From: Vicinamibacteria bacterium
GTDB lineage: Bacteria; Acidobacteriota; Vicinamibacteria; Fen-336
NCBI GenBank assembly: GCA_035251085.1
Contig: DATFEN010000147.1
Coordinates: forward strand, 1 to 42,666
Direction: 5' to 3'
Length of the DNA stretch: 42,666 bases
In this document: positions 1 through 42,666 of the stretch, piece after piece
Layout of the letters: each line of letters starts with the position of its first letter
How positions within the stretch are numbered: position 1 is the stretch's first letter
The notes under the pieces: model-generated
The model's database searches: none
The model's input: the letters and a program-made list of their open reading frames with translations, nothing else
What the model was told of the DNA's origin: nothing
Program-made: the position numbers and the translations under genes

Positions 1-1033
1 CGAGCCCGGTCCGGGCGCGCCGCACCAGCTCGTCGGTGCGCTGCGCGGCCGTGCGGATCCGGCCGCGCTCAGCCTCGAAGACGCGGTGCGCCGCCAGGGC
101 GGCGAGCCGGGAGCGGATGCGCGTGAAGCGCAGGTGCAGGGCCGCTTCGCGCCGGCCGTCGAAGTGCACGAGCCGCGAGCTCAGCTCCTCCTTCGCCGTC
201 ACCACCATCTCGGCCGCCGCCGACGGCGTGGGAGCGCGCAGGTCGGCCACGAAATCCGCGATCGTGAAGTCGGTCTCGTGGCCGACGGCGGAGATCGTTG
301 GGACGGGGCAGGCGGCGAGGGCCCGCGCAACGGTTTCGTCGTTGAAGGCCTGCAGGTCCTCCAGGCTCCCGCCGCCCCGCGCGACGATCACGACATCGAG
401 GCCCGGGACCCGGCCGAGCGCGCGCACGCCCTGCGCCACATCCCAGGCCGAGCCGTCCCCCTGCACGCGGGCGGGACACACGAGGACGTCGAGGTTTCGA
501 TAGCGGCGGCGCAGCACACGGAGGATGTCGCGAAGCACCGCGCCCGTCGGCGACGTGACGATGCCGATGCGCCGGGGAAGCATGGGCAAAGGACGCTTGC
601 GGGCCGCGGCGAACAGCCCCTCCTTCTGCAGCTTCTCCTTGAGCTCCTCGAAGGCCTGCTGGAGCGAGCCCTTGCCGAGGGGCTCCAGGGCCTCCACCGA
701 GAGCTGGTACTCGCCCCGCGGCGGATAGACGGTCACGCCGCCCCGCGCGAGCACCCTGAGGCCGTCCTTCGGCTTGAAGCGGAGCAGCCGAGCGGCGGTG
801 CGCCAGACCACCGCACGGACCTGAGCGCGCTCGTCCTTCAACGAGAAGTAGATGTGCCCGGAATCGGCGAGCTTGAGGTTCGAAATCTCGCCCTCGACCC
901 AGACGTCGAAGAACTCGGTTCCGAGCACACCTCCGATGCGATCGGTGAGCTCGGAGACGCTGAGCGAGCGTCGGCCGGGCCCCTTCGGTTGCGCGGGGCC
1001 CGCCCCCCCGAAGTCGAAGTCCTTCTGCTGCAT
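1..1033 (-). CDS. xseA: Exodeoxyribonuclease VII large subunit (N-terminal ~344 aa; C-terminus lies beyond the left edge)
   Basis: Absent from the ORF track because it has no stop inside the window. The minus-strand ATG at 1033 translates as MQQKDFDFGG..SVSELTDRIGGVLGTEFFDVWVEGEISNLKLADSGHIYFSLKDERAQVRAVVW..IGIVTSPTGAVLRDILRVLRRRY..VARGGGSLEDLQAFNDE..ISAVGHETDFTIADFVADLRAPTPSAAAE. This is the typical XseA OB-fold plus catalytic-core signature. GC3 is very high. Confidence 0.9.
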   Translation of the reverse strand, partial: MQQKDFDFGGAGPAQPKGPGRRSLSVSELTDRIGGVLGTEFFDVWVEGEISNLKLADSGHIYFSLKDERAQVRAVVWRTAARLLRFKPKDGLRVLARGGVTVYPPRGEYQLSVEALEPLGKGSLQQAFEELKEKLQKEGLFAAARKRPLPMLPRRIGIVTSPTGAVLRDILRVLRRRYRNLDVLVCPARVQGDGSAWDVAQGVRALGRVPGLDVVIVARGGGSLEDLQAFNDETVARALAACPVPTISAVGHETDFTIADFVADLRAPTPSAAAEMVVTAKEELSSRLVHFDGRREAALHLRFTRIRSRLAALAAHRVFEAERGRIRTAAQRTDELVRRARTGL

Positions 1034-1092
1034 GGGGACCCGGCGCGCATTCTACTGCGCCTCGAGCACGCCGCAGGCCCGGGTGGGCCCGG

Positions 1093-1497
1093 CTACATCG
1101 TCTCGGTCGTCTCGGTCTTCTTGCCTTTGCCGGCGGGTCGAATCGCGACGGCGGCCGGCGCGCCCTTGTCGTCCACGGTGTATTGAATCTTCACCTTGTC
1201 GCCGGCCTTCAGGTTCTTGAGCCGGTTCGCAGCCTTGCCCTCGGCCTTCCATGTCGCCGTCTGGTCCTTCTCGTCCTTGAAGGTGATCGTCGACTGCGCG
1301 GCGTCCACCGACACCACGGTCCCCAGGACCTGGTTCCGAGGCGCTGCGGGTTTGGCAGCGCCTGGAGATGCGGACGGCGTCGGCGAAACGGCCGCCTTCG
1401 GGGCGGCCGCAGGAGTCGGGGACGGGGACGGCTTCGGAGCCTGTGCGAGACCGCAAACGGCGAAGATGGCGGAACCGACGATGACGAGCTTTCGCAT
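1093..1497 (-). CDS. Small secreted protein: signal peptide, Pro/Ala/Ser-rich linker and a small beta-rich C-terminal domain (CusF/DUF1344-like topology, no obvious metal ligands)
   Basis: Lies in the frame of ORF 1093..1554. The internal ATG at 1497 is preceded by GGAGAGG (minus strand) and gives MRKLVIVGSAIFAVCGLAQA, followed by PKPSPSPTPAAAPK.. and then GTVVSVDAAQSTITFKDEKDQTATWKAEGKAANRLKNLKAGDKVKIQYTVDDKG. Confidence 0.7.
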   Translation of the reverse strand: MRKLVIVGSAIFAVCGLAQAPKPSPSPTPAAAPKAAVSPTPSASPGAAKPAAPRNQVLGTVVSVDAAQSTITFKDEKDQTATWKAEGKAANRLKNLKAGDKVKIQYTVDDKGAPAAVAIRPAGKGKKTETTETM

Positions 1498-1535
1498 GCC
1501 TTTCGAACCTCTCCTCACTTTCATTCTAATGCAGT

Positions 1536-1551
1536 GGCAGCGACCGGTCCT
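1536..1551 (-). promoter_or_regulatory. Weak sigma-54-type -24/-12 candidate upstream of the small secreted protein gene
   Basis: The minus strand reads AGGACCGGTCGCTGCC against the consensus TGGCACG-N4-TTGCW. The invariant GG and GC are present at the correct 11-nt register and 7 of 11 defined positions match. It sits about 40 nt upstream of the ATG at 1497 and immediately downstream of a sigma-54 activator gene. Confidence 0.3.
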
Positions 1552-2954
1552 CAAGTGCCCTCCGCCCCCTTGCGCTCGGAGATGGCTCCGGCAGGAGTCT
1601 GGATCTTCTCCAACCGATACTGCAGGGTGCGGCGCGACAGGCCCAGCAACCGCGCCGCCCGGGAGACGTTGCCCTCGGTCTTCTCGAGTGCCTTCAGGAT
1701 CAGTGTGCGCTCGACTTCGTCGAGGTCGATGCCCGAGTCGGGGATGTCCAGGGCCAGCGGTCCACGCATGGTCGTGATCCCCGCGCGCACCGCTGCAGGC
1801 AGGTCGCCGGGCACGATGACGTCCTCCTCGGCCAGGAGCATCGCCCGTTCGATCACCGACTCGAGCTGGCGCACGTTGCCAGGCCAGTCGTAGGCGGCGA
1901 GGATGTTCAAGGCGGCCTCGCTCATCTCCTTGGGGTGCCTGGGATCGGCGTACTTCCGCATGAAGTGCTCGACCAGCAGCGGGATGTCGGTGCGCCGATC
2001 CCGCAGTGGCGGCAGGACGATCGGGATGACATTGAGGCGGTAGAAGAGGTCCTCGCGGAAGCGGCCCGCGCGCACCTCGCCCTCGAGGTCGCGATTGGTG
2101 GCGGCCACGATGCGCACGTCGATCTTGACGCGCTCGGTTCCGCCGACACGCAGGATCTCGCGCTCCTGGAGCGCCCGAAGCAGCTTCACCTGCAGGTCGC
2201 GCTTCAGGTCGCCCACCTCGTCGAGGAACAGCGTCGAACCGCTCGCCTGCTCGAACAGGCCGATCTTGCGCGTCTCCGCGCCCGTGAACGCACCCCTCTC
2301 GTGACCGAACAGCTCGGCCTCGAGGATGCTCTCCGGGAGGGCGGCGATGTTGACGGCCCAGAGCGGCCGCTCGCGCCGCTCGCTCTGGTGGTGGAGGGCC
2401 CGGGCGATCAGCTCCTTGCCCGTGCCGCTCTCGCCGTAGACGAGGACCGTGGCGCTCGACGCGGCCACCTTGTGGACGATGCGGAACACGTCCTGCATCG
2501 ACCCGTGGGCCCCGACGATGTTGTCGATGCGGAAGCGGTCGCGAAGCTGCTCCTGCAGCATCCGGTTCTCGCGCAGCAGCCGGCTGCGCTCCACGGCGCG
2601 TCCCAGCACGACGAGGAGCACGTCCTTCTCGATCGGCTTGGTGAGGTAGTCCATCGCACCCTTGCGCATCGCGTCCACGGCGCTGGTGATGGTGCCGTGG
2701 GCCGTCATCAGCACCACGCTGGCCGCGGGCTGCGTCCGGGCCAGCTCGGTGAGCAGGGCGATGCCGTCCATGTCGGGCATCTTGAGGTCGGTGAGGACGG
2801 CCTCGAATGCCTGGGTGCGGGCGACGTCGAGAGCGCGCTGGCCGTTCGAGGCGGTGACGGTCTCGTAGCCCTCGGAGTCGAGGATCATCTGGAGGATGTC
2901 GCGCTGGTTCTGCTCGTCGTCGACGACGAGCACCCGGCCCCGGACCGAGCTCAC
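1551..2954 (-). CDS. Sigma-54-dependent two-component response regulator (NtrC family: receiver + AAA+ + Fis-type HTH)
   Basis: Receiver domain [17 protein letters not shown]. Walker A motif GESGTGKE. Sigma-54 contact loop GAFTGA. C-terminal [25 protein letters not shown]. The start overlaps the kinase stop (ATGA at 2951-2954). Confidence 0.93.
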
Positions 2955-4444
2955 GACGCGATGGCCTCGGCCCGAACCGCCTCGGCCACCACCGGCAGCA
3001 CGATGCGCGCCGTGGTGCCCTGGCCCTTCGCGCTCTCCAGTGCGATCGAGCCCCCGTGGTCGCCCACGATCTTGCGCGTCAGCGACAGGCCCAGGCCCAC
3101 GCCGGTCTCCTTGGTGGAGAAATACGGCTCGAAGGCCGCCTGCACCTCCTCGGGAGTCATTCCGAGACCGTTGTCCGCGACGGTCACCACGATCACGTCT
3201 CCGCCGGAGTCGCGGTCCTTGCGGCCCGTCACGCGCAGCACCCCGCCCGATGGCATGGCGTCGACGGCGTTGATCATCAGGTTGAGGAAGCAGGTCTTGA
3301 GCAGCTCCGGGTCGGCGAGCGTGTCGGGCAGCTCCTCGAGCTCGAGCTCCAGGGAGATGCTCTGATCCCTCGCCTTGTGGTCCACGAGCGAGGCGACCTC
3401 GCGCAGGATGTCTCCGATCGCGCAGACGCGGCGGTCGAGTCGCATCGGGCGGCCGAACGAGAGGAAATCGTTCACGAGGCGGTTCAGCCGGCTGATCTCA
3501 CCCTTGACGTTGCCGATGATGCGGTCGAAGTTCTCGCGCCGGGCGGTGTCGTCCGGGTGGAGCTTCTCGCGCACGTGGTCCATGGAGAGGCTGATGAAGT
3601 TGAGCGGGTTGCGGATCTCGTGCGCCACCGCGGAGGCGAGCCGCCCGATGGCGGTGGAACGCTCGGCGAAGTGGAGGCGCTCCTCTAGCAGCTGCTTCTC
3701 GCGCAGCTTGCCCACCATCTCGTTGAAGGTGCGCGATAGTGCGCCCACCTCGTCCCTGCTCCCCGCGGGCACGCTCACCTCGAGGCTGCCGGCCGCGACG
3801 GCGCGGGCAGCCATGGTGAGCTGGTCGAGGGGCCGGCTGAAGGTCCATGACAAGTAGAGTGAGAGCAGGATCCCGACCCCGAAGACAGCGAGGGTCGCGA
3901 TCAGGCGGTTCACGAGCGCCTCGTTCGATAGCGCCGAGAAGTCGTCGATGTTGCGGGTGATGAGCACGTAGCCGATGCGGCGGTCGCCCACCACGACCGG
4001 GATGGTGAGCGTCGAGGTCTTCACGCCGGGGGCCTCATCGCCGAGCACGCCGCGGATCACGTACTGCTTCGGACCCTTTCGCTTGGGGCTCGCGCGGACC
4101 AGGCGCTTGCCGACGTTCTCCGGATTGGTCGAGGCCTGGACCTCCTCGTCGGCGTCTGCGATCGAGACGTCCTTCACGCCGAGCTGGCGCAGCTTGTCCG
4201 CGTAGGCGTTGAGGACGACCTGCGCGTCGCCCTCCCCGGCGGGCTGCTCCTGGGCGATCTCGATGGCGGTGGACAGCTCCTCGGTGTACTCGCGCACCTT
4301 GGAGAGCAGCTGGCGCTCGCTGAGCAGGTGCAGCAGGAACAGCGACGAGACGGACAGCACCAGCAGCGACAGCATCGTCAGGAGCAGCTTGGTGCGGATG
4401 TTGGAGTCCCCGAGGCGACGCGCCAACGCGCTCAGCCAGCGCAT
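2951..4444 (-). CDS. Membrane sensor histidine kinase (2 TM, periplasmic sensor, HAMP, HisKA, HATPase_c)
   Basis: The real start is the internal ATG at 4444 (MRWLSALARRLGDSNIRTKLLLTMLSLLVLSV..). The 111 codons upstream in ORF 2951..4777 overlap korA and look non-coding. Motifs seen: HAMP (RPLDQLTMAARAVAAGSLEV), H-box AHEIRNPL, and the N/G boxes DNGLGM..GVGLGLS. Confidence 0.88.
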   Translation of the reverse strand: MRWLSALARRLGDSNIRTKLLLTMLSLLVLSVSSLFLLHLLSERQLLSKVREYTEELSTAIEIAQEQPAGEGDAQVVLNAYADKLRQLGVKDVSIADADEEVQASTNPENVGKRLVRASPKRKGPKQYVIRGVLGDEAPGVKTSTLTIPVVVGDRRIGYVLITRNIDDFSALSNEALVNRLIATLAVFGVGILLSLYLSWTFSRPLDQLTMAARAVAAGSLEVSVPAGSRDEVGALSRTFNEMVGKLREKQLLEERLHFAERSTAIGRLASAVAHEIRNPLNFISLSMDHVREKLHPDDTARRENFDRIIGNVKGEISRLNRLVNDFLSFGRPMRLDRRVCAIGDILREVASLVDHKARDQSISLELELEELPDTLADPELLKTCFLNLMINAVDAMPSGGVLRVTGRKDRDSGGDVIVVTVADNGLGMTPEEVQAAFEPYFSTKETGVGLGLSLTRKIVGDHGGSIALESAKGQGTTARIVLPVVAEAVRAEAIAS

Positions 4445-4467
4445 ACCGAGCAGTCTAGATCCCGCGC

Positions 4468-4508
4468 CCGGCGGGCCGCAACCGAGGGGTGCCCGCCGGC
4501 GATATACT
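4468..4508 (+). promoter_or_regulatory. Inverted repeat plus -10-like hexamer in the divergent kinase/korA intergenic region
   Basis: CCGGCGGGC (4468-4476) and GCCCGCCGG (4491-4499) form a perfect 9-bp inverted repeat with a 14-nt spacer. TATACT follows at 4503-4508. The korA Shine-Dalgarno AGGAGGA lies at 4531-4537. Confidence 0.25.
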
Positions 4509-4547
4509 GGTGGTTCACTGCGGGAGTCCCAGGAGGAATCAGGGCGT

Positions 4548-6391
4548 ATGGCCACGATGGAAGCGCCGCTGCGGCGGCGGGAGACCCTCGACGAAGCCGT
4601 CATTCGGTTCTGCGGCGACTCGGGGGACGGCATGCAGATCACCGGGAGCCAGTTCACCAACACGGCTGCGCTCTTCGGGAACGACATCTCGACGTTCCCC
4701 GACTTCCCCGCGGAGATACGCGCCCCTGCCGGGACCCTGCCGGGGGTCTCCGGCTTCCAGATCCACTTTTCCACCAAGGACGTCTATACGCCTGGCGACG
4801 CCGTGGACGTTCTGGTCGCAATGAACCCGGCTGCGCTGAGGATGAACGTGGCCGACCTGAAGACCGGCGGCATCCTCATCGTCAACGTCGACAATTTCAA
4901 GGACACGGACCTGCGCAAGGCCCAGATCGTCCAGAACCCGCTGGAGGACCACTCCCTCGACGGCTATCGGGTCTTCGGCGTCGAACTGACCAAGCTCACG
5001 CGGGCCGCCCTCAAGGAACTCGGCCTCGACGCGAAGGCGATGGACCGGTGCAAGAACTTCTTCGCGCTGGGCATGTGCTACTGGCTCTACAACCGATCGA
5101 TGGACGCCACGCATCGGTGGCTGGACGACAAGTTCAAGGACAAGCCGGTGCTGGCCGAGGCCAACAAGCTTGCCATGAAGGCCGGCTACAGCTACTGCGA
5201 GGCCACCGAGGCCTTCCAGGTCAGCTACGACATTCCGCCGGCGCGCCTCTCGCCCGGGACGTACCGCAACATCAGCGGCAACACGGCTCTGGCGCTCGGA
5301 TTCGTGACGGCATCGGCGCGCTCGGGACTGCCGTTGTTCCAGGGCAGTTATCCGATCACACCGGCCTCGGACATCCTCCACGAGCTCAGCATGTACAAGG
5401 ACTTCGGTGTGACCACGTTCCAGGCCGAGGACGAGATCGCGGCGATGACGTCGGCCATCGGCGCGGCCTATGCGGGCTCCCTGGCGATCACGACCACGTC
5501 CGGGCCAGGGATGGCGCTGAAGATGGAGGCCATCGGCCTCGCCGTCATGGTCGAGCTGCCGGTGGTGATCTGCGACATCCAGCGCGGCGGTCCGTCCACG
5601 GGCCTGCCGACGAAGACCGAGCAGGCCGACCTGCTCCAGGCCCTCTTCGGGCGCAACTCCGAGTCGCCGCTTCCCGTGCTTGCGCCGCAGACGCCCGGCG
5701 ACTGCTTCTGGATCGCTCTCGAGGCCGCACGCATCGCGACGAAGTACATGGTGCCGGTGATCGTGCTGTCCGACGGCTACCTGGCCAACGGTGCCGAGCC
5801 CTGGCGCATCCCCACCTCGGCCGAGCTGCCGGCGATGCCCGTGAGATTCCGCACCGACCCGCAGGGCTTCATGCCTTACCTGCGCGATGCCGAGACACTG
5901 GCGCGGCCCTGGGTGAAGCTGGGCACGCCGGGCCTCGAACATCGCATCGGCGGTCTCGAGAAGCAGGACGGCACGGGCAACGTCAACTACGAGGCGCTGA
6001 ACCACGAGCACATGGTGCGGTTGCGGGCGGCCAAGGTGCAGGCCGTGGCGACCGAGATCCCCGACGTCGAGGCCGCCGGGGATGCGGAGGGCGACCTGCT
6101 CCTCGTCGGCTGGGGCTCGACCTACGGCGCGATCACCGCTGCGCTCCGGACCGTCCGCGACCGCGGCCATCGCGTGGGCCACGTTCACCTGCGTCACCTG
6201 AATCCCCTCCCGCGGAACCTGGGCGAAGTGCTGAAGCGTTACCGCAAGATCGTCGTGCCCGAGATGAACCTGGGCCAGCTGCTCATGGTATTGCGAGCCA
6301 AGTTCCTCGTGGATGCGATCGGCCTCAACAAGGTCCAGGGCAAGCCGTTCAAGCAGCAGGAGATCGAGGCGAAGGTCGAGGAGGTTCTCCA

Positions 6392-6395
<4 letters not shown>
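4548..6395 (+). CDS. korA: 2-oxoglutarate/2-oxoacid:ferredoxin oxidoreductase, alpha subunit (fused alpha-gamma type)
   Basis: ATG at 4548 follows AGGAGGA. MATMEAPLRRRETLDEAVIRFCGDSGDGMQITGSQFTNTAALFGND..FPDFPAEIRAP..SYPITPASDILHEL is the typical KorA signature. The upstream part of ORF 4209..6395 is antisense to the kinase. Confidence 0.9.
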
Positions 6396-7411
<1,016 letters not shown>

Positions 7412-7423
7412 GGACGCCATCTC

Positions 7424-7452
7424 TTGACAGCCTCGGACGGGCGGCCTAGCTT
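7424..7452 (+). promoter_or_regulatory. Candidate sigma-70 promoter (TTGACA-N17-TAGCTT) 13 nt after the korB stop
   Basis: Consensus -35 TTGACA at 7424-7429, an exact 17-nt spacer, and -10 TAGCTT at 7447-7452. No protein gene follows on this strand before the terminator at 7651-7681. Confidence 0.4.
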
Positions 7453-7458
7453 GATGGT

Positions 7459-7681
7459 TGTCGGAGGTCGAAATTCGAGCGAAGTGCCCGAGCGAGCGAC
7501 TCGGGCCAATCCGTGAATCGGAGGTTGCTTGCATGGAGTGCACTCCGCCGAAGAGAGTTGGGGGCCTCTAGAGGCCCCGCACGGATCGAAGCCGTTTTGA
7601 AGCACGCGCCCTGAAGGCGCGCGGGGGTTTCGAAACCCCAATAGAGAAGCGGGCCCGGGACAGTGCTCCCGGGCCCTTTTT
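7459..7681 (+). ncRNA. Candidate ~220-nt structured small RNA (unknown family), bounded by the promoter above and an intrinsic terminator
   Basis: A chain of hairpins or palindromes: GCCCGAG-N7-CTCGGGC (about 7485-7505), GGAGTGCACTCC (7535-7546), GGGGCCTCTAGAGGCCCC (7561-7578), CGCGCC-CTGAA-GGCGCG (7605-7621), GGGGTTTCGAAACCCC (7624-7639), and then the terminator. There are two copies of TCGGAGGT (7461-7468, 7518-7525). I recognised no RNase P, tmRNA, SRP or 6S signature. Confidence 0.35.
7651..7681 (+). terminator. Rho-independent terminator (possibly bidirectional)
   Basis: GGGCCCGGGA-CAGTGC-TCCCGGGCCC forms a perfect 10-bp G+C stem with a 6-nt loop, followed by TTTTT(GCTTTCG). It lies 15 nt beyond the stop (7696-7698) of the convergent minus-strand gene. 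Confidence 0.7.
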
Positions 7682-7695
7682 GCTTTCGTCCGGAC

Positions 7696-9390
7696 TTATC
7701 GTTCCAACGACGGCACAGGGATTCGCAGGTCGCCCTCTTCCGTTTCCAGCAGGACATCGGTCGACTCGACGGCTCTTACGACCGCATCGGCGAGGCGATC
7801 GCCTGCCCGGTAGGAATAGAGGGTGCCGTTGGGTGCGTAGGCGAAGGCGATCCAGCCGTTCCCCGCCGTCGCCAGACCCACCGGTTGGAACTCCGAGAGC
7901 GCCAGGTCCGAAGGTCGCAGCTGGAGCCGTGGATCCGGCGGATCGCCGGCGATTGGCTCGAGGCTCTCTCCGCCGCCGGGTCGCTCGACGATCCGGCGCC
8001 CATCCTCGAGACGCTCGGCGAGGCCGAGGGCCGCGAGCATGGTGGTACGAAGCGCTCCGGCAGGAGTGTTCTTGGCCCAGACGCTCAGCCGGCCAAGGGT
8101 CCCCGCGGGACCCAGCGACGCGAGGCTTGGGTCGATGTCGGCCATGACCGCCAGCAGATCGCGGACCGAAGCGCGTTTGAGCTCGAAGCTCACGAGCGGT
8201 CCGGCGGGAGGCGGTTCGTCTGCAGCCGCGGTTCCTTTCCTCGCCGGCGCCCTCTTCTCCTCCTTCGGGGCTCGCCCGGATGCGACGACGCGCACGGGCC
8301 CGTCGTCGGAGAAGCGCAGATTGGCAGCCTTGGCCAGTGCCTGGAGCGCCTCGTCGAGCGTCACGCGTGACAGCTCGATGCTGGTGCGCCCGAACGCAGC
8401 GGCGTCGACCACGAAGCCTTGGCCGGTGAGGGCCGTCAGCACCCGGAAGACGTCGGGCAGGTCGACGTCGCGCAGTCGGACGGACAGGGGCCCCTTGCCG
8501 GGGGTCTTCCCGCCCGGCCCCTGGACCACCGGGCCGCGCAGCGTATCGCGGTCCACCGTGCACGACGCGTCAGGCTCCTCGAAGGGGTCCTCGCCCGGGA
8601 TGGGCAGCTCCGCCTCGGGTCCCGCAACGGGGCTCGATCCCTTCACTTCGAACCGCAGGCACGCGCCCTGACGCGCGACAAGGAACTGCGTCACGCGGAA
8701 GAACCCGCTCTCGAAGCGCGACTCCAGGGCACGCACCGGCCCTTCGCCGACCGTCAGCCCCTTGACCGAGAACCCCTCGGCAAGGACAGCCTGCGTGACG
8801 ATGGCCGGTCGCTCGCGCACGGCCGCGCCCAGCTCGGAGAGGAACACCCGGGGGTTGCGGCGGCTTCGCCGCAGCCCGGCGATGGCCTCGGACTTTGCGA
8901 GGGCGAGTGCCTGGTCGGCGATGAAGGCATCGGCCTGGGCACGCGGAACTCCGCTCACCCGGGCCCGCGTGCCGTCGGGGACATGGGCCAGGGGCGCCCG
9001 CAGCGGTCGAAACGGGCAGAGCAGGACCGCCGTCAGGCGGATGGAGTCGCCTGGTGCCGCCGTCAGGGTCAGGGTCTCGACGTCGACGAGACGATGGGAG
9101 AGCGCCACCAGACCGAAGAAGCGATCGACCTGCGCATAACTTCCCACGGCGGCGAGCTCCACCGCCACGTGGCCCCGGGCACCGTCTTCCACCGGCGGAC
9201 GGGCCAGCGACTCGACCGCGACAAGGCGCGCTTGCTCCGCCAGGTTCCTCACCAGCGCAGCATCGGCGACCGTGATCGGGCCGTCGGGAAGGATCCGACG
9301 AAGGGCTTCGAGGCGCCGGTCGAGGAGCAGCCGCTCGTCGGGGAACGGCCGCTCCGGCACGCTGACCAGGAGCAGCAGGGGCCAGAGCAT
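7696..9390 (-). CDS. Membrane-anchored periplasmic protein fusing two PilN/PilO-like modules, two secretin-N0/STN-like modules and a PilP-like module
   Basis: Continuous 564-aa ORF with high GC3. Short N-terminal hydrophobic anchor MLWPLLLLVSV. PilO-like module ..AVELAAVGSYAQVDRFFGLVALSHRLVDVETLTLTAAPGDSIRLTAVL. PilN-like module RRNPRVFLSELGAAVRERPAIVTQAVLAEGFSVKGLTVGEGPVRALESRFESGFFRVTQFLV..RFEVKG. First STN-like module LSVRLRDVDLPDVFRVLTALTGQGFVVD..VTLDEALQALAKAANLRF, second VSFELKRASVRDLLAVMADI... PilP-like module LSEFQPVGLATAGNGWIAFAYAPNGTLYSYRAGDRLADAVVRAVESTDVLLETEEG. Confidence 0.8.
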   Translation of the reverse strand: MLWPLLLLVSVPERPFPDERLLLDRRLEALRRILPDGPITVADAALVRNLAEQARLVAVESLARPPVEDGARGHVAVELAAVGSYAQVDRFFGLVALSHRLVDVETLTLTAAPGDSIRLTAVLLCPFRPLRAPLAHVPDGTRARVSGVPRAQADAFIADQALALAKSEAIAGLRRSRRNPRVFLSELGAAVRERPAIVTQAVLAEGFSVKGLTVGEGPVRALESRFESGFFRVTQFLVARQGACLRFEVKGSSPVAGPEAELPIPGEDPFEEPDASCTVDRDTLRGPVVQGPGGKTPGKGPLSVRLRDVDLPDVFRVLTALTGQGFVVDAAAFGRTSIELSRVTLDEALQALAKAANLRFSDDGPVRVVASGRAPKEEKRAPARKGTAAADEPPPAGPLVSFELKRASVRDLLAVMADIDPSLASLGPAGTLGRLSVWAKNTPAGALRTTMLAALGLAERLEDGRRIVERPGGGESLEPIAGDPPDPRLQLRPSDLALSEFQPVGLATAGNGWIAFAYAPNGTLYSYRAGDRLADAVVRAVESTDVLLETEEGDLRIPVPSLER

Positions 9391-9443
9391 CCGCCGCGAT
9401 GATACGGCATTCGAGATCTGGTCCGGTCCGAATGCCCCCGTAA

Positions 9444-9542
9444 GTGAAATTGAAATCCACTTTCATATCGCTTGACTCCCGACGCCGGGCGCTGCTATCC
9501 TCCCGCCGCATGAATCTGAAACTGAATTTCAATTTCATATTG
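9444..9542. repeat. AT-rich duplicated/inverted TGAAAT-type repeat framing the divergent promoter and the porin start codon
   Basis: TGAAATTGAAAT (9445-9456) is the perfect reverse complement of ATTTCAATTTCA (9526-9537). In addition, the 27-mers at 9444-9470 (GTGAAATTGAAATCCACTTTCATATCG) and 9516-9542 (CTGAAACTGAATTTCAATTTCATATTG) form an imperfect direct repeat (about 20/27 identical) spaced exactly 72 bp apart. The local AT content is far above the rest of the window. Confidence 0.6.
9472..9501 (+). promoter_or_regulatory. Candidate sigma-70 promoter for the porin operon (TTGACT-N18-TATCCT)
   Basis: -35 TTGACT at 9472-9477 and -10 TATCCT at 9496-9501. The -10 ends 8 nt before the ATG at 9510, and there is no Shine-Dalgarno, so the mRNA may be leaderless or nearly leaderless. 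Confidence 0.35.
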
Positions 9543-10853
9543 GCATGCACCCTCGCCGGCCTCTCCGCGGTGTCGGCCTTTGCCGAGGACAAGACCTCCC
9601 TGGACGAGCTGCGCAAGCAGGTGGCCGAGCTGAAGGCCGAGGTGGCCCGCCTGCAGAGCGCCGGCACCACGGGCGAACGCGTCACGGAGCTGGAACGCCG
9701 GATCGACGTGCTGGCTCAGGAACTGGAGAGAGCTCGAACCGGCGGGGCGACCGAAGTCGAGGCAGAGAAGGGCAGCTTCGGCCTGGGGCCCGCAGCTTCG
9801 AAGGTGTATCGCAAAGACAAGGGCGTCTCCCTCGGCGGCTACGGCGAAGCCACCTACCAGGGTGGCGATCGGGATGAGCTGGACGCGCTGCGGAGCGTCT
9901 TCTACATCGGGAACAAGTTCGACGATCGCATCCTGCTGAACTCGGAGATCGAGTTCGAGCACGCGACGACCGGCGAGGGCGACGAGGAGAAAGGAGAGGT
10001 CTCGGTCGAGTTCGCCTACCTCGACTTCAAACCCTGGAAGGAGGTTGGCTTGCGCGCCGGGCAGGTCCTGATTCCGGTGGGGTTCTTGAACGAGCTGCAC
10101 GAGCCCCCGATCTTCAGTGGCGTGCGGCGGACCGAGACCGAGCGGTTGATCCTGCCCAGCACCTGGCGAGATGTCGGCCTCGGCGGATTCGGCGCCCATG
10201 GCACGCTCGACTGGCGGGCCTACGTTGTGGCGGGTCTCGATAGCGCTGGGTTCGAGGGCGAGGCCGGGATACGGGAAGGGCGGCAGGGCGGGTCGCAGAG
10301 CCGTGCCCGGGACGTGGCCCTCACGGGGCGCCTCGACTTCACGGGCGTACCGGGCCTGCTGGCGGGCGCCTCGTTCTTCACGGGCAACTCCGGCCAGGGT
10401 GCCGTCGTGGATGGGACGACTCTCGATGGGCGCGTGACGGTGTTCGACCTGCACGTTCAATACGAGCGTCGGGGCCTCCAGCTGCGCGGCCTCTACGCGC
10501 GAACCTCGATCGGCGACGCGGCGCTCATCAATGCGAACAACGGCCTCACGGGCGATCAGAGCGTGGGTGAGCGCCAGTACGGCTTCTATCTTCAGGGCGC
10601 CTATGACGTCCTGAATCACCGGCACGGGAGCTGGGCGCTGGTGCCGTTCGTGCGCTACGAGAAGCTCAACACGCAGGATCGCGTGCCCGACGGCTTCTCG
10701 GCGAGCCCGGAGAACGAGCGCCGCATCTTCACGACGGGCCTGGGCGTCAAGCCGCTCGTCAACGTTGTGCTGAAGGCCGATTACCAGTGGGAGGAGAACG
10801 AGGCCAACGTCAATGGCAACCAGCTCAACCTCGGCATCGGCTACCTGTTCTGA
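9510..10853 (+). CDS. Outer-membrane porin (phosphate-selective porin O/P-like beta-barrel with N-terminal coiled coil)
   Basis: MNLKLNFNFILACTLAGLSAVSAFA signal peptide. Coiled coil LDELRKQVAELKAEVARLQ..ELERRIDVLAQELERAR. Then alternating beta-strand pattern, ending ..NQLNLGIGYLF with a terminal aromatic residue. An alternative in-frame GTG at 9444 would add 22 aa. Confidence 0.8.
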   Translation: MNLKLNFNFILACTLAGLSAVSAFAEDKTSLDELRKQVAELKAEVARLQSAGTTGERVTELERRIDVLAQELERARTGGATEVEAEKGSFGLGPAASKVYRKDKGVSLGGYGEATYQGGDRDELDALRSVFYIGNKFDDRILLNSEIEFEHATTGEGDEEKGEVSVEFAYLDFKPWKEVGLRAGQVLIPVGFLNELHEPPIFSGVRRTETERLILPSTWRDVGLGGFGAHGTLDWRAYVVAGLDSAGFEGEAGIREGRQGGSQSRARDVALTGRLDFTGVPGLLAGASFFTGNSGQGAVVDGTTLDGRVTVFDLHVQYERRGLQLRGLYARTSIGDAALINANNGLTGDQSVGERQYGFYLQGAYDVLNHRHGSWALVPFVRYEKLNTQDRVPDGFSASPENERRIFTTGLGVKPLVNVVLKADYQWEENEANVNGNQLNLGIGYLF

Positions 10854-10859
10854 AGCCGC

Positions 10860-11462
10860 ATGCGAGATCGGACGCGATGCTTGAATCTGTGCGATCACGC
10901 CGATAGCCTTCCCTGGGTGACGCCGAGATCCAGGTCCATCCGCGGATTGGCGCTCTTGGCTTCGCTGCATGCGCCGGCGACGTGGGCCGAGGTCCTCATG
11001 ACCGAGAAGGCGGCCATGGAGCGCGCCTTTCCGGGCTCCGCGCCCGAGCGCCTGACGCTGTACCTGACGAGCCATGAAGTCGCGGCGGTCGAGCGCACCG
11101 CACGGTCGAAGCTGCCGTCGGCGATCGTCACCGCCTTCGTTGCGCGCATGGATGGCGCGGTCACGGGCCGCGCCGTCCTCGATACTCACACGGTTCGAAC
11201 CATGCCCGAGACCGTGCTGACTGTTGTCGAGCCCGACGGCCGATTGCGGATGGCCCTCGTGCTCCAGTTCGCGGAGCCGCCCGACTACCTACCCCGCGAG
11301 GGCTGGTTGCGCACGCTCGAGGGCCGGCCGCTCGACGACGAGCTATGGCCGGGACGCGGGGTCCGCCGCGTCACCGGCGCGACGCTGACGGTGCAGGCGC
11401 TCACCGAGGCCGTGCGTCGGTCGCTGGCGATCGACGAGCTGGTCCTGAAGGGGAAGCAGTGA
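10860..11462 (+). CDS. Periplasmic FMN-binding-domain protein (NosR/RnfG/NqrC-type FMN_bind with flavinylation motif)
   Basis: C-terminal ..GRGVRRVTGATLTVQALTEAVRRSL matches the [ST]-G-A-T-x-[ST] covalent-FMN acceptor motif. The preceding ..AFPGSAPERLTLYLTSHEVAAVERTA..VLTVVEPDGRLRMALVLQFAEPPDY resembles the NosR N-terminal domain. An alternative GTG start at 10917 gives a cleaner signal peptide (MTPRSRSIRGLALLASLHAPATWA). Confidence 0.8.
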   Translation: MRDRTRCLNLCDHADSLPWVTPRSRSIRGLALLASLHAPATWAEVLMTEKAAMERAFPGSAPERLTLYLTSHEVAAVERTARSKLPSAIVTAFVARMDGAVTGRAVLDTHTVRTMPETVLTVVEPDGRLRMALVLQFAEPPDYLPREGWLRTLEGRPLDDELWPGRGVRRVTGATLTVQALTEAVRRSLAIDELVLKGKQ

Positions 11463-12019
11463 AGTACATGCAGGATGGTGGGTTCCAGAGCCACCCGTTG
11501 ATGCGCGCGACGATCGGACTCACCCTCGTACTGCTGCTGGGCTTCTGGGTCACGAACTTCGCGTTGTACTTCTCGCGCATGGGTCTCACCGCGAGCTCCG
11601 TGGTCGCGTACTACAACGGGTCCGAGGAGGACTTCCGGGCGGCCCGCTCGGCGGCCTCGATGCTGGAGACGACCCACGCTCACTTACCCATGATGGGCAT
11701 GGTGCTCCTGTTCCTGACGCATCTGGCCCTCTTCGCCCCCATCCCGCGAGCCGCGAAGATCGGCTTTGTCGCCACCGCCTTCGTCTCGGCGATGCTGGAT
11801 GAGGGCGCGGGTTGGCTGGTGCGCTTCGCCAGCCCCGCCTTCGCTCCGCTCAAGATCGTGGGCTTCGTGGGCCTGCAGGCCGCGATCGGCTTCCTGCTGC
11901 TCGTGCTCGCGCTGTTCCTGCTCGGCGCCGCGCGCCGACAGGCGGCGCTTCGCGAGTCCGAGGACCCCGCCGCGGTCGAACCCCTCGCCGAGGCGCGGGC
12001 GGCCCGCGCGCGCGACTGA
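11459..12019 (+). CDS. Four-TM inner-membrane protein with clustered histidines (unknown family)
   Basis: GTG at 11459 overlaps the upstream stop (GTGA); an alternative ATG lies at 11468. TM helices: ATIGLTLVLLLGFWVTNFALYF, LPMMGMVLLFLTHLALFAPI, IGFVATAFVSAMLDEGAGWLV, IVGFVGLQAAIGFLLLVLALFLLGA. Histidines occur in QSHP, THAHLP and LTHL. Confidence 0.7.
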   Translation: MKYMQDGGFQSHPLMRATIGLTLVLLLGFWVTNFALYFSRMGLTASSVVAYYNGSEEDFRAARSAASMLETTHAHLPMMGMVLLFLTHLALFAPIPRAAKIGFVATAFVSAMLDEGAGWLVRFASPAFAPLKIVGFVGLQAAIGFLLLVLALFLLGAARRQAALRESEDPAAVEPLAEARAARARD

Positions 12020-12081
12020 CGCGGTACGGGGCCGTCCTCGGGGTTGGAGCGGCACTGCTTCTCGTCGCTCTGAATGTCTGC

Positions 12082-13176
12082 GTGGTCTCGTCGGCCCTGG
12101 GCCTGGTCCATCGGCCACGCCAGGTGCGCGAGCTGGACCATTTCCATTACATCGCGATGGCCGAGGCCCTTCCCGGTCGGGCCGAGGACCCGCGCGCCGC
12201 CGAGCGGCCATTCTGCTACCGGATCATGGTGCCAGCCCTCGTCCACCAGATCGTGGCCGTGTCGGGCCTGGGCCAGAACGCCGTCTTCTGGGGCACGTCG
12301 CAGCTCGCCTTGGTGGCGTTCTTGTTCACGCTGTTCGCTCTCTTGCGTGGACTCGGCTTCGGCATCGAGACAGCGCTCCTCGGGATCGTCCTTGCGGCAT
12401 TGACCCCCGGGGCCGTGCGCTGGTACGCGTACCAGTACTGGATGCCGGACCCGCTGTGCCTCTGGCTCGTGACGCTCGCGCTGTTGCTGGCCCGCGGCGA
12501 GCGCTGGGCGCTGCTGAGCCTCGTCGCGTTCGCCGCAGCGCTCACGCGCGAGAGCTGGGTGCTCATCCCGGCCTTCGCGACGTTGTCATGGATGCGCCGC
12601 CGCGGTGCTCGAAGCCTCGTGCGGGCACTGCTCGTGTTCGCCCCTGCGGCGGCTGCGATGCTGGCCGTGCGCCTGAGCATCGTGCCCGCCTCGGGTCCGA
12701 CGCTCCTCGAGGCAGCGCGCGAGATGTTGGCCTTCCGCGCCCGGCATCTGTTCGACAACCAGCTCTACTTTGCGACCCTCGGCAGCTTCGGCGTGCTGGT
12801 GCCGCTGCTCGCCCTGCGGGCGAAGCGAGCGGCGGGCGCGGCGCGTGCTCGCCCCGAGGACGCGGCACTGGTGCTCATGGCCTATGCCTCGCTGGCGTTC
12901 GCGAACAACACCGACCGGCTCCTCGTCTACGCGCTGCCGGCGCTCCTCCCGCCGGCACTCCGAGCGATCGAGGCCTTGGCTGAGCGGGTCGGCCCCGCGG
13001 TCGCGTTCGCGCTCGCTCTGTTGGGCCAGGCCTGGTTCTACGCCGTCACGCCTGGCTGGGGCGTTTCAGGCCTGAGCGTGTACCAGCCGGTTCTTTGGAG
13101 CGTCGTTGTGATGTGTGGGGTGGTCCTGGGCGCGGGGCTGACGGTGCTGCGGCTGAAACGTCCCTACTCGTCGTAG
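12082..13176 (+). CDS. Polytopic membrane protein, GT-C-fold (ArnT/PMT-like) glycosyltransferase-like; 5' end uncertain
   Basis: Roughly 9-10 hydrophobic helices, with an ..ELDHFHYIAMAEAL.. loop after the first helix. The first canonical in-frame start after the upstream gene is GTG at 12082, but an obvious TM helix (YGAVLGVGAALLLVALNVCVVSSALGLV) is encoded at 12025-12108 in the same open frame. CTG at 12016 overlaps the upstream TGA (CTGA), so the true start may be about 12016. Confidence 0.6.
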   Translation: MVSSALGLVHRPRQVRELDHFHYIAMAEALPGRAEDPRAAERPFCYRIMVPALVHQIVAVSGLGQNAVFWGTSQLALVAFLFTLFALLRGLGFGIETALLGIVLAALTPGAVRWYAYQYWMPDPLCLWLVTLALLLARGERWALLSLVAFAAALTRESWVLIPAFATLSWMRRRGARSLVRALLVFAPAAAAMLAVRLSIVPASGPTLLEAAREMLAFRARHLFDNQLYFATLGSFGVLVPLLALRAKRAAGAARARPEDAALVLMAYASLAFANNTDRLLVYALPALLPPALRAIEALAERVGPAVAFALALLGQAWFYAVTPGWGVSGLSVYQPVLWSVVVMCGVVLGAGLTVLRLKRPYSS

Positions 13177-13718
13177 AAGTCGTCCCAGTCCTCCCAGTTT
13201 CCGCCTTTGGGCCGACGCCTCGTGTTCGGCTTCGGTTTGGGAGCTCCCGGCTTGCCCTCGGGGACTTTCTCCTTGAACCCCTTCGCGCCGCGGCCCCGAC
13301 CCCGCCGGTCCTGCTGTTCAGGCGGTGGAAACGCCACCTCGTCGCCGCGGACGAACGGTCGCCCCCGACGAGGGAAATCCGCCCGAAACCCCCCGCGCGG
13401 GGCGTCGGGACGGAACGGGCGGGCCCCGCCGGGGCCGCTGCCGGGTCCGCCGGCTCCGGGAGGACGCGGAGGGCGGTTGTCCGCCTCGTTGACCCGAAGC
13501 GGGCGACCCTTCATGTCCTTCCCGTTCAAGAGTTCGATCGAGCGCAGCGCCGCCTCGTCCGTCTCGAACTCCACGAACGCGAAGCCGCGAGGCCGGCCAG
13601 TCTCGCGGTCGGTCGGCACCTTGGCGTCGAGCACTTTGCCCGCCGCCCCGAAGACCGCGAGTAGCTCCTCGCGGGTCACGTCATAGCTGAGGTTTCCGAC
13701 GAAGACCTTGTTCGAAAT
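13164..13718 (-). CDS. RRM (RNP-1/RNP-2) RNA-binding protein with Arg/Gly/Pro-rich tail; apparent ATT start codon
   Basis: RNP-2 KVFVGNLSY and RNP-1 RPRGFAFVEF. AAGGAG lies 10 nt upstream of ATT at 13718. There is no ATG, GTG or TTG in frame between that Shine-Dalgarno and RNP-2. GC3 drops upstream of 13718. The track ORF (to 13919) adds 67 implausible residues. The C-terminus is RGRGRGAKG..KPKPNTRRRPKGGNWEDWDDFYDE. Confidence 0.8.
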   Translation of the reverse strand: MSNKVFVGNLSYDVTREELLAVFGAAGKVLDAKVPTDRETGRPRGFAFVEFETDEAALRSIELLNGKDMKGRPLRVNEADNRPPRPPGAGGPGSGPGGARPFRPDAPRGGFRADFPRRGRPFVRGDEVAFPPPEQQDRRGRGRGAKGFKEKVPEGKPGAPKPKPNTRRRPKGGNWEDWDDFYDE

Positions 13719-13752
13719 GGTGGTCCGACTCCTTCGATGAAAGACGCCGAGG

Positions 13753-13780
13753 ACTGTAGCAGAAACGCGGGCTGTTTCAA
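13753..13780 (-). promoter_or_regulatory. Candidate sigma-70 promoter for the RRM gene (TTGAAA-N16-TACAGT on the minus strand)
   Basis: Minus strand: TTGAAA (13780-13775), a 16-nt spacer, then TACAGT (13758-13753). The predicted transcription start near 13746 lies downstream of the in-frame ATGs at 13817 and 13919 and upstream of the AAGGAG/ATT. Confidence 0.35.
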
Positions 13781-13862
13781 CCCCTGGAACTTGGCAACCC
13801 GGGCCGCACGCGGGCATCTGAGCGGCGTATCCGAGGGGATGGAAGCGCTTCGGCCGATGACG

Positions 13863-13898
13863 CGTCGGGGGCGAGGAGTGTCCTCCCCGCCCCCGACG
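13863..13898. other. Long G+C hairpin between the TonB-dependent receptor stop and the RRM promoter
   Basis: CGTCGGGGGCG(A)GGAG-TGTC-CTCC(C)CGCCCCCGACG gives 11 bp plus 4 bp of pairing around one mismatch. Neither strand has a U-tract, so it is not a classical intrinsic terminator. Confidence 0.4.
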
Positions 13899-13925
13899 AC
13901 GGCCGCACTCGCGGCCCACAAGACT

Positions 13926-16796
13926 CTAGAACTCGAAGCGGATCCCCAGCTGTCCGACGCGCTGCTCGCCACGCTGGAAGTCGCCAGCGTACTCGGTGGG
14001 CTCACCGAAGTTGCTGGCGCTTTGGTTGGCCACGAAGCCGGCCGGGTTGTCGTCGTTGAACACGTTGAACAGCTCCGCGATCAGCTCCAGCCGGGAGCGG
14101 CCGCCGAGCCTGAACTTCTTCGCCACGCGCAGGTCGAACTGGCTGAAGCTCGCGCCGCGGGCCGAGTTGAACGAGCTGACGCCGGCGGGCAGGTCGTTCG
14201 TGGTCGTCCCGTCGAGGTTCGAGTCGACGCCCGTGATCACGTTGTACGGCGTCTCCGACTTGTAGCGGAAGATCGGCGAGACGATGAAGTCGGCGCCCGG
14301 GCTCCAGCTTCCACTGATGGTGAAGCGATGCCGCGCATCGCTCCGCGTCGGCGCCTCCTGCTCGTCCTTGAAGGGATCGAACATGTCGAGGACGTTGTAC
14401 TCGCCGAACTCGTCCGTCGCGCGGAGGCTGGCACTGGAGGTGGCCTCGGACAGCGTGTACCACGCCAGAAGCTGTAGCTTGCCGTCCCACCGCTTCTTCA
14501 GGCCGACCGTCACGCCTTTGTAGTGGGCGACGCCATCCGACGTGTCGATGCGGAAGTTGGCGTTTCCGGTTGTGGGCAGGATGCCCGAGAGGCGCCGCGG
14601 CCCGCCGTTGATGCGCAGGTTGATGTTGGGGCGTGTCCCCAGCTCGTGTCCTGAGGAGTAGACGCCGTCCAGCTCGATCGCGTAGCCGCCACCGAGCTCT
14701 CTCGAGAAGCCGAGGTTGAACTGGTCGGTGTAGGGCTGCTTGATGCGCGGCGAGGCGGCGTGGCTGGGCAGCGGCGCCGTCGCGTTGACGAGCTCGTTCG
14801 CCGGCAGCGGCTGGCCCACCTGGAAGAACGACCCGTCGGCGTTCCTGATGCCCGACCCATCGTTGTTCAAGTAGATCTGGCCGAAGGACGACTGCGCTCC
14901 GACGACCGCGAACAGGATGTTGGCGTTGGTGTAGGCGAAGTCGTAGTAGCGCCCGTAGCCGCCGCGGACGAGGCTCTTGCCGTTGCCGCCGAGGTCATAG
15001 GTGAAGCCCAGGCGCGGCGCGAAGTTGTTCTTGTCCTCCTCCGACGACTTGCCGAAGTCCTCGAAGCCGGGGCACGGACAGGGCAGACCCGAGGACTGGA
15101 ACACGCCAGCCTGCGCGGCGGCCTGCAGTTCTGCGAAGATGATGTTGTTGTTCTGGTCGAAGGCGAAGCCCGTGGTGAGGTCGTATCGGAGACCGAGGTC
15201 CAGCATCAGCTTGTCGTTCACGCGCCAGGTGTCCTGGAGGTAGAACGCATACTGTTTGTTCGGGATCTTGGCGAGGCTGCCGCCGCTCGCGCCGCCGATC
15301 GAACCGTTGAACGAGATCGTGTGGATCGGGGAGTTCCGGTCGTCTCCCAGGTGCTGGTAATAGGGCGACTGGCCGGTCGAGAACGTGATGTCGAGCACCG
15401 GCTCGTAGATGAAGCTCGCCCCGACCTTCAGGTCGTGGCGCCCCTTCGTCCAGGAGAAGTCGTCCCGGAACTGGTACTTGTGCTGCTCGGTCGTCTGGGG
15501 CGTGTTGACGCTCTGGCCCACGAAGACACCGTTGGGGAAGATCTCCGACGGCAGCGTCGAGTTCTCCGCGATGTGGTTCAGGAAGTACGTGTACTGGAAC
15601 ACGAACTCGTTCAGCTTGCCGCCGCCCAGCGACGTGTTGAGGTTGAGGTTGGCGGAGTGGAACGTGTTCTCGTTCCGGCCCCAGCTTTCGGGCGGCGAGT
15701 TCGGGCTCGCGCCGTAGATCTGGCTGTTGTCGTTGTAGCCGTAACGAACCGAGAGGTAGTTGTTGGCGTTGACCTGGTGGGTGAGCCTCGCCACCACGAG
15801 GTTCTCGCGGTACGGCGTGTCGTAGACCCCGTCCTTGTCCGGGAACAGGCCCAGAGTGGTCACGGTCTGAGTGGTGTCCTGGGCCGTCCGCTCGAACGCG
15901 GCGAAGAAGTGGGTCTTGTCCTTCACGATGGGGCCGCCGATGCTCGCTCCGAACTGGTGGCGCTTGTAGTCGCCCTTGTCCTGCTCGTTGAGCTCTTCGG
16001 TGGTGGTCTTGGAGTTCAGGCTCTTGTCGCGGAAGAACTCGAAGACGGCGCCGCTGAACTCGTTGGTTCCGCTCTTGGTAACCACCTTGAGCGTCCCGCC
16101 GTTCGAGCGGCCGGTGTCGGCGCGGAAGCGCTGCGTCTCGAAGTTGAACTCGCCGATCGAGTCGAGCGGGAAGAGCTGGACGAGCCCGCCGACGGTGTCG
16201 TCGTTGTTGTCGCCGCCGTCGATCAGGTAGTTGATGTTGCGGCCGCCACCCCCGTTCACCTGGGGCGCAAACTGCGTGGACTTGGTCGGGTCGGTGTGGA
16301 AGCCGAGGCTGACGCCGGGAACGAGCGCGGCCAGATTGCCGAACTGGCGCCCGTTCAACGGCAGGTTCTCGATCTGATCGCCTGTGATGACCTCACCCAT
16401 TCCCGATTGCGTGGAGTCGATGAGCGGCGACTCAGCGACGACCGTAAGCTCCTCGGTCTGACCCGCCACGGACAGGCGAACGTCCGTCGTGGTCGTGGCT
16501 CCGACGTTGACCACGGCCCGCTTCGCCTGGGCGGCGAAGCCGGAGAGCTCGATCTTCAGGTCATAGGTGCCGACCGGGAGGCCTGCCAGACGAAAGGCCC
16601 CGTTGCTGTCCGAGACGGCTGAGCGCGTGAAACCGGTCGACGCGCTCTGGGCGGTTACGTTGGCGCCCGGCAGAGCGAGGCCCTGTTCGTCGACCACCTT
16701 GCCCTCGACGGCGCCCGTAGTGCCTTGGGCGAAGACGGGACCGCTGGCCAGCAGGGCCAGCAGCCCCAGTGCCCAGGAACGGCGGAATGTCGTCAT
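13926..16796 (-). CDS. TonB-dependent outer-membrane receptor with N-terminal carboxypeptidase-regulatory-like domain
   Basis: ATG at 16796 follows GGAGGA. MTTFRRSWALGLLALLASGPVFAQG signal peptide. GAVEGKVVDEQGLALPGANVTAQSASTGFTRSAVSDSNGAFRLAGLPVGTYDLKIELSGF (CarboxypepD_reg). Plug and barrel motifs are present, and the protein ends ..LGIRFEF. Confidence 0.9.
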   Translation of the reverse strand: MTTFRRSWALGLLALLASGPVFAQGTTGAVEGKVVDEQGLALPGANVTAQSASTGFTRSAVSDSNGAFRLAGLPVGTYDLKIELSGFAAQAKRAVVNVGATTTTDVRLSVAGQTEELTVVAESPLIDSTQSGMGEVITGDQIENLPLNGRQFGNLAALVPGVSLGFHTDPTKSTQFAPQVNGGGGRNINYLIDGGDNNDDTVGGLVQLFPLDSIGEFNFETQRFRADTGRSNGGTLKVVTKSGTNEFSGAVFEFFRDKSLNSKTTTEELNEQDKGDYKRHQFGASIGGPIVKDKTHFFAAFERTAQDTTQTVTTLGLFPDKDGVYDTPYRENLVVARLTHQVNANNYLSVRYGYNDNSQIYGASPNSPPESWGRNENTFHSANLNLNTSLGGGKLNEFVFQYTYFLNHIAENSTLPSEIFPNGVFVGQSVNTPQTTEQHKYQFRDDFSWTKGRHDLKVGASFIYEPVLDITFSTGQSPYYQHLGDDRNSPIHTISFNGSIGGASGGSLAKIPNKQYAFYLQDTWRVNDKLMLDLGLRYDLTTGFAFDQNNNIIFAELQAAAQAGVFQSSGLPCPCPGFEDFGKSSEEDKNNFAPRLGFTYDLGGNGKSLVRGGYGRYYDFAYTNANILFAVVGAQSSFGQIYLNNDGSGIRNADGSFFQVGQPLPANELVNATAPLPSHAASPRIKQPYTDQFNLGFSRELGGGYAIELDGVYSSGHELGTRPNINLRINGGPRRLSGILPTTGNANFRIDTSDGVAHYKGVTVGLKKRWDGKLQLLAWYTLSEATSSASLRATDEFGEYNVLDMFDPFKDEQEAPTRSDARHRFTISGSWSPGADFIVSPIFRYKSETPYNVITGVDSNLDGTTTNDLPAGVSSFNSARGASFSQFDLRVAKKFRLGGRSRLELIAELFNVFNDDNPAGFVANQSASNFGEPTEYAGDFQRGEQRVGQLGIRFEF

Positions 16797-17018
16797 CCGA
16801 TGTCCTCCATTCTGGTGCGGCATTGAGAGTGCGGTCGAGACACTCGGCCCCCAGACGTCGAGGGGGACGAGGGGCAACCGCTGGGTTTTCAAAGTCTCTT
16901 GTCGCATCGAGAAGGCAAGATCAACGCCAGCTGAGCCGATGCGCAAATCCTTGGATATGAAAGAACTTGTGACAACTGTAAGGCGAAAACTTCAAAAGTT
17001 TGGAGTCTTGCCCGAAAG

Positions 17019-19097
17019 TCAGTCCAATCGATTGGAAAGCGACAGCTGCGATCGCAGCTGCCGGGCTCGCTTCCCGATCTCGCCGCGGCCGTCCAGAAGC
17101 GGGGTGAGCTCGTGAATCGCCTCTGCCGGGCGGCCGGATTGTGCCAGCGCGACGGCCAAGTTCAGCCGAGCCTCCGCGTGTTGCGGCTCCAGCTCGAGCG
17201 CCTTTCGAAGGAGCCCGGCTGCTTCGCCTGCTCTCCCCGCCTGGACCGCCATGACCCCCAGCCCGTTCCACGAGTCTGCGTCGCCCGGTGCGAGCTCCGT
17301 CGCCTTGCGATAGGCGGCGGCGGCTTCGTCAGAACGCCCCAGCTCCCGCAGAACGTTGCCGCGGTTGTTCCACGCCCTGGCGTTGTTGGGATCGAGGGCG
17401 GTGACCGTCTCGAAGCGCTGGAGCGCCTCGGTCGGCCGACCGCTGCGCGCGAGAAGCACGCCGAGGTGGTTGTGCGGCTCGGGCAGCACGGGATTCAGCT
17501 CGATCGCCTTTCGCTCGCTGGCCTCGGCCTGGTCCAACCGGCCGGCTTCGGCCATTGCCAGGCCTCGCTCGTGCCAGAGGACGGGATCCACGACGTCTTC
17601 GCCGAGCGTGGCCAACGCGCTCGCCGCCTCCGCGGCGCGCCCAGCCTTTCGGAGCGAGGAGGCTAGCGCGCGGCGGAAGACGGGGTTGCCCGGGTCGGCC
17701 GCCACGACTCGCCGCAGGCCCTCGAGCGCCTTCCCCGTGTCTTCCCGCGCTTCGGCCCACGTCGCGTCCTCGAAAGCCCGGTAGGCCCCGATGCGCTCCT
17801 TGGGATCGGGGCCTCCATCGGGCTCCTCGGCCGCCGGCGGCGTCGCGACGTATCCCAGCGCGCGCAGCCGTTCGGCCGATTCTCCGTCGACCGCCGCGCG
17901 GGCCGCCTCACGCTTGTCGCGGCGAAATGCCTGAAGCGCGCCGCGCAAGCGCGCCATGTCCTCGGCGCGCGTGAAAGAGAGATCGGAGACCTCCCCCGGG
18001 TCCGACTCGAGATCGTAGAGCTCGGGACGCGGAGCGTCGATCAGCTTCAAGGTCCCTTGTCGGATGGAGCGAAGTGGCGACCAGCCAAAGCTCGCAGGGT
18101 AGGCGCTCTCCGCGTACGACACCGACACCCGTTTCTCGAAGAGGTCGACGCCATCCAGGGGTTGCGTCGGCTTCAAGCCCAGACGACCGAGCAGCGTGGG
18201 CATCAGGTCCGCGGTCCGAGCCGGGCCCCGACGTCGCTCGCCCCTCGCTACGCCAGGTCCCGAGAGGACGAAAGGAATCCGCAGCGTCGACTGGTAGACG
18301 AAGAAGCCGTGCGTCAGCTCTCCGTGCTCGCCGAGGGACTCGCCATGGTCCGCGAGCGCGCAGACCAGCAGACCGCCGCCGATCCGCTGCGCCGCCGCCC
18401 GCGCCGCCTCCAGCAGGCGGCCCACGCAGGCGTCGGCGTAGGCGACCTCGGCGTCGTAGGGCTGGCTCGCATGAGCCTCGCGATAGGCTGCCGGAGCGTC
18501 GTAGGGGGCGTGGGTGTCGTAGAGATGGACCCAGGCGAAGAACCGCGAGGAGCGCGCGGCCAGCCACGACGCAGCCGCGGCCACGACGGCCTCGCCGCGC
18601 CGCTCGGACTCGAGCTCGCTCCGGCCGAGCTCGGCGCGCTCGATGCGGTCGTCATAGCTGTGGAACCCGCGGGCCAGGCCGAACCGCCGGTCCAGCACGT
18701 ACGCGCCGAGGAATGCGCCGGTCTCGTACCCTTCGGCCTCGAGCCGCGTGGCCAGCGTCGGAAGATCGGCAGGCACGACATACGTTCCGTTGTCGTGTAC
18801 GCCGTGACGGGGGGGCTCGAGGCCGGTGAGGATCGTTGCGTGTGAGGGCAGGGTGAGCGGTACGGAGGCGAGCGCTTCGTCGAAGACGGTACCGCCCGCA
18901 GCCAGCGCGTCGAGGGCCGGCGTGAGGCCGTCACGGTTCCCGTAGGCGCCGAGGCGATCCGCTCGCAGGGTATCGAGCGTCACCAGCAGGACGCTGTGTC
19001 GTGCCGAATTGCTCCGAGGTCGCAGCAGGCCGAGCGCCGCGCCTGCCGCAAGCGGCAAGAAGCTGATCGCCAGGACGATCAGCCGACGTCGGGTCAC
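17019..19097 (-). CDS. Sulfatase-like (alkaline-phosphatase superfamily) domain fused to C-terminal TPR repeats, paralog 1
   Basis: GTG start overlaps the upstream stop (GTGA at 19094-19097). SVLLVTLDTLRADRLGAYG..VPLTLPSHATILTGL..ALADHGESLGEHG. The C-terminus has about 6 TPR units (..AEASERKAIELNPVLPEPHNHLGVLL..ALQRFETVTALDPNNARAWNNRG..). Confidence 0.9.
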   Translation of the reverse strand: MTRRRLIVLAISFLPLAAGAALGLLRPRSNSARHSVLLVTLDTLRADRLGAYGNRDGLTPALDALAAGGTVFDEALASVPLTLPSHATILTGLEPPRHGVHDNGTYVVPADLPTLATRLEAEGYETGAFLGAYVLDRRFGLARGFHSYDDRIERAELGRSELESERRGEAVVAAAASWLAARSSRFFAWVHLYDTHAPYDAPAAYREAHASQPYDAEVAYADACVGRLLEAARAAAQRIGGGLLVCALADHGESLGEHGELTHGFFVYQSTLRIPFVLSGPGVARGERRRGPARTADLMPTLLGRLGLKPTQPLDGVDLFEKRVSVSYAESAYPASFGWSPLRSIRQGTLKLIDAPRPELYDLESDPGEVSDLSFTRAEDMARLRGALQAFRRDKREAARAAVDGESAERLRALGYVATPPAAEEPDGGPDPKERIGAYRAFEDATWAEAREDTGKALEGLRRVVAADPGNPVFRRALASSLRKAGRAAEAASALATLGEDVVDPVLWHERGLAMAEAGRLDQAEASERKAIELNPVLPEPHNHLGVLLARSGRPTEALQRFETVTALDPNNARAWNNRGNVLRELGRSDEAAAAYRKATELAPGDADSWNGLGVMAVQAGRAGEAAGLLRKALELEPQHAEARLNLAVALAQSGRPAEAIHELTPLLDGRGEIGKRARQLRSQLSLSNRLD

Positions 19098-20809
19098 GGC
19101 GCGGTTCCGAGCTCGGCGAGACGGGCCTGGGCCCGCTCGCGCGTCACCGGGTCCCGAAGCGCGGCCTCGAAGCGGGCCCGCGCGCGGGCCACGTCTCGGC
19201 GCGTCCGCGCGATCTCTCCGAGGTTGAACTGGGCCTGGCCGCTGGAGGGGTCCACCTCCAGAGCCTGTTCGAGCGCCGTCTCAGACTCGTCCAGGCGTCC
19301 AAGTTGCGCACAGGCAGTGGCCAGTCCGACGAACGGATCGGCCGAGCGTGGCCCACCCGCGACGACCTTGCGGAAAACGGGGATGGCGTCGGCGGGCTGG
19401 CCCGCGCGAAGCAGCGCGTCGGCGAGGCGCAAGTTGACGAGGGGATTCTGGGGATCGAGCAGGGCGATCTCGCGATAGACCGTCACGACATCCTCTGGAT
19501 CACGGAAAGGCCCGGTCGCGCGAGCGATGCGGCGGGCCACATCGATGCGATCCTTGGGATCGGCGCCCGAGCCCTGACCACCCGGCCCCTGCACGTAGCC
19601 GAGCGAGCGCAGCCGCTCGGCCGACCCCGCGTCGGCGGTTAGACGGCTCTCGGCTTCGCCCATCCGTGCGAGCGCCGCCTGCAGCTCGCGCTCGAGCTGT
19701 GCGGCCAGCTCGGGCCGGTCCGCGGCCAGGTTGCGCCCTTCGGCCGGGTCGTCTTCGAGGTCGTACAACTCGGCGTGCGGCGCGCGGACGTACTTGTAGC
19801 GACCGGAGCGCCAGGCCCTGAGGTCGCTCCAGCCGAAGTCGAGGCGCGGCGCGAGGGACTCCGCGTAGAGGGGCTCCTTCGAGATGCCGGCGTCGCTTTT
19901 CTGCCACCATCGGGCCGCGCTCCGTCCGGGCAGCCCTGCTGCGCCCGCGAGCTGCGTGAGCGTCGCAGGGAGGTCCGCGAGGCTCACCGCCTCGGCGACG
20001 CGCAAGCCCGCGGGAACGCCCGGCCCGCGCAGCAGCAACGGCACCCGCAGCGTGGTGTCGTAGACGAACAGGCCGTGGCTTTCCTCGCCGCGCTCCCCGA
20101 ACGCCTCGCCGTGATCCGACGTGACGGCCACGACCGAAGGGCCCACCCGCGCGCTCCAGGCCTCGAGGAGACGACCGAGCTGGGCATCGGCGAAGGCGAT
20201 CTCTCCGCGATAAGGGTCGCCCTCGCGAAAGCCTGCGGGAGGCGCATAGGGGGCATGTGGATCGTAGAGGTGCGCCCACACGAAGACCGCTCCGGACGTC
20301 GCAGCGAGCCACGCGCGGGCGGCGTCCACCACGCGGTCGGCGGACCGCTCGGCGAAGTCGAAGTGCAAGCCGGAAGCGCGCGTGAACGCGTCGTCGTACA
20401 CGTCGAAGCCCCGGTCGAGACCGAAGCGCCGAGCCACGGGGAAGGCACCCACGAAGGCGGCGGTGCGGAGCCCCCGCTCCCGCAGCGCCTCGGCCAGGGT
20501 GCGCGGCTCCCTACCCACCGCAAAAGTGCCGTTGCCGCGGACCCCGTGCTGGGGCGGGAGCAGGCCCGTGAGGATCGTGGCGTGGGCGGGCAGCGTCAAG
20601 GGAGCCGGGCTGAACGCCTTCTCGAAAAGCACCCCTTCTCGCGCGAGCCCGTCCAGGCGCGGGGTGCGCGCCGCTCCATCTCCGTAGGCGCCCACGCGGT
20701 CTGCCCGCAGCGTGTCGATGGTCACAAGCAGGACCGACGGCGGTGGCTTAGGATGAGAAGGGCGAACGCACGCGGCGAGGACCGCGGAGAGAAACAGCAG
20801 CCGCCGCAC
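19094..20809 (-). CDS. Sulfatase-like (alkaline-phosphatase superfamily) lipoprotein fused to C-terminal TPR repeats, paralog 2
   Basis: MRRLLFLSAVLAAC carries a lipobox (LAAC). SVLLVTIDTLRADRVGAYG..APLTLPAHATILTGL..VTSDHGEAFGERG. TPR tail. The catalytic domain looks about 55-60% identical to paralog 1 by eye. Confidence 0.9.
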   Translation of the reverse strand: MRRLLFLSAVLAACVRPSHPKPPPSVLLVTIDTLRADRVGAYGDGAARTPRLDGLAREGVLFEKAFSPAPLTLPAHATILTGLLPPQHGVRGNGTFAVGREPRTLAEALRERGLRTAAFVGAFPVARRFGLDRGFDVYDDAFTRASGLHFDFAERSADRVVDAARAWLAATSGAVFVWAHLYDPHAPYAPPAGFREGDPYRGEIAFADAQLGRLLEAWSARVGPSVVAVTSDHGEAFGERGEESHGLFVYDTTLRVPLLLRGPGVPAGLRVAEAVSLADLPATLTQLAGAAGLPGRSAARWWQKSDAGISKEPLYAESLAPRLDFGWSDLRAWRSGRYKYVRAPHAELYDLEDDPAEGRNLAADRPELAAQLERELQAALARMGEAESRLTADAGSAERLRSLGYVQGPGGQGSGADPKDRIDVARRIARATGPFRDPEDVVTVYREIALLDPQNPLVNLRLADALLRAGQPADAIPVFRKVVAGGPRSADPFVGLATACAQLGRLDESETALEQALEVDPSSGQAQFNLGEIARTRRDVARARARFEAALRDPVTRERAQARLAELGTAP

Positions 20810-20855
20810 GCGGGCATGCTACCACCCACCTACGTGGTGACCGGGCGGCGGTACG

Positions 20856-21728
20856 ATGTACGAGAGGAGGCCGATGAGGCAGCTGGAATCCTACGATCTA
20901 CGTCCCGATCCTGAAGACGAAGAGGAAGTCGAACCGCTACCGTCACCGTACGACGAGCCGCGCGAGGAGCGTAGCTTCGGGTTGGTCCTCCTGATGGGCG
21001 TGCTGGTCCTGGTCGCTGGAACCGGCGGCTACCTTTTCTACCGCGCGCGGCAGGCACCCGTTCCCGTGCCAGTGACGACAATGCCAGTGCAGCGCGCGAC
21101 ACCGGCGCCCGTTCCCGAGCCGGAAACGGTCGGCCTGCCGGCGCTCGGCCAGAGCGACGCTTTCATGCGTGATCTCCTGAAAGGGCTCTCGACGCACCCG
21201 CAACTCGGACTGTGGCTCGCGCAGGAGGGCCTCGTGCGGTCGTTCGTCAACGTCGTCGAGACCGTCACGAAAGGGGAGAGCCCGCGCACGAGCCTGGGGT
21301 TCCTGGCCCCGAAGGGTCCGTTCGTGGTCGCGCACCGCAAGGGACGCGAAGTGATCGACGCGAAGAGCTTCGCACGCTACGACCCCTTCGCGGAGGGCGT
21401 GGCCTCCCTCGACGCAGCGGCCGGCGCCGCGACGCTGAAGCGCGGGCTGCCCCTCCTCGAGGCCGCCTACAGAGAGCTCGGCTATCCGCAGGGCGGCTTC
21501 GAAAAGGCGCTGCGCGAGGGCATCGCGCACCTCCTGGAGGTCCCCGTTGTCCAGGGGGACGTGAGGGTCAAGCCGGTTCGTCGCGGGAACGTCCTCGTCT
21601 ACGAGTACACGGACTCCAAGCTCGAAGGGCTGTCGGCCGCGCAGAAGCACCTGCTGCGCATGGGGCCCGCCAACGTCGAGCGCATCCAGGGGACGCTCCG
21701 GGCATTCGCCACCTCGCTCGGATCCTGA
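20856..21728 (+). CDS. DUF3014-like single-pass membrane protein
   Basis: Acidic N-terminus, one TM helix (FGLVLLMGVLVLVAGTGGYLFY), then LPALGQSDAFMRDLL..ARYDPFAEGVASLD..AYRELGYPQGGFEKAL..LLRMGPANVERIQ, which is the pattern I associate with DUF3014. An alternative ATG at 20874 follows GAGGAGG. Confidence 0.7.
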   Translation: MYERRPMRQLESYDLRPDPEDEEEVEPLPSPYDEPREERSFGLVLLMGVLVLVAGTGGYLFYRARQAPVPVPVTTMPVQRATPAPVPEPETVGLPALGQSDAFMRDLLKGLSTHPQLGLWLAQEGLVRSFVNVVETVTKGESPRTSLGFLAPKGPFVVAHRKGREVIDAKSFARYDPFAEGVASLDAAAGAATLKRGLPLLEAAYRELGYPQGGFEKALREGIAHLLEVPVVQGDVRVKPVRRGNVLVYEYTDSKLEGLSAAQKHLLRMGPANVERIQGTLRAFATSLGS

Positions 21729-21744
21729 CGGCCCGATCGAGCGG

Positions 21745-22216
21745 TTACTCCCCCCGAGCTGCCTTGAGGAGTTCGGGGGCCGAATCGCCGAAATACTTCA
21801 CGACCAGGCGGCCCCAGGTCTGCGTCCGCCGCAGGTTCGACAGGTAGTCGTCGAGGACGCGCTTCAGCTCGGGATCGTCCTTGCACACGCCGTAGGCGAG
21901 CCGGCCGGGAGCGCCGATGAACACACCGATCTGGATGTTCGGATCGCTGCGGCGATACAGGAGCGCGAACCAGCTCGTCCCAGCCCGGCACCTCCACTGT
22001 CTCGAGCGTCAGCTTGTGGAGCCGTGCGAAGCCCTCGAGGATCTCGCGGTCCAGCCCAGGCTCGCCCCCGGGCTTGAGGGCGTAGAAGGCGGGCGACCCG
22101 TCGACGACAAGCGCGCGGAGCTTGCCTCCCGAGCGGATCTCGGCGAGGTCCGCAGCCGCCGCCGTCCCGGCGAAGAGCGCAACGGCGAGCGTGAAGCGGG
22201 GGAAGGATCGTGGCAC
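21745..22216 (-). pseudogene. Degraded family-3 solute-binding protein (SBP_bac_3 / MltF-N-like): frameshift plus internal deletion
   Basis: Frame A, starting at GTG 22216 after AAAGGAGG: MPRSFPRFTLAVALFAGTAAAADLAEIRSGGKLRALVVDGSPAFYALKPGGEPGLDREILEGFARLHKLTLETVEVPGWDELV, after which it degenerates. Frame B from about 21957 reads (L)LYRRSDPNIQIGVFIGAPGRLAYGVCKDDPELKRVLDDYLSNLRRTQTWGRLVVKYFGDSAPELLKAARGE and stops with TAA at 21745-21747. The two parts total about 155 aa, against 230 aa or more for intact members. Confidence 0.6.
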
Positions 22217-22307
22217 CACGACCTCCTTTCCTAGGATCGAGGGATTCTGCCACGGCGGAAGCGCCATTCGCGCGGCCGCGGGCGGGCCTCTCGCCGACTC
22301 GGTTACG

Positions 22308-23510
22308 ATGCGGGCCGTGGGGTCGCTCGCCGACTTCGCGCAAGGCCAGATCCGGGCGCTCCAGCGCACGCCGGGAGCCCCGATGCCGCGGCCTGCGCAG
22401 TGCCAGCTCGTGACGAAGCTGGCCGTATACGGCGTCGCGGCCCAGGCGGGCGTCGCCCAAAAGGACTTCCTGGCGCTCGTCGACGGGCTGCCGGCCGCCC
22501 GCGCGTCCTCGCGCCTCTACTTGACCAACGCGGAGCAGCGCTCCTACACCTTCTACTCCCGGCCGCGCCACGAGCGGATCGAGCTGGCCTGTACGGGCAT
22601 CGAGATCGGCGTGCTCCTGGAACTGACGACGAGCGCGGTCAGCGCCACCTACGAGCCGCAGAACAACGACCCGACGGCCCAGGAGATCCTGTGGGCCGGG
22701 CGGGACTGGGAGGTCCTCGAGCGGCTGACGGCCGCGACGCTGGCGGGTGGCAACGAACGATCCTCGCCGGCGCTGCTCTTTCACGGAGCGGCGCTGTTCG
22801 AGACGGGGCGCGTCCCGCCCGGCATCGCCGAGATCCGTGAATACATGAGCCAGCACGCCGACAAATGGACGATGAACTTCGCCGGCATCGGCTTCTACTA
22901 CCTGGCGCTCGAAGCCAGACGCACTCCCGACGGCAAGGACGCGGCCGCCCTGTTCCAGCAAGCCTGGGAGTACAACGACTCCGAGCGGATGGCCGCGTTG
23001 ATCGAGAAGGCCACCGGCGCGCGGCCGAGGAAGCCACCCGCGGCCTGGTTGCAGCGCCGCTTCCCGGTCGAATACGAGTACTGGACCTTCGACGTGCCCA
23101 GCCCGCGCCGGGTGTCGTTGCGCGGGTCTCTGGAAGCGATGTCGAACGACCAGCTCCTGGCGGTTTGCATGCTCGCGACCTATCGCAGCAACGGTCCCTA
23201 CGCCGACTTCCTGCTGCGCTGGAGGAACTATGCCACCCACTTCCACGGATACTTCGCCGGCCTCCACGTGTTGACGACGTCCACGGAGCGCTACCCGGGG
23301 CGCGAGTTCCACTATGAGCGCGAGGCCGAGGTCCGCGCCCTCGGCCTCCCGTTTCACCTGCTGCACGAAAGCGATGAAGCCGTGACCGGCACGGTCCTGC
23401 CGCCGGGCAGCCCTTCGATCTTGCTGCTCGACCGGACGGGCACGGTCGTCTACCAGGGGGAGCTCGACTCGGTGGAGGTCTGGGACGTGCTGGCGAGCGT
23501 CAGCGCCTAG
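22308..23510 (+). CDS. Hypothetical protein: unknown helical N-terminal region plus C-terminal TlpA/redoxin-like thioredoxin fold lacking the CxxC
   Basis: The ATG at 22308 (MRAVGSLADFAQGQIRAL..) lies just beyond the pseudogene start, leaving a 91-bp divergent spacer. The C-terminus QLLAVCMLATYRSNGPYADF..LGLPFHLLHESDEAV..PSILLLDRTGTVVYQGELD follows the redoxin pattern, but WCxPC is replaced by YRSNGPY. Confidence 0.7.
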   Translation: MRAVGSLADFAQGQIRALQRTPGAPMPRPAQCQLVTKLAVYGVAAQAGVAQKDFLALVDGLPAARASSRLYLTNAEQRSYTFYSRPRHERIELACTGIEIGVLLELTTSAVSATYEPQNNDPTAQEILWAGRDWEVLERLTAATLAGGNERSSPALLFHGAALFETGRVPPGIAEIREYMSQHADKWTMNFAGIGFYYLALEARRTPDGKDAAALFQQAWEYNDSERMAALIEKATGARPRKPPAAWLQRRFPVEYEYWTFDVPSPRRVSLRGSLEAMSNDQLLAVCMLATYRSNGPYADFLLRWRNYATHFHGYFAGLHVLTTSTERYPGREFHYEREAEVRALGLPFHLLHESDEAVTGTVLPPGSPSILLLDRTGTVVYQGELDSVEVWDVLASVSA

Positions 23511-24750
23511 TCGCGGCCGGCGACCAACGGCCGGTTCTCTCGCCGAGGACCTCCAGGTAGCGGGTTCCAAAGCCGGCGTAGCGGAAGCCCCGGGTATACG
23601 TGTTGCCGGCCTTGCTCACGTCGAGGGCAGTGGCCTCCGCCAAGGTCAGCGGCTCGATCGCCGTGTCCTCGCCCCACTCGTTCCAGGACGTGATGAGGAT
23701 CATCGGGAGGCCGGGATCCACGAGCGGCAGCGTGAAGCCGTCGAGCCAGCGCGAGAAGAAAGTGCCCTCGCCCGCGCCGGCCCTCCACTCGCGCGGAATC
23801 GGTTGATGATCGAGCTCGAGGCGGGTCCCCCGGTCGTTGTAGCCGGGCATGGCCATGGGTATCACGGGCTTGCCGCGAGCCGCCCCGCTGTAGCGCGTGT
23901 ACAGCGCACGGGCGTCGCGCAGGAACGTGCTCGATGCCCCGTATCCGAAGTGGCTGCGCTCCGTCGAGTCGTAGAGGTTGTAGGCCGTGATCGCGTCGAA
24001 GAGCGCGATGCGTTCCGCCTGCGGCTCGTCGGTGTTTCCCGAGCCGTCCTCCTTCGCGACGACCCAGAAGATCTCGTCGCCGATGACGAAGGGGTCGAAC
24101 CCCAGCCGCGCGAGTCGCTCGCGAGCGCGCAGCATGGCTTCCGCGAAGCGGCCGATGGCGGTGCGGGTCACGTAGAGCACGATCACCGGCCGGCCGCCGA
24201 TCCGCAGGTGGGACGGGTGGGCGAAGAAGCGGCTGGCGATATCCTCCATGTCGAACACGAAGCGATCGATGGTGGGGCCGTCGAAGACCGTGAAGCCCGT
24301 CGCGGCGTCGTATCCGAGGTCCAGCAGCTCGTAGAAGATGCAGAACCGGATGCTGTCGATGTTCTGCGCCGCCAGGAAGGCCTCTTCGATCCGGGCGTTC
24401 CGCAGCGGAGTGCCGGGCCAGTAGTCCAGCGTGAAGAAGTCGACGCCGAAGCTCGACGCCCACGCGATGTGCTGCTCGGCCGTGGCCGGTGCGTCGGACG
24501 AGTACTCACCCAGGAGCGGCTGCTGGGCCGGACGCAGCTTCGCCCTCAGGTAGCGCCCGCCTCGGAACTGGTCGGGGAACCACAAGTAGTAGTGCGCTCC
24601 GACGAGGAGCCTGGGTGATGCCGACGCAGCCGAAGCGAGGAGCGGCACCGCGCCGAGGCACACGGCCTGCGCGCCGGCCTGCTTCAAGAACCCGCGACGA
24701 GTGATCCGCGTCACCGGCGCGCGTTCCTGCAACCCGTTTGCACAATCCAC
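23500..24750 (-). CDS. Tat-exported glycoside-hydrolase-like TIM-barrel protein (GH99 / WbsX-like)
   Basis: Twin-arginine signal VTRITRRGFLKQAGAQAVCLGAVPLLASAASA. LVGAHYYLWFPDQF.. and ..ILITSWNEWGEDTAIEP match the YYxWY and (S/T)-x-NEW-x-E motifs of that fold. Confidence 0.75.
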   Translation of the reverse strand: MDCANGLQERAPVTRITRRGFLKQAGAQAVCLGAVPLLASAASASPRLLVGAHYYLWFPDQFRGGRYLRAKLRPAQQPLLGEYSSDAPATAEQHIAWASSFGVDFFTLDYWPGTPLRNARIEEAFLAAQNIDSIRFCIFYELLDLGYDAATGFTVFDGPTIDRFVFDMEDIASRFFAHPSHLRIGGRPVIVLYVTRTAIGRFAEAMLRARERLARLGFDPFVIGDEIFWVVAKEDGSGNTDEPQAERIALFDAITAYNLYDSTERSHFGYGASSTFLRDARALYTRYSGAARGKPVIPMAMPGYNDRGTRLELDHQPIPREWRAGAGEGTFFSRWLDGFTLPLVDPGLPMILITSWNEWGEDTAIEPLTLAEATALDVSKAGNTYTRGFRYAGFGTRYLEVLGERTGRWSPAATRR

Positions 24751-24814
24751 ATCGCGACGCGGCGGTAACCAGCAGTTCGGCCATGTTTGGCGAGCACGCG
24801 GACATAGGGGGGCA

Positions 24815-25249
24815 ATGCGCGTGCCACGCGGGCGCGTCGGCTGCGTGCGTTATGATCGCGACCCGGTGCCGGCCGAGGTCCTGATCCTCGACGCGGGGCT
24901 CGCCGTCGCGTGCCTCAGGCTCGTCGCAGCGCTTCGCCCACTTCCGCATCTGGGCCTCGCGACGCGCCGCCGCGGCGTGGGCGCGCTCCTCGTCGGCCTC
25001 GCCACTGCGGGCCTGGCGGTCTTGCTGCCTGTGAGGCCCGTCACACTGGCCGGGCCGGCGATGCGCCTCGATGCGGTGACGAACGAGCCCGACGGCGTCC
25101 GGCTGCGTACGCAGACCCGCGTCGACGCGACGAGCCCGGGCGCGGCGTCCCGCTTCGCGCTCTACTGGCGGGCCATCTACCCTGGCAGCGCCCTGATCCG
25201 ACGCGTGTGGCTCGCCGCGATCCGCAGGCGGGCGGAGGGGAACCGATGA
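24815..25249 (+). CDS. Small two-TM membrane protein translationally coupled to the downstream amidohydrolase (start uncertain)
   Basis: The frame of ORF 24701..25249 has strongly G/C-biased third positions. TM helices VLILDAGLAVACLRLVAAL and VGALLVGLATAGLAVLLPV. The stop overlaps the next start (ATGA at 25246-25249). ATG at 24815 is the first start clear of the divergent GH gene. Confidence 0.5.
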   Translation: MRVPRGRVGCVRYDRDPVPAEVLILDAGLAVACLRLVAALRPLPHLGLATRRRGVGALLVGLATAGLAVLLPVRPVTLAGPAMRLDAVTNEPDGVRLRTQTRVDATSPGAASRFALYWRAIYPGSALIRRVWLAAIRRRAEGNR

Positions 25250-26898
25250 TCGGAGTGGTGATGCTCGCGCTGCTCGCCGGCCCGGCCGACGCCGTCTACG
25301 ACCTCGTGCTCGCGGGAGGCAGCGTCGTGGACGGCAGCGGGGACCCCGCGAGGACGGCGGACGTCGCCATCGCGGGTGACCGCATCGCGGCGGTCGGCGA
25401 GCTGGCTTCGGCCCGCACGCGCCGCCGCATCGACGCGCGCGGGCTGGTGGTCGCGCCCGGCTTCATCGACATGCTCGGTCAGTCCGAGTACAACGTCCTC
25501 GTCGACCCGCGCGCCGCCAGCAAGATCACCCAGGGCATCACGACCGAGATCACGGGCGAGGGCACCGCGATCGCGCCGCTCAACGCGCGCATGATCGAGG
25601 ACGGACGTGCCGTGTACGAGCATTACGGCCTCACGCCCGACTGGACGACGCTGGCCGGATATTGGAAGGCCTTCGAGCGCGCTCGACCCGCGATCAACCT
25701 CGGCACCTTCGTGGGGGCGGGCGGCGTGCGCAAGCACGTGATGGGCAGCGACAACCGGTCTCCGTCAGCCGCCGAGCTCGAGGAGATGAAGCGGCTGGTG
25801 GCGCAGGCCATGGAGGAGGGCGCGTTCGGCCTGTCGACGTCACTCATCTACGTGCCGGGCCGCTTCGCGAAGACCGCCGAGATCATCGCGCTGGCCAAGG
25901 TCGCCAAGGGCTATGGTGGAACCTACATCACCCACCAGCGGGACGAGGGCGACGTCATCTTCAAGAGCCTCGAGGAGGTGTTTCGGATCGCCCGCGAGGC
26001 CCAGATCCCCACGGAGATCTACCACCTCAAGACGGCGGGTCGGGCCAACTGGGGCAGGATGCCGGCCGTGCTGCGGCGAATCGAGAAAGCCCGCGCCGAC
26101 GGCCTCGACATCCGCGCCGACGTCTACCCGTGGACGGCGAGTGCGAATGCCCTCGAGGCGGCGCTGCCGGCCTGGGTGAGGGAGGGGGGCCGGGCGAAGC
26201 TCGTGGAGCGGCTCAAGGACCCGAGCCTGCGCGAGCGCGTGAAGAAGGATCTGCTCAGGGAGAACCGGCGCTGGGACGAGACCAGCGCTCGGGCGATCCT
26301 GATCACGTCCGTCATCAACCCCGCGCTCAAGAGCTACGAGGGCAAGACCCTCGTCGAGATCGGCCGCGAGGAGAAGAAGACCCCGCGCGACGCCGCGATC
26401 GACCTGCTGATCGCCGACAACGCCAACACCGGCCGCATCACCTTCAGCATGGGCGAGGACGACGTGCGCGCGGCGATCAAGCATGCGCTCGTCGCCATGT
26501 GCACGGATTCGGGGGCGTCCGCCGAGGACGGCATCTTCTCCAAGGAGGGCTCGCACCCGCGGGCCTGGGCTTCGACGGCCCGCATCCTCGGCAGGTACGT
26601 CCGAGAAGAGAAGCTGCTGCCGCTCGAGGAGGCCATCCGCAAGATGACATCGCTGCCGGCATCGAGGATGCAACTGGCGGATCGCGGCGTCGTCCGCGCG
26701 GGAGCCTATGGCGATCTCGTCGCCTTCGACCCGGCGCGGGTCAAGGAGCGCTCCACGTTCACCGATCCGAGGCACTACAGCGAGGGCTTCGCCTATGTCG
26801 CGGTGAACGGGCAGCTCGTCGTGGACGGCGGGCGCCTGACGAGCGCCCGCCCCGGCCGGCCGCTCTACGGCCCGGGCTGGCGCCCAGGCGGACGCTAG
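25246..26898 (+). CDS. Secreted N-acyl-D-amino-acid deacylase (D-aminoacylase) family amidohydrolase
   Basis: ATG at 25246 follows GGAGGGG. MIGVVMLALLAGPADA signal peptide. YDLVLAGGSVVDGSGDPARTADVAIAGDRIAAVGEL..RGLVVAPGFIDMLGQSE..THQRDEG..MCTDSGAS... Note that GFID is followed by MLGQ rather than the usual xHxH. Confidence 0.87.
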   Translation: MIGVVMLALLAGPADAVYDLVLAGGSVVDGSGDPARTADVAIAGDRIAAVGELASARTRRRIDARGLVVAPGFIDMLGQSEYNVLVDPRAASKITQGITTEITGEGTAIAPLNARMIEDGRAVYEHYGLTPDWTTLAGYWKAFERARPAINLGTFVGAGGVRKHVMGSDNRSPSAAELEEMKRLVAQAMEEGAFGLSTSLIYVPGRFAKTAEIIALAKVAKGYGGTYITHQRDEGDVIFKSLEEVFRIAREAQIPTEIYHLKTAGRANWGRMPAVLRRIEKARADGLDIRADVYPWTASANALEAALPAWVREGGRAKLVERLKDPSLRERVKKDLLRENRRWDETSARAILITSVINPALKSYEGKTLVEIGREEKKTPRDAAIDLLIADNANTGRITFSMGEDDVRAAIKHALVAMCTDSGASAEDGIFSKEGSHPRAWASTARILGRYVREEKLLPLEEAIRKMTSLPASRMQLADRGVVRAGAYGDLVAFDPARVKERSTFTDPRHYSEGFAYVAVNGQLVVDGGRLTSARPGRPLYGPGWRPGGR

Positions 26899-26977
26899 TC
26901 GGCGAGCTTCATCCGCCGCAGCAGCGCTGGCATCGAAAACGCTGCCGGATCCGCGACGAGAGGTTAGACTCGGGAAC

Positions 26978-27991
26978 ATGGGGTGGAGTTCGACTCCAAC
27001 GCGTAGCGCGCGCGTCGACGACGCTCGCCGCACGAACGAACGCCTGGGGCGCATGGCGCGCGAGGTGCGCGCCGGCCTTCTGACGCGGCCGCTGCCGACG
27101 CTGCCGTGCAAGTACTTCTACGACGAGCGCGGCTCGGCGCTCTTCGACGCGATCACGCTTCTTCCGGAGTACTACCCGACCCGGACCGAGGAGGCGAACC
27201 TCGCGTCGATCGCGGACGATGTGGTCGACCGCGTGCGCCCGCGCGAACTGGCGGAGCTGGGGTCGGGGGTCGGCCGCAAGGTGCGCATCCTCCTGGACGC
27301 CATGCGCCGCCGCGGCCTGCTCGAGAGATGCGTGCTCTTCGACATCAGCCACGAGGTGCTGACCGCGTCGGTCGAGGCCCTCGCCGCCGACTACCCCGGC
27401 GTGGACGTTCGCGGCGTCGTGGGGGACTTTCTCGAGGACCTCGAGGCTCTCGGCCCGGGAGGCGGGCGTCTCGGTTTGTTCCTGGCGGGCACCATCGGCA
27501 ACCTGCACCCCGATGAAGTGCCCGGCTTTCTGGGTGCGGTGGCCGGCCGGCTCGAGCGTGGCGACGGCTTCCTCGTGGGAGTGGATCTCGTCAAGGACCC
27601 GGCCCTCCTCAATGCCGCCTACAACGACGCGGCCGGCGTGACCGCCGAGTTCAACCGCAACATCCTGCGCGTGATCAACAGGACCTTCGGGGCCGACTTC
27701 GATCCCGAGGCCTTCGAGCACGTCGCGTTCTACGATCCGGACAACGCCTGGATCGAGATGCGGCTCCGGGCGCGGCGCAGGATGCGAGTCCACGTGCCGC
27801 ACGCAGGAGTGGCGTTGCGCCTCGAGCCCGGGGATGAGATCCGCACGGAGCTTTCGTGCAAGTACAGTCACGAGTCCTTCTCTTCGCGGCTGGCCGGCAC
27901 GGGCCTCGTCCTCGAACGCTGGTTCACCGATCCGCGGAAGCTCTTCGCATCCGTCCTCCTCCGCAAGCGGGGCGCGCCGGAGGTGGCGTGA
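26978..27991 (+). CDS. egtD: L-histidine N-alpha-methyltransferase (hercynine synthase)
   Basis: REVRAGLLTRPLPTLPCKYFYDERGSALFDAITLLPEYYPTRTE..ELGSGVGRK..LFLAGTIGNL..AAGVTAEFNRNILRVINR..IRTELSCKY are canonical EgtD motifs. Confidence 0.9.
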   Translation: MGWSSTPTRSARVDDARRTNERLGRMAREVRAGLLTRPLPTLPCKYFYDERGSALFDAITLLPEYYPTRTEEANLASIADDVVDRVRPRELAELGSGVGRKVRILLDAMRRRGLLERCVLFDISHEVLTASVEALAADYPGVDVRGVVGDFLEDLEALGPGGGRLGLFLAGTIGNLHPDEVPGFLGAVAGRLERGDGFLVGVDLVKDPALLNAAYNDAAGVTAEFNRNILRVINRTFGADFDPEAFEHVAFYDPDNAWIEMRLRARRRMRVHVPHAGVALRLEPGDEIRTELSCKYSHESFSSRLAGTGLVLERWFTDPRKLFASVLLRKRGAPEVA

Positions 27992-28001
27992 ACAGGGCGT
28001 G

Positions 28002-29297
28002 ATGGCGTCGTCCGGCACGGGGCTGAAGGCGGCGTGGGACCGGAGCGACAGGATCTTCAGCCTGCTCGCGCCCGACGCGATCTGCTCGAGGCCCATCCCG
28101 TTGCGCCAGCCCTTCCTTTTCTACGTCGGCCACCTGCCCGGGTTCGCCTGGAACCAGTTGGCGCGCGGAGCCGCAGGGCGAGCCTCCTTCAATGCCCGCT
28201 TCGACGAGCTCTTCGAGCGCGGCATCGATCCGCCCGACGACGCCGAACCCGGCGTGGACGATCCGCTGGCGTGGCCATCCCTCGAGCAGGTGCTGGAGTA
28301 CCGCGATCGCGTCCGTGTGGAGCTGCCACATCTGCTCGAGCATCCGGTCGTGCAGGAAGTGCTGCCCATGGTGCTCGAGCACGAGCTGATGCACCACGAG
28401 ACGCTGCTCTACATGGTTCACGAGCTGTCGCCGTCGCTCAAGCGTCGACCGGCCGACTTGCGTGCGCCAGAGAGGGGCGCGTCGCCGCAACGCCGCGTGG
28501 TCCAGGTGCCGGCCGGATGCGCGCGGCTCGGTGCTCCCAGGGATGGTCGCTTCCGCTGGGACAACGAGCTCGGCGCGCTTGCGGTGCACGTGCCGGCCTT
28601 CGGCATGGACGCGCTGCCGGTGACGAATCGCGACTACCTCGCGTTCGCCGACGCTGGCGGCTATCGCGACGCGCGCTTGTGGAGCGAGGACGGCTGGGCC
28701 TGGCGCGAGCGACGCGGCCTCCACGCGCCGCCGTTCTGGAGTCGCAACCCAGCCGGCATTCGCGTCCGAACGCTGTTCGACGAAGTCGATTTCGGCGAGG
28801 CGGCGGACTGGCCGGCGTACGTCACGCACTGCGAGGCCTCCGCCTTCGCGCGCTGGGCCGGCGCCCGGCTGCCGACCGAGCCCGAGTTCCACCGGGCCGC
28901 CTTCGTCATGCCCGACGGCGAGCACAACGAGCATCCGTGGAGCGACGCGCCCCCCGGCGCCGAGCACGGCAACTTCGGCTTTCACCAATGGGGTCCCACG
29001 CCGGTCGGCTCCTTCCCGGAAGGGAAGAGCGCCTGGGGCATTCACGAGCTGGTGGGCAACGGCTGGGAATGGACGGCAAGCGCCTTCGCCCCGTTCCCCG
29101 GCTTCGAGCCGATGCCGCGCTACCCTGGCTACTCGGCCGACTTCTTCGACGGACGCCACTTCGTGATGCTCGGCGCGTCGTGGGCCACCGACCTGCGGCT
29201 GGTGCGGCGCAGCTTTCGCAACTGGTTCCAGCCCCACTATCCTTACGTGTTCGCCAAGTTCCGATGCGTCAGGGCTGCTAACATCACGCATTCATGA
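28002..29297 (+). CDS. egtB: Ergothioneine-biosynthesis sulfoxide synthase (hercynine oxygenase; DinB-like + FGE-sulfatase domains)
   Basis: ATG at 28002, 10 nt after the egtD stop. ..PLRQPFLFYVGHLPGF..MVLEHELMHHETLLYM.. (DinB-like domain, His triad region). ..VTNRDYLAFADAGGYRD..LWSEDGW..GNGWEWTASAFAPFPGF..FVMLGASWAT.. (FGE-like domain). Confidence 0.9.
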   Translation: MASSGTGLKAAWDRSDRIFSLLAPDAICSRPIPLRQPFLFYVGHLPGFAWNQLARGAAGRASFNARFDELFERGIDPPDDAEPGVDDPLAWPSLEQVLEYRDRVRVELPHLLEHPVVQEVLPMVLEHELMHHETLLYMVHELSPSLKRRPADLRAPERGASPQRRVVQVPAGCARLGAPRDGRFRWDNELGALAVHVPAFGMDALPVTNRDYLAFADAGGYRDARLWSEDGWAWRERRGLHAPPFWSRNPAGIRVRTLFDEVDFGEAADWPAYVTHCEASAFARWAGARLPTEPEFHRAAFVMPDGEHNEHPWSDAPPGAEHGNFGFHQWGPTPVGSFPEGKSAWGIHELVGNGWEWTASAFAPFPGFEPMPRYPGYSADFFDGRHFVMLGASWATDLRLVRRSFRNWFQPHYPYVFAKFRCVRAANITHS

Positions 29298-29929
29298 TCG
29301 TCCGCTCGTTTCCAGTCGGACTCCTCCAATGCAACTGCACCGTGATCGGCGACCCGGTCACGAAGGAGGCGATCGTCGTCGATCCCGGTGACGATCCCGA
29401 CAAGGTGCTGGCGGTGCTCCGCGAGCACGACCTGCGCTGCCGCGCGATCCTCAATACCCATACCCACATCGACCACGTGGGCGCCAACCAGGCCTTGAAG
29501 GACGCGACCGGCGCGCGCCTGATGCTCCATGAGGCGGACCTGCCGCTCTACGACCACCTGAAGGCGCAGTCCGAATGGATGGGCGGCATGATCGCGGCGC
29601 CGGTCCGGGCCGAGGTGGACGAGCACCTGCACCAGGGCGATCGCGTGAGCGCCGGCGCAATCGTCGCCGAGGTGCTCCACACGCCTGGACACACGCCCGG
29701 CAGCTTGTGCTTCCATGTGGACGCGGCGCCGCTGCTCCTCTCGGGGGACACGCTGTTCGCGGGCAGCGTGGGCCGCACCGACCTGTGGGGAGGCGACTAC
29801 GCGCTGGAGATCGCCTCGATCCGGGCGCGGCTCCTCGAGCTCGACGATGCGACGCGCGTCATCCCCGGCCACGGGCCGGAGACCACCATCGGCCAGGAGC
29901 GCCGGTCCAACCCGTTCCTTCTCGAATAG
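29294..29929 (+). CDS. MBL-fold metallo-hydrolase (glyoxalase II / YcbL-like)
   Basis: The start overlaps the egtB stop (ATGA at 29294-29297). ILNTHTHIDHVGAN carries the HxHxDH motif, followed by ..LHTPGHTPGS..SGDTLFAGSVGRTD..IPGHGPETTIGQER. Confidence 0.88.
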   Translation: MIVRSFPVGLLQCNCTVIGDPVTKEAIVVDPGDDPDKVLAVLREHDLRCRAILNTHTHIDHVGANQALKDATGARLMLHEADLPLYDHLKAQSEWMGGMIAAPVRAEVDEHLHQGDRVSAGAIVAEVLHTPGHTPGSLCFHVDAAPLLLSGDTLFAGSVGRTDLWGGDYALEIASIRARLLELDDATRVIPGHGPETTIGQERRSNPFLLE

Positions 29930-29945
29930 CCTCGGGAGCTTCGCC

Positions 29946-31499
29946 ATGATCCGCGCTTCAGCCGTGCTGCCGCTGCTGCTGCTCGCCACCTCTGCGGCAG
30001 CGGTGGACCTCCAGATGGTGACGAAGATCCGGGACGAGGCCTTCCATCGCTCCATGGTGATGGACACGGCTGCGTATCTCACCGACGTCATCGGGCCCCG
30101 ACTGACGCTCTCGCCGCAGCTCAAGAAGGCCAACGAATGGACGCGCGACCGCTTGTCGGGGTGGGGGCTCAGCAACGGGCGCCTTGAAGCCTGGGGGCCC
30201 TTCGGCTCGGGCTGGAGCCTGGACCGGGTCTCGGTCCACCTCGTCGCGCCCACGATCCAGCCCCTGGTCGCGCTGCCGCGGCCCTGGACGCCCGGGACGA
30301 ACGGTCTGGTCCGGGCCAAGGCCGTGTACGCGAAGCTCGAGAAGGAGGAGGACTTCGAAGCCTGGAAGGGGAAGCTGAAGGGCAGCTTCGTGCTCGTGGC
30401 CGCACCGATGGAGATCAAGGACGAGGACGTGGTGCCGCTCGCGCGCTACGACGACGATGAGCTCAGCGATCTGGGCAAGTACGAGATCGAGCGCCTGGAC
30501 GAGAAGCGCGAGGAGTGGAAGAAACAGCGCGGCTTCCGCCAGAAGTACCTCACGTTTCTGCGCGAGCAGGGGGCGCTCGCGGCGTTGGGACACAGCCAGG
30601 CGCCTGGCGTCCTGTTCGTGACCGGCACCTCCGGCTACGAGAAAGATGGCGAGCGCGGTGTGCCCGCGCTGATCCTGATTCCCGAGCAGTACAACCGTCT
30701 GGTTCGGCTCGTGGAACGGAAGTTGGATGTGGAGCTGGAGATCGACGTGCGCGCCACCTTCCACGAGGGCGACGGGATGGGCTTCAACACCATCGCGGAG
30801 CTGCCGGGCACCGACAAGGCCGACGAGCTGGTGATGGCGGGCGCGCACCTCGACTCCTGGGTCGCCGGCACCGGCGCGACCGACAACGCGGCGGGCTGCG
30901 CGGTGATCATGGAGGCCGCCCGCATCCTCGGGGCCGTGGGCGCGAAACCGCGCCGGACCATCCGCTTCGCGCTCTGGACGGGAGAGGAGCAGACGCTCGG
31001 CGGCTCCAAGGGATACGTCGAGGCGCACTTCGCGAAGCGGGGCCCGCCCGCTGACCCGGAGGAGAGCGAGCTGTCGCTGAAGGAGCAGACGAAGCCAGGC
31101 AAGCTCGAGCTGCTGCCCGGCCACGCGACGCTCTCGGCCTACTTCAACGTGGACAGCGGCACCGGAAGGATCCGCGGCATTTACGCGATGGAGAACGCCG
31201 CCGCCGCCGCCCTCTTCGAGGACTGGCTGCGGCCGCTGCGCGACCTGGGCGCAACGCAGGTCACCATGCGCAAGGAGGGGAGCACGGACACCGTGCCCTT
31301 CGACGAGGCTGGCCTGCCGGCGTTTCCCTTCGTCCAGGACGACGTCGAGTACGTGAGCCGGACCTGGCACTCCAACCTGGACGTGTACGATCGCTTGAAG
31401 CGCGAGGACCTCATGCAGGCGTCCGCCGTGGTCGCGGCGTTTCTCTACGAGGCGGCGATGCGGGACGAGCCGCTGCCGCGCGGGCCGCTGCCGCGCTGA
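29946..31499 (+). CDS. Secreted M28-family aminopeptidase with PA domain
   Basis: ATG at 29946. MIRASAVLPLLLLATSAAA signal peptide. ..NTIAELPGTDKADELVMAGAHLDSWVAGTGATDNAAGCAVIMEAARIL..ALWTGEEQTLGGSKGY..HSNLDVYD. Confidence 0.88.
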   Translation: MIRASAVLPLLLLATSAAAVDLQMVTKIRDEAFHRSMVMDTAAYLTDVIGPRLTLSPQLKKANEWTRDRLSGWGLSNGRLEAWGPFGSGWSLDRVSVHLVAPTIQPLVALPRPWTPGTNGLVRAKAVYAKLEKEEDFEAWKGKLKGSFVLVAAPMEIKDEDVVPLARYDDDELSDLGKYEIERLDEKREEWKKQRGFRQKYLTFLREQGALAALGHSQAPGVLFVTGTSGYEKDGERGVPALILIPEQYNRLVRLVERKLDVELEIDVRATFHEGDGMGFNTIAELPGTDKADELVMAGAHLDSWVAGTGATDNAAGCAVIMEAARILGAVGAKPRRTIRFALWTGEEQTLGGSKGYVEAHFAKRGPPADPEESELSLKEQTKPGKLELLPGHATLSAYFNVDSGTGRIRGIYAMENAAAAALFEDWLRPLRDLGATQVTMRKEGSTDTVPFDEAGLPAFPFVQDDVEYVSRTWHSNLDVYDRLKREDLMQASAVVAAFLYEAAMRDEPLPRGPLPR

Positions 31500-31502
31500 A
31501 CC

Positions 31503-31883
31503 ATGGGCGAGCGGATCCCGGCGATCAAGCTGCTGCTGCTGCCGAAGGACACGAACGCCTACGGCACCATCTTCGGAGGCGTGATCCTCTCCCACGTCGA
31601 CCTGGCGTCGGCCGTGGAGGCGCGCAAGTCCGGCAACCACCGCTACGTGACGAAAGCGATGCGCGAGGTGGAGTTCCACCAGCCGGTGTTCCTCGGCGAC
31701 ATCGTCAGCTTCTACACGGAGACGCTGCGCGTCGGGCGTACTTCGATCACCGTCAAGGTGGACGTCGAGGTCGAGCGCTGGTCGACGAGCGGCGCCGGCG
31801 AGCGCGTCAAGGTCACCGAGGCCGAGGTGGTGCTCGTCGCGGTGGACGAGAGGGGAGCGCCGCGCCCGATCCGGGAGGCGTGA
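31503..31883 (+). CDS. Hotdog-fold acyl-CoA thioesterase (YciA-like)
   Basis: LLLLPKDTNAYGTIFGGVILSHVDLASA..VEFHQPVFLGDIVSFYTETLRVGRTSITVKVDVEVER. It starts 3 nt after the M28 stop. Confidence 0.88.
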   Translation: MGERIPAIKLLLLPKDTNAYGTIFGGVILSHVDLASAVEARKSGNHRYVTKAMREVEFHQPVFLGDIVSFYTETLRVGRTSITVKVDVEVERWSTSGAGERVKVTEAEVVLVAVDERGAPRPIREA

Positions 31884-31905
31884 GCGGGCTGCTAAGATCC
31901 TCCTG

Positions 31906-33981
31906 GTGAGCGTCGAGCCCTCCTCCCGTCGCGTTCTCAAGGTCGTCTGCCCGCACGACTGTCCGGACACGTGCGTGATGAACGTGACCGTCGAGGGCGA
32001 CAGGGCCGTCGCCATCGGCGGCGACGCCGACCACCCCTTCACCCAGGGCTTCCTGTGCGCGAAGGTGAATCCGTACCTGGAGCGGGTCTACAGCCCTGAG
32101 CGCCTGCTGCACCCGCTGCGCCGGGTCGGGAGCAAGGGCGAGGGAAGGTTCGAGCGCATCACCTGGGACGAAGCGCTCGACGAGATCGCGACCCGCCTCA
32201 AGGACGTCGTGAATCGCCATGGCGCCCAGGCCATCCTGCCCTACTCCTACGCCGGCAACATGGGCTTGCTCTCGTACGGAAGCATGGACCGGCGCTTCTT
32301 CCAGGCGCTCGGCGCGAGCCTGCTCGATCGGACGATCTGCGCGAGCGCAGGCAAGGCCGGCTACAAGGCCACGATCGGCAAGTCGATCGGCTTCGACCCC
32401 GAGGCCGTGGTCCACGCGCGCTTCATCGTGGCCTGGGGCGCGAACATCGTCAGCTCCAACGTGCACCTGTGGCCGTTCGTGGAGGAGGCGCGGCGACGCG
32501 GGGCGAGGCTCGTCACGATCGACCCGTTCCGCTCCAGGACCGCGGAGAAGTCGGACCTGCACCTCGCGCTTCGGCCGGGCACCGATGCGGCGCTGGCCCT
32601 CGCGATGCTGCACGTGATCTTCCGGGATGGCCTGCAGGACGCCGACTATCTCGCCCGCTACACGGTCGGCGCCGACAGGCTCCGCGAGCGCGCGCGGGAG
32701 TGGACGCCGGAGCGCGCGGCCCCCATCACGGGGCTCGAGGCGCCCGCGATCGAATCGTTCGCCCGCGAGTACGCGACGACTCAACCGTCGGCCCTGCGCA
32801 TCAACTACGGGTTGAACCGTCACGCAGGCGCCGGCATGGCGGTGCGGACCATCGCGTGCCTCCCGGCCGTCGTCGGCGCTTGGCGCCATCCCGGCGGCGG
32901 GATCCTGCTCTCGGCCTCCGGGGCGTTCCCGGTCCTCGACGACGTGCTCGAAGGCCACGCGCTCATCCGCTCCGGCACCCGCACCCTCAACATGAGCGAG
33001 ATCGGCCGGCTTCTGAACGACGCCACGCTCGATCCACCCGTCAAGGCGCTCTTCGTGTACAACTCGAACCCGGTCGCCGTGGCGCCCGAGTCGGAGAGCG
33101 TCCGCCGCGGCTTCCTGCGCGAGGACCTGTTCGTCGTGGTCCACGAGCTGTTCCAGACCGACACCGTGGACCATGCCGACATCGTGCTTCCCGCGACGAC
33201 GACGCTCGAGCACTACGACCTGCACAAGGCCTATGGCCACTTGTATCTGAGCCTGAGCCGGCCGGCGATCGCCCCGCTCGGAGAGGCGAAGCCCAATACC
33301 GAGGTCTTTCGGCTGCTCGCCGAGCGCATGGGCCTCGACCATCCGCTCCTGCGCGAGAGCGACGAGGCGATGGCGCGGAGCGCGCTCGACTGGTCGAGCC
33401 CGACGCTGGCCGGAACGAGCTTCGAGCGGCTCGAGCGGGAGGGCTCGGTGCGCCTGAACCTGCCCCGCGATTGGGCGCCCTTCGCAGAGGGCGGGTTCCC
33501 GACCCCGTCGGGCAAGTGCGAGCTCTTCGCCGAGAGCCTGGCGCGTTCGGGTCACGATCCGCTGCCGACGTACGTCCCGCCTCGGGAGAGCGTCGAGTCC
33601 GCTCCGGACCTGGCGGTGCGCTACCCGCTCGCGTTCATCTCCCCCCCGGCGCACCACTTCCTCAACTCGACGTTTTCGGCGCAGCCGGTGTTCGTGCGGC
33701 GGGAGAGCGAGCCTTTCGTCCACATCCATCCGAAGGACGCCGAGGTCCGCGGCATTCGCGACGGCCAGGCCGTACGCACGTTCAACGACCGCGGTGCGTT
33801 CGTCGCGACGGCTCGCGTCTCCGACGCCGCCCGTGAAGGCGTGGTGGTCGGCCTCTCGATCTGGTGGCCGAAGATGTGCCCCGGGGCTCGCAACGCCAAC
33901 GCGGTGACCGGCCAGGGCCTGACCGACATGGGCGGCGGCGCGACGTTCTACGACGCGCTCGTGGACGTCGAGCCCGCCTGA
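31906..33981 (+). CDS. Cytoplasmic molybdopterin (bis-MGD) oxidoreductase, DMSO-reductase superfamily, with N-terminal 4Fe-4S motif and no Tat signal
   Basis: GTG at 31906. KVVCPHDCPDTCVMNVTVEGDRAVAIGGDADHPFTQGFLCAKV carries the Cys cluster. ..ITWDEALDEIA..FIVAWGANIVSSNVH..VTIDPFRSRTA.. and the C-terminal beta-barrel HPKDAEVRGIRDGQAVRTFNDRGAFVATARV. Confidence 0.9.
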   Translation: MSVEPSSRRVLKVVCPHDCPDTCVMNVTVEGDRAVAIGGDADHPFTQGFLCAKVNPYLERVYSPERLLHPLRRVGSKGEGRFERITWDEALDEIATRLKDVVNRHGAQAILPYSYAGNMGLLSYGSMDRRFFQALGASLLDRTICASAGKAGYKATIGKSIGFDPEAVVHARFIVAWGANIVSSNVHLWPFVEEARRRGARLVTIDPFRSRTAEKSDLHLALRPGTDAALALAMLHVIFRDGLQDADYLARYTVGADRLRERAREWTPERAAPITGLEAPAIESFAREYATTQPSALRINYGLNRHAGAGMAVRTIACLPAVVGAWRHPGGGILLSASGAFPVLDDVLEGHALIRSGTRTLNMSEIGRLLNDATLDPPVKALFVYNSNPVAVAPESESVRRGFLREDLFVVVHELFQTDTVDHADIVLPATTTLEHYDLHKAYGHLYLSLSRPAIAPLGEAKPNTEVFRLLAERMGLDHPLLRESDEAMARSALDWSSPTLAGTSFERLEREGSVRLNLPRDWAPFAEGGFPTPSGKCELFAESLARSGHDPLPTYVPPRESVESAPDLAVRYPLAFISPPAHHFLNSTFSAQPVFVRRESEPFVHIHPKDAEVRGIRDGQAVRTFNDRGAFVATARVSDAAREGVVVGLSIWWPKMCPGARNANAVTGQGLTDMGGGATFYDALVDVEPA

Positions 33982-33984
33982 CGC

Positions 33985-34209
33985 GTGTCCAGCCTGGAGG
34001 GGTTCTACGTGGCCGCGACCGTGGTCGCGCTGCTGCAGTTCCTGCGCCTGCGCGAGAGGCGCCTGCTGCCGTTCCTGCTCGGCCTGGCGCTCCTCGCCGT
34101 GGCGCATCACCAGGAGGATTGGTTCGCCGCCCGCCCATGGCACATCGGCGCGGGCCTGGCATTGCTCGCGACTCTCTTGACGTGGAGCCCCAGGGGCCCC
34201 CGGCGTTGA
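33985..34209 (+). CDS. Small (74-aa) two/three-helix membrane protein following the Mo-enzyme gene
   Basis: GTG at 33985, 3 nt after the upstream stop. GC3 is nearly saturated. Hydrophobic segments FYVAATVVALLQFL, LLPFLLGLALLAVA and IGAGLALLATLL. Its stop overlaps a possible TTG start of the next gene (TTGA at 34206-34209). Confidence 0.55.
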   Translation: MSSLEGFYVAATVVALLQFLRLRERRLLPFLLGLALLAVAHHQEDWFAARPWHIGAGLALLATLLTWSPRGPRR

Positions 34210-34223
34210 GCCGCAACATCCTC

Positions 34224-35327
34224 ATGTACGCGGCGTCCGAGACCGACGCGGACCTCCTCTACGCGACGCGCTTCTTCGCACCCGACCCGTTCCTGTTCGT
34301 ACAGAAGGGCCGCCGCCGCTATCTGGTGATGAGCGATCTCGAGATCGACCGCGCGCGCAAGCAGTCGTGCGCCGGGTGGGTGCTGGCGTGGTCGAAGGTC
34401 GCGAAGCGCATCCAGCGCTCGGGCGGCGTGGCCACAGTCGCCGCGGTGATCGGCCAGGTGCTGCGCGACCTCGGCCTGCGGCGCGTCGAAGTGCCCCGCC
34501 GCTTTCCATTGGGTCTCGCGCAGGAGTTGCGAGCGGCAGGCCTGCGCCTCGACGTCGCCGAGGATCCGTTCTGGCCCGAGCGCGCCGTGAAGGTCGCTGG
34601 CGAAGTCCGCGCCATCGAGGGCGCGCTTCATGCAGCGGAGGCGGGCCTCCTGGCCGGCGTCGAGGCGCTTCGCCAGTGCCGAATTCGCCGCGATGGCTAC
34701 CTGTACCGGAACGGCCGGCGCTTCACGGCCGAAGACCTGCGCGCGGCTGTGAATACGAGGATCATGGCCCAGGGCTGCGTGCCGTCGCACACGATCTGTG
34801 CCCCGGGCGACCAGGCGGTGGATCCCCACGAGGCCGGTCGTGGTCCGATCCGCGCCCATGAGCCCGTCGTGATGGACATCTTTCCGCGCTCGGAGCGGAC
34901 CGGATACTTCGGCGACCTGACCCGGACCGTGGTGCGCGGCCGCGCGAGCCACCGGCTGCACGAGGTCTACGCGCTGGTTCACGAGGGCGTGCGCCTGGGC
35001 CACCGCGGCATCCGGGACGGTGCGCAGGGCCAGTCGATCCACGCCGAGATTCAGGCGCTCTTCGAGCGGCAGGGATACCGCACCGGAGTCCGGCGCGGAC
35101 GCATGCAGGGGTTCTTCCACGGGACGGGGCACGGGCTGGGCCTCGAGATCCACGAGCCGCCATCGATCTCGGTCCGGCCCTCGACGCTGCGGGCCGGCCA
35201 AGTGGTGACGGTCGAGCCGGGCCTGTACTACCTCGGACTCGGCGGCGTGCGCATCGAGGACGTCGCTCTCGTGACCCGGCGCGGCTCGCGCAACCTCACG
35301 CGCGTGCCCAAGGTCCTGGAGATCTAG
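34224..35327 (+). CDS. M24-family Xaa-Pro aminopeptidase / prolidase-like
   Basis: MYAASETDADLLYATRFFAPDPFLFV.. (creatinase-like N-terminal domain). ..VMDIFPR..GYFGDLTRT..HGTGHGLGLEIHEPP..VVTVEPGLY..GGVRIEDV (pita-bread metal ligands). An alternative TTG start lies at 34206. Confidence 0.87.
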   Translation: MYAASETDADLLYATRFFAPDPFLFVQKGRRRYLVMSDLEIDRARKQSCAGWVLAWSKVAKRIQRSGGVATVAAVIGQVLRDLGLRRVEVPRRFPLGLAQELRAAGLRLDVAEDPFWPERAVKVAGEVRAIEGALHAAEAGLLAGVEALRQCRIRRDGYLYRNGRRFTAEDLRAAVNTRIMAQGCVPSHTICAPGDQAVDPHEAGRGPIRAHEPVVMDIFPRSERTGYFGDLTRTVVRGRASHRLHEVYALVHEGVRLGHRGIRDGAQGQSIHAEIQALFERQGYRTGVRRGRMQGFFHGTGHGLGLEIHEPPSISVRPSTLRAGQVVTVEPGLYYLGLGGVRIEDVALVTRRGSRNLTRVPKVLEI

Positions 35328-35397
35328 GCGCGTGAAGTACTGCGACGCCTGCCGCTCGCGATCGCGGGCGGGGCCCCCGTCGGCTAGGATGGTCGCC

Positions 35398-37068
35398 ATG
35401 AAGCAGCCTCGTTTCGTCGGGGTCCTTGCGCTCGTGACCACGCTCGCGCTTTCGGCGAGATCCCAGGATCTTCCCGACGAGGGCGCGCTCGAGAAGATGG
35501 CCGCTCGTTTTGCGCCCGTGGACATCCGAGTGGACCTTGGGCAGCTCCCCGAGGGGGAGCGGAAGTGTCTGGCGAAGATGGTGGAGGCCGCGCGGATCCT
35601 GGACACGCTGTTCCTGCGCCAGGTCTCGCCCCAGAACGAGACGTGGCTGCTCGGCTTGATCCGCGATGGGAGTGCCCTGAGCCGTGCGCGGCTGCGCTAC
35701 TTCCTCATCAACAAGGGCCCGTGGTCGCGCATCGAGCACAACGCGCCGTTCCTGCCTGGCGCCGGCAAGAAGCCGGAGTCAGCGAACTACTATCCGGCCG
35801 GCGCCACTCGTGCCGAGGTCGAGAAGTGGATGGACGGCCTCGCCGGCGCCGAGCAGGAGGCGGCGAAGGGCTTCTTCACGACGATCCGCCGCGGCCCCGA
35901 CGGGACGCTGCGCGCCGTTCCCTACAGCCTCGAGTACCAGGGCGAGCTGGAGCGCGCCGCCGCGCTGCTCTCCGAGGCCGCGGCGCTCACCAGCCAGCCC
36001 ACGCTGAAGCGCTTCCTGGAGACGCGCGCCCGCGCCTTTCTCACGAACGACTACTACGAGAGCGACATGGCCTGGATGGAGCTCGACGCCTCCCTCGAGC
36101 CGACGATCGGACCGTACGAGGTGTACGAGGACGAGTGGTTCAACTTCAAGGCCGCCTTCGAAGCGTTCATCGCGCTGCGCGACGACGCCTTCACGGCCCG
36201 GCTCGCGAAGTTCGGGGCGGAGCTCCAGTACCTCGAGGACCGCCTGCCGATCGAGCCCAAGTGGCGGAATCCCAAGCTGGGCGCGCTCGCGCCGATCCGC
36301 GTCGTCGACGTGGTGATCGCCGCGGGCGACGGCAACCGCGGCGTGCAGACCGCCGCCTACAACCTGCCCAACGACGAGCGCGTGGTGGCGGCCAAGGGCA
36401 GCAAGCGCGTGATGCTGAAGAACCACCAGGAGGCGAAGTTCGAGAAGGCGCTCGTCCCGATCTCGAAGATCGCGCTCGCTTCCGCGGACCAGGGTCTCGT
36501 CAACTTCGACGCCTTCTTCACCCACATCCTGATGCACGAGCTGGTGCACGGCATCGGCCCCCAGACGATCACGGTGGGCGGAAAGGCGACGACGGTCCGC
36601 CAGATGCTCAAGGAGGCGAACGGACCGCTCGAGGAGGCCAAGGCGGACATCGCCGGCCTCTGGGCGCTGCAGCAGCTCATGGACAAGGGCGTGCTCGACA
36701 AGCGTCAGGAGAAGGCCATGTATACGACGTTCCTGGCTTCGACCTTCCGCACGCTGCGCTTCGGCACGAGCGAAGCGCACGGCAAGGGCATGGCGCTGCA
36801 GCTCAACTACCTGCTCGACCAGGGAGGCTTCCGCGCGAATCCGGACGGTACCTTCGCGGTCGACTATGCCAAGGTGCGCCAGGGCGTCGAGGGCCTGACC
36901 CGAGAGATCATGACCATCCAGGCCACCGGCGACTACACGAGAGCGAAGGCCACGCTGGAGAGGATGGTGGTCGTGCGGGCGGAGGTACAGCGTGTGATCG
37001 ACCGCCTCGCCGACGTGGCTGTGGACATCGCGCCGCGCTACGTCACGGCCGACGAGCTCGTGCCGTAG
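35398..37068 (+). CDS. Secreted M49 (dipeptidyl-peptidase III)-like zinc hydrolase
   Basis: ATG at 35398. MKQPRFVGVLALVTTLALSARS signal peptide. FFTHILMHELVHGIGP carries HExxH and LEEAKADIAGLW carries the second EExxAD motif, spaced as in M49. Confidence 0.8.
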   Translation: MKQPRFVGVLALVTTLALSARSQDLPDEGALEKMAARFAPVDIRVDLGQLPEGERKCLAKMVEAARILDTLFLRQVSPQNETWLLGLIRDGSALSRARLRYFLINKGPWSRIEHNAPFLPGAGKKPESANYYPAGATRAEVEKWMDGLAGAEQEAAKGFFTTIRRGPDGTLRAVPYSLEYQGELERAAALLSEAAALTSQPTLKRFLETRARAFLTNDYYESDMAWMELDASLEPTIGPYEVYEDEWFNFKAAFEAFIALRDDAFTARLAKFGAELQYLEDRLPIEPKWRNPKLGALAPIRVVDVVIAAGDGNRGVQTAAYNLPNDERVVAAKGSKRVMLKNHQEAKFEKALVPISKIALASADQGLVNFDAFFTHILMHELVHGIGPQTITVGGKATTVRQMLKEANGPLEEAKADIAGLWALQQLMDKGVLDKRQEKAMYTTFLASTFRTLRFGTSEAHGKGMALQLNYLLDQGGFRANPDGTFAVDYAKVRQGVEGLTREIMTIQATGDYTRAKATLERMVVVRAEVQRVIDRLADVAVDIAPRYVTADELVP

Positions 37069-37944
37069 CTACACGCCGCTCTCCGACAGGAACGCGTCGA
37101 CCGTCTCCCAGTAGCGTTCGTTGAGGCTGGCGCCGGCATGCGGCTCGCCCTCGGCGACCCACAGCCGCTTCGGCCCCGGGTGCGCGTCCAGGATCCGCCG
37201 CACCACGGCCTCGGGCATGCGCGGGTCGGCGCCGTCGACGATCAGCAGCAGGGGCGAGTGCAGGCGCCGCGCCGCCGCGACGCTGTCCACCTCGTCGGCG
37301 TCGAAGCCGGCACGCCACTCGGCCACCGCCACCGCCATCGGGATGATCGGGACCCAGCGCGGCAGGCCGTAGAACAGCCGGCCGTGATGCGCCATCGTCT
37401 CGCGGAAGGAGTCGTAAGGGGCCTCGGCGATCGCGGCGTGGACGTCCTCGCGGTCTGCCGCCGCGCGCAGGACCGCCACGGCCCCCATCGACACGCCCGA
37501 TGCGATGAACCCGCGCCGGGCGAGGTTCTGGACATGGAGCCACTCGAGGGCCGCGCGCACGTCCTCGCGCTCACGGCCGCCGAGCGTCGTGCGCTCACCC
37601 TGGCTGCGGCCGTGGCCGCGCAGCTCGAGCAGCAACACCGTATGGCCGCGGGCCCGGAAGCGCCGAGCCACGCCCGCGTAGCTCTCGATCGAATCGCTGA
37701 GGCCGTGGACCACGACCGCGGCGGCGCGCTCGGGATCGCCGCGTAGCAGCCACGCCCGGAGGCGCAGGCCCTCGGAGCTCAACCAGATCTCTTCGAAGCC
37801 CGGCTCCGGGTCGTGGGTCGGTTGCCGATGTGGGGTGATCATCAGCGACGAGAACACCCACGGCAGCACGGCAACGACGACCAGCCCGTAGAAGGCGACC
37901 CGCAGCAGGATCCGGTCGCGGAGTCGCCCGGGACCTCGCCACAC
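37069..37944 (-). CDS. Membrane-anchored alpha/beta-fold hydrolase
   Basis: N-terminal TM helix ILLRVAFYGLVVVAVLPWVF. ..VVVHGLSDS..LELRGHGRSQG..ASGVSMGAV carries the GxSxG nucleophile elbow, followed by ..LLLIVDGADPRMP..EGEPHAG. Its stop abuts the convergent M49 stop with zero spacer. Confidence 0.85.
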   Translation of the reverse strand: MWRGPGRLRDRILLRVAFYGLVVVAVLPWVFSSLMITPHRQPTHDPEPGFEEIWLSSEGLRLRAWLLRGDPERAAAVVVHGLSDSIESYAGVARRFRARGHTVLLLELRGHGRSQGERTTLGGREREDVRAALEWLHVQNLARRGFIASGVSMGAVAVLRAAADREDVHAAIAEAPYDSFRETMAHHGRLFYGLPRWVPIIPMAVAVAEWRAGFDADEVDSVAAARRLHSPLLLIVDGADPRMPEAVVRRILDAHPGPKRLWVAEGEPHAGASLNERYWETVDAFLSESGV

Positions 37945-37994
37945 GGCAGCATCCTGCCCGCGTCAACTCCGTCTGTCCAGGAACGCGCGCGCTG

Positions 37995-38480
37995 TCAGCG
38001 GCTTCTTGAAGAGCGCCTCAGCACGGCGAGCACGATCGATCCCAGCAGCCACGTCACGAGCGGGAAGATGATCGCGCCCGCGACGAAGATGTGCGCCGCT
38101 ACGTGGCCCCAGTTCTTGCCGTCGACAGGGAGGGGCGAGCCGCCCTGTGACGGAGGATAGAACTCTGGCACCGTGAAGATGTTGTCGCGACCCGTGAAGA
38201 TCGCGAGGATGATCGCGAGCGCGACCAGGAGCTGCGAGTACACGCCCTGGATCAGGAACAGCCCGTAGAGCTCGCGATAGCCGTCGAAGCCGCTGCGCGA
38301 GAGCGTCCACGGGATGTAGACGACGCTCAGCAGCAGGACCGCCGTGGTGCTGGCGAACTTCGCGGTGCTGTCCGGCACACCAGCGAGTGACAGCCCCAGG
38401 CGTATCGCCCACACGATCGTGATCAACAACAGCCATGGTTTCAGGAGCTTCACGTACTCGGACAGACGCTTGCCGAACAT
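37995..38480 (-). CDS. Four-TM membrane protein (unknown family)
   Basis: ATG at 38480 follows GGGAGGGAGG. MFGKRLSEYVKLLKPWLLLITIVWAIRLGLSL.. The N-terminal 50 codons of the track ORF overlap the GntR gene's upstream region and look non-coding. Confidence 0.75.
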   Translation of the reverse strand: MFGKRLSEYVKLLKPWLLLITIVWAIRLGLSLAGVPDSTAKFASTTAVLLLSVVYIPWTLSRSGFDGYRELYGLFLIQGVYSQLLVALAIILAIFTGRDNIFTVPEFYPPSQGGSPLPVDGKNWGHVAAHIFVAGAIIFPLVTWLLGSIVLAVLRRSSRSR

Positions 38481-38557
38481 GCTTGGCCTCCCTCCCTCAC
38501 GCCTCGGTCGGTTGTGATCCGAATCGCGACAGTCTAACGCCTTATCCGGCCGGCCTG

Positions 38558-38570
38558 CGCGATAATCGCG
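38558..38570. promoter_or_regulatory. Palindrome CGCGAT-A-ATCGCG, candidate GntR-type operator
   Basis: Perfect 6-bp arms located 8 nt upstream of the GntR ATG (38578). An extra AATCGCG half-site lies at 38522-38528 in the same 97-bp divergent spacer. Confidence 0.3.
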
Positions 38571-38577
38571 GTCGTCC

Positions 38578-39510
38578 ATGGACATCGTGCTGAGCCGCAG
38601 CGGCGGCGTCTCGGTCCGCGACCAGATCAAGGCTCAGATCGAGCTGAAGATCCTCGGGGGCGATTTCAAAGCGGGGCAGCGCCTGCCCAGTGTGCGTGCA
38701 CTGGCGCGCCGCCTCAAGGTCCACGCGAATACCGTGTCGGCGGCGTACCAGCAGCTCGAGGACGCCGGGCATCTCGAGCTGAAGCCCGGCTCCGGCGTAT
38801 TCGTGCGCAGCTCCGGCCCCAAGGCTCCCCACGAGGCACGCGATCTGGACGAGATGATCCGGCTCGCCCTGCACATGGCCCTCGAGCGCTACTCGGGCAA
38901 CCAGGTGCGGGCCGCGGTCGTGCGCTGGCTCCAGGGCACGCCGCCCGACCGCATCGTCGCGATCGACGCATCCCGCGAGATGGGAGAGCTGCTCGCCCGC
39001 GAGCTGGAGGACGCCCTCGCCATCCCGGCGACCTTCTGCAGCGTGGTCGAGCTCTCGGAACAGCCCGACCGCCTGGCGGGCGCGCTCGGCGTGACGCTCC
39101 CGTACCACCTCGGCCGCGTCCGCAAGATCGCGCCCGGAGTCGCCGTGGAGAGCGTCAACCTCGAGGTTTCACCCGAGGACCGCCGCGCCGTCCTCGACCT
39201 GCCGGCAGGCGCGATCGTGCTGGTCGTCTCCCATTCACCGACCGTGCTGCCCTTCGCCTCCGTGCTGGTGCGCAGCCTGCGCGGAGACGAGCTGCTGGTC
39301 GAGGCGCGCTTGCGCCAGGCATCCACTGAGTGGCAGCGCCTCGTGAAGGCGGCGGACATGGTCTTCGCCGACGCGCTGTCCCATCCCGAGGTGAAGCGGT
39401 CGCGCCCGCGGCGGCTCCGGGAGCTGCGTCTGCTGCCGCCTTCGGTTCTCAGCCGCCTGCGCGACATTCTGACGGTCGTGGTGCCCTTGCCCGGAAACGA
39501 GAAGGGATAG
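38578..39510 (+). CDS. GntR-family transcriptional regulator (wHTH plus uncharacterised C-terminal domain)
   Basis: VRDQIKAQIELKILGGDFKAGQRLPSVRALARRLKVHANTVSAAYQQLEDAGHLELKPGSGVFV is the typical GntR N-terminal domain. Confidence 0.88.
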   Translation: MDIVLSRSGGVSVRDQIKAQIELKILGGDFKAGQRLPSVRALARRLKVHANTVSAAYQQLEDAGHLELKPGSGVFVRSSGPKAPHEARDLDEMIRLALHMALERYSGNQVRAAVVRWLQGTPPDRIVAIDASREMGELLARELEDALAIPATFCSVVELSEQPDRLAGALGVTLPYHLGRVRKIAPGVAVESVNLEVSPEDRRAVLDLPAGAIVLVVSHSPTVLPFASVLVRSLRGDELLVEARLRQASTEWQRLVKAADMVFADALSHPEVKRSRPRRLRELRLLPPSVLSRLRDILTVVVPLPGNEKG

Positions 39511-40442
39511 TGTTCGCCAACGATCGCGCCGTCGTCTCTCGCCGCCACTTCCTCAGCAGATCCGGGGGATTCGCGGCGGCGACACTCTGCTGCGGCCGTG
39601 ACGGTCTGGGCGGCGCGGCCCAGAGCATCCGCTTCGGCTGTGCCGCGATCACCTGGGACGGCGAGGATCAGCGCGCGATCCGTGACATCGCCGACGTCGG
39701 ATACACCGGCATCCAACTGCGCCAGCCGGCGGTGGACGAGTGGGGCAAGCGGCCCGGGGAGCTGAGGGATCTGCTCGCCGAGCATCGCCTGACCTTCGTA
39801 GCCCTGTCGAGCGGTGATGTCTCCGTCGAACCCGCGCGCGCGGACGAGGAGCGAGCGCTGCACGTCGCGCATGCGCGCTTCCTCCGGGAGTGCGGCGGGC
39901 TCTTCCTCCAGGTCCTCGACGAGCGGCCGAAGGGCCGCGCCATCGTCACCGAGGATTACCTCCGCCTCGCGCAAGTGCTCACGGACATCGGCCGCCGGAC
40001 GGCAGAGCTCGGCGTGACCCTCGTCTACCACAACCACATGGGCGGGCTCGGCGAACGGCCGGAGGACCTCGCCCGCATCCTCGAGGCCGCGGATCCGAAG
40101 TACGTGAAGCTGCTGCTCGACACCGCCCATTACCGGCAGGGAGGCGGCGAGCCGGCGCGGGCGGTGGAGGCGCATGCCGATCGGCTGCAGCTTCTGCACA
40201 TCAAAGACGTCGTCAGCCCCGTGCCCGACGACCCGGCCGAGGCGTATCGTTTCGTCGAGCTGGGCCGCGGCAAGGTCGACCTCCGCGGCGTCTTCGCGGC
40301 GCTGGACCGCACGGGCTTCCGCGGTTGGGCCGTCGTCGAGCTCGACCCTTTGCGGAGGCCGGAACGCACGCCCCGGGAATCGGCGATGCTGTCGCGCAGG
40401 TACCTGGAGGAGGAGTTGGGCTTCAAGGTGGGGCACAGATGA
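39510..40442 (+). CDS. Tat-exported xylose-isomerase-like TIM-barrel protein (sugar phosphate isomerase/epimerase family)
   Basis: GTG at 39510 overlaps the GntR stop by 1 nt (TAGTG). The twin-arginine motif is VSRRHFLSRSGGFAAATL. ..GYTGIQLR..LVYHNHMGG..LLLDTAHY..LHIKD..FVELGRGKVD..WAVVELD. Confidence 0.85.
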   Translation: MFANDRAVVSRRHFLSRSGGFAAATLCCGRDGLGGAAQSIRFGCAAITWDGEDQRAIRDIADVGYTGIQLRQPAVDEWGKRPGELRDLLAEHRLTFVALSSGDVSVEPARADEERALHVAHARFLRECGGLFLQVLDERPKGRAIVTEDYLRLAQVLTDIGRRTAELGVTLVYHNHMGGLGERPEDLARILEAADPKYVKLLLDTAHYRQGGGEPARAVEAHADRLQLLHIKDVVSPVPDDPAEAYRFVELGRGKVDLRGVFAALDRTGFRGWAVVELDPLRRPERTPRESAMLSRRYLEEELGFKVGHR

Positions 40443-41026
40443 CGGACCGGCGGGACGTGCTGAGGTGGCTTGCAACAGGGGCCACCCTCCCGCTGTTGGG
40501 GCGGTTCTCGCCGGCCGAGGCTCTCGCCTTCGGACGCCGGGTCCACGCGTCGGCGCATCGACCCGGCGAGGGTTCGTGGCAGGCTCTCGACGCGCAGAAC
40601 GGCCGCGTCCTGGTCGCCGCCTGCGAGGCAATCCTCCCGGCGAGCGACACGCCGGGAGCCACGGCGGCCGGCGTCGACCGCTTCATCGACACGATGCTCG
40701 CCGACTGGTACCCGGCGCGAGAGCGGGATGCCTTCCTGGCCGGGCTTCGCTCGCTCGATGCGCTCAGCCGCGAGTGTCACGGCAGGGAGTTCGCGAAGAT
40801 TCCCGCTGAAGATCAAGCCGCGGTCCTCTCGACCCTCGACGAGGAAGCACAGTCGAGTGAGAAGGGACAGGCGCACTGGTTTGCGCAGCTCAAGGAGCTG
40901 ACGATCTGGGGCTACTTCACGTCGGAGATCGTCGTGACACAGGTCCTTCACGAGAGTCCGCTCGGACCCGGCCGCTACGAAGGCTGCGTCCCGTTGGCCA
41001 CGCACCCCGAGTCGCCGTCGTCCTAG
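40439..41026 (+). CDS. Gluconate 2-dehydrogenase subunit-3-family small subunit (Tat signal)
   Basis: ATGA overlap at 40439-40442. MTDRRDVLRWLATGATLPLLG. ..ACEAILPASDTPGATAAGVDRFIDTML..LKELTIWGYFTSE. Confidence 0.85.
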   Translation: MTDRRDVLRWLATGATLPLLGRFSPAEALAFGRRVHASAHRPGEGSWQALDAQNGRVLVAACEAILPASDTPGATAAGVDRFIDTMLADWYPARERDAFLAGLRSLDALSRECHGREFAKIPAEDQAAVLSTLDEEAQSSEKGQAHWFAQLKELTIWGYFTSEIVVTQVLHESPLGPGRYEGCVPLATHPESPSS

Positions 41027-41033
41027 GCTCGAC

Positions 41034-42666
41034 ATGGCACTGCCTGGAAACGAACGGCATTTCGACGCCGTCGTCGTCGGCTCTGGCATGACGGGCGGCT
41101 GGGCCGCGAAGGAGCTGACCGAGCTGGGCCTGCGCACGCTCGTGCTCGAGGCGGGGCGGCCCATCGACCCGGAAAAAGACTCCCGCGAGCACGTGCCGCC
41201 ATGGCAGATGCCGTTTCGCGGCATGGGCGACCGGCGCTGGGTGGAGGCGCATCAGCCCATCCAGCGGCGCTCCGTCGAATTCGACGAGTGGAGCCACCGC
41301 TACTGGGTCGACGACCTCGAGAATCCTTACACGACGCCGGCCGACAAGCCCTTCGACTGGTTTCGCGCCCGCCAGATGGGGGGCAAGTCGGTTCTCTGGG
41401 GCCGTCAGGTCTATCGCTGGAGCGACCTCGACTTCGAGGCCAACGCGCGCGACGGCGTGGCGGTGGACTGGCCGATACGCTACCGGGACATCGAGGGCTG
41501 GTACGACCATGTCGAGCGCTTCATCGGCGTGAGCGGTCAGCCCGAGGGGCTGCCGCAGCTTCCCGACGGCGCGTTCCTTCCGCCGATGGAGCTCAACTGC
41601 GTCGAGCGCCACATGCGCGACAGCATGCGCGCCCGCTTTGGCGCCGAGCGCGTCCTCACCATCGGGCGCGTGGCCGTCCTGACCGCGCCCCACGGTGGGC
41701 GAGCCGCCTGCCACTACTGTGGCCCCTGCCATCGCGGGTGCGCGACGCGATCCTATTTCAGCAGCATCAACGCCACGCTGCCCGCCGCGCAGGCGACGGG
41801 CCGGCTCACGGTGCGGCCCTTCAGCATCGTCCACAGCCTGGTGCCGGCCCCGGGAGCTGGGCGGCTCTCCGGCGTGCGCATCATCGACGCTAGGACGCGC
41901 GAGGTGAGCGAGTACTCGGCGCGGCTCGTGTTCCTGTGCGCGTCCGCCCTCGAGAGCGCGCGGATCCTCCTCAACTCGAGGTCGGCGCGCTTCCCGGAGG
42001 GCCTCGCCAACTCGAGCGGCCAGGTGGGCCGCAACGTCATGGACCACATCAAGTGGGGCGGCGGGCAGGGCGAGTTCGAGGGATGGCAGGACCGGAGCAG
42101 CGTGGGTACGCGACCCAACGGGATCTACGTGCCCCGCTTCCGGAACTTGGCCTCGCGCGAGAGTGGATTCATCCGGGGGTACGGGTTCCAGGGTCGGGCC
42201 CGGCGCATCGACTGGCAGGATCGGCTTGCGGACCGCGGCATCGGTCTCGACCTGAAACGGCGGCTGATGGAGCCCGGTCCCTGGGTGATGAGCTTCTGGG
42301 GTTACGGAGAGATGCTGCCGCGGGAAGAGAACCGCTGCACCTTGCATCCGAACGGCGTGGACGCCTGGGGCATTCCGATCCTCCACATCGACTGCGCATG
42401 GGGGCCGAACGAGCGCGCCATGCATCGCGACATGAACGCGGCGGCGGTCGAGATCCTCGAGGCCGCTGGCGCCCGCAACGCTCGGGCCGACGCGCGCGGC
42501 CCCAGCGTGCCGGGCAACGCCAACCACGAGATGGGCACGACGCGCATGGGGCGCGACCGCCGCACGTCGGTCCTCAACGCCTGGAACCAGGCGTGGGACA
42601 TCCCCAACCTCTTCGTGACGGACGGCGCCTGCATGACGTCGAGCGGCTGTCAGAACCCGTCGTTGA
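41034..42666 (+). CDS. GMC-family FAD oxidoreductase, large subunit (C-terminus lies beyond the right edge)
   Basis: Absent from the ORF track because it has no stop in the window. The ATG at 41034 gives MALPGNERHFDAVVVGSGMTGGWAAKELTELGLRTLVLEAG (GxGxxG). ..CHYCGPCHRGC..NSSGQVGRNVMDH..ANHEMGTTRMGRD..NLFVTDGACMTSSG. Confidence 0.9.
   Translation, partial: MALPGNERHFDAVVVGSGMTGGWAAKELTELGLRTLVLEAGRPIDPEKDSREHVPPWQMPFRGMGDRRWVEAHQPIQRRSVEFDEWSHRYWVDDLENPYTTPADKPFDWFRARQMGGKSVLWGRQVYRWSDLDFEANARDGVAVDWPIRYRDIEGWYDHVERFIGVSGQPEGLPQLPDGAFLPPMELNCVERHMRDSMRARFGAERVLTIGRVAVLTAPHGGRAACHYCGPCHRGCATRSYFSSINATLPAAQATGRLTVRPFSIVHSLVPAPGAGRLSGVRIIDARTREVSEYSARLVFLCASALESARILLNSRSARFPEGLANSSGQVGRNVMDHIKWGGGQGEFEGWQDRSSVGTRPNGIYVPRFRNLASRESGFIRGYGFQGRARRIDWQDRLADRGIGLDLKRRLMEPGPWVMSFWGYGEMLPREENRCTLHPNGVDAWGIPILHIDCAWGPNERAMHRDMNAAAVEILEAAGARNARADARGPSVPGNANHEMGTTRMGRDRRTSVLNAWNQAWDIPNLFVTDGACMTSSGCQNPSL

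Follow-up and report, generated by a model that had tools for sequence, protein, structure and literature searches.

Type IV pili (T4P) and type II secretion systems (T2SSs) depend on a PilN-PilO-PilP or GspC-GspL-GspM bridge and on the N0 gate of a secretin. These are usually studied as separate proteins, and the contacts between them govern how pili and secretion pores are assembled and gated. PilN is the partner of PilO in the canonical machines, and PilP or the HR domain of GspC docks onto the N0 domain of the secretin. A 42,666-nucleotide contig of a Vicinamibacteria bacterium, analysed over its full length and referred to here as the window, raises the question of what a single protein might do that combines modules from both sides of these contacts, and whether it belongs to a pilus at all.

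One Gene Encoding Five Modules

The complete gene occupies positions 7696-9390 of the reverse strand, on which all modules described below are also encoded, and its product has 564 amino acyl residues; the coordinates of the open reading frame in the initial annotation are exact, and every peptide stretch quoted there is present in the translation. The reading frame shows a coding-type distribution of GC over codon positions (GC3 of 0.83). A GC-rich terminator-like hairpin (positions 7651-7676; 10 bp, 9 of them G-C), located by a pattern scan as a consensus match only, lies 20 nt past the stop codon, between the gene and the convergent korB. From the N- to the C-terminus, the product consists of a probable signal peptide, modules D1 and D2, a linker with a conserved cysteine, and modules D3, D4, and D5.

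When the 564-residue sequence alone is used as query, searches of Pfam, NCBIfam, and PDB yield sub-threshold matches only, and family profiles are needed for significant ones. In PDB, such profiles recover the N0 domain of PilQ (E = 4e-15), the N0 domain of GspD (2e-6), and PilO (2e-5). An AlphaFold model of the full-length protein (pLDDT 85.2, pTM 0.72) was compared with known structures by Foldseek, which backs the PilO, N0, and PilP/GspC-HR modules with modest E-values (1e-3 to 1e-1) and coherent match lists. The proposal that one chain unites PilO-type, secretin-N0-type (in two copies), and PilP/GspC-HR-type modules is therefore borne out by family profiles and Foldseek, and the protein is a probably secreted polypeptide of five modules. 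Since neither Secretin (the pore domain, PF00263) nor Secretin_N is matched in Pfam and NCBIfam searches, which included 44 family members, and since the C-terminal module of the chain is PilP-like, the protein is not a secretin.

The gene had been described as an orphan, a term that does not hold in the sense of a one-off gene. More than 470 full-length homologous clusters with 53-97% identity exist, the family is found in 46 species genomes, and wherever a taxon is given for a cluster it is Vicinamibacteria. All modules are kept in 62 of the 150 best representatives at 50% identity, relatives of about 25% identity retain the architecture, and each module has a column conservation of 71-80% with invariant residues. 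The target thus belongs to a real, conserved, and previously undescribed protein family. A search with a profile of distant members yielded, apart from the first sequence of that profile, a single unrelated PilQ that looks gammaproteobacterial, and a literature search gave no relevant report of a fused PilO/PilP/N0 protein or of pilus genes in Vicinamibacteria.

A Probable Signal Peptide and a Near-Invariant Helix

The chain was thought to start with a short membrane anchor, and this part of the initial annotation has to be revised. On inspection, the hydrophobic N-terminus (residues 1-13, MLWPLLLLVSVPE; positions 9352-9390) contains a hydrophobic or uncharged run of just 11-12 residues, and the N-termini of homologs resemble Sec signal peptides, with a K/R n-region, an h-region of 10-15 residues, and an AxA-type end. 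A lipobox cysteine at the end of this segment is absent from the target and its Vicinamibacteria homologs. The N-terminus is therefore probably a cleavable Sec signal peptide and not a transmembrane anchor. Inspection thus gives neither the bitopic topology of PilO and PilN, in which a transmembrane helix of about 20 residues precedes the coiled coil, nor the inner-membrane lipoprotein character of PilP.

Directly behind this segment, residues 14-36 (positions 9283-9351) form the helix RPFxEERLLLDRRLExLRRILPD, the first helix of D1. No other segment of the protein is as conserved, its mean majority fraction being 0.93 as compared with 0.71-0.80 in the five modules; R20 to P35 is a run of invariant columns, and the helix is modeled with pLDDT above 90.

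PilO/PilN-Type Modules and the Linker

D1 (residues 17-130; positions 9001-9342) comprises a PilO-like coiled-coil helix and a ferredoxin-like core. By itself, D1 of the target reaches 13 bits (E = 0.11, residues 63-115) with Pfam PilO (PF04350), below the gathering score of 22 bits. The same family is matched in 9 of 44 divergent members at E-values up to 0.05, the best being 9.9e-6, and P0166, a related giant protein, scores 26.7 bits. With the family profile, D1 retrieves PilO of M. xanthus (3jc8_O, 1.8e-5) and of P. aeruginosa (2rjz, 1.1e-3) from PDB, and Foldseek with the whole-chain model, in which D1 and D2 are not separated, matches PilO structures 2rjz, 5uvr, and 3jc8_O at a probability of 1.00 and a TM score to the matched structure of 0.57-0.70. 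Judged from these profiles, the PilO similarity is remote homology of D1 and not PilO membership of the whole protein.

D2 (residues 141-255; positions 8626-8968) was delimited from the secondary structure of the model and shows a topology of the PilN/PilO/GspL/GspM type. Its predicted order of elements is helix-helix-strand-strand-helix-strand-strand, with the invariant residues G215 and C244 inside, and in the predicted secondary structure of both D1 and D2 a long helix precedes the ferredoxin-like core, as in PilO and PilN. A D2 profile finds nothing among PDB sequences at E-values up to 10, and in Pfam the families for PilN, PilO, and T2SS L/M are not among its matches; one full-length family member matches PilN (PF05137) at E = 0.029. 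The model thus suggests a PilN/PilO-type fold for D2 at the level of topology. Of the two PilO/PilN-type modules that had been proposed, D1 is confirmed by profiles and Foldseek, whereas D2 agrees in topology and not in sequence homology to PilN or PilO. A tandem duplication of a PilO-like module was considered as the origin of D1 and D2 and is unsupported by sequence, because hhalign detects no similarity between them.

The linker (residues 256-297; positions 8500-8625) carries a conserved DPF...C..DRD motif with the invariant C277. Both C277 and C244 of D2 are invariant even in relatives of about 25% identity, a pattern consistent with a disulfide under the oxidising conditions of the periplasm, and the two cysteines may be bonded to each other.

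Tandem N0 Domains and a PilP/GspC-HR-Like C-Terminus

The two modules with the STN pattern are well supported at the level of family profiles. D3 (residues 298-375; positions 8266-8499), the first secretin-type N0/STN domain, retrieves the N0 domain of GspD (4e9j/5mp2, E = 2.3e-6), and D4 (residues 396-472; positions 7975-8205), the second, retrieves PilQ (6ve2, E = 4.3e-15) and its N0 domain in 4ar0 (6.3e-11). In the target alone, the only Pfam STN stretch (residues 335-361, 17.3 bits as compared with a cut-off of 28.4) is situated within D3, and the NCBIfam model for the PilQ N-terminus aligns with residues 301-390 at E = 1e-6. Pfam STN (PF07660) is found in 29 and GspD_N0 (PF21305) in 27 of 44 divergent members, counts that cover D3 and D4 jointly and not module by module, with a best E-value of 7.9e-13. 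Foldseek matches the N0 structures 4ar0 and 7pmp at a probability of 1.00. As D3 and D4 align with each other in hhalign (probability 97.7%, E = 1.4e-12), they are, on this sequence comparison, a tandem duplication.

The PilP-like β-sandwich proposed at the C-terminus is supported by the fold of the module. D5 (residues 495-560; positions 7711-7908) was modeled separately (pLDDT 90.4), and its 12 best PDB matches in Foldseek are all PilP or the HR domain of GspC/PulC/LspC at probabilities of 0.99-1.00, among them 2lc4, 3jc8_P, 2ivw, 3oss_C (TM 0.75), and 6hcg_e. The D5 profile does not retrieve PilP or GspC from PDB sequences, and Pfam PilP (PF04351) is not matched in any of the 44 family members. 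Structural comparison of the model therefore supports D5 as a PilP/GspC-HR-like module. For the whole chain, a pTM of 0.72 at 564 residues exceeds what would be expected if the five domains tumbled independently of one another, and the model hints at domains that are packed in a fixed geometry.

A Conserved Locus Apart from Pilus and Secretion Genes

The gene order at the locus is conserved and consists of an RRM gene, a variable insert, the target gene, and the convergent korBA. Pfam scans of those reading frames in the window that pass a coding-GC filter agree with the earlier statement that pilM, a secretin pore, pilin, ATPase, and platform genes are absent from it. No pil or gsp genes are listed in the Pfam-annotated flanks of 15 loci with gene calls, tblastn with a PilQ over 1.0 Mb of flanks revealed no secretin pore, and no pilus or secretion genes are linked in about 60 related loci with flanks of up to 10 kb on each side. 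The gene therefore stands apart from pilus and secretion genes in the window and in these loci alike. Its pairing with a divergent porin operon, presented in the initial annotation as a possible association, occurs in no more than about 10 of 52 loci; the porin operon is one among several alternative inserts.

Two groups of neighboring genes were considered as missing components. Two same-strand genes upstream of the target homolog in L004 and L001, present in 9 of 52 loci, were examined as pilM and pilN candidates and rejected, as their products are lipoprotein-like and have no Pfam match. The genes upstream of P0239, a 'half' relative in L058, with products of 167 and 346 residues, were considered as the missing PilO-like half, for which Pfam, family HMM, and hhalign give no support. 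Both of these L058 genes start with transmembrane-plus-helix-like segments.

A Proposed Periplasmic Scaffold and Its Alternatives

Both partners of each canonical contact sit in one chain here. Most likely, the protein would make these same contacts itself, with D1 bound to D2 and D5 bound to either of D3 and D4, be it in the same chain or across neighboring chains. It would then exist in the periplasm as a compact unit or assemble into a ring or head-to-tail oligomer. Among the segments of the chain, the near-invariant helix of residues 14-36 is the strongest candidate for binding a partner. We infer a periplasmic location, intra- or inter-chain contacts, and a scaffold role, and we favor a soluble periplasmic scaffold that is built of alignment modules and acts as a unit independent of an adjacent pilus operon, an account to which we give slightly less than an even chance. 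It is plausible, as had been suggested, that the scaffold now serves a purpose other than that of a pilus. A more far-reaching version, unlikely in our view, is that a pilN-pilO-(N0-pilP) gene set gave rise to a self-sufficient periplasmic ring or bridge, freed of pilus and secretion machines and serving as a housekeeping envelope structure in Vicinamibacteria, for example as a periplasm-spanning spacer or as a platform on which an outer-membrane protein other than a secretin docks.

Alternatively, the protein might be a component of a T4P or T2SS encoded elsewhere in the genome, that is, a fused and streamlined replacement of PilN/PilO/PilP (or GspL/M/C) that docks under a secretin and whose N0 domains stack with, or substitute for, those of the secretin. 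Four of the five modules are best or solely matched by T4P/T2SS alignment or secretin proteins, the family member P0067 has already been named 'type 4a pilus biogenesis protein PilO' by the NCBI pipeline, and pil genes are commonly dispersed in genomes. However, the target lacks a transmembrane anchor and so has no means of reaching cytoplasmic PilM or GspE as PilN or GspL do, in about 60 loci it is never found beside pilM, pilQ, or another pil or gsp gene, and N0 domains of its own would be redundant if its role were to bind those of a secretin, so that we consider this explanation rather unlikely. Quite improbable is a periplasmic signalling adaptor, in which the STN/N0 domains would pass a signal from the outer membrane on to kinases or regulators, comparable to TonB-dependent transducers and FecR-type anti-sigma systems. 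The STN domain is common to secretins and TonB-dependent transducers according to the Pfam definition of PF07660, but the best N0 matches of the family are secretins (PilQ and GspD, at the E-values given above for the family profiles), no TonB-dependent receptor is among the PDB matches, and the partner domain D5 is of the PilP/GspC-HR type, a binder of secretin N0. A Ser/Thr kinase or response regulator directly adjoins the target homolog in L001, L056, L053, and L058, and yet these neighbors are not conserved, the L001 kinase having a tblastn match in 7 of 52 loci, mostly not adjacent. Likewise, the window encodes a TonB-type outer-membrane protein (positions 13926-16946), a homolog of which is present in 1 of 52 loci, and a weak FecR_C match occurs in one member (E = 0.045). 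Finally, the little similarity of the single sequence to canonical families and the lack of linked machine genes could point to a decaying, functionless duplicate or relic of pilus genes. This possibility is effectively refuted by the conservation pattern, as hundreds of clusters and 46 species genomes show conservation over the full length, invariant residues included, the synteny is conserved, and the gene has a coding-type GC3.

Relation to Known Systems

In comparison with PilN-PilO-PilP and the N0 domain of PilQ in the type IVa pilus of P. aeruginosa and M. xanthus (3jc8, 2rjz, 2lc4, 6ve2, and 4ar0), the target shares the module types, and its module order runs from the inner-membrane side to the outer-membrane side. 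In contrast to that system, all modules are situated in one polypeptide outside any pilMNOPQ operon. Whereas PilN and PilO are bitopic and PilP is a lipoprotein, the target has neither a transmembrane helix nor a lipobox; unlike PilQ, it has two N0 domains and lacks N1, the secretin pore, and AMIN domains, and its D2 and D5 are without sequence-level similarity to PilN and PilP. With regard to the T2SS (3oss, 6hcg, 4e9j, 8a9x, and 6ghu), D5 superposes best on the HR domain of GspC (TM 0.75, rmsd 1.8 Å), D3 resembles the N0 domain of GspD by sequence profile, and the periplasmic domains of GspL and GspM are among the fold matches. Nevertheless, the PDZ domain or coiled-coil C-terminus of GspC is missing, as are transmembrane segments, the modules are fused, and no gsp genes are nearby.

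The PilO-like fold is also known from Amuc_1100, which has been studied in contexts other than pilus assembly. Amuc_1100-type proteins of Akkermansia (6kny and 6lad) are matched by Foldseek at probabilities of 0.99-1.00; in contrast to the target, the Akkermansia protein is a single module, stems from another lineage, and is encoded in a pilus-like cluster. Accessory periplasmic scaffolds of the GspB/OutB/ExeB type possess an HR-like domain that binds secretin N0, and OutB is anchored in the inner membrane and binds peptidoglycan (PMC9239104). This HR-like domain (4wfw) is akin to D5, as a weaker fold match at rank 13, whereas the PilO and N0 modules of the target are absent from OutB.

A conserved, soluble, single-chain form with both sides of each contact would offer a natural 'minimal' model of these interfaces. 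If the protein acts without a pilus, this periplasmic scaffold would have gained a different role in the cell envelope of a soil class that is abundant and little studied, and if the ring or bridge exists, it would be the first T4P/T2SS alignment complex that operates as an independent single-chain machine. There is also a consequence for annotation, as pipelines call proteins of this family either 'hypothetical' or 'PilO', and the latter name could be counted as evidence for T4P in metagenome-assembled genomes (MAGs) of Acidobacteria.

Domain architecture of the fused protein

The minus-strand ORF at 7696-9390 encodes 564 amino acids, contains all peptide stretches quoted for it in the initial annotation, and has codon-position G+C values (GC1/2/3 = 0.78/0.52/0.83) resembling those of a real gene in a window of about 69% G+C. 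A GC-rich 10-bp hairpin lies 20 nt past its stop codon, in keeping with a transcription unit ending there. The protein is not spanned by any Pfam or NCBIfam family. Searched alone, it gives sub-threshold Pfam matches to STN (E=0.0044, residues 335-361) and PilO (E=0.11, residues 63-115), an NCBIfam match to the N-terminal region of PilQ (E=1e-6, far under the family cut-off), and a phmmer match in the PDB to the PilQ N0 domain (4ar0, E=0.017). These single-sequence matches are coherent, yet not convincing alone.

An AlphaFold2 model based on a 39-sequence alignment (mean pLDDT 85.2, pTM 0.72) predicts a leader (residues 1-16) and five modules: D1 (17-130), in which two helices are followed by strand-strand-helix-strand-strand; D2 (141-255) with the same topology; after a linker (256-297), D3 (298-375) and D4 (396-472), both strand-helix-strand-strand-helix-strand-strand and joined by a segment of low model confidence and weak conservation (column conservation 0.26); and an all-beta D5 (495-560). 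Against the PDB, Foldseek matches the whole model with probability 1.00 to PilO (2rjz, 5uvr, 3jc8_O) and to the N0 domains of PilQ (4ar0) and LspD/GspD (7pmp), the periplasmic domains of PulM and XcpY being found lower in the list (0.80-0.99). When a profile built from 44 divergent family members is run against PDB sequences and its positions are mapped back onto the window protein, the best matches are PilQ for D4 (6ve2, 4.3e-15; N0 domain 4ar0, 6.3e-11), GspD N0 for D3 (2.3e-6), and PilO for D1 (3jc8_O, 1.8e-5; 2rjz, 1.1e-3). Pfam matches among these members are to STN (29/44), GspD_N0 (27/44, best 7.9e-13), and PilO (9/44, best 9.9e-6). D3 and D4 are homologous to one another (hhalign probability 97.7%, E=1.4e-12), and hhalign detects no sequence similarity between D1 and D2.

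The two secretin-N0/STN modules proposed in the initial annotation are borne out by the family profile. Regarding the two proposed PilO/PilN-type modules, D1 agrees with PilO by profile; D2, whose profile has no match in PDB sequences or Pfam, is suggested to be PilN/PilO-like by its predicted topology. The PilP-like β-sandwich expected at the C-terminus corresponds to D5 at the level of the fold. D5 has no sequence-level match, either in Pfam searches of the 44 members or with its own profile against PDB sequences. Modelled separately (pLDDT 90.4), its 12 best PDB matches are all to PilP (2lc4, 3jc8_P, 2ivw, 2y4x/y) or to its homologue, the HR domain found in GspC/PulC/LspC (3oss_C, at TM 0.75 and an rmsd of 1.8 Å; 6hcg_e; 7oio), each with probability 0.99-1.00.

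A membrane anchor had been proposed for the N-terminus, but the hydrophobic run there comprises only 11-12 residues. By inspection, N-termini across the family resemble Sec signal peptides: the n-region is basic, the h-region spans 10-15 residues, the end is AxA-like, and there is no lipobox cysteine. Two cysteines, C244 (final strand of D2) and C277 (linker), are retained without exception, down to the remotest relatives, and might form a periplasmic disulfide. The signal-peptide-like start without lipobox, together with these cysteines, makes a soluble periplasmic protein the most likely form. In contrast, PilN and PilO are bitopic and PilP is a lipoprotein. Compared with the definitions of PilO, PilN, PilP, and secretins, the protein falls short in gathering scores, membrane topology, lipobox, and pore domain, and belongs to none of these families as defined. 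Its building blocks are homologous to, or share the fold of, the periplasmic modules in those families, and it represents a new, conserved domain architecture of type IV pilus (T4P)/T2SS alignment modules, encoded alone; literature searches found no description of a PilO/N0/PilP-type fusion.

Distribution and variants of the family

Searching 5.8 billion proteins with the window protein yields 476 homologous clusters at E<=1e-3. Of the best 120, almost all are full-length (551-607 aa; one is a 427-aa fragment), with identities of 53-97%, and those with a source name come from Vicinamibacteria MAGs. When each GTDB species is represented by one genome, the gene is present in 46 species genomes, 45 labelled Vicinamibacteria or Acidobacteriota and one, at locus L031, labelled uncultured proteobacterium. 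An exhaustive family-profile search of 1.84 billion cluster representatives gives 1509 matches at E<=1e-3 and 129 at E<=1e-30; 62 of the best 150 align from a point before profile position 70 until past 520, including proteins just 20-27% identical to the window protein. Such wide full-span conservation marks the five-module architecture as old and conserved and not as a recent accidental fusion. Source names for family members are 'hypothetical protein' and, in a single case, 'type 4a pilus biogenesis protein PilO'.

Variants comprise giant relatives of 1.5-2 kaa and proteins of about 300 aa containing only the N0-N0-β-sandwich half (e.g., P0239). The giant P0166 (1959 aa; locus L057, 2394-8273) carries an Rce1-like (CPBP) intramembrane protease domain (418-509), an additional PilO-like region (1187-1300; Pfam PilO 26.7 bits, over the cut-off), and, behind both, a whole five-module copy (1419-1955), and is a membrane-tethered form of the family. 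At locus L058 (within 1933-4433, plus strand), the 302-aa relative P0239, N0-N0-PilP-like only and with its own signal-peptide-like start, is preceded on the same strand by genes for 167- and 346-aa proteins, both starting with TM-plus-long-helix segments; a histidine kinase and its response regulator are also encoded upstream of it. The 167- and 346-aa genes have no demonstrable sequence similarity to D1/D2; the arrangement may be a split, membrane-anchored version of the system.

Genomic context

The conserved gene order consists of an RRM gene, a variable insert, the fusion gene, and convergent korBA (2-oxoacid:ferredoxin oxidoreductase). The RRM-type RNA-binding protein gene precedes the fusion gene on its own strand in 43 of 52 loci (the window has a small RRM_1-type gene at about 13476-13631, minus strand; homologues have a Gly/Arg-rich tail), and korBA in about 35. 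In the window, the insert is a four-gene plus-strand cassette (9444-13176) encoding a 469-aa putative β-barrel protein with N-terminal coiled coil (DUF1192 being its sole match), a 200-aa protein, a 224-aa membrane protein whose homologue in locus L003 bears the Aq_1264_TM mark, and a 454-aa polytopic membrane protein. The suggested pairing with this divergent 'porin operon' is not general, as no more than about 10 of the 52 loci have it beside the homologue; other gene sets fill the slot elsewhere, among them a solute-binding protein with two lipoprotein-like genes (9 loci) or a DUF4198 gene (4 loci). The cassette behaves like a variable island, and the conserved order has the look of ordinary synteny within the lineage and not of a functional operon.

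In two distant loci, Ser/Thr protein kinases with periplasmic sensor parts adjoin the homologue, 4 nt downstream in L001 (11676-13442) and convergently in L056 (11691-13742); one sensor part has PD40 repeats and the other dCache_3-HAMP. This adjacency is not conserved across the family.

The initial annotation reported no pilM, pilQ pore domain, pilin, ATPase, or platform gene in the window, and this is borne out: the window contains no pil or gsp gene among ORFs passing the coding-GC filter and scanned with Pfam (the filter missed the RRM gene), nor do the Pfam-marked gene lists of 15 loci obtained by exact protein look-up. A tblastn search of the flanks of 59 loci (1.0 Mb), made with a single PilQ query and so of limited sensitivity, found no secretin pore domain.

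Possible function

In canonical machines, PilO and PilN pair via ferredoxin-like cores and coiled coils, and the secretin's N0 domain is the docking site for PilP or the HR domain of GspC (3jc8, 3oss, 6hcg; e.g., PMC3169554). The fusion protein unites the two partners of each contact in a single, probably soluble chain. For five domains in 564 residues, a pTM of 0.72 suggests that the inter-domain packing is fixed. We therefore favour, tentatively and at somewhat less than even chances as to contacts, location, and role, a self-associating periplasmic scaffold. D1 would pair with D2 and D5 would dock on D3 or D4, within one chain or between chains, the latter giving an oligomer or ring. If an external partner binds, the likeliest site would be the near-invariant helix RPFxEERLLLDRRLExLRRILPD (residues 14-36, conservation 0.93). 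Such an architecture, surprising to the specialist, offers a natural single-chain model for alignment contacts.

The main competing explanation, a fused PilN/O/P replacement serving a T4P or T2SS encoded elsewhere, seems less likely: the membrane anchor is missing, the protein's own N0 domains would apparently be redundant, and the loci examined have no linkage to pil/gsp genes at all. Still more improbable is a signalling adaptor, a reading built on the STN domain, since the N0 matches of the family profile in the PDB are to secretins and not to TonB-dependent receptors, and kinases or regulators adjoin the homologue in few loci. A decaying relic of pilus genes is effectively excluded by the conservation of the family.

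Other genes in the window

Further Pfam-marked genes encode exonuclease VII, a sigma-54 two-component pair, korAB, DUF3014, peptidases, a molybdopterin oxidoreductase, and others. A 1006-aa CarboxypepD_reg and TonB-dependent-receptor-like outer-membrane barrel (13926-16946) lies beside two tandem paralogous sulfatase-TPR fusion proteins of 692 and 571 aa (17019-20809, minus strand). A histidine-specific SAM methyltransferase (Methyltransf_33, E=1e-97) adjoins a DinB_2 and FGE-sulfatase gene (26978-29297, plus strand), which we take to be EgtD/EgtB, a pair characteristic of ergothioneine biosynthesis. Taken at their longest, the ORFs of the histidine kinase (2951-4777, minus strand) and korA (4209-6395, plus strand) overlap by about 570 nt; their true starts are therefore internal, that of korA probably near 4551 (MATMEAPL...). 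A 153-aa CusF-like periplasmic protein is encoded between xseA and the sigma-54 regulator (1093-1554, minus strand).
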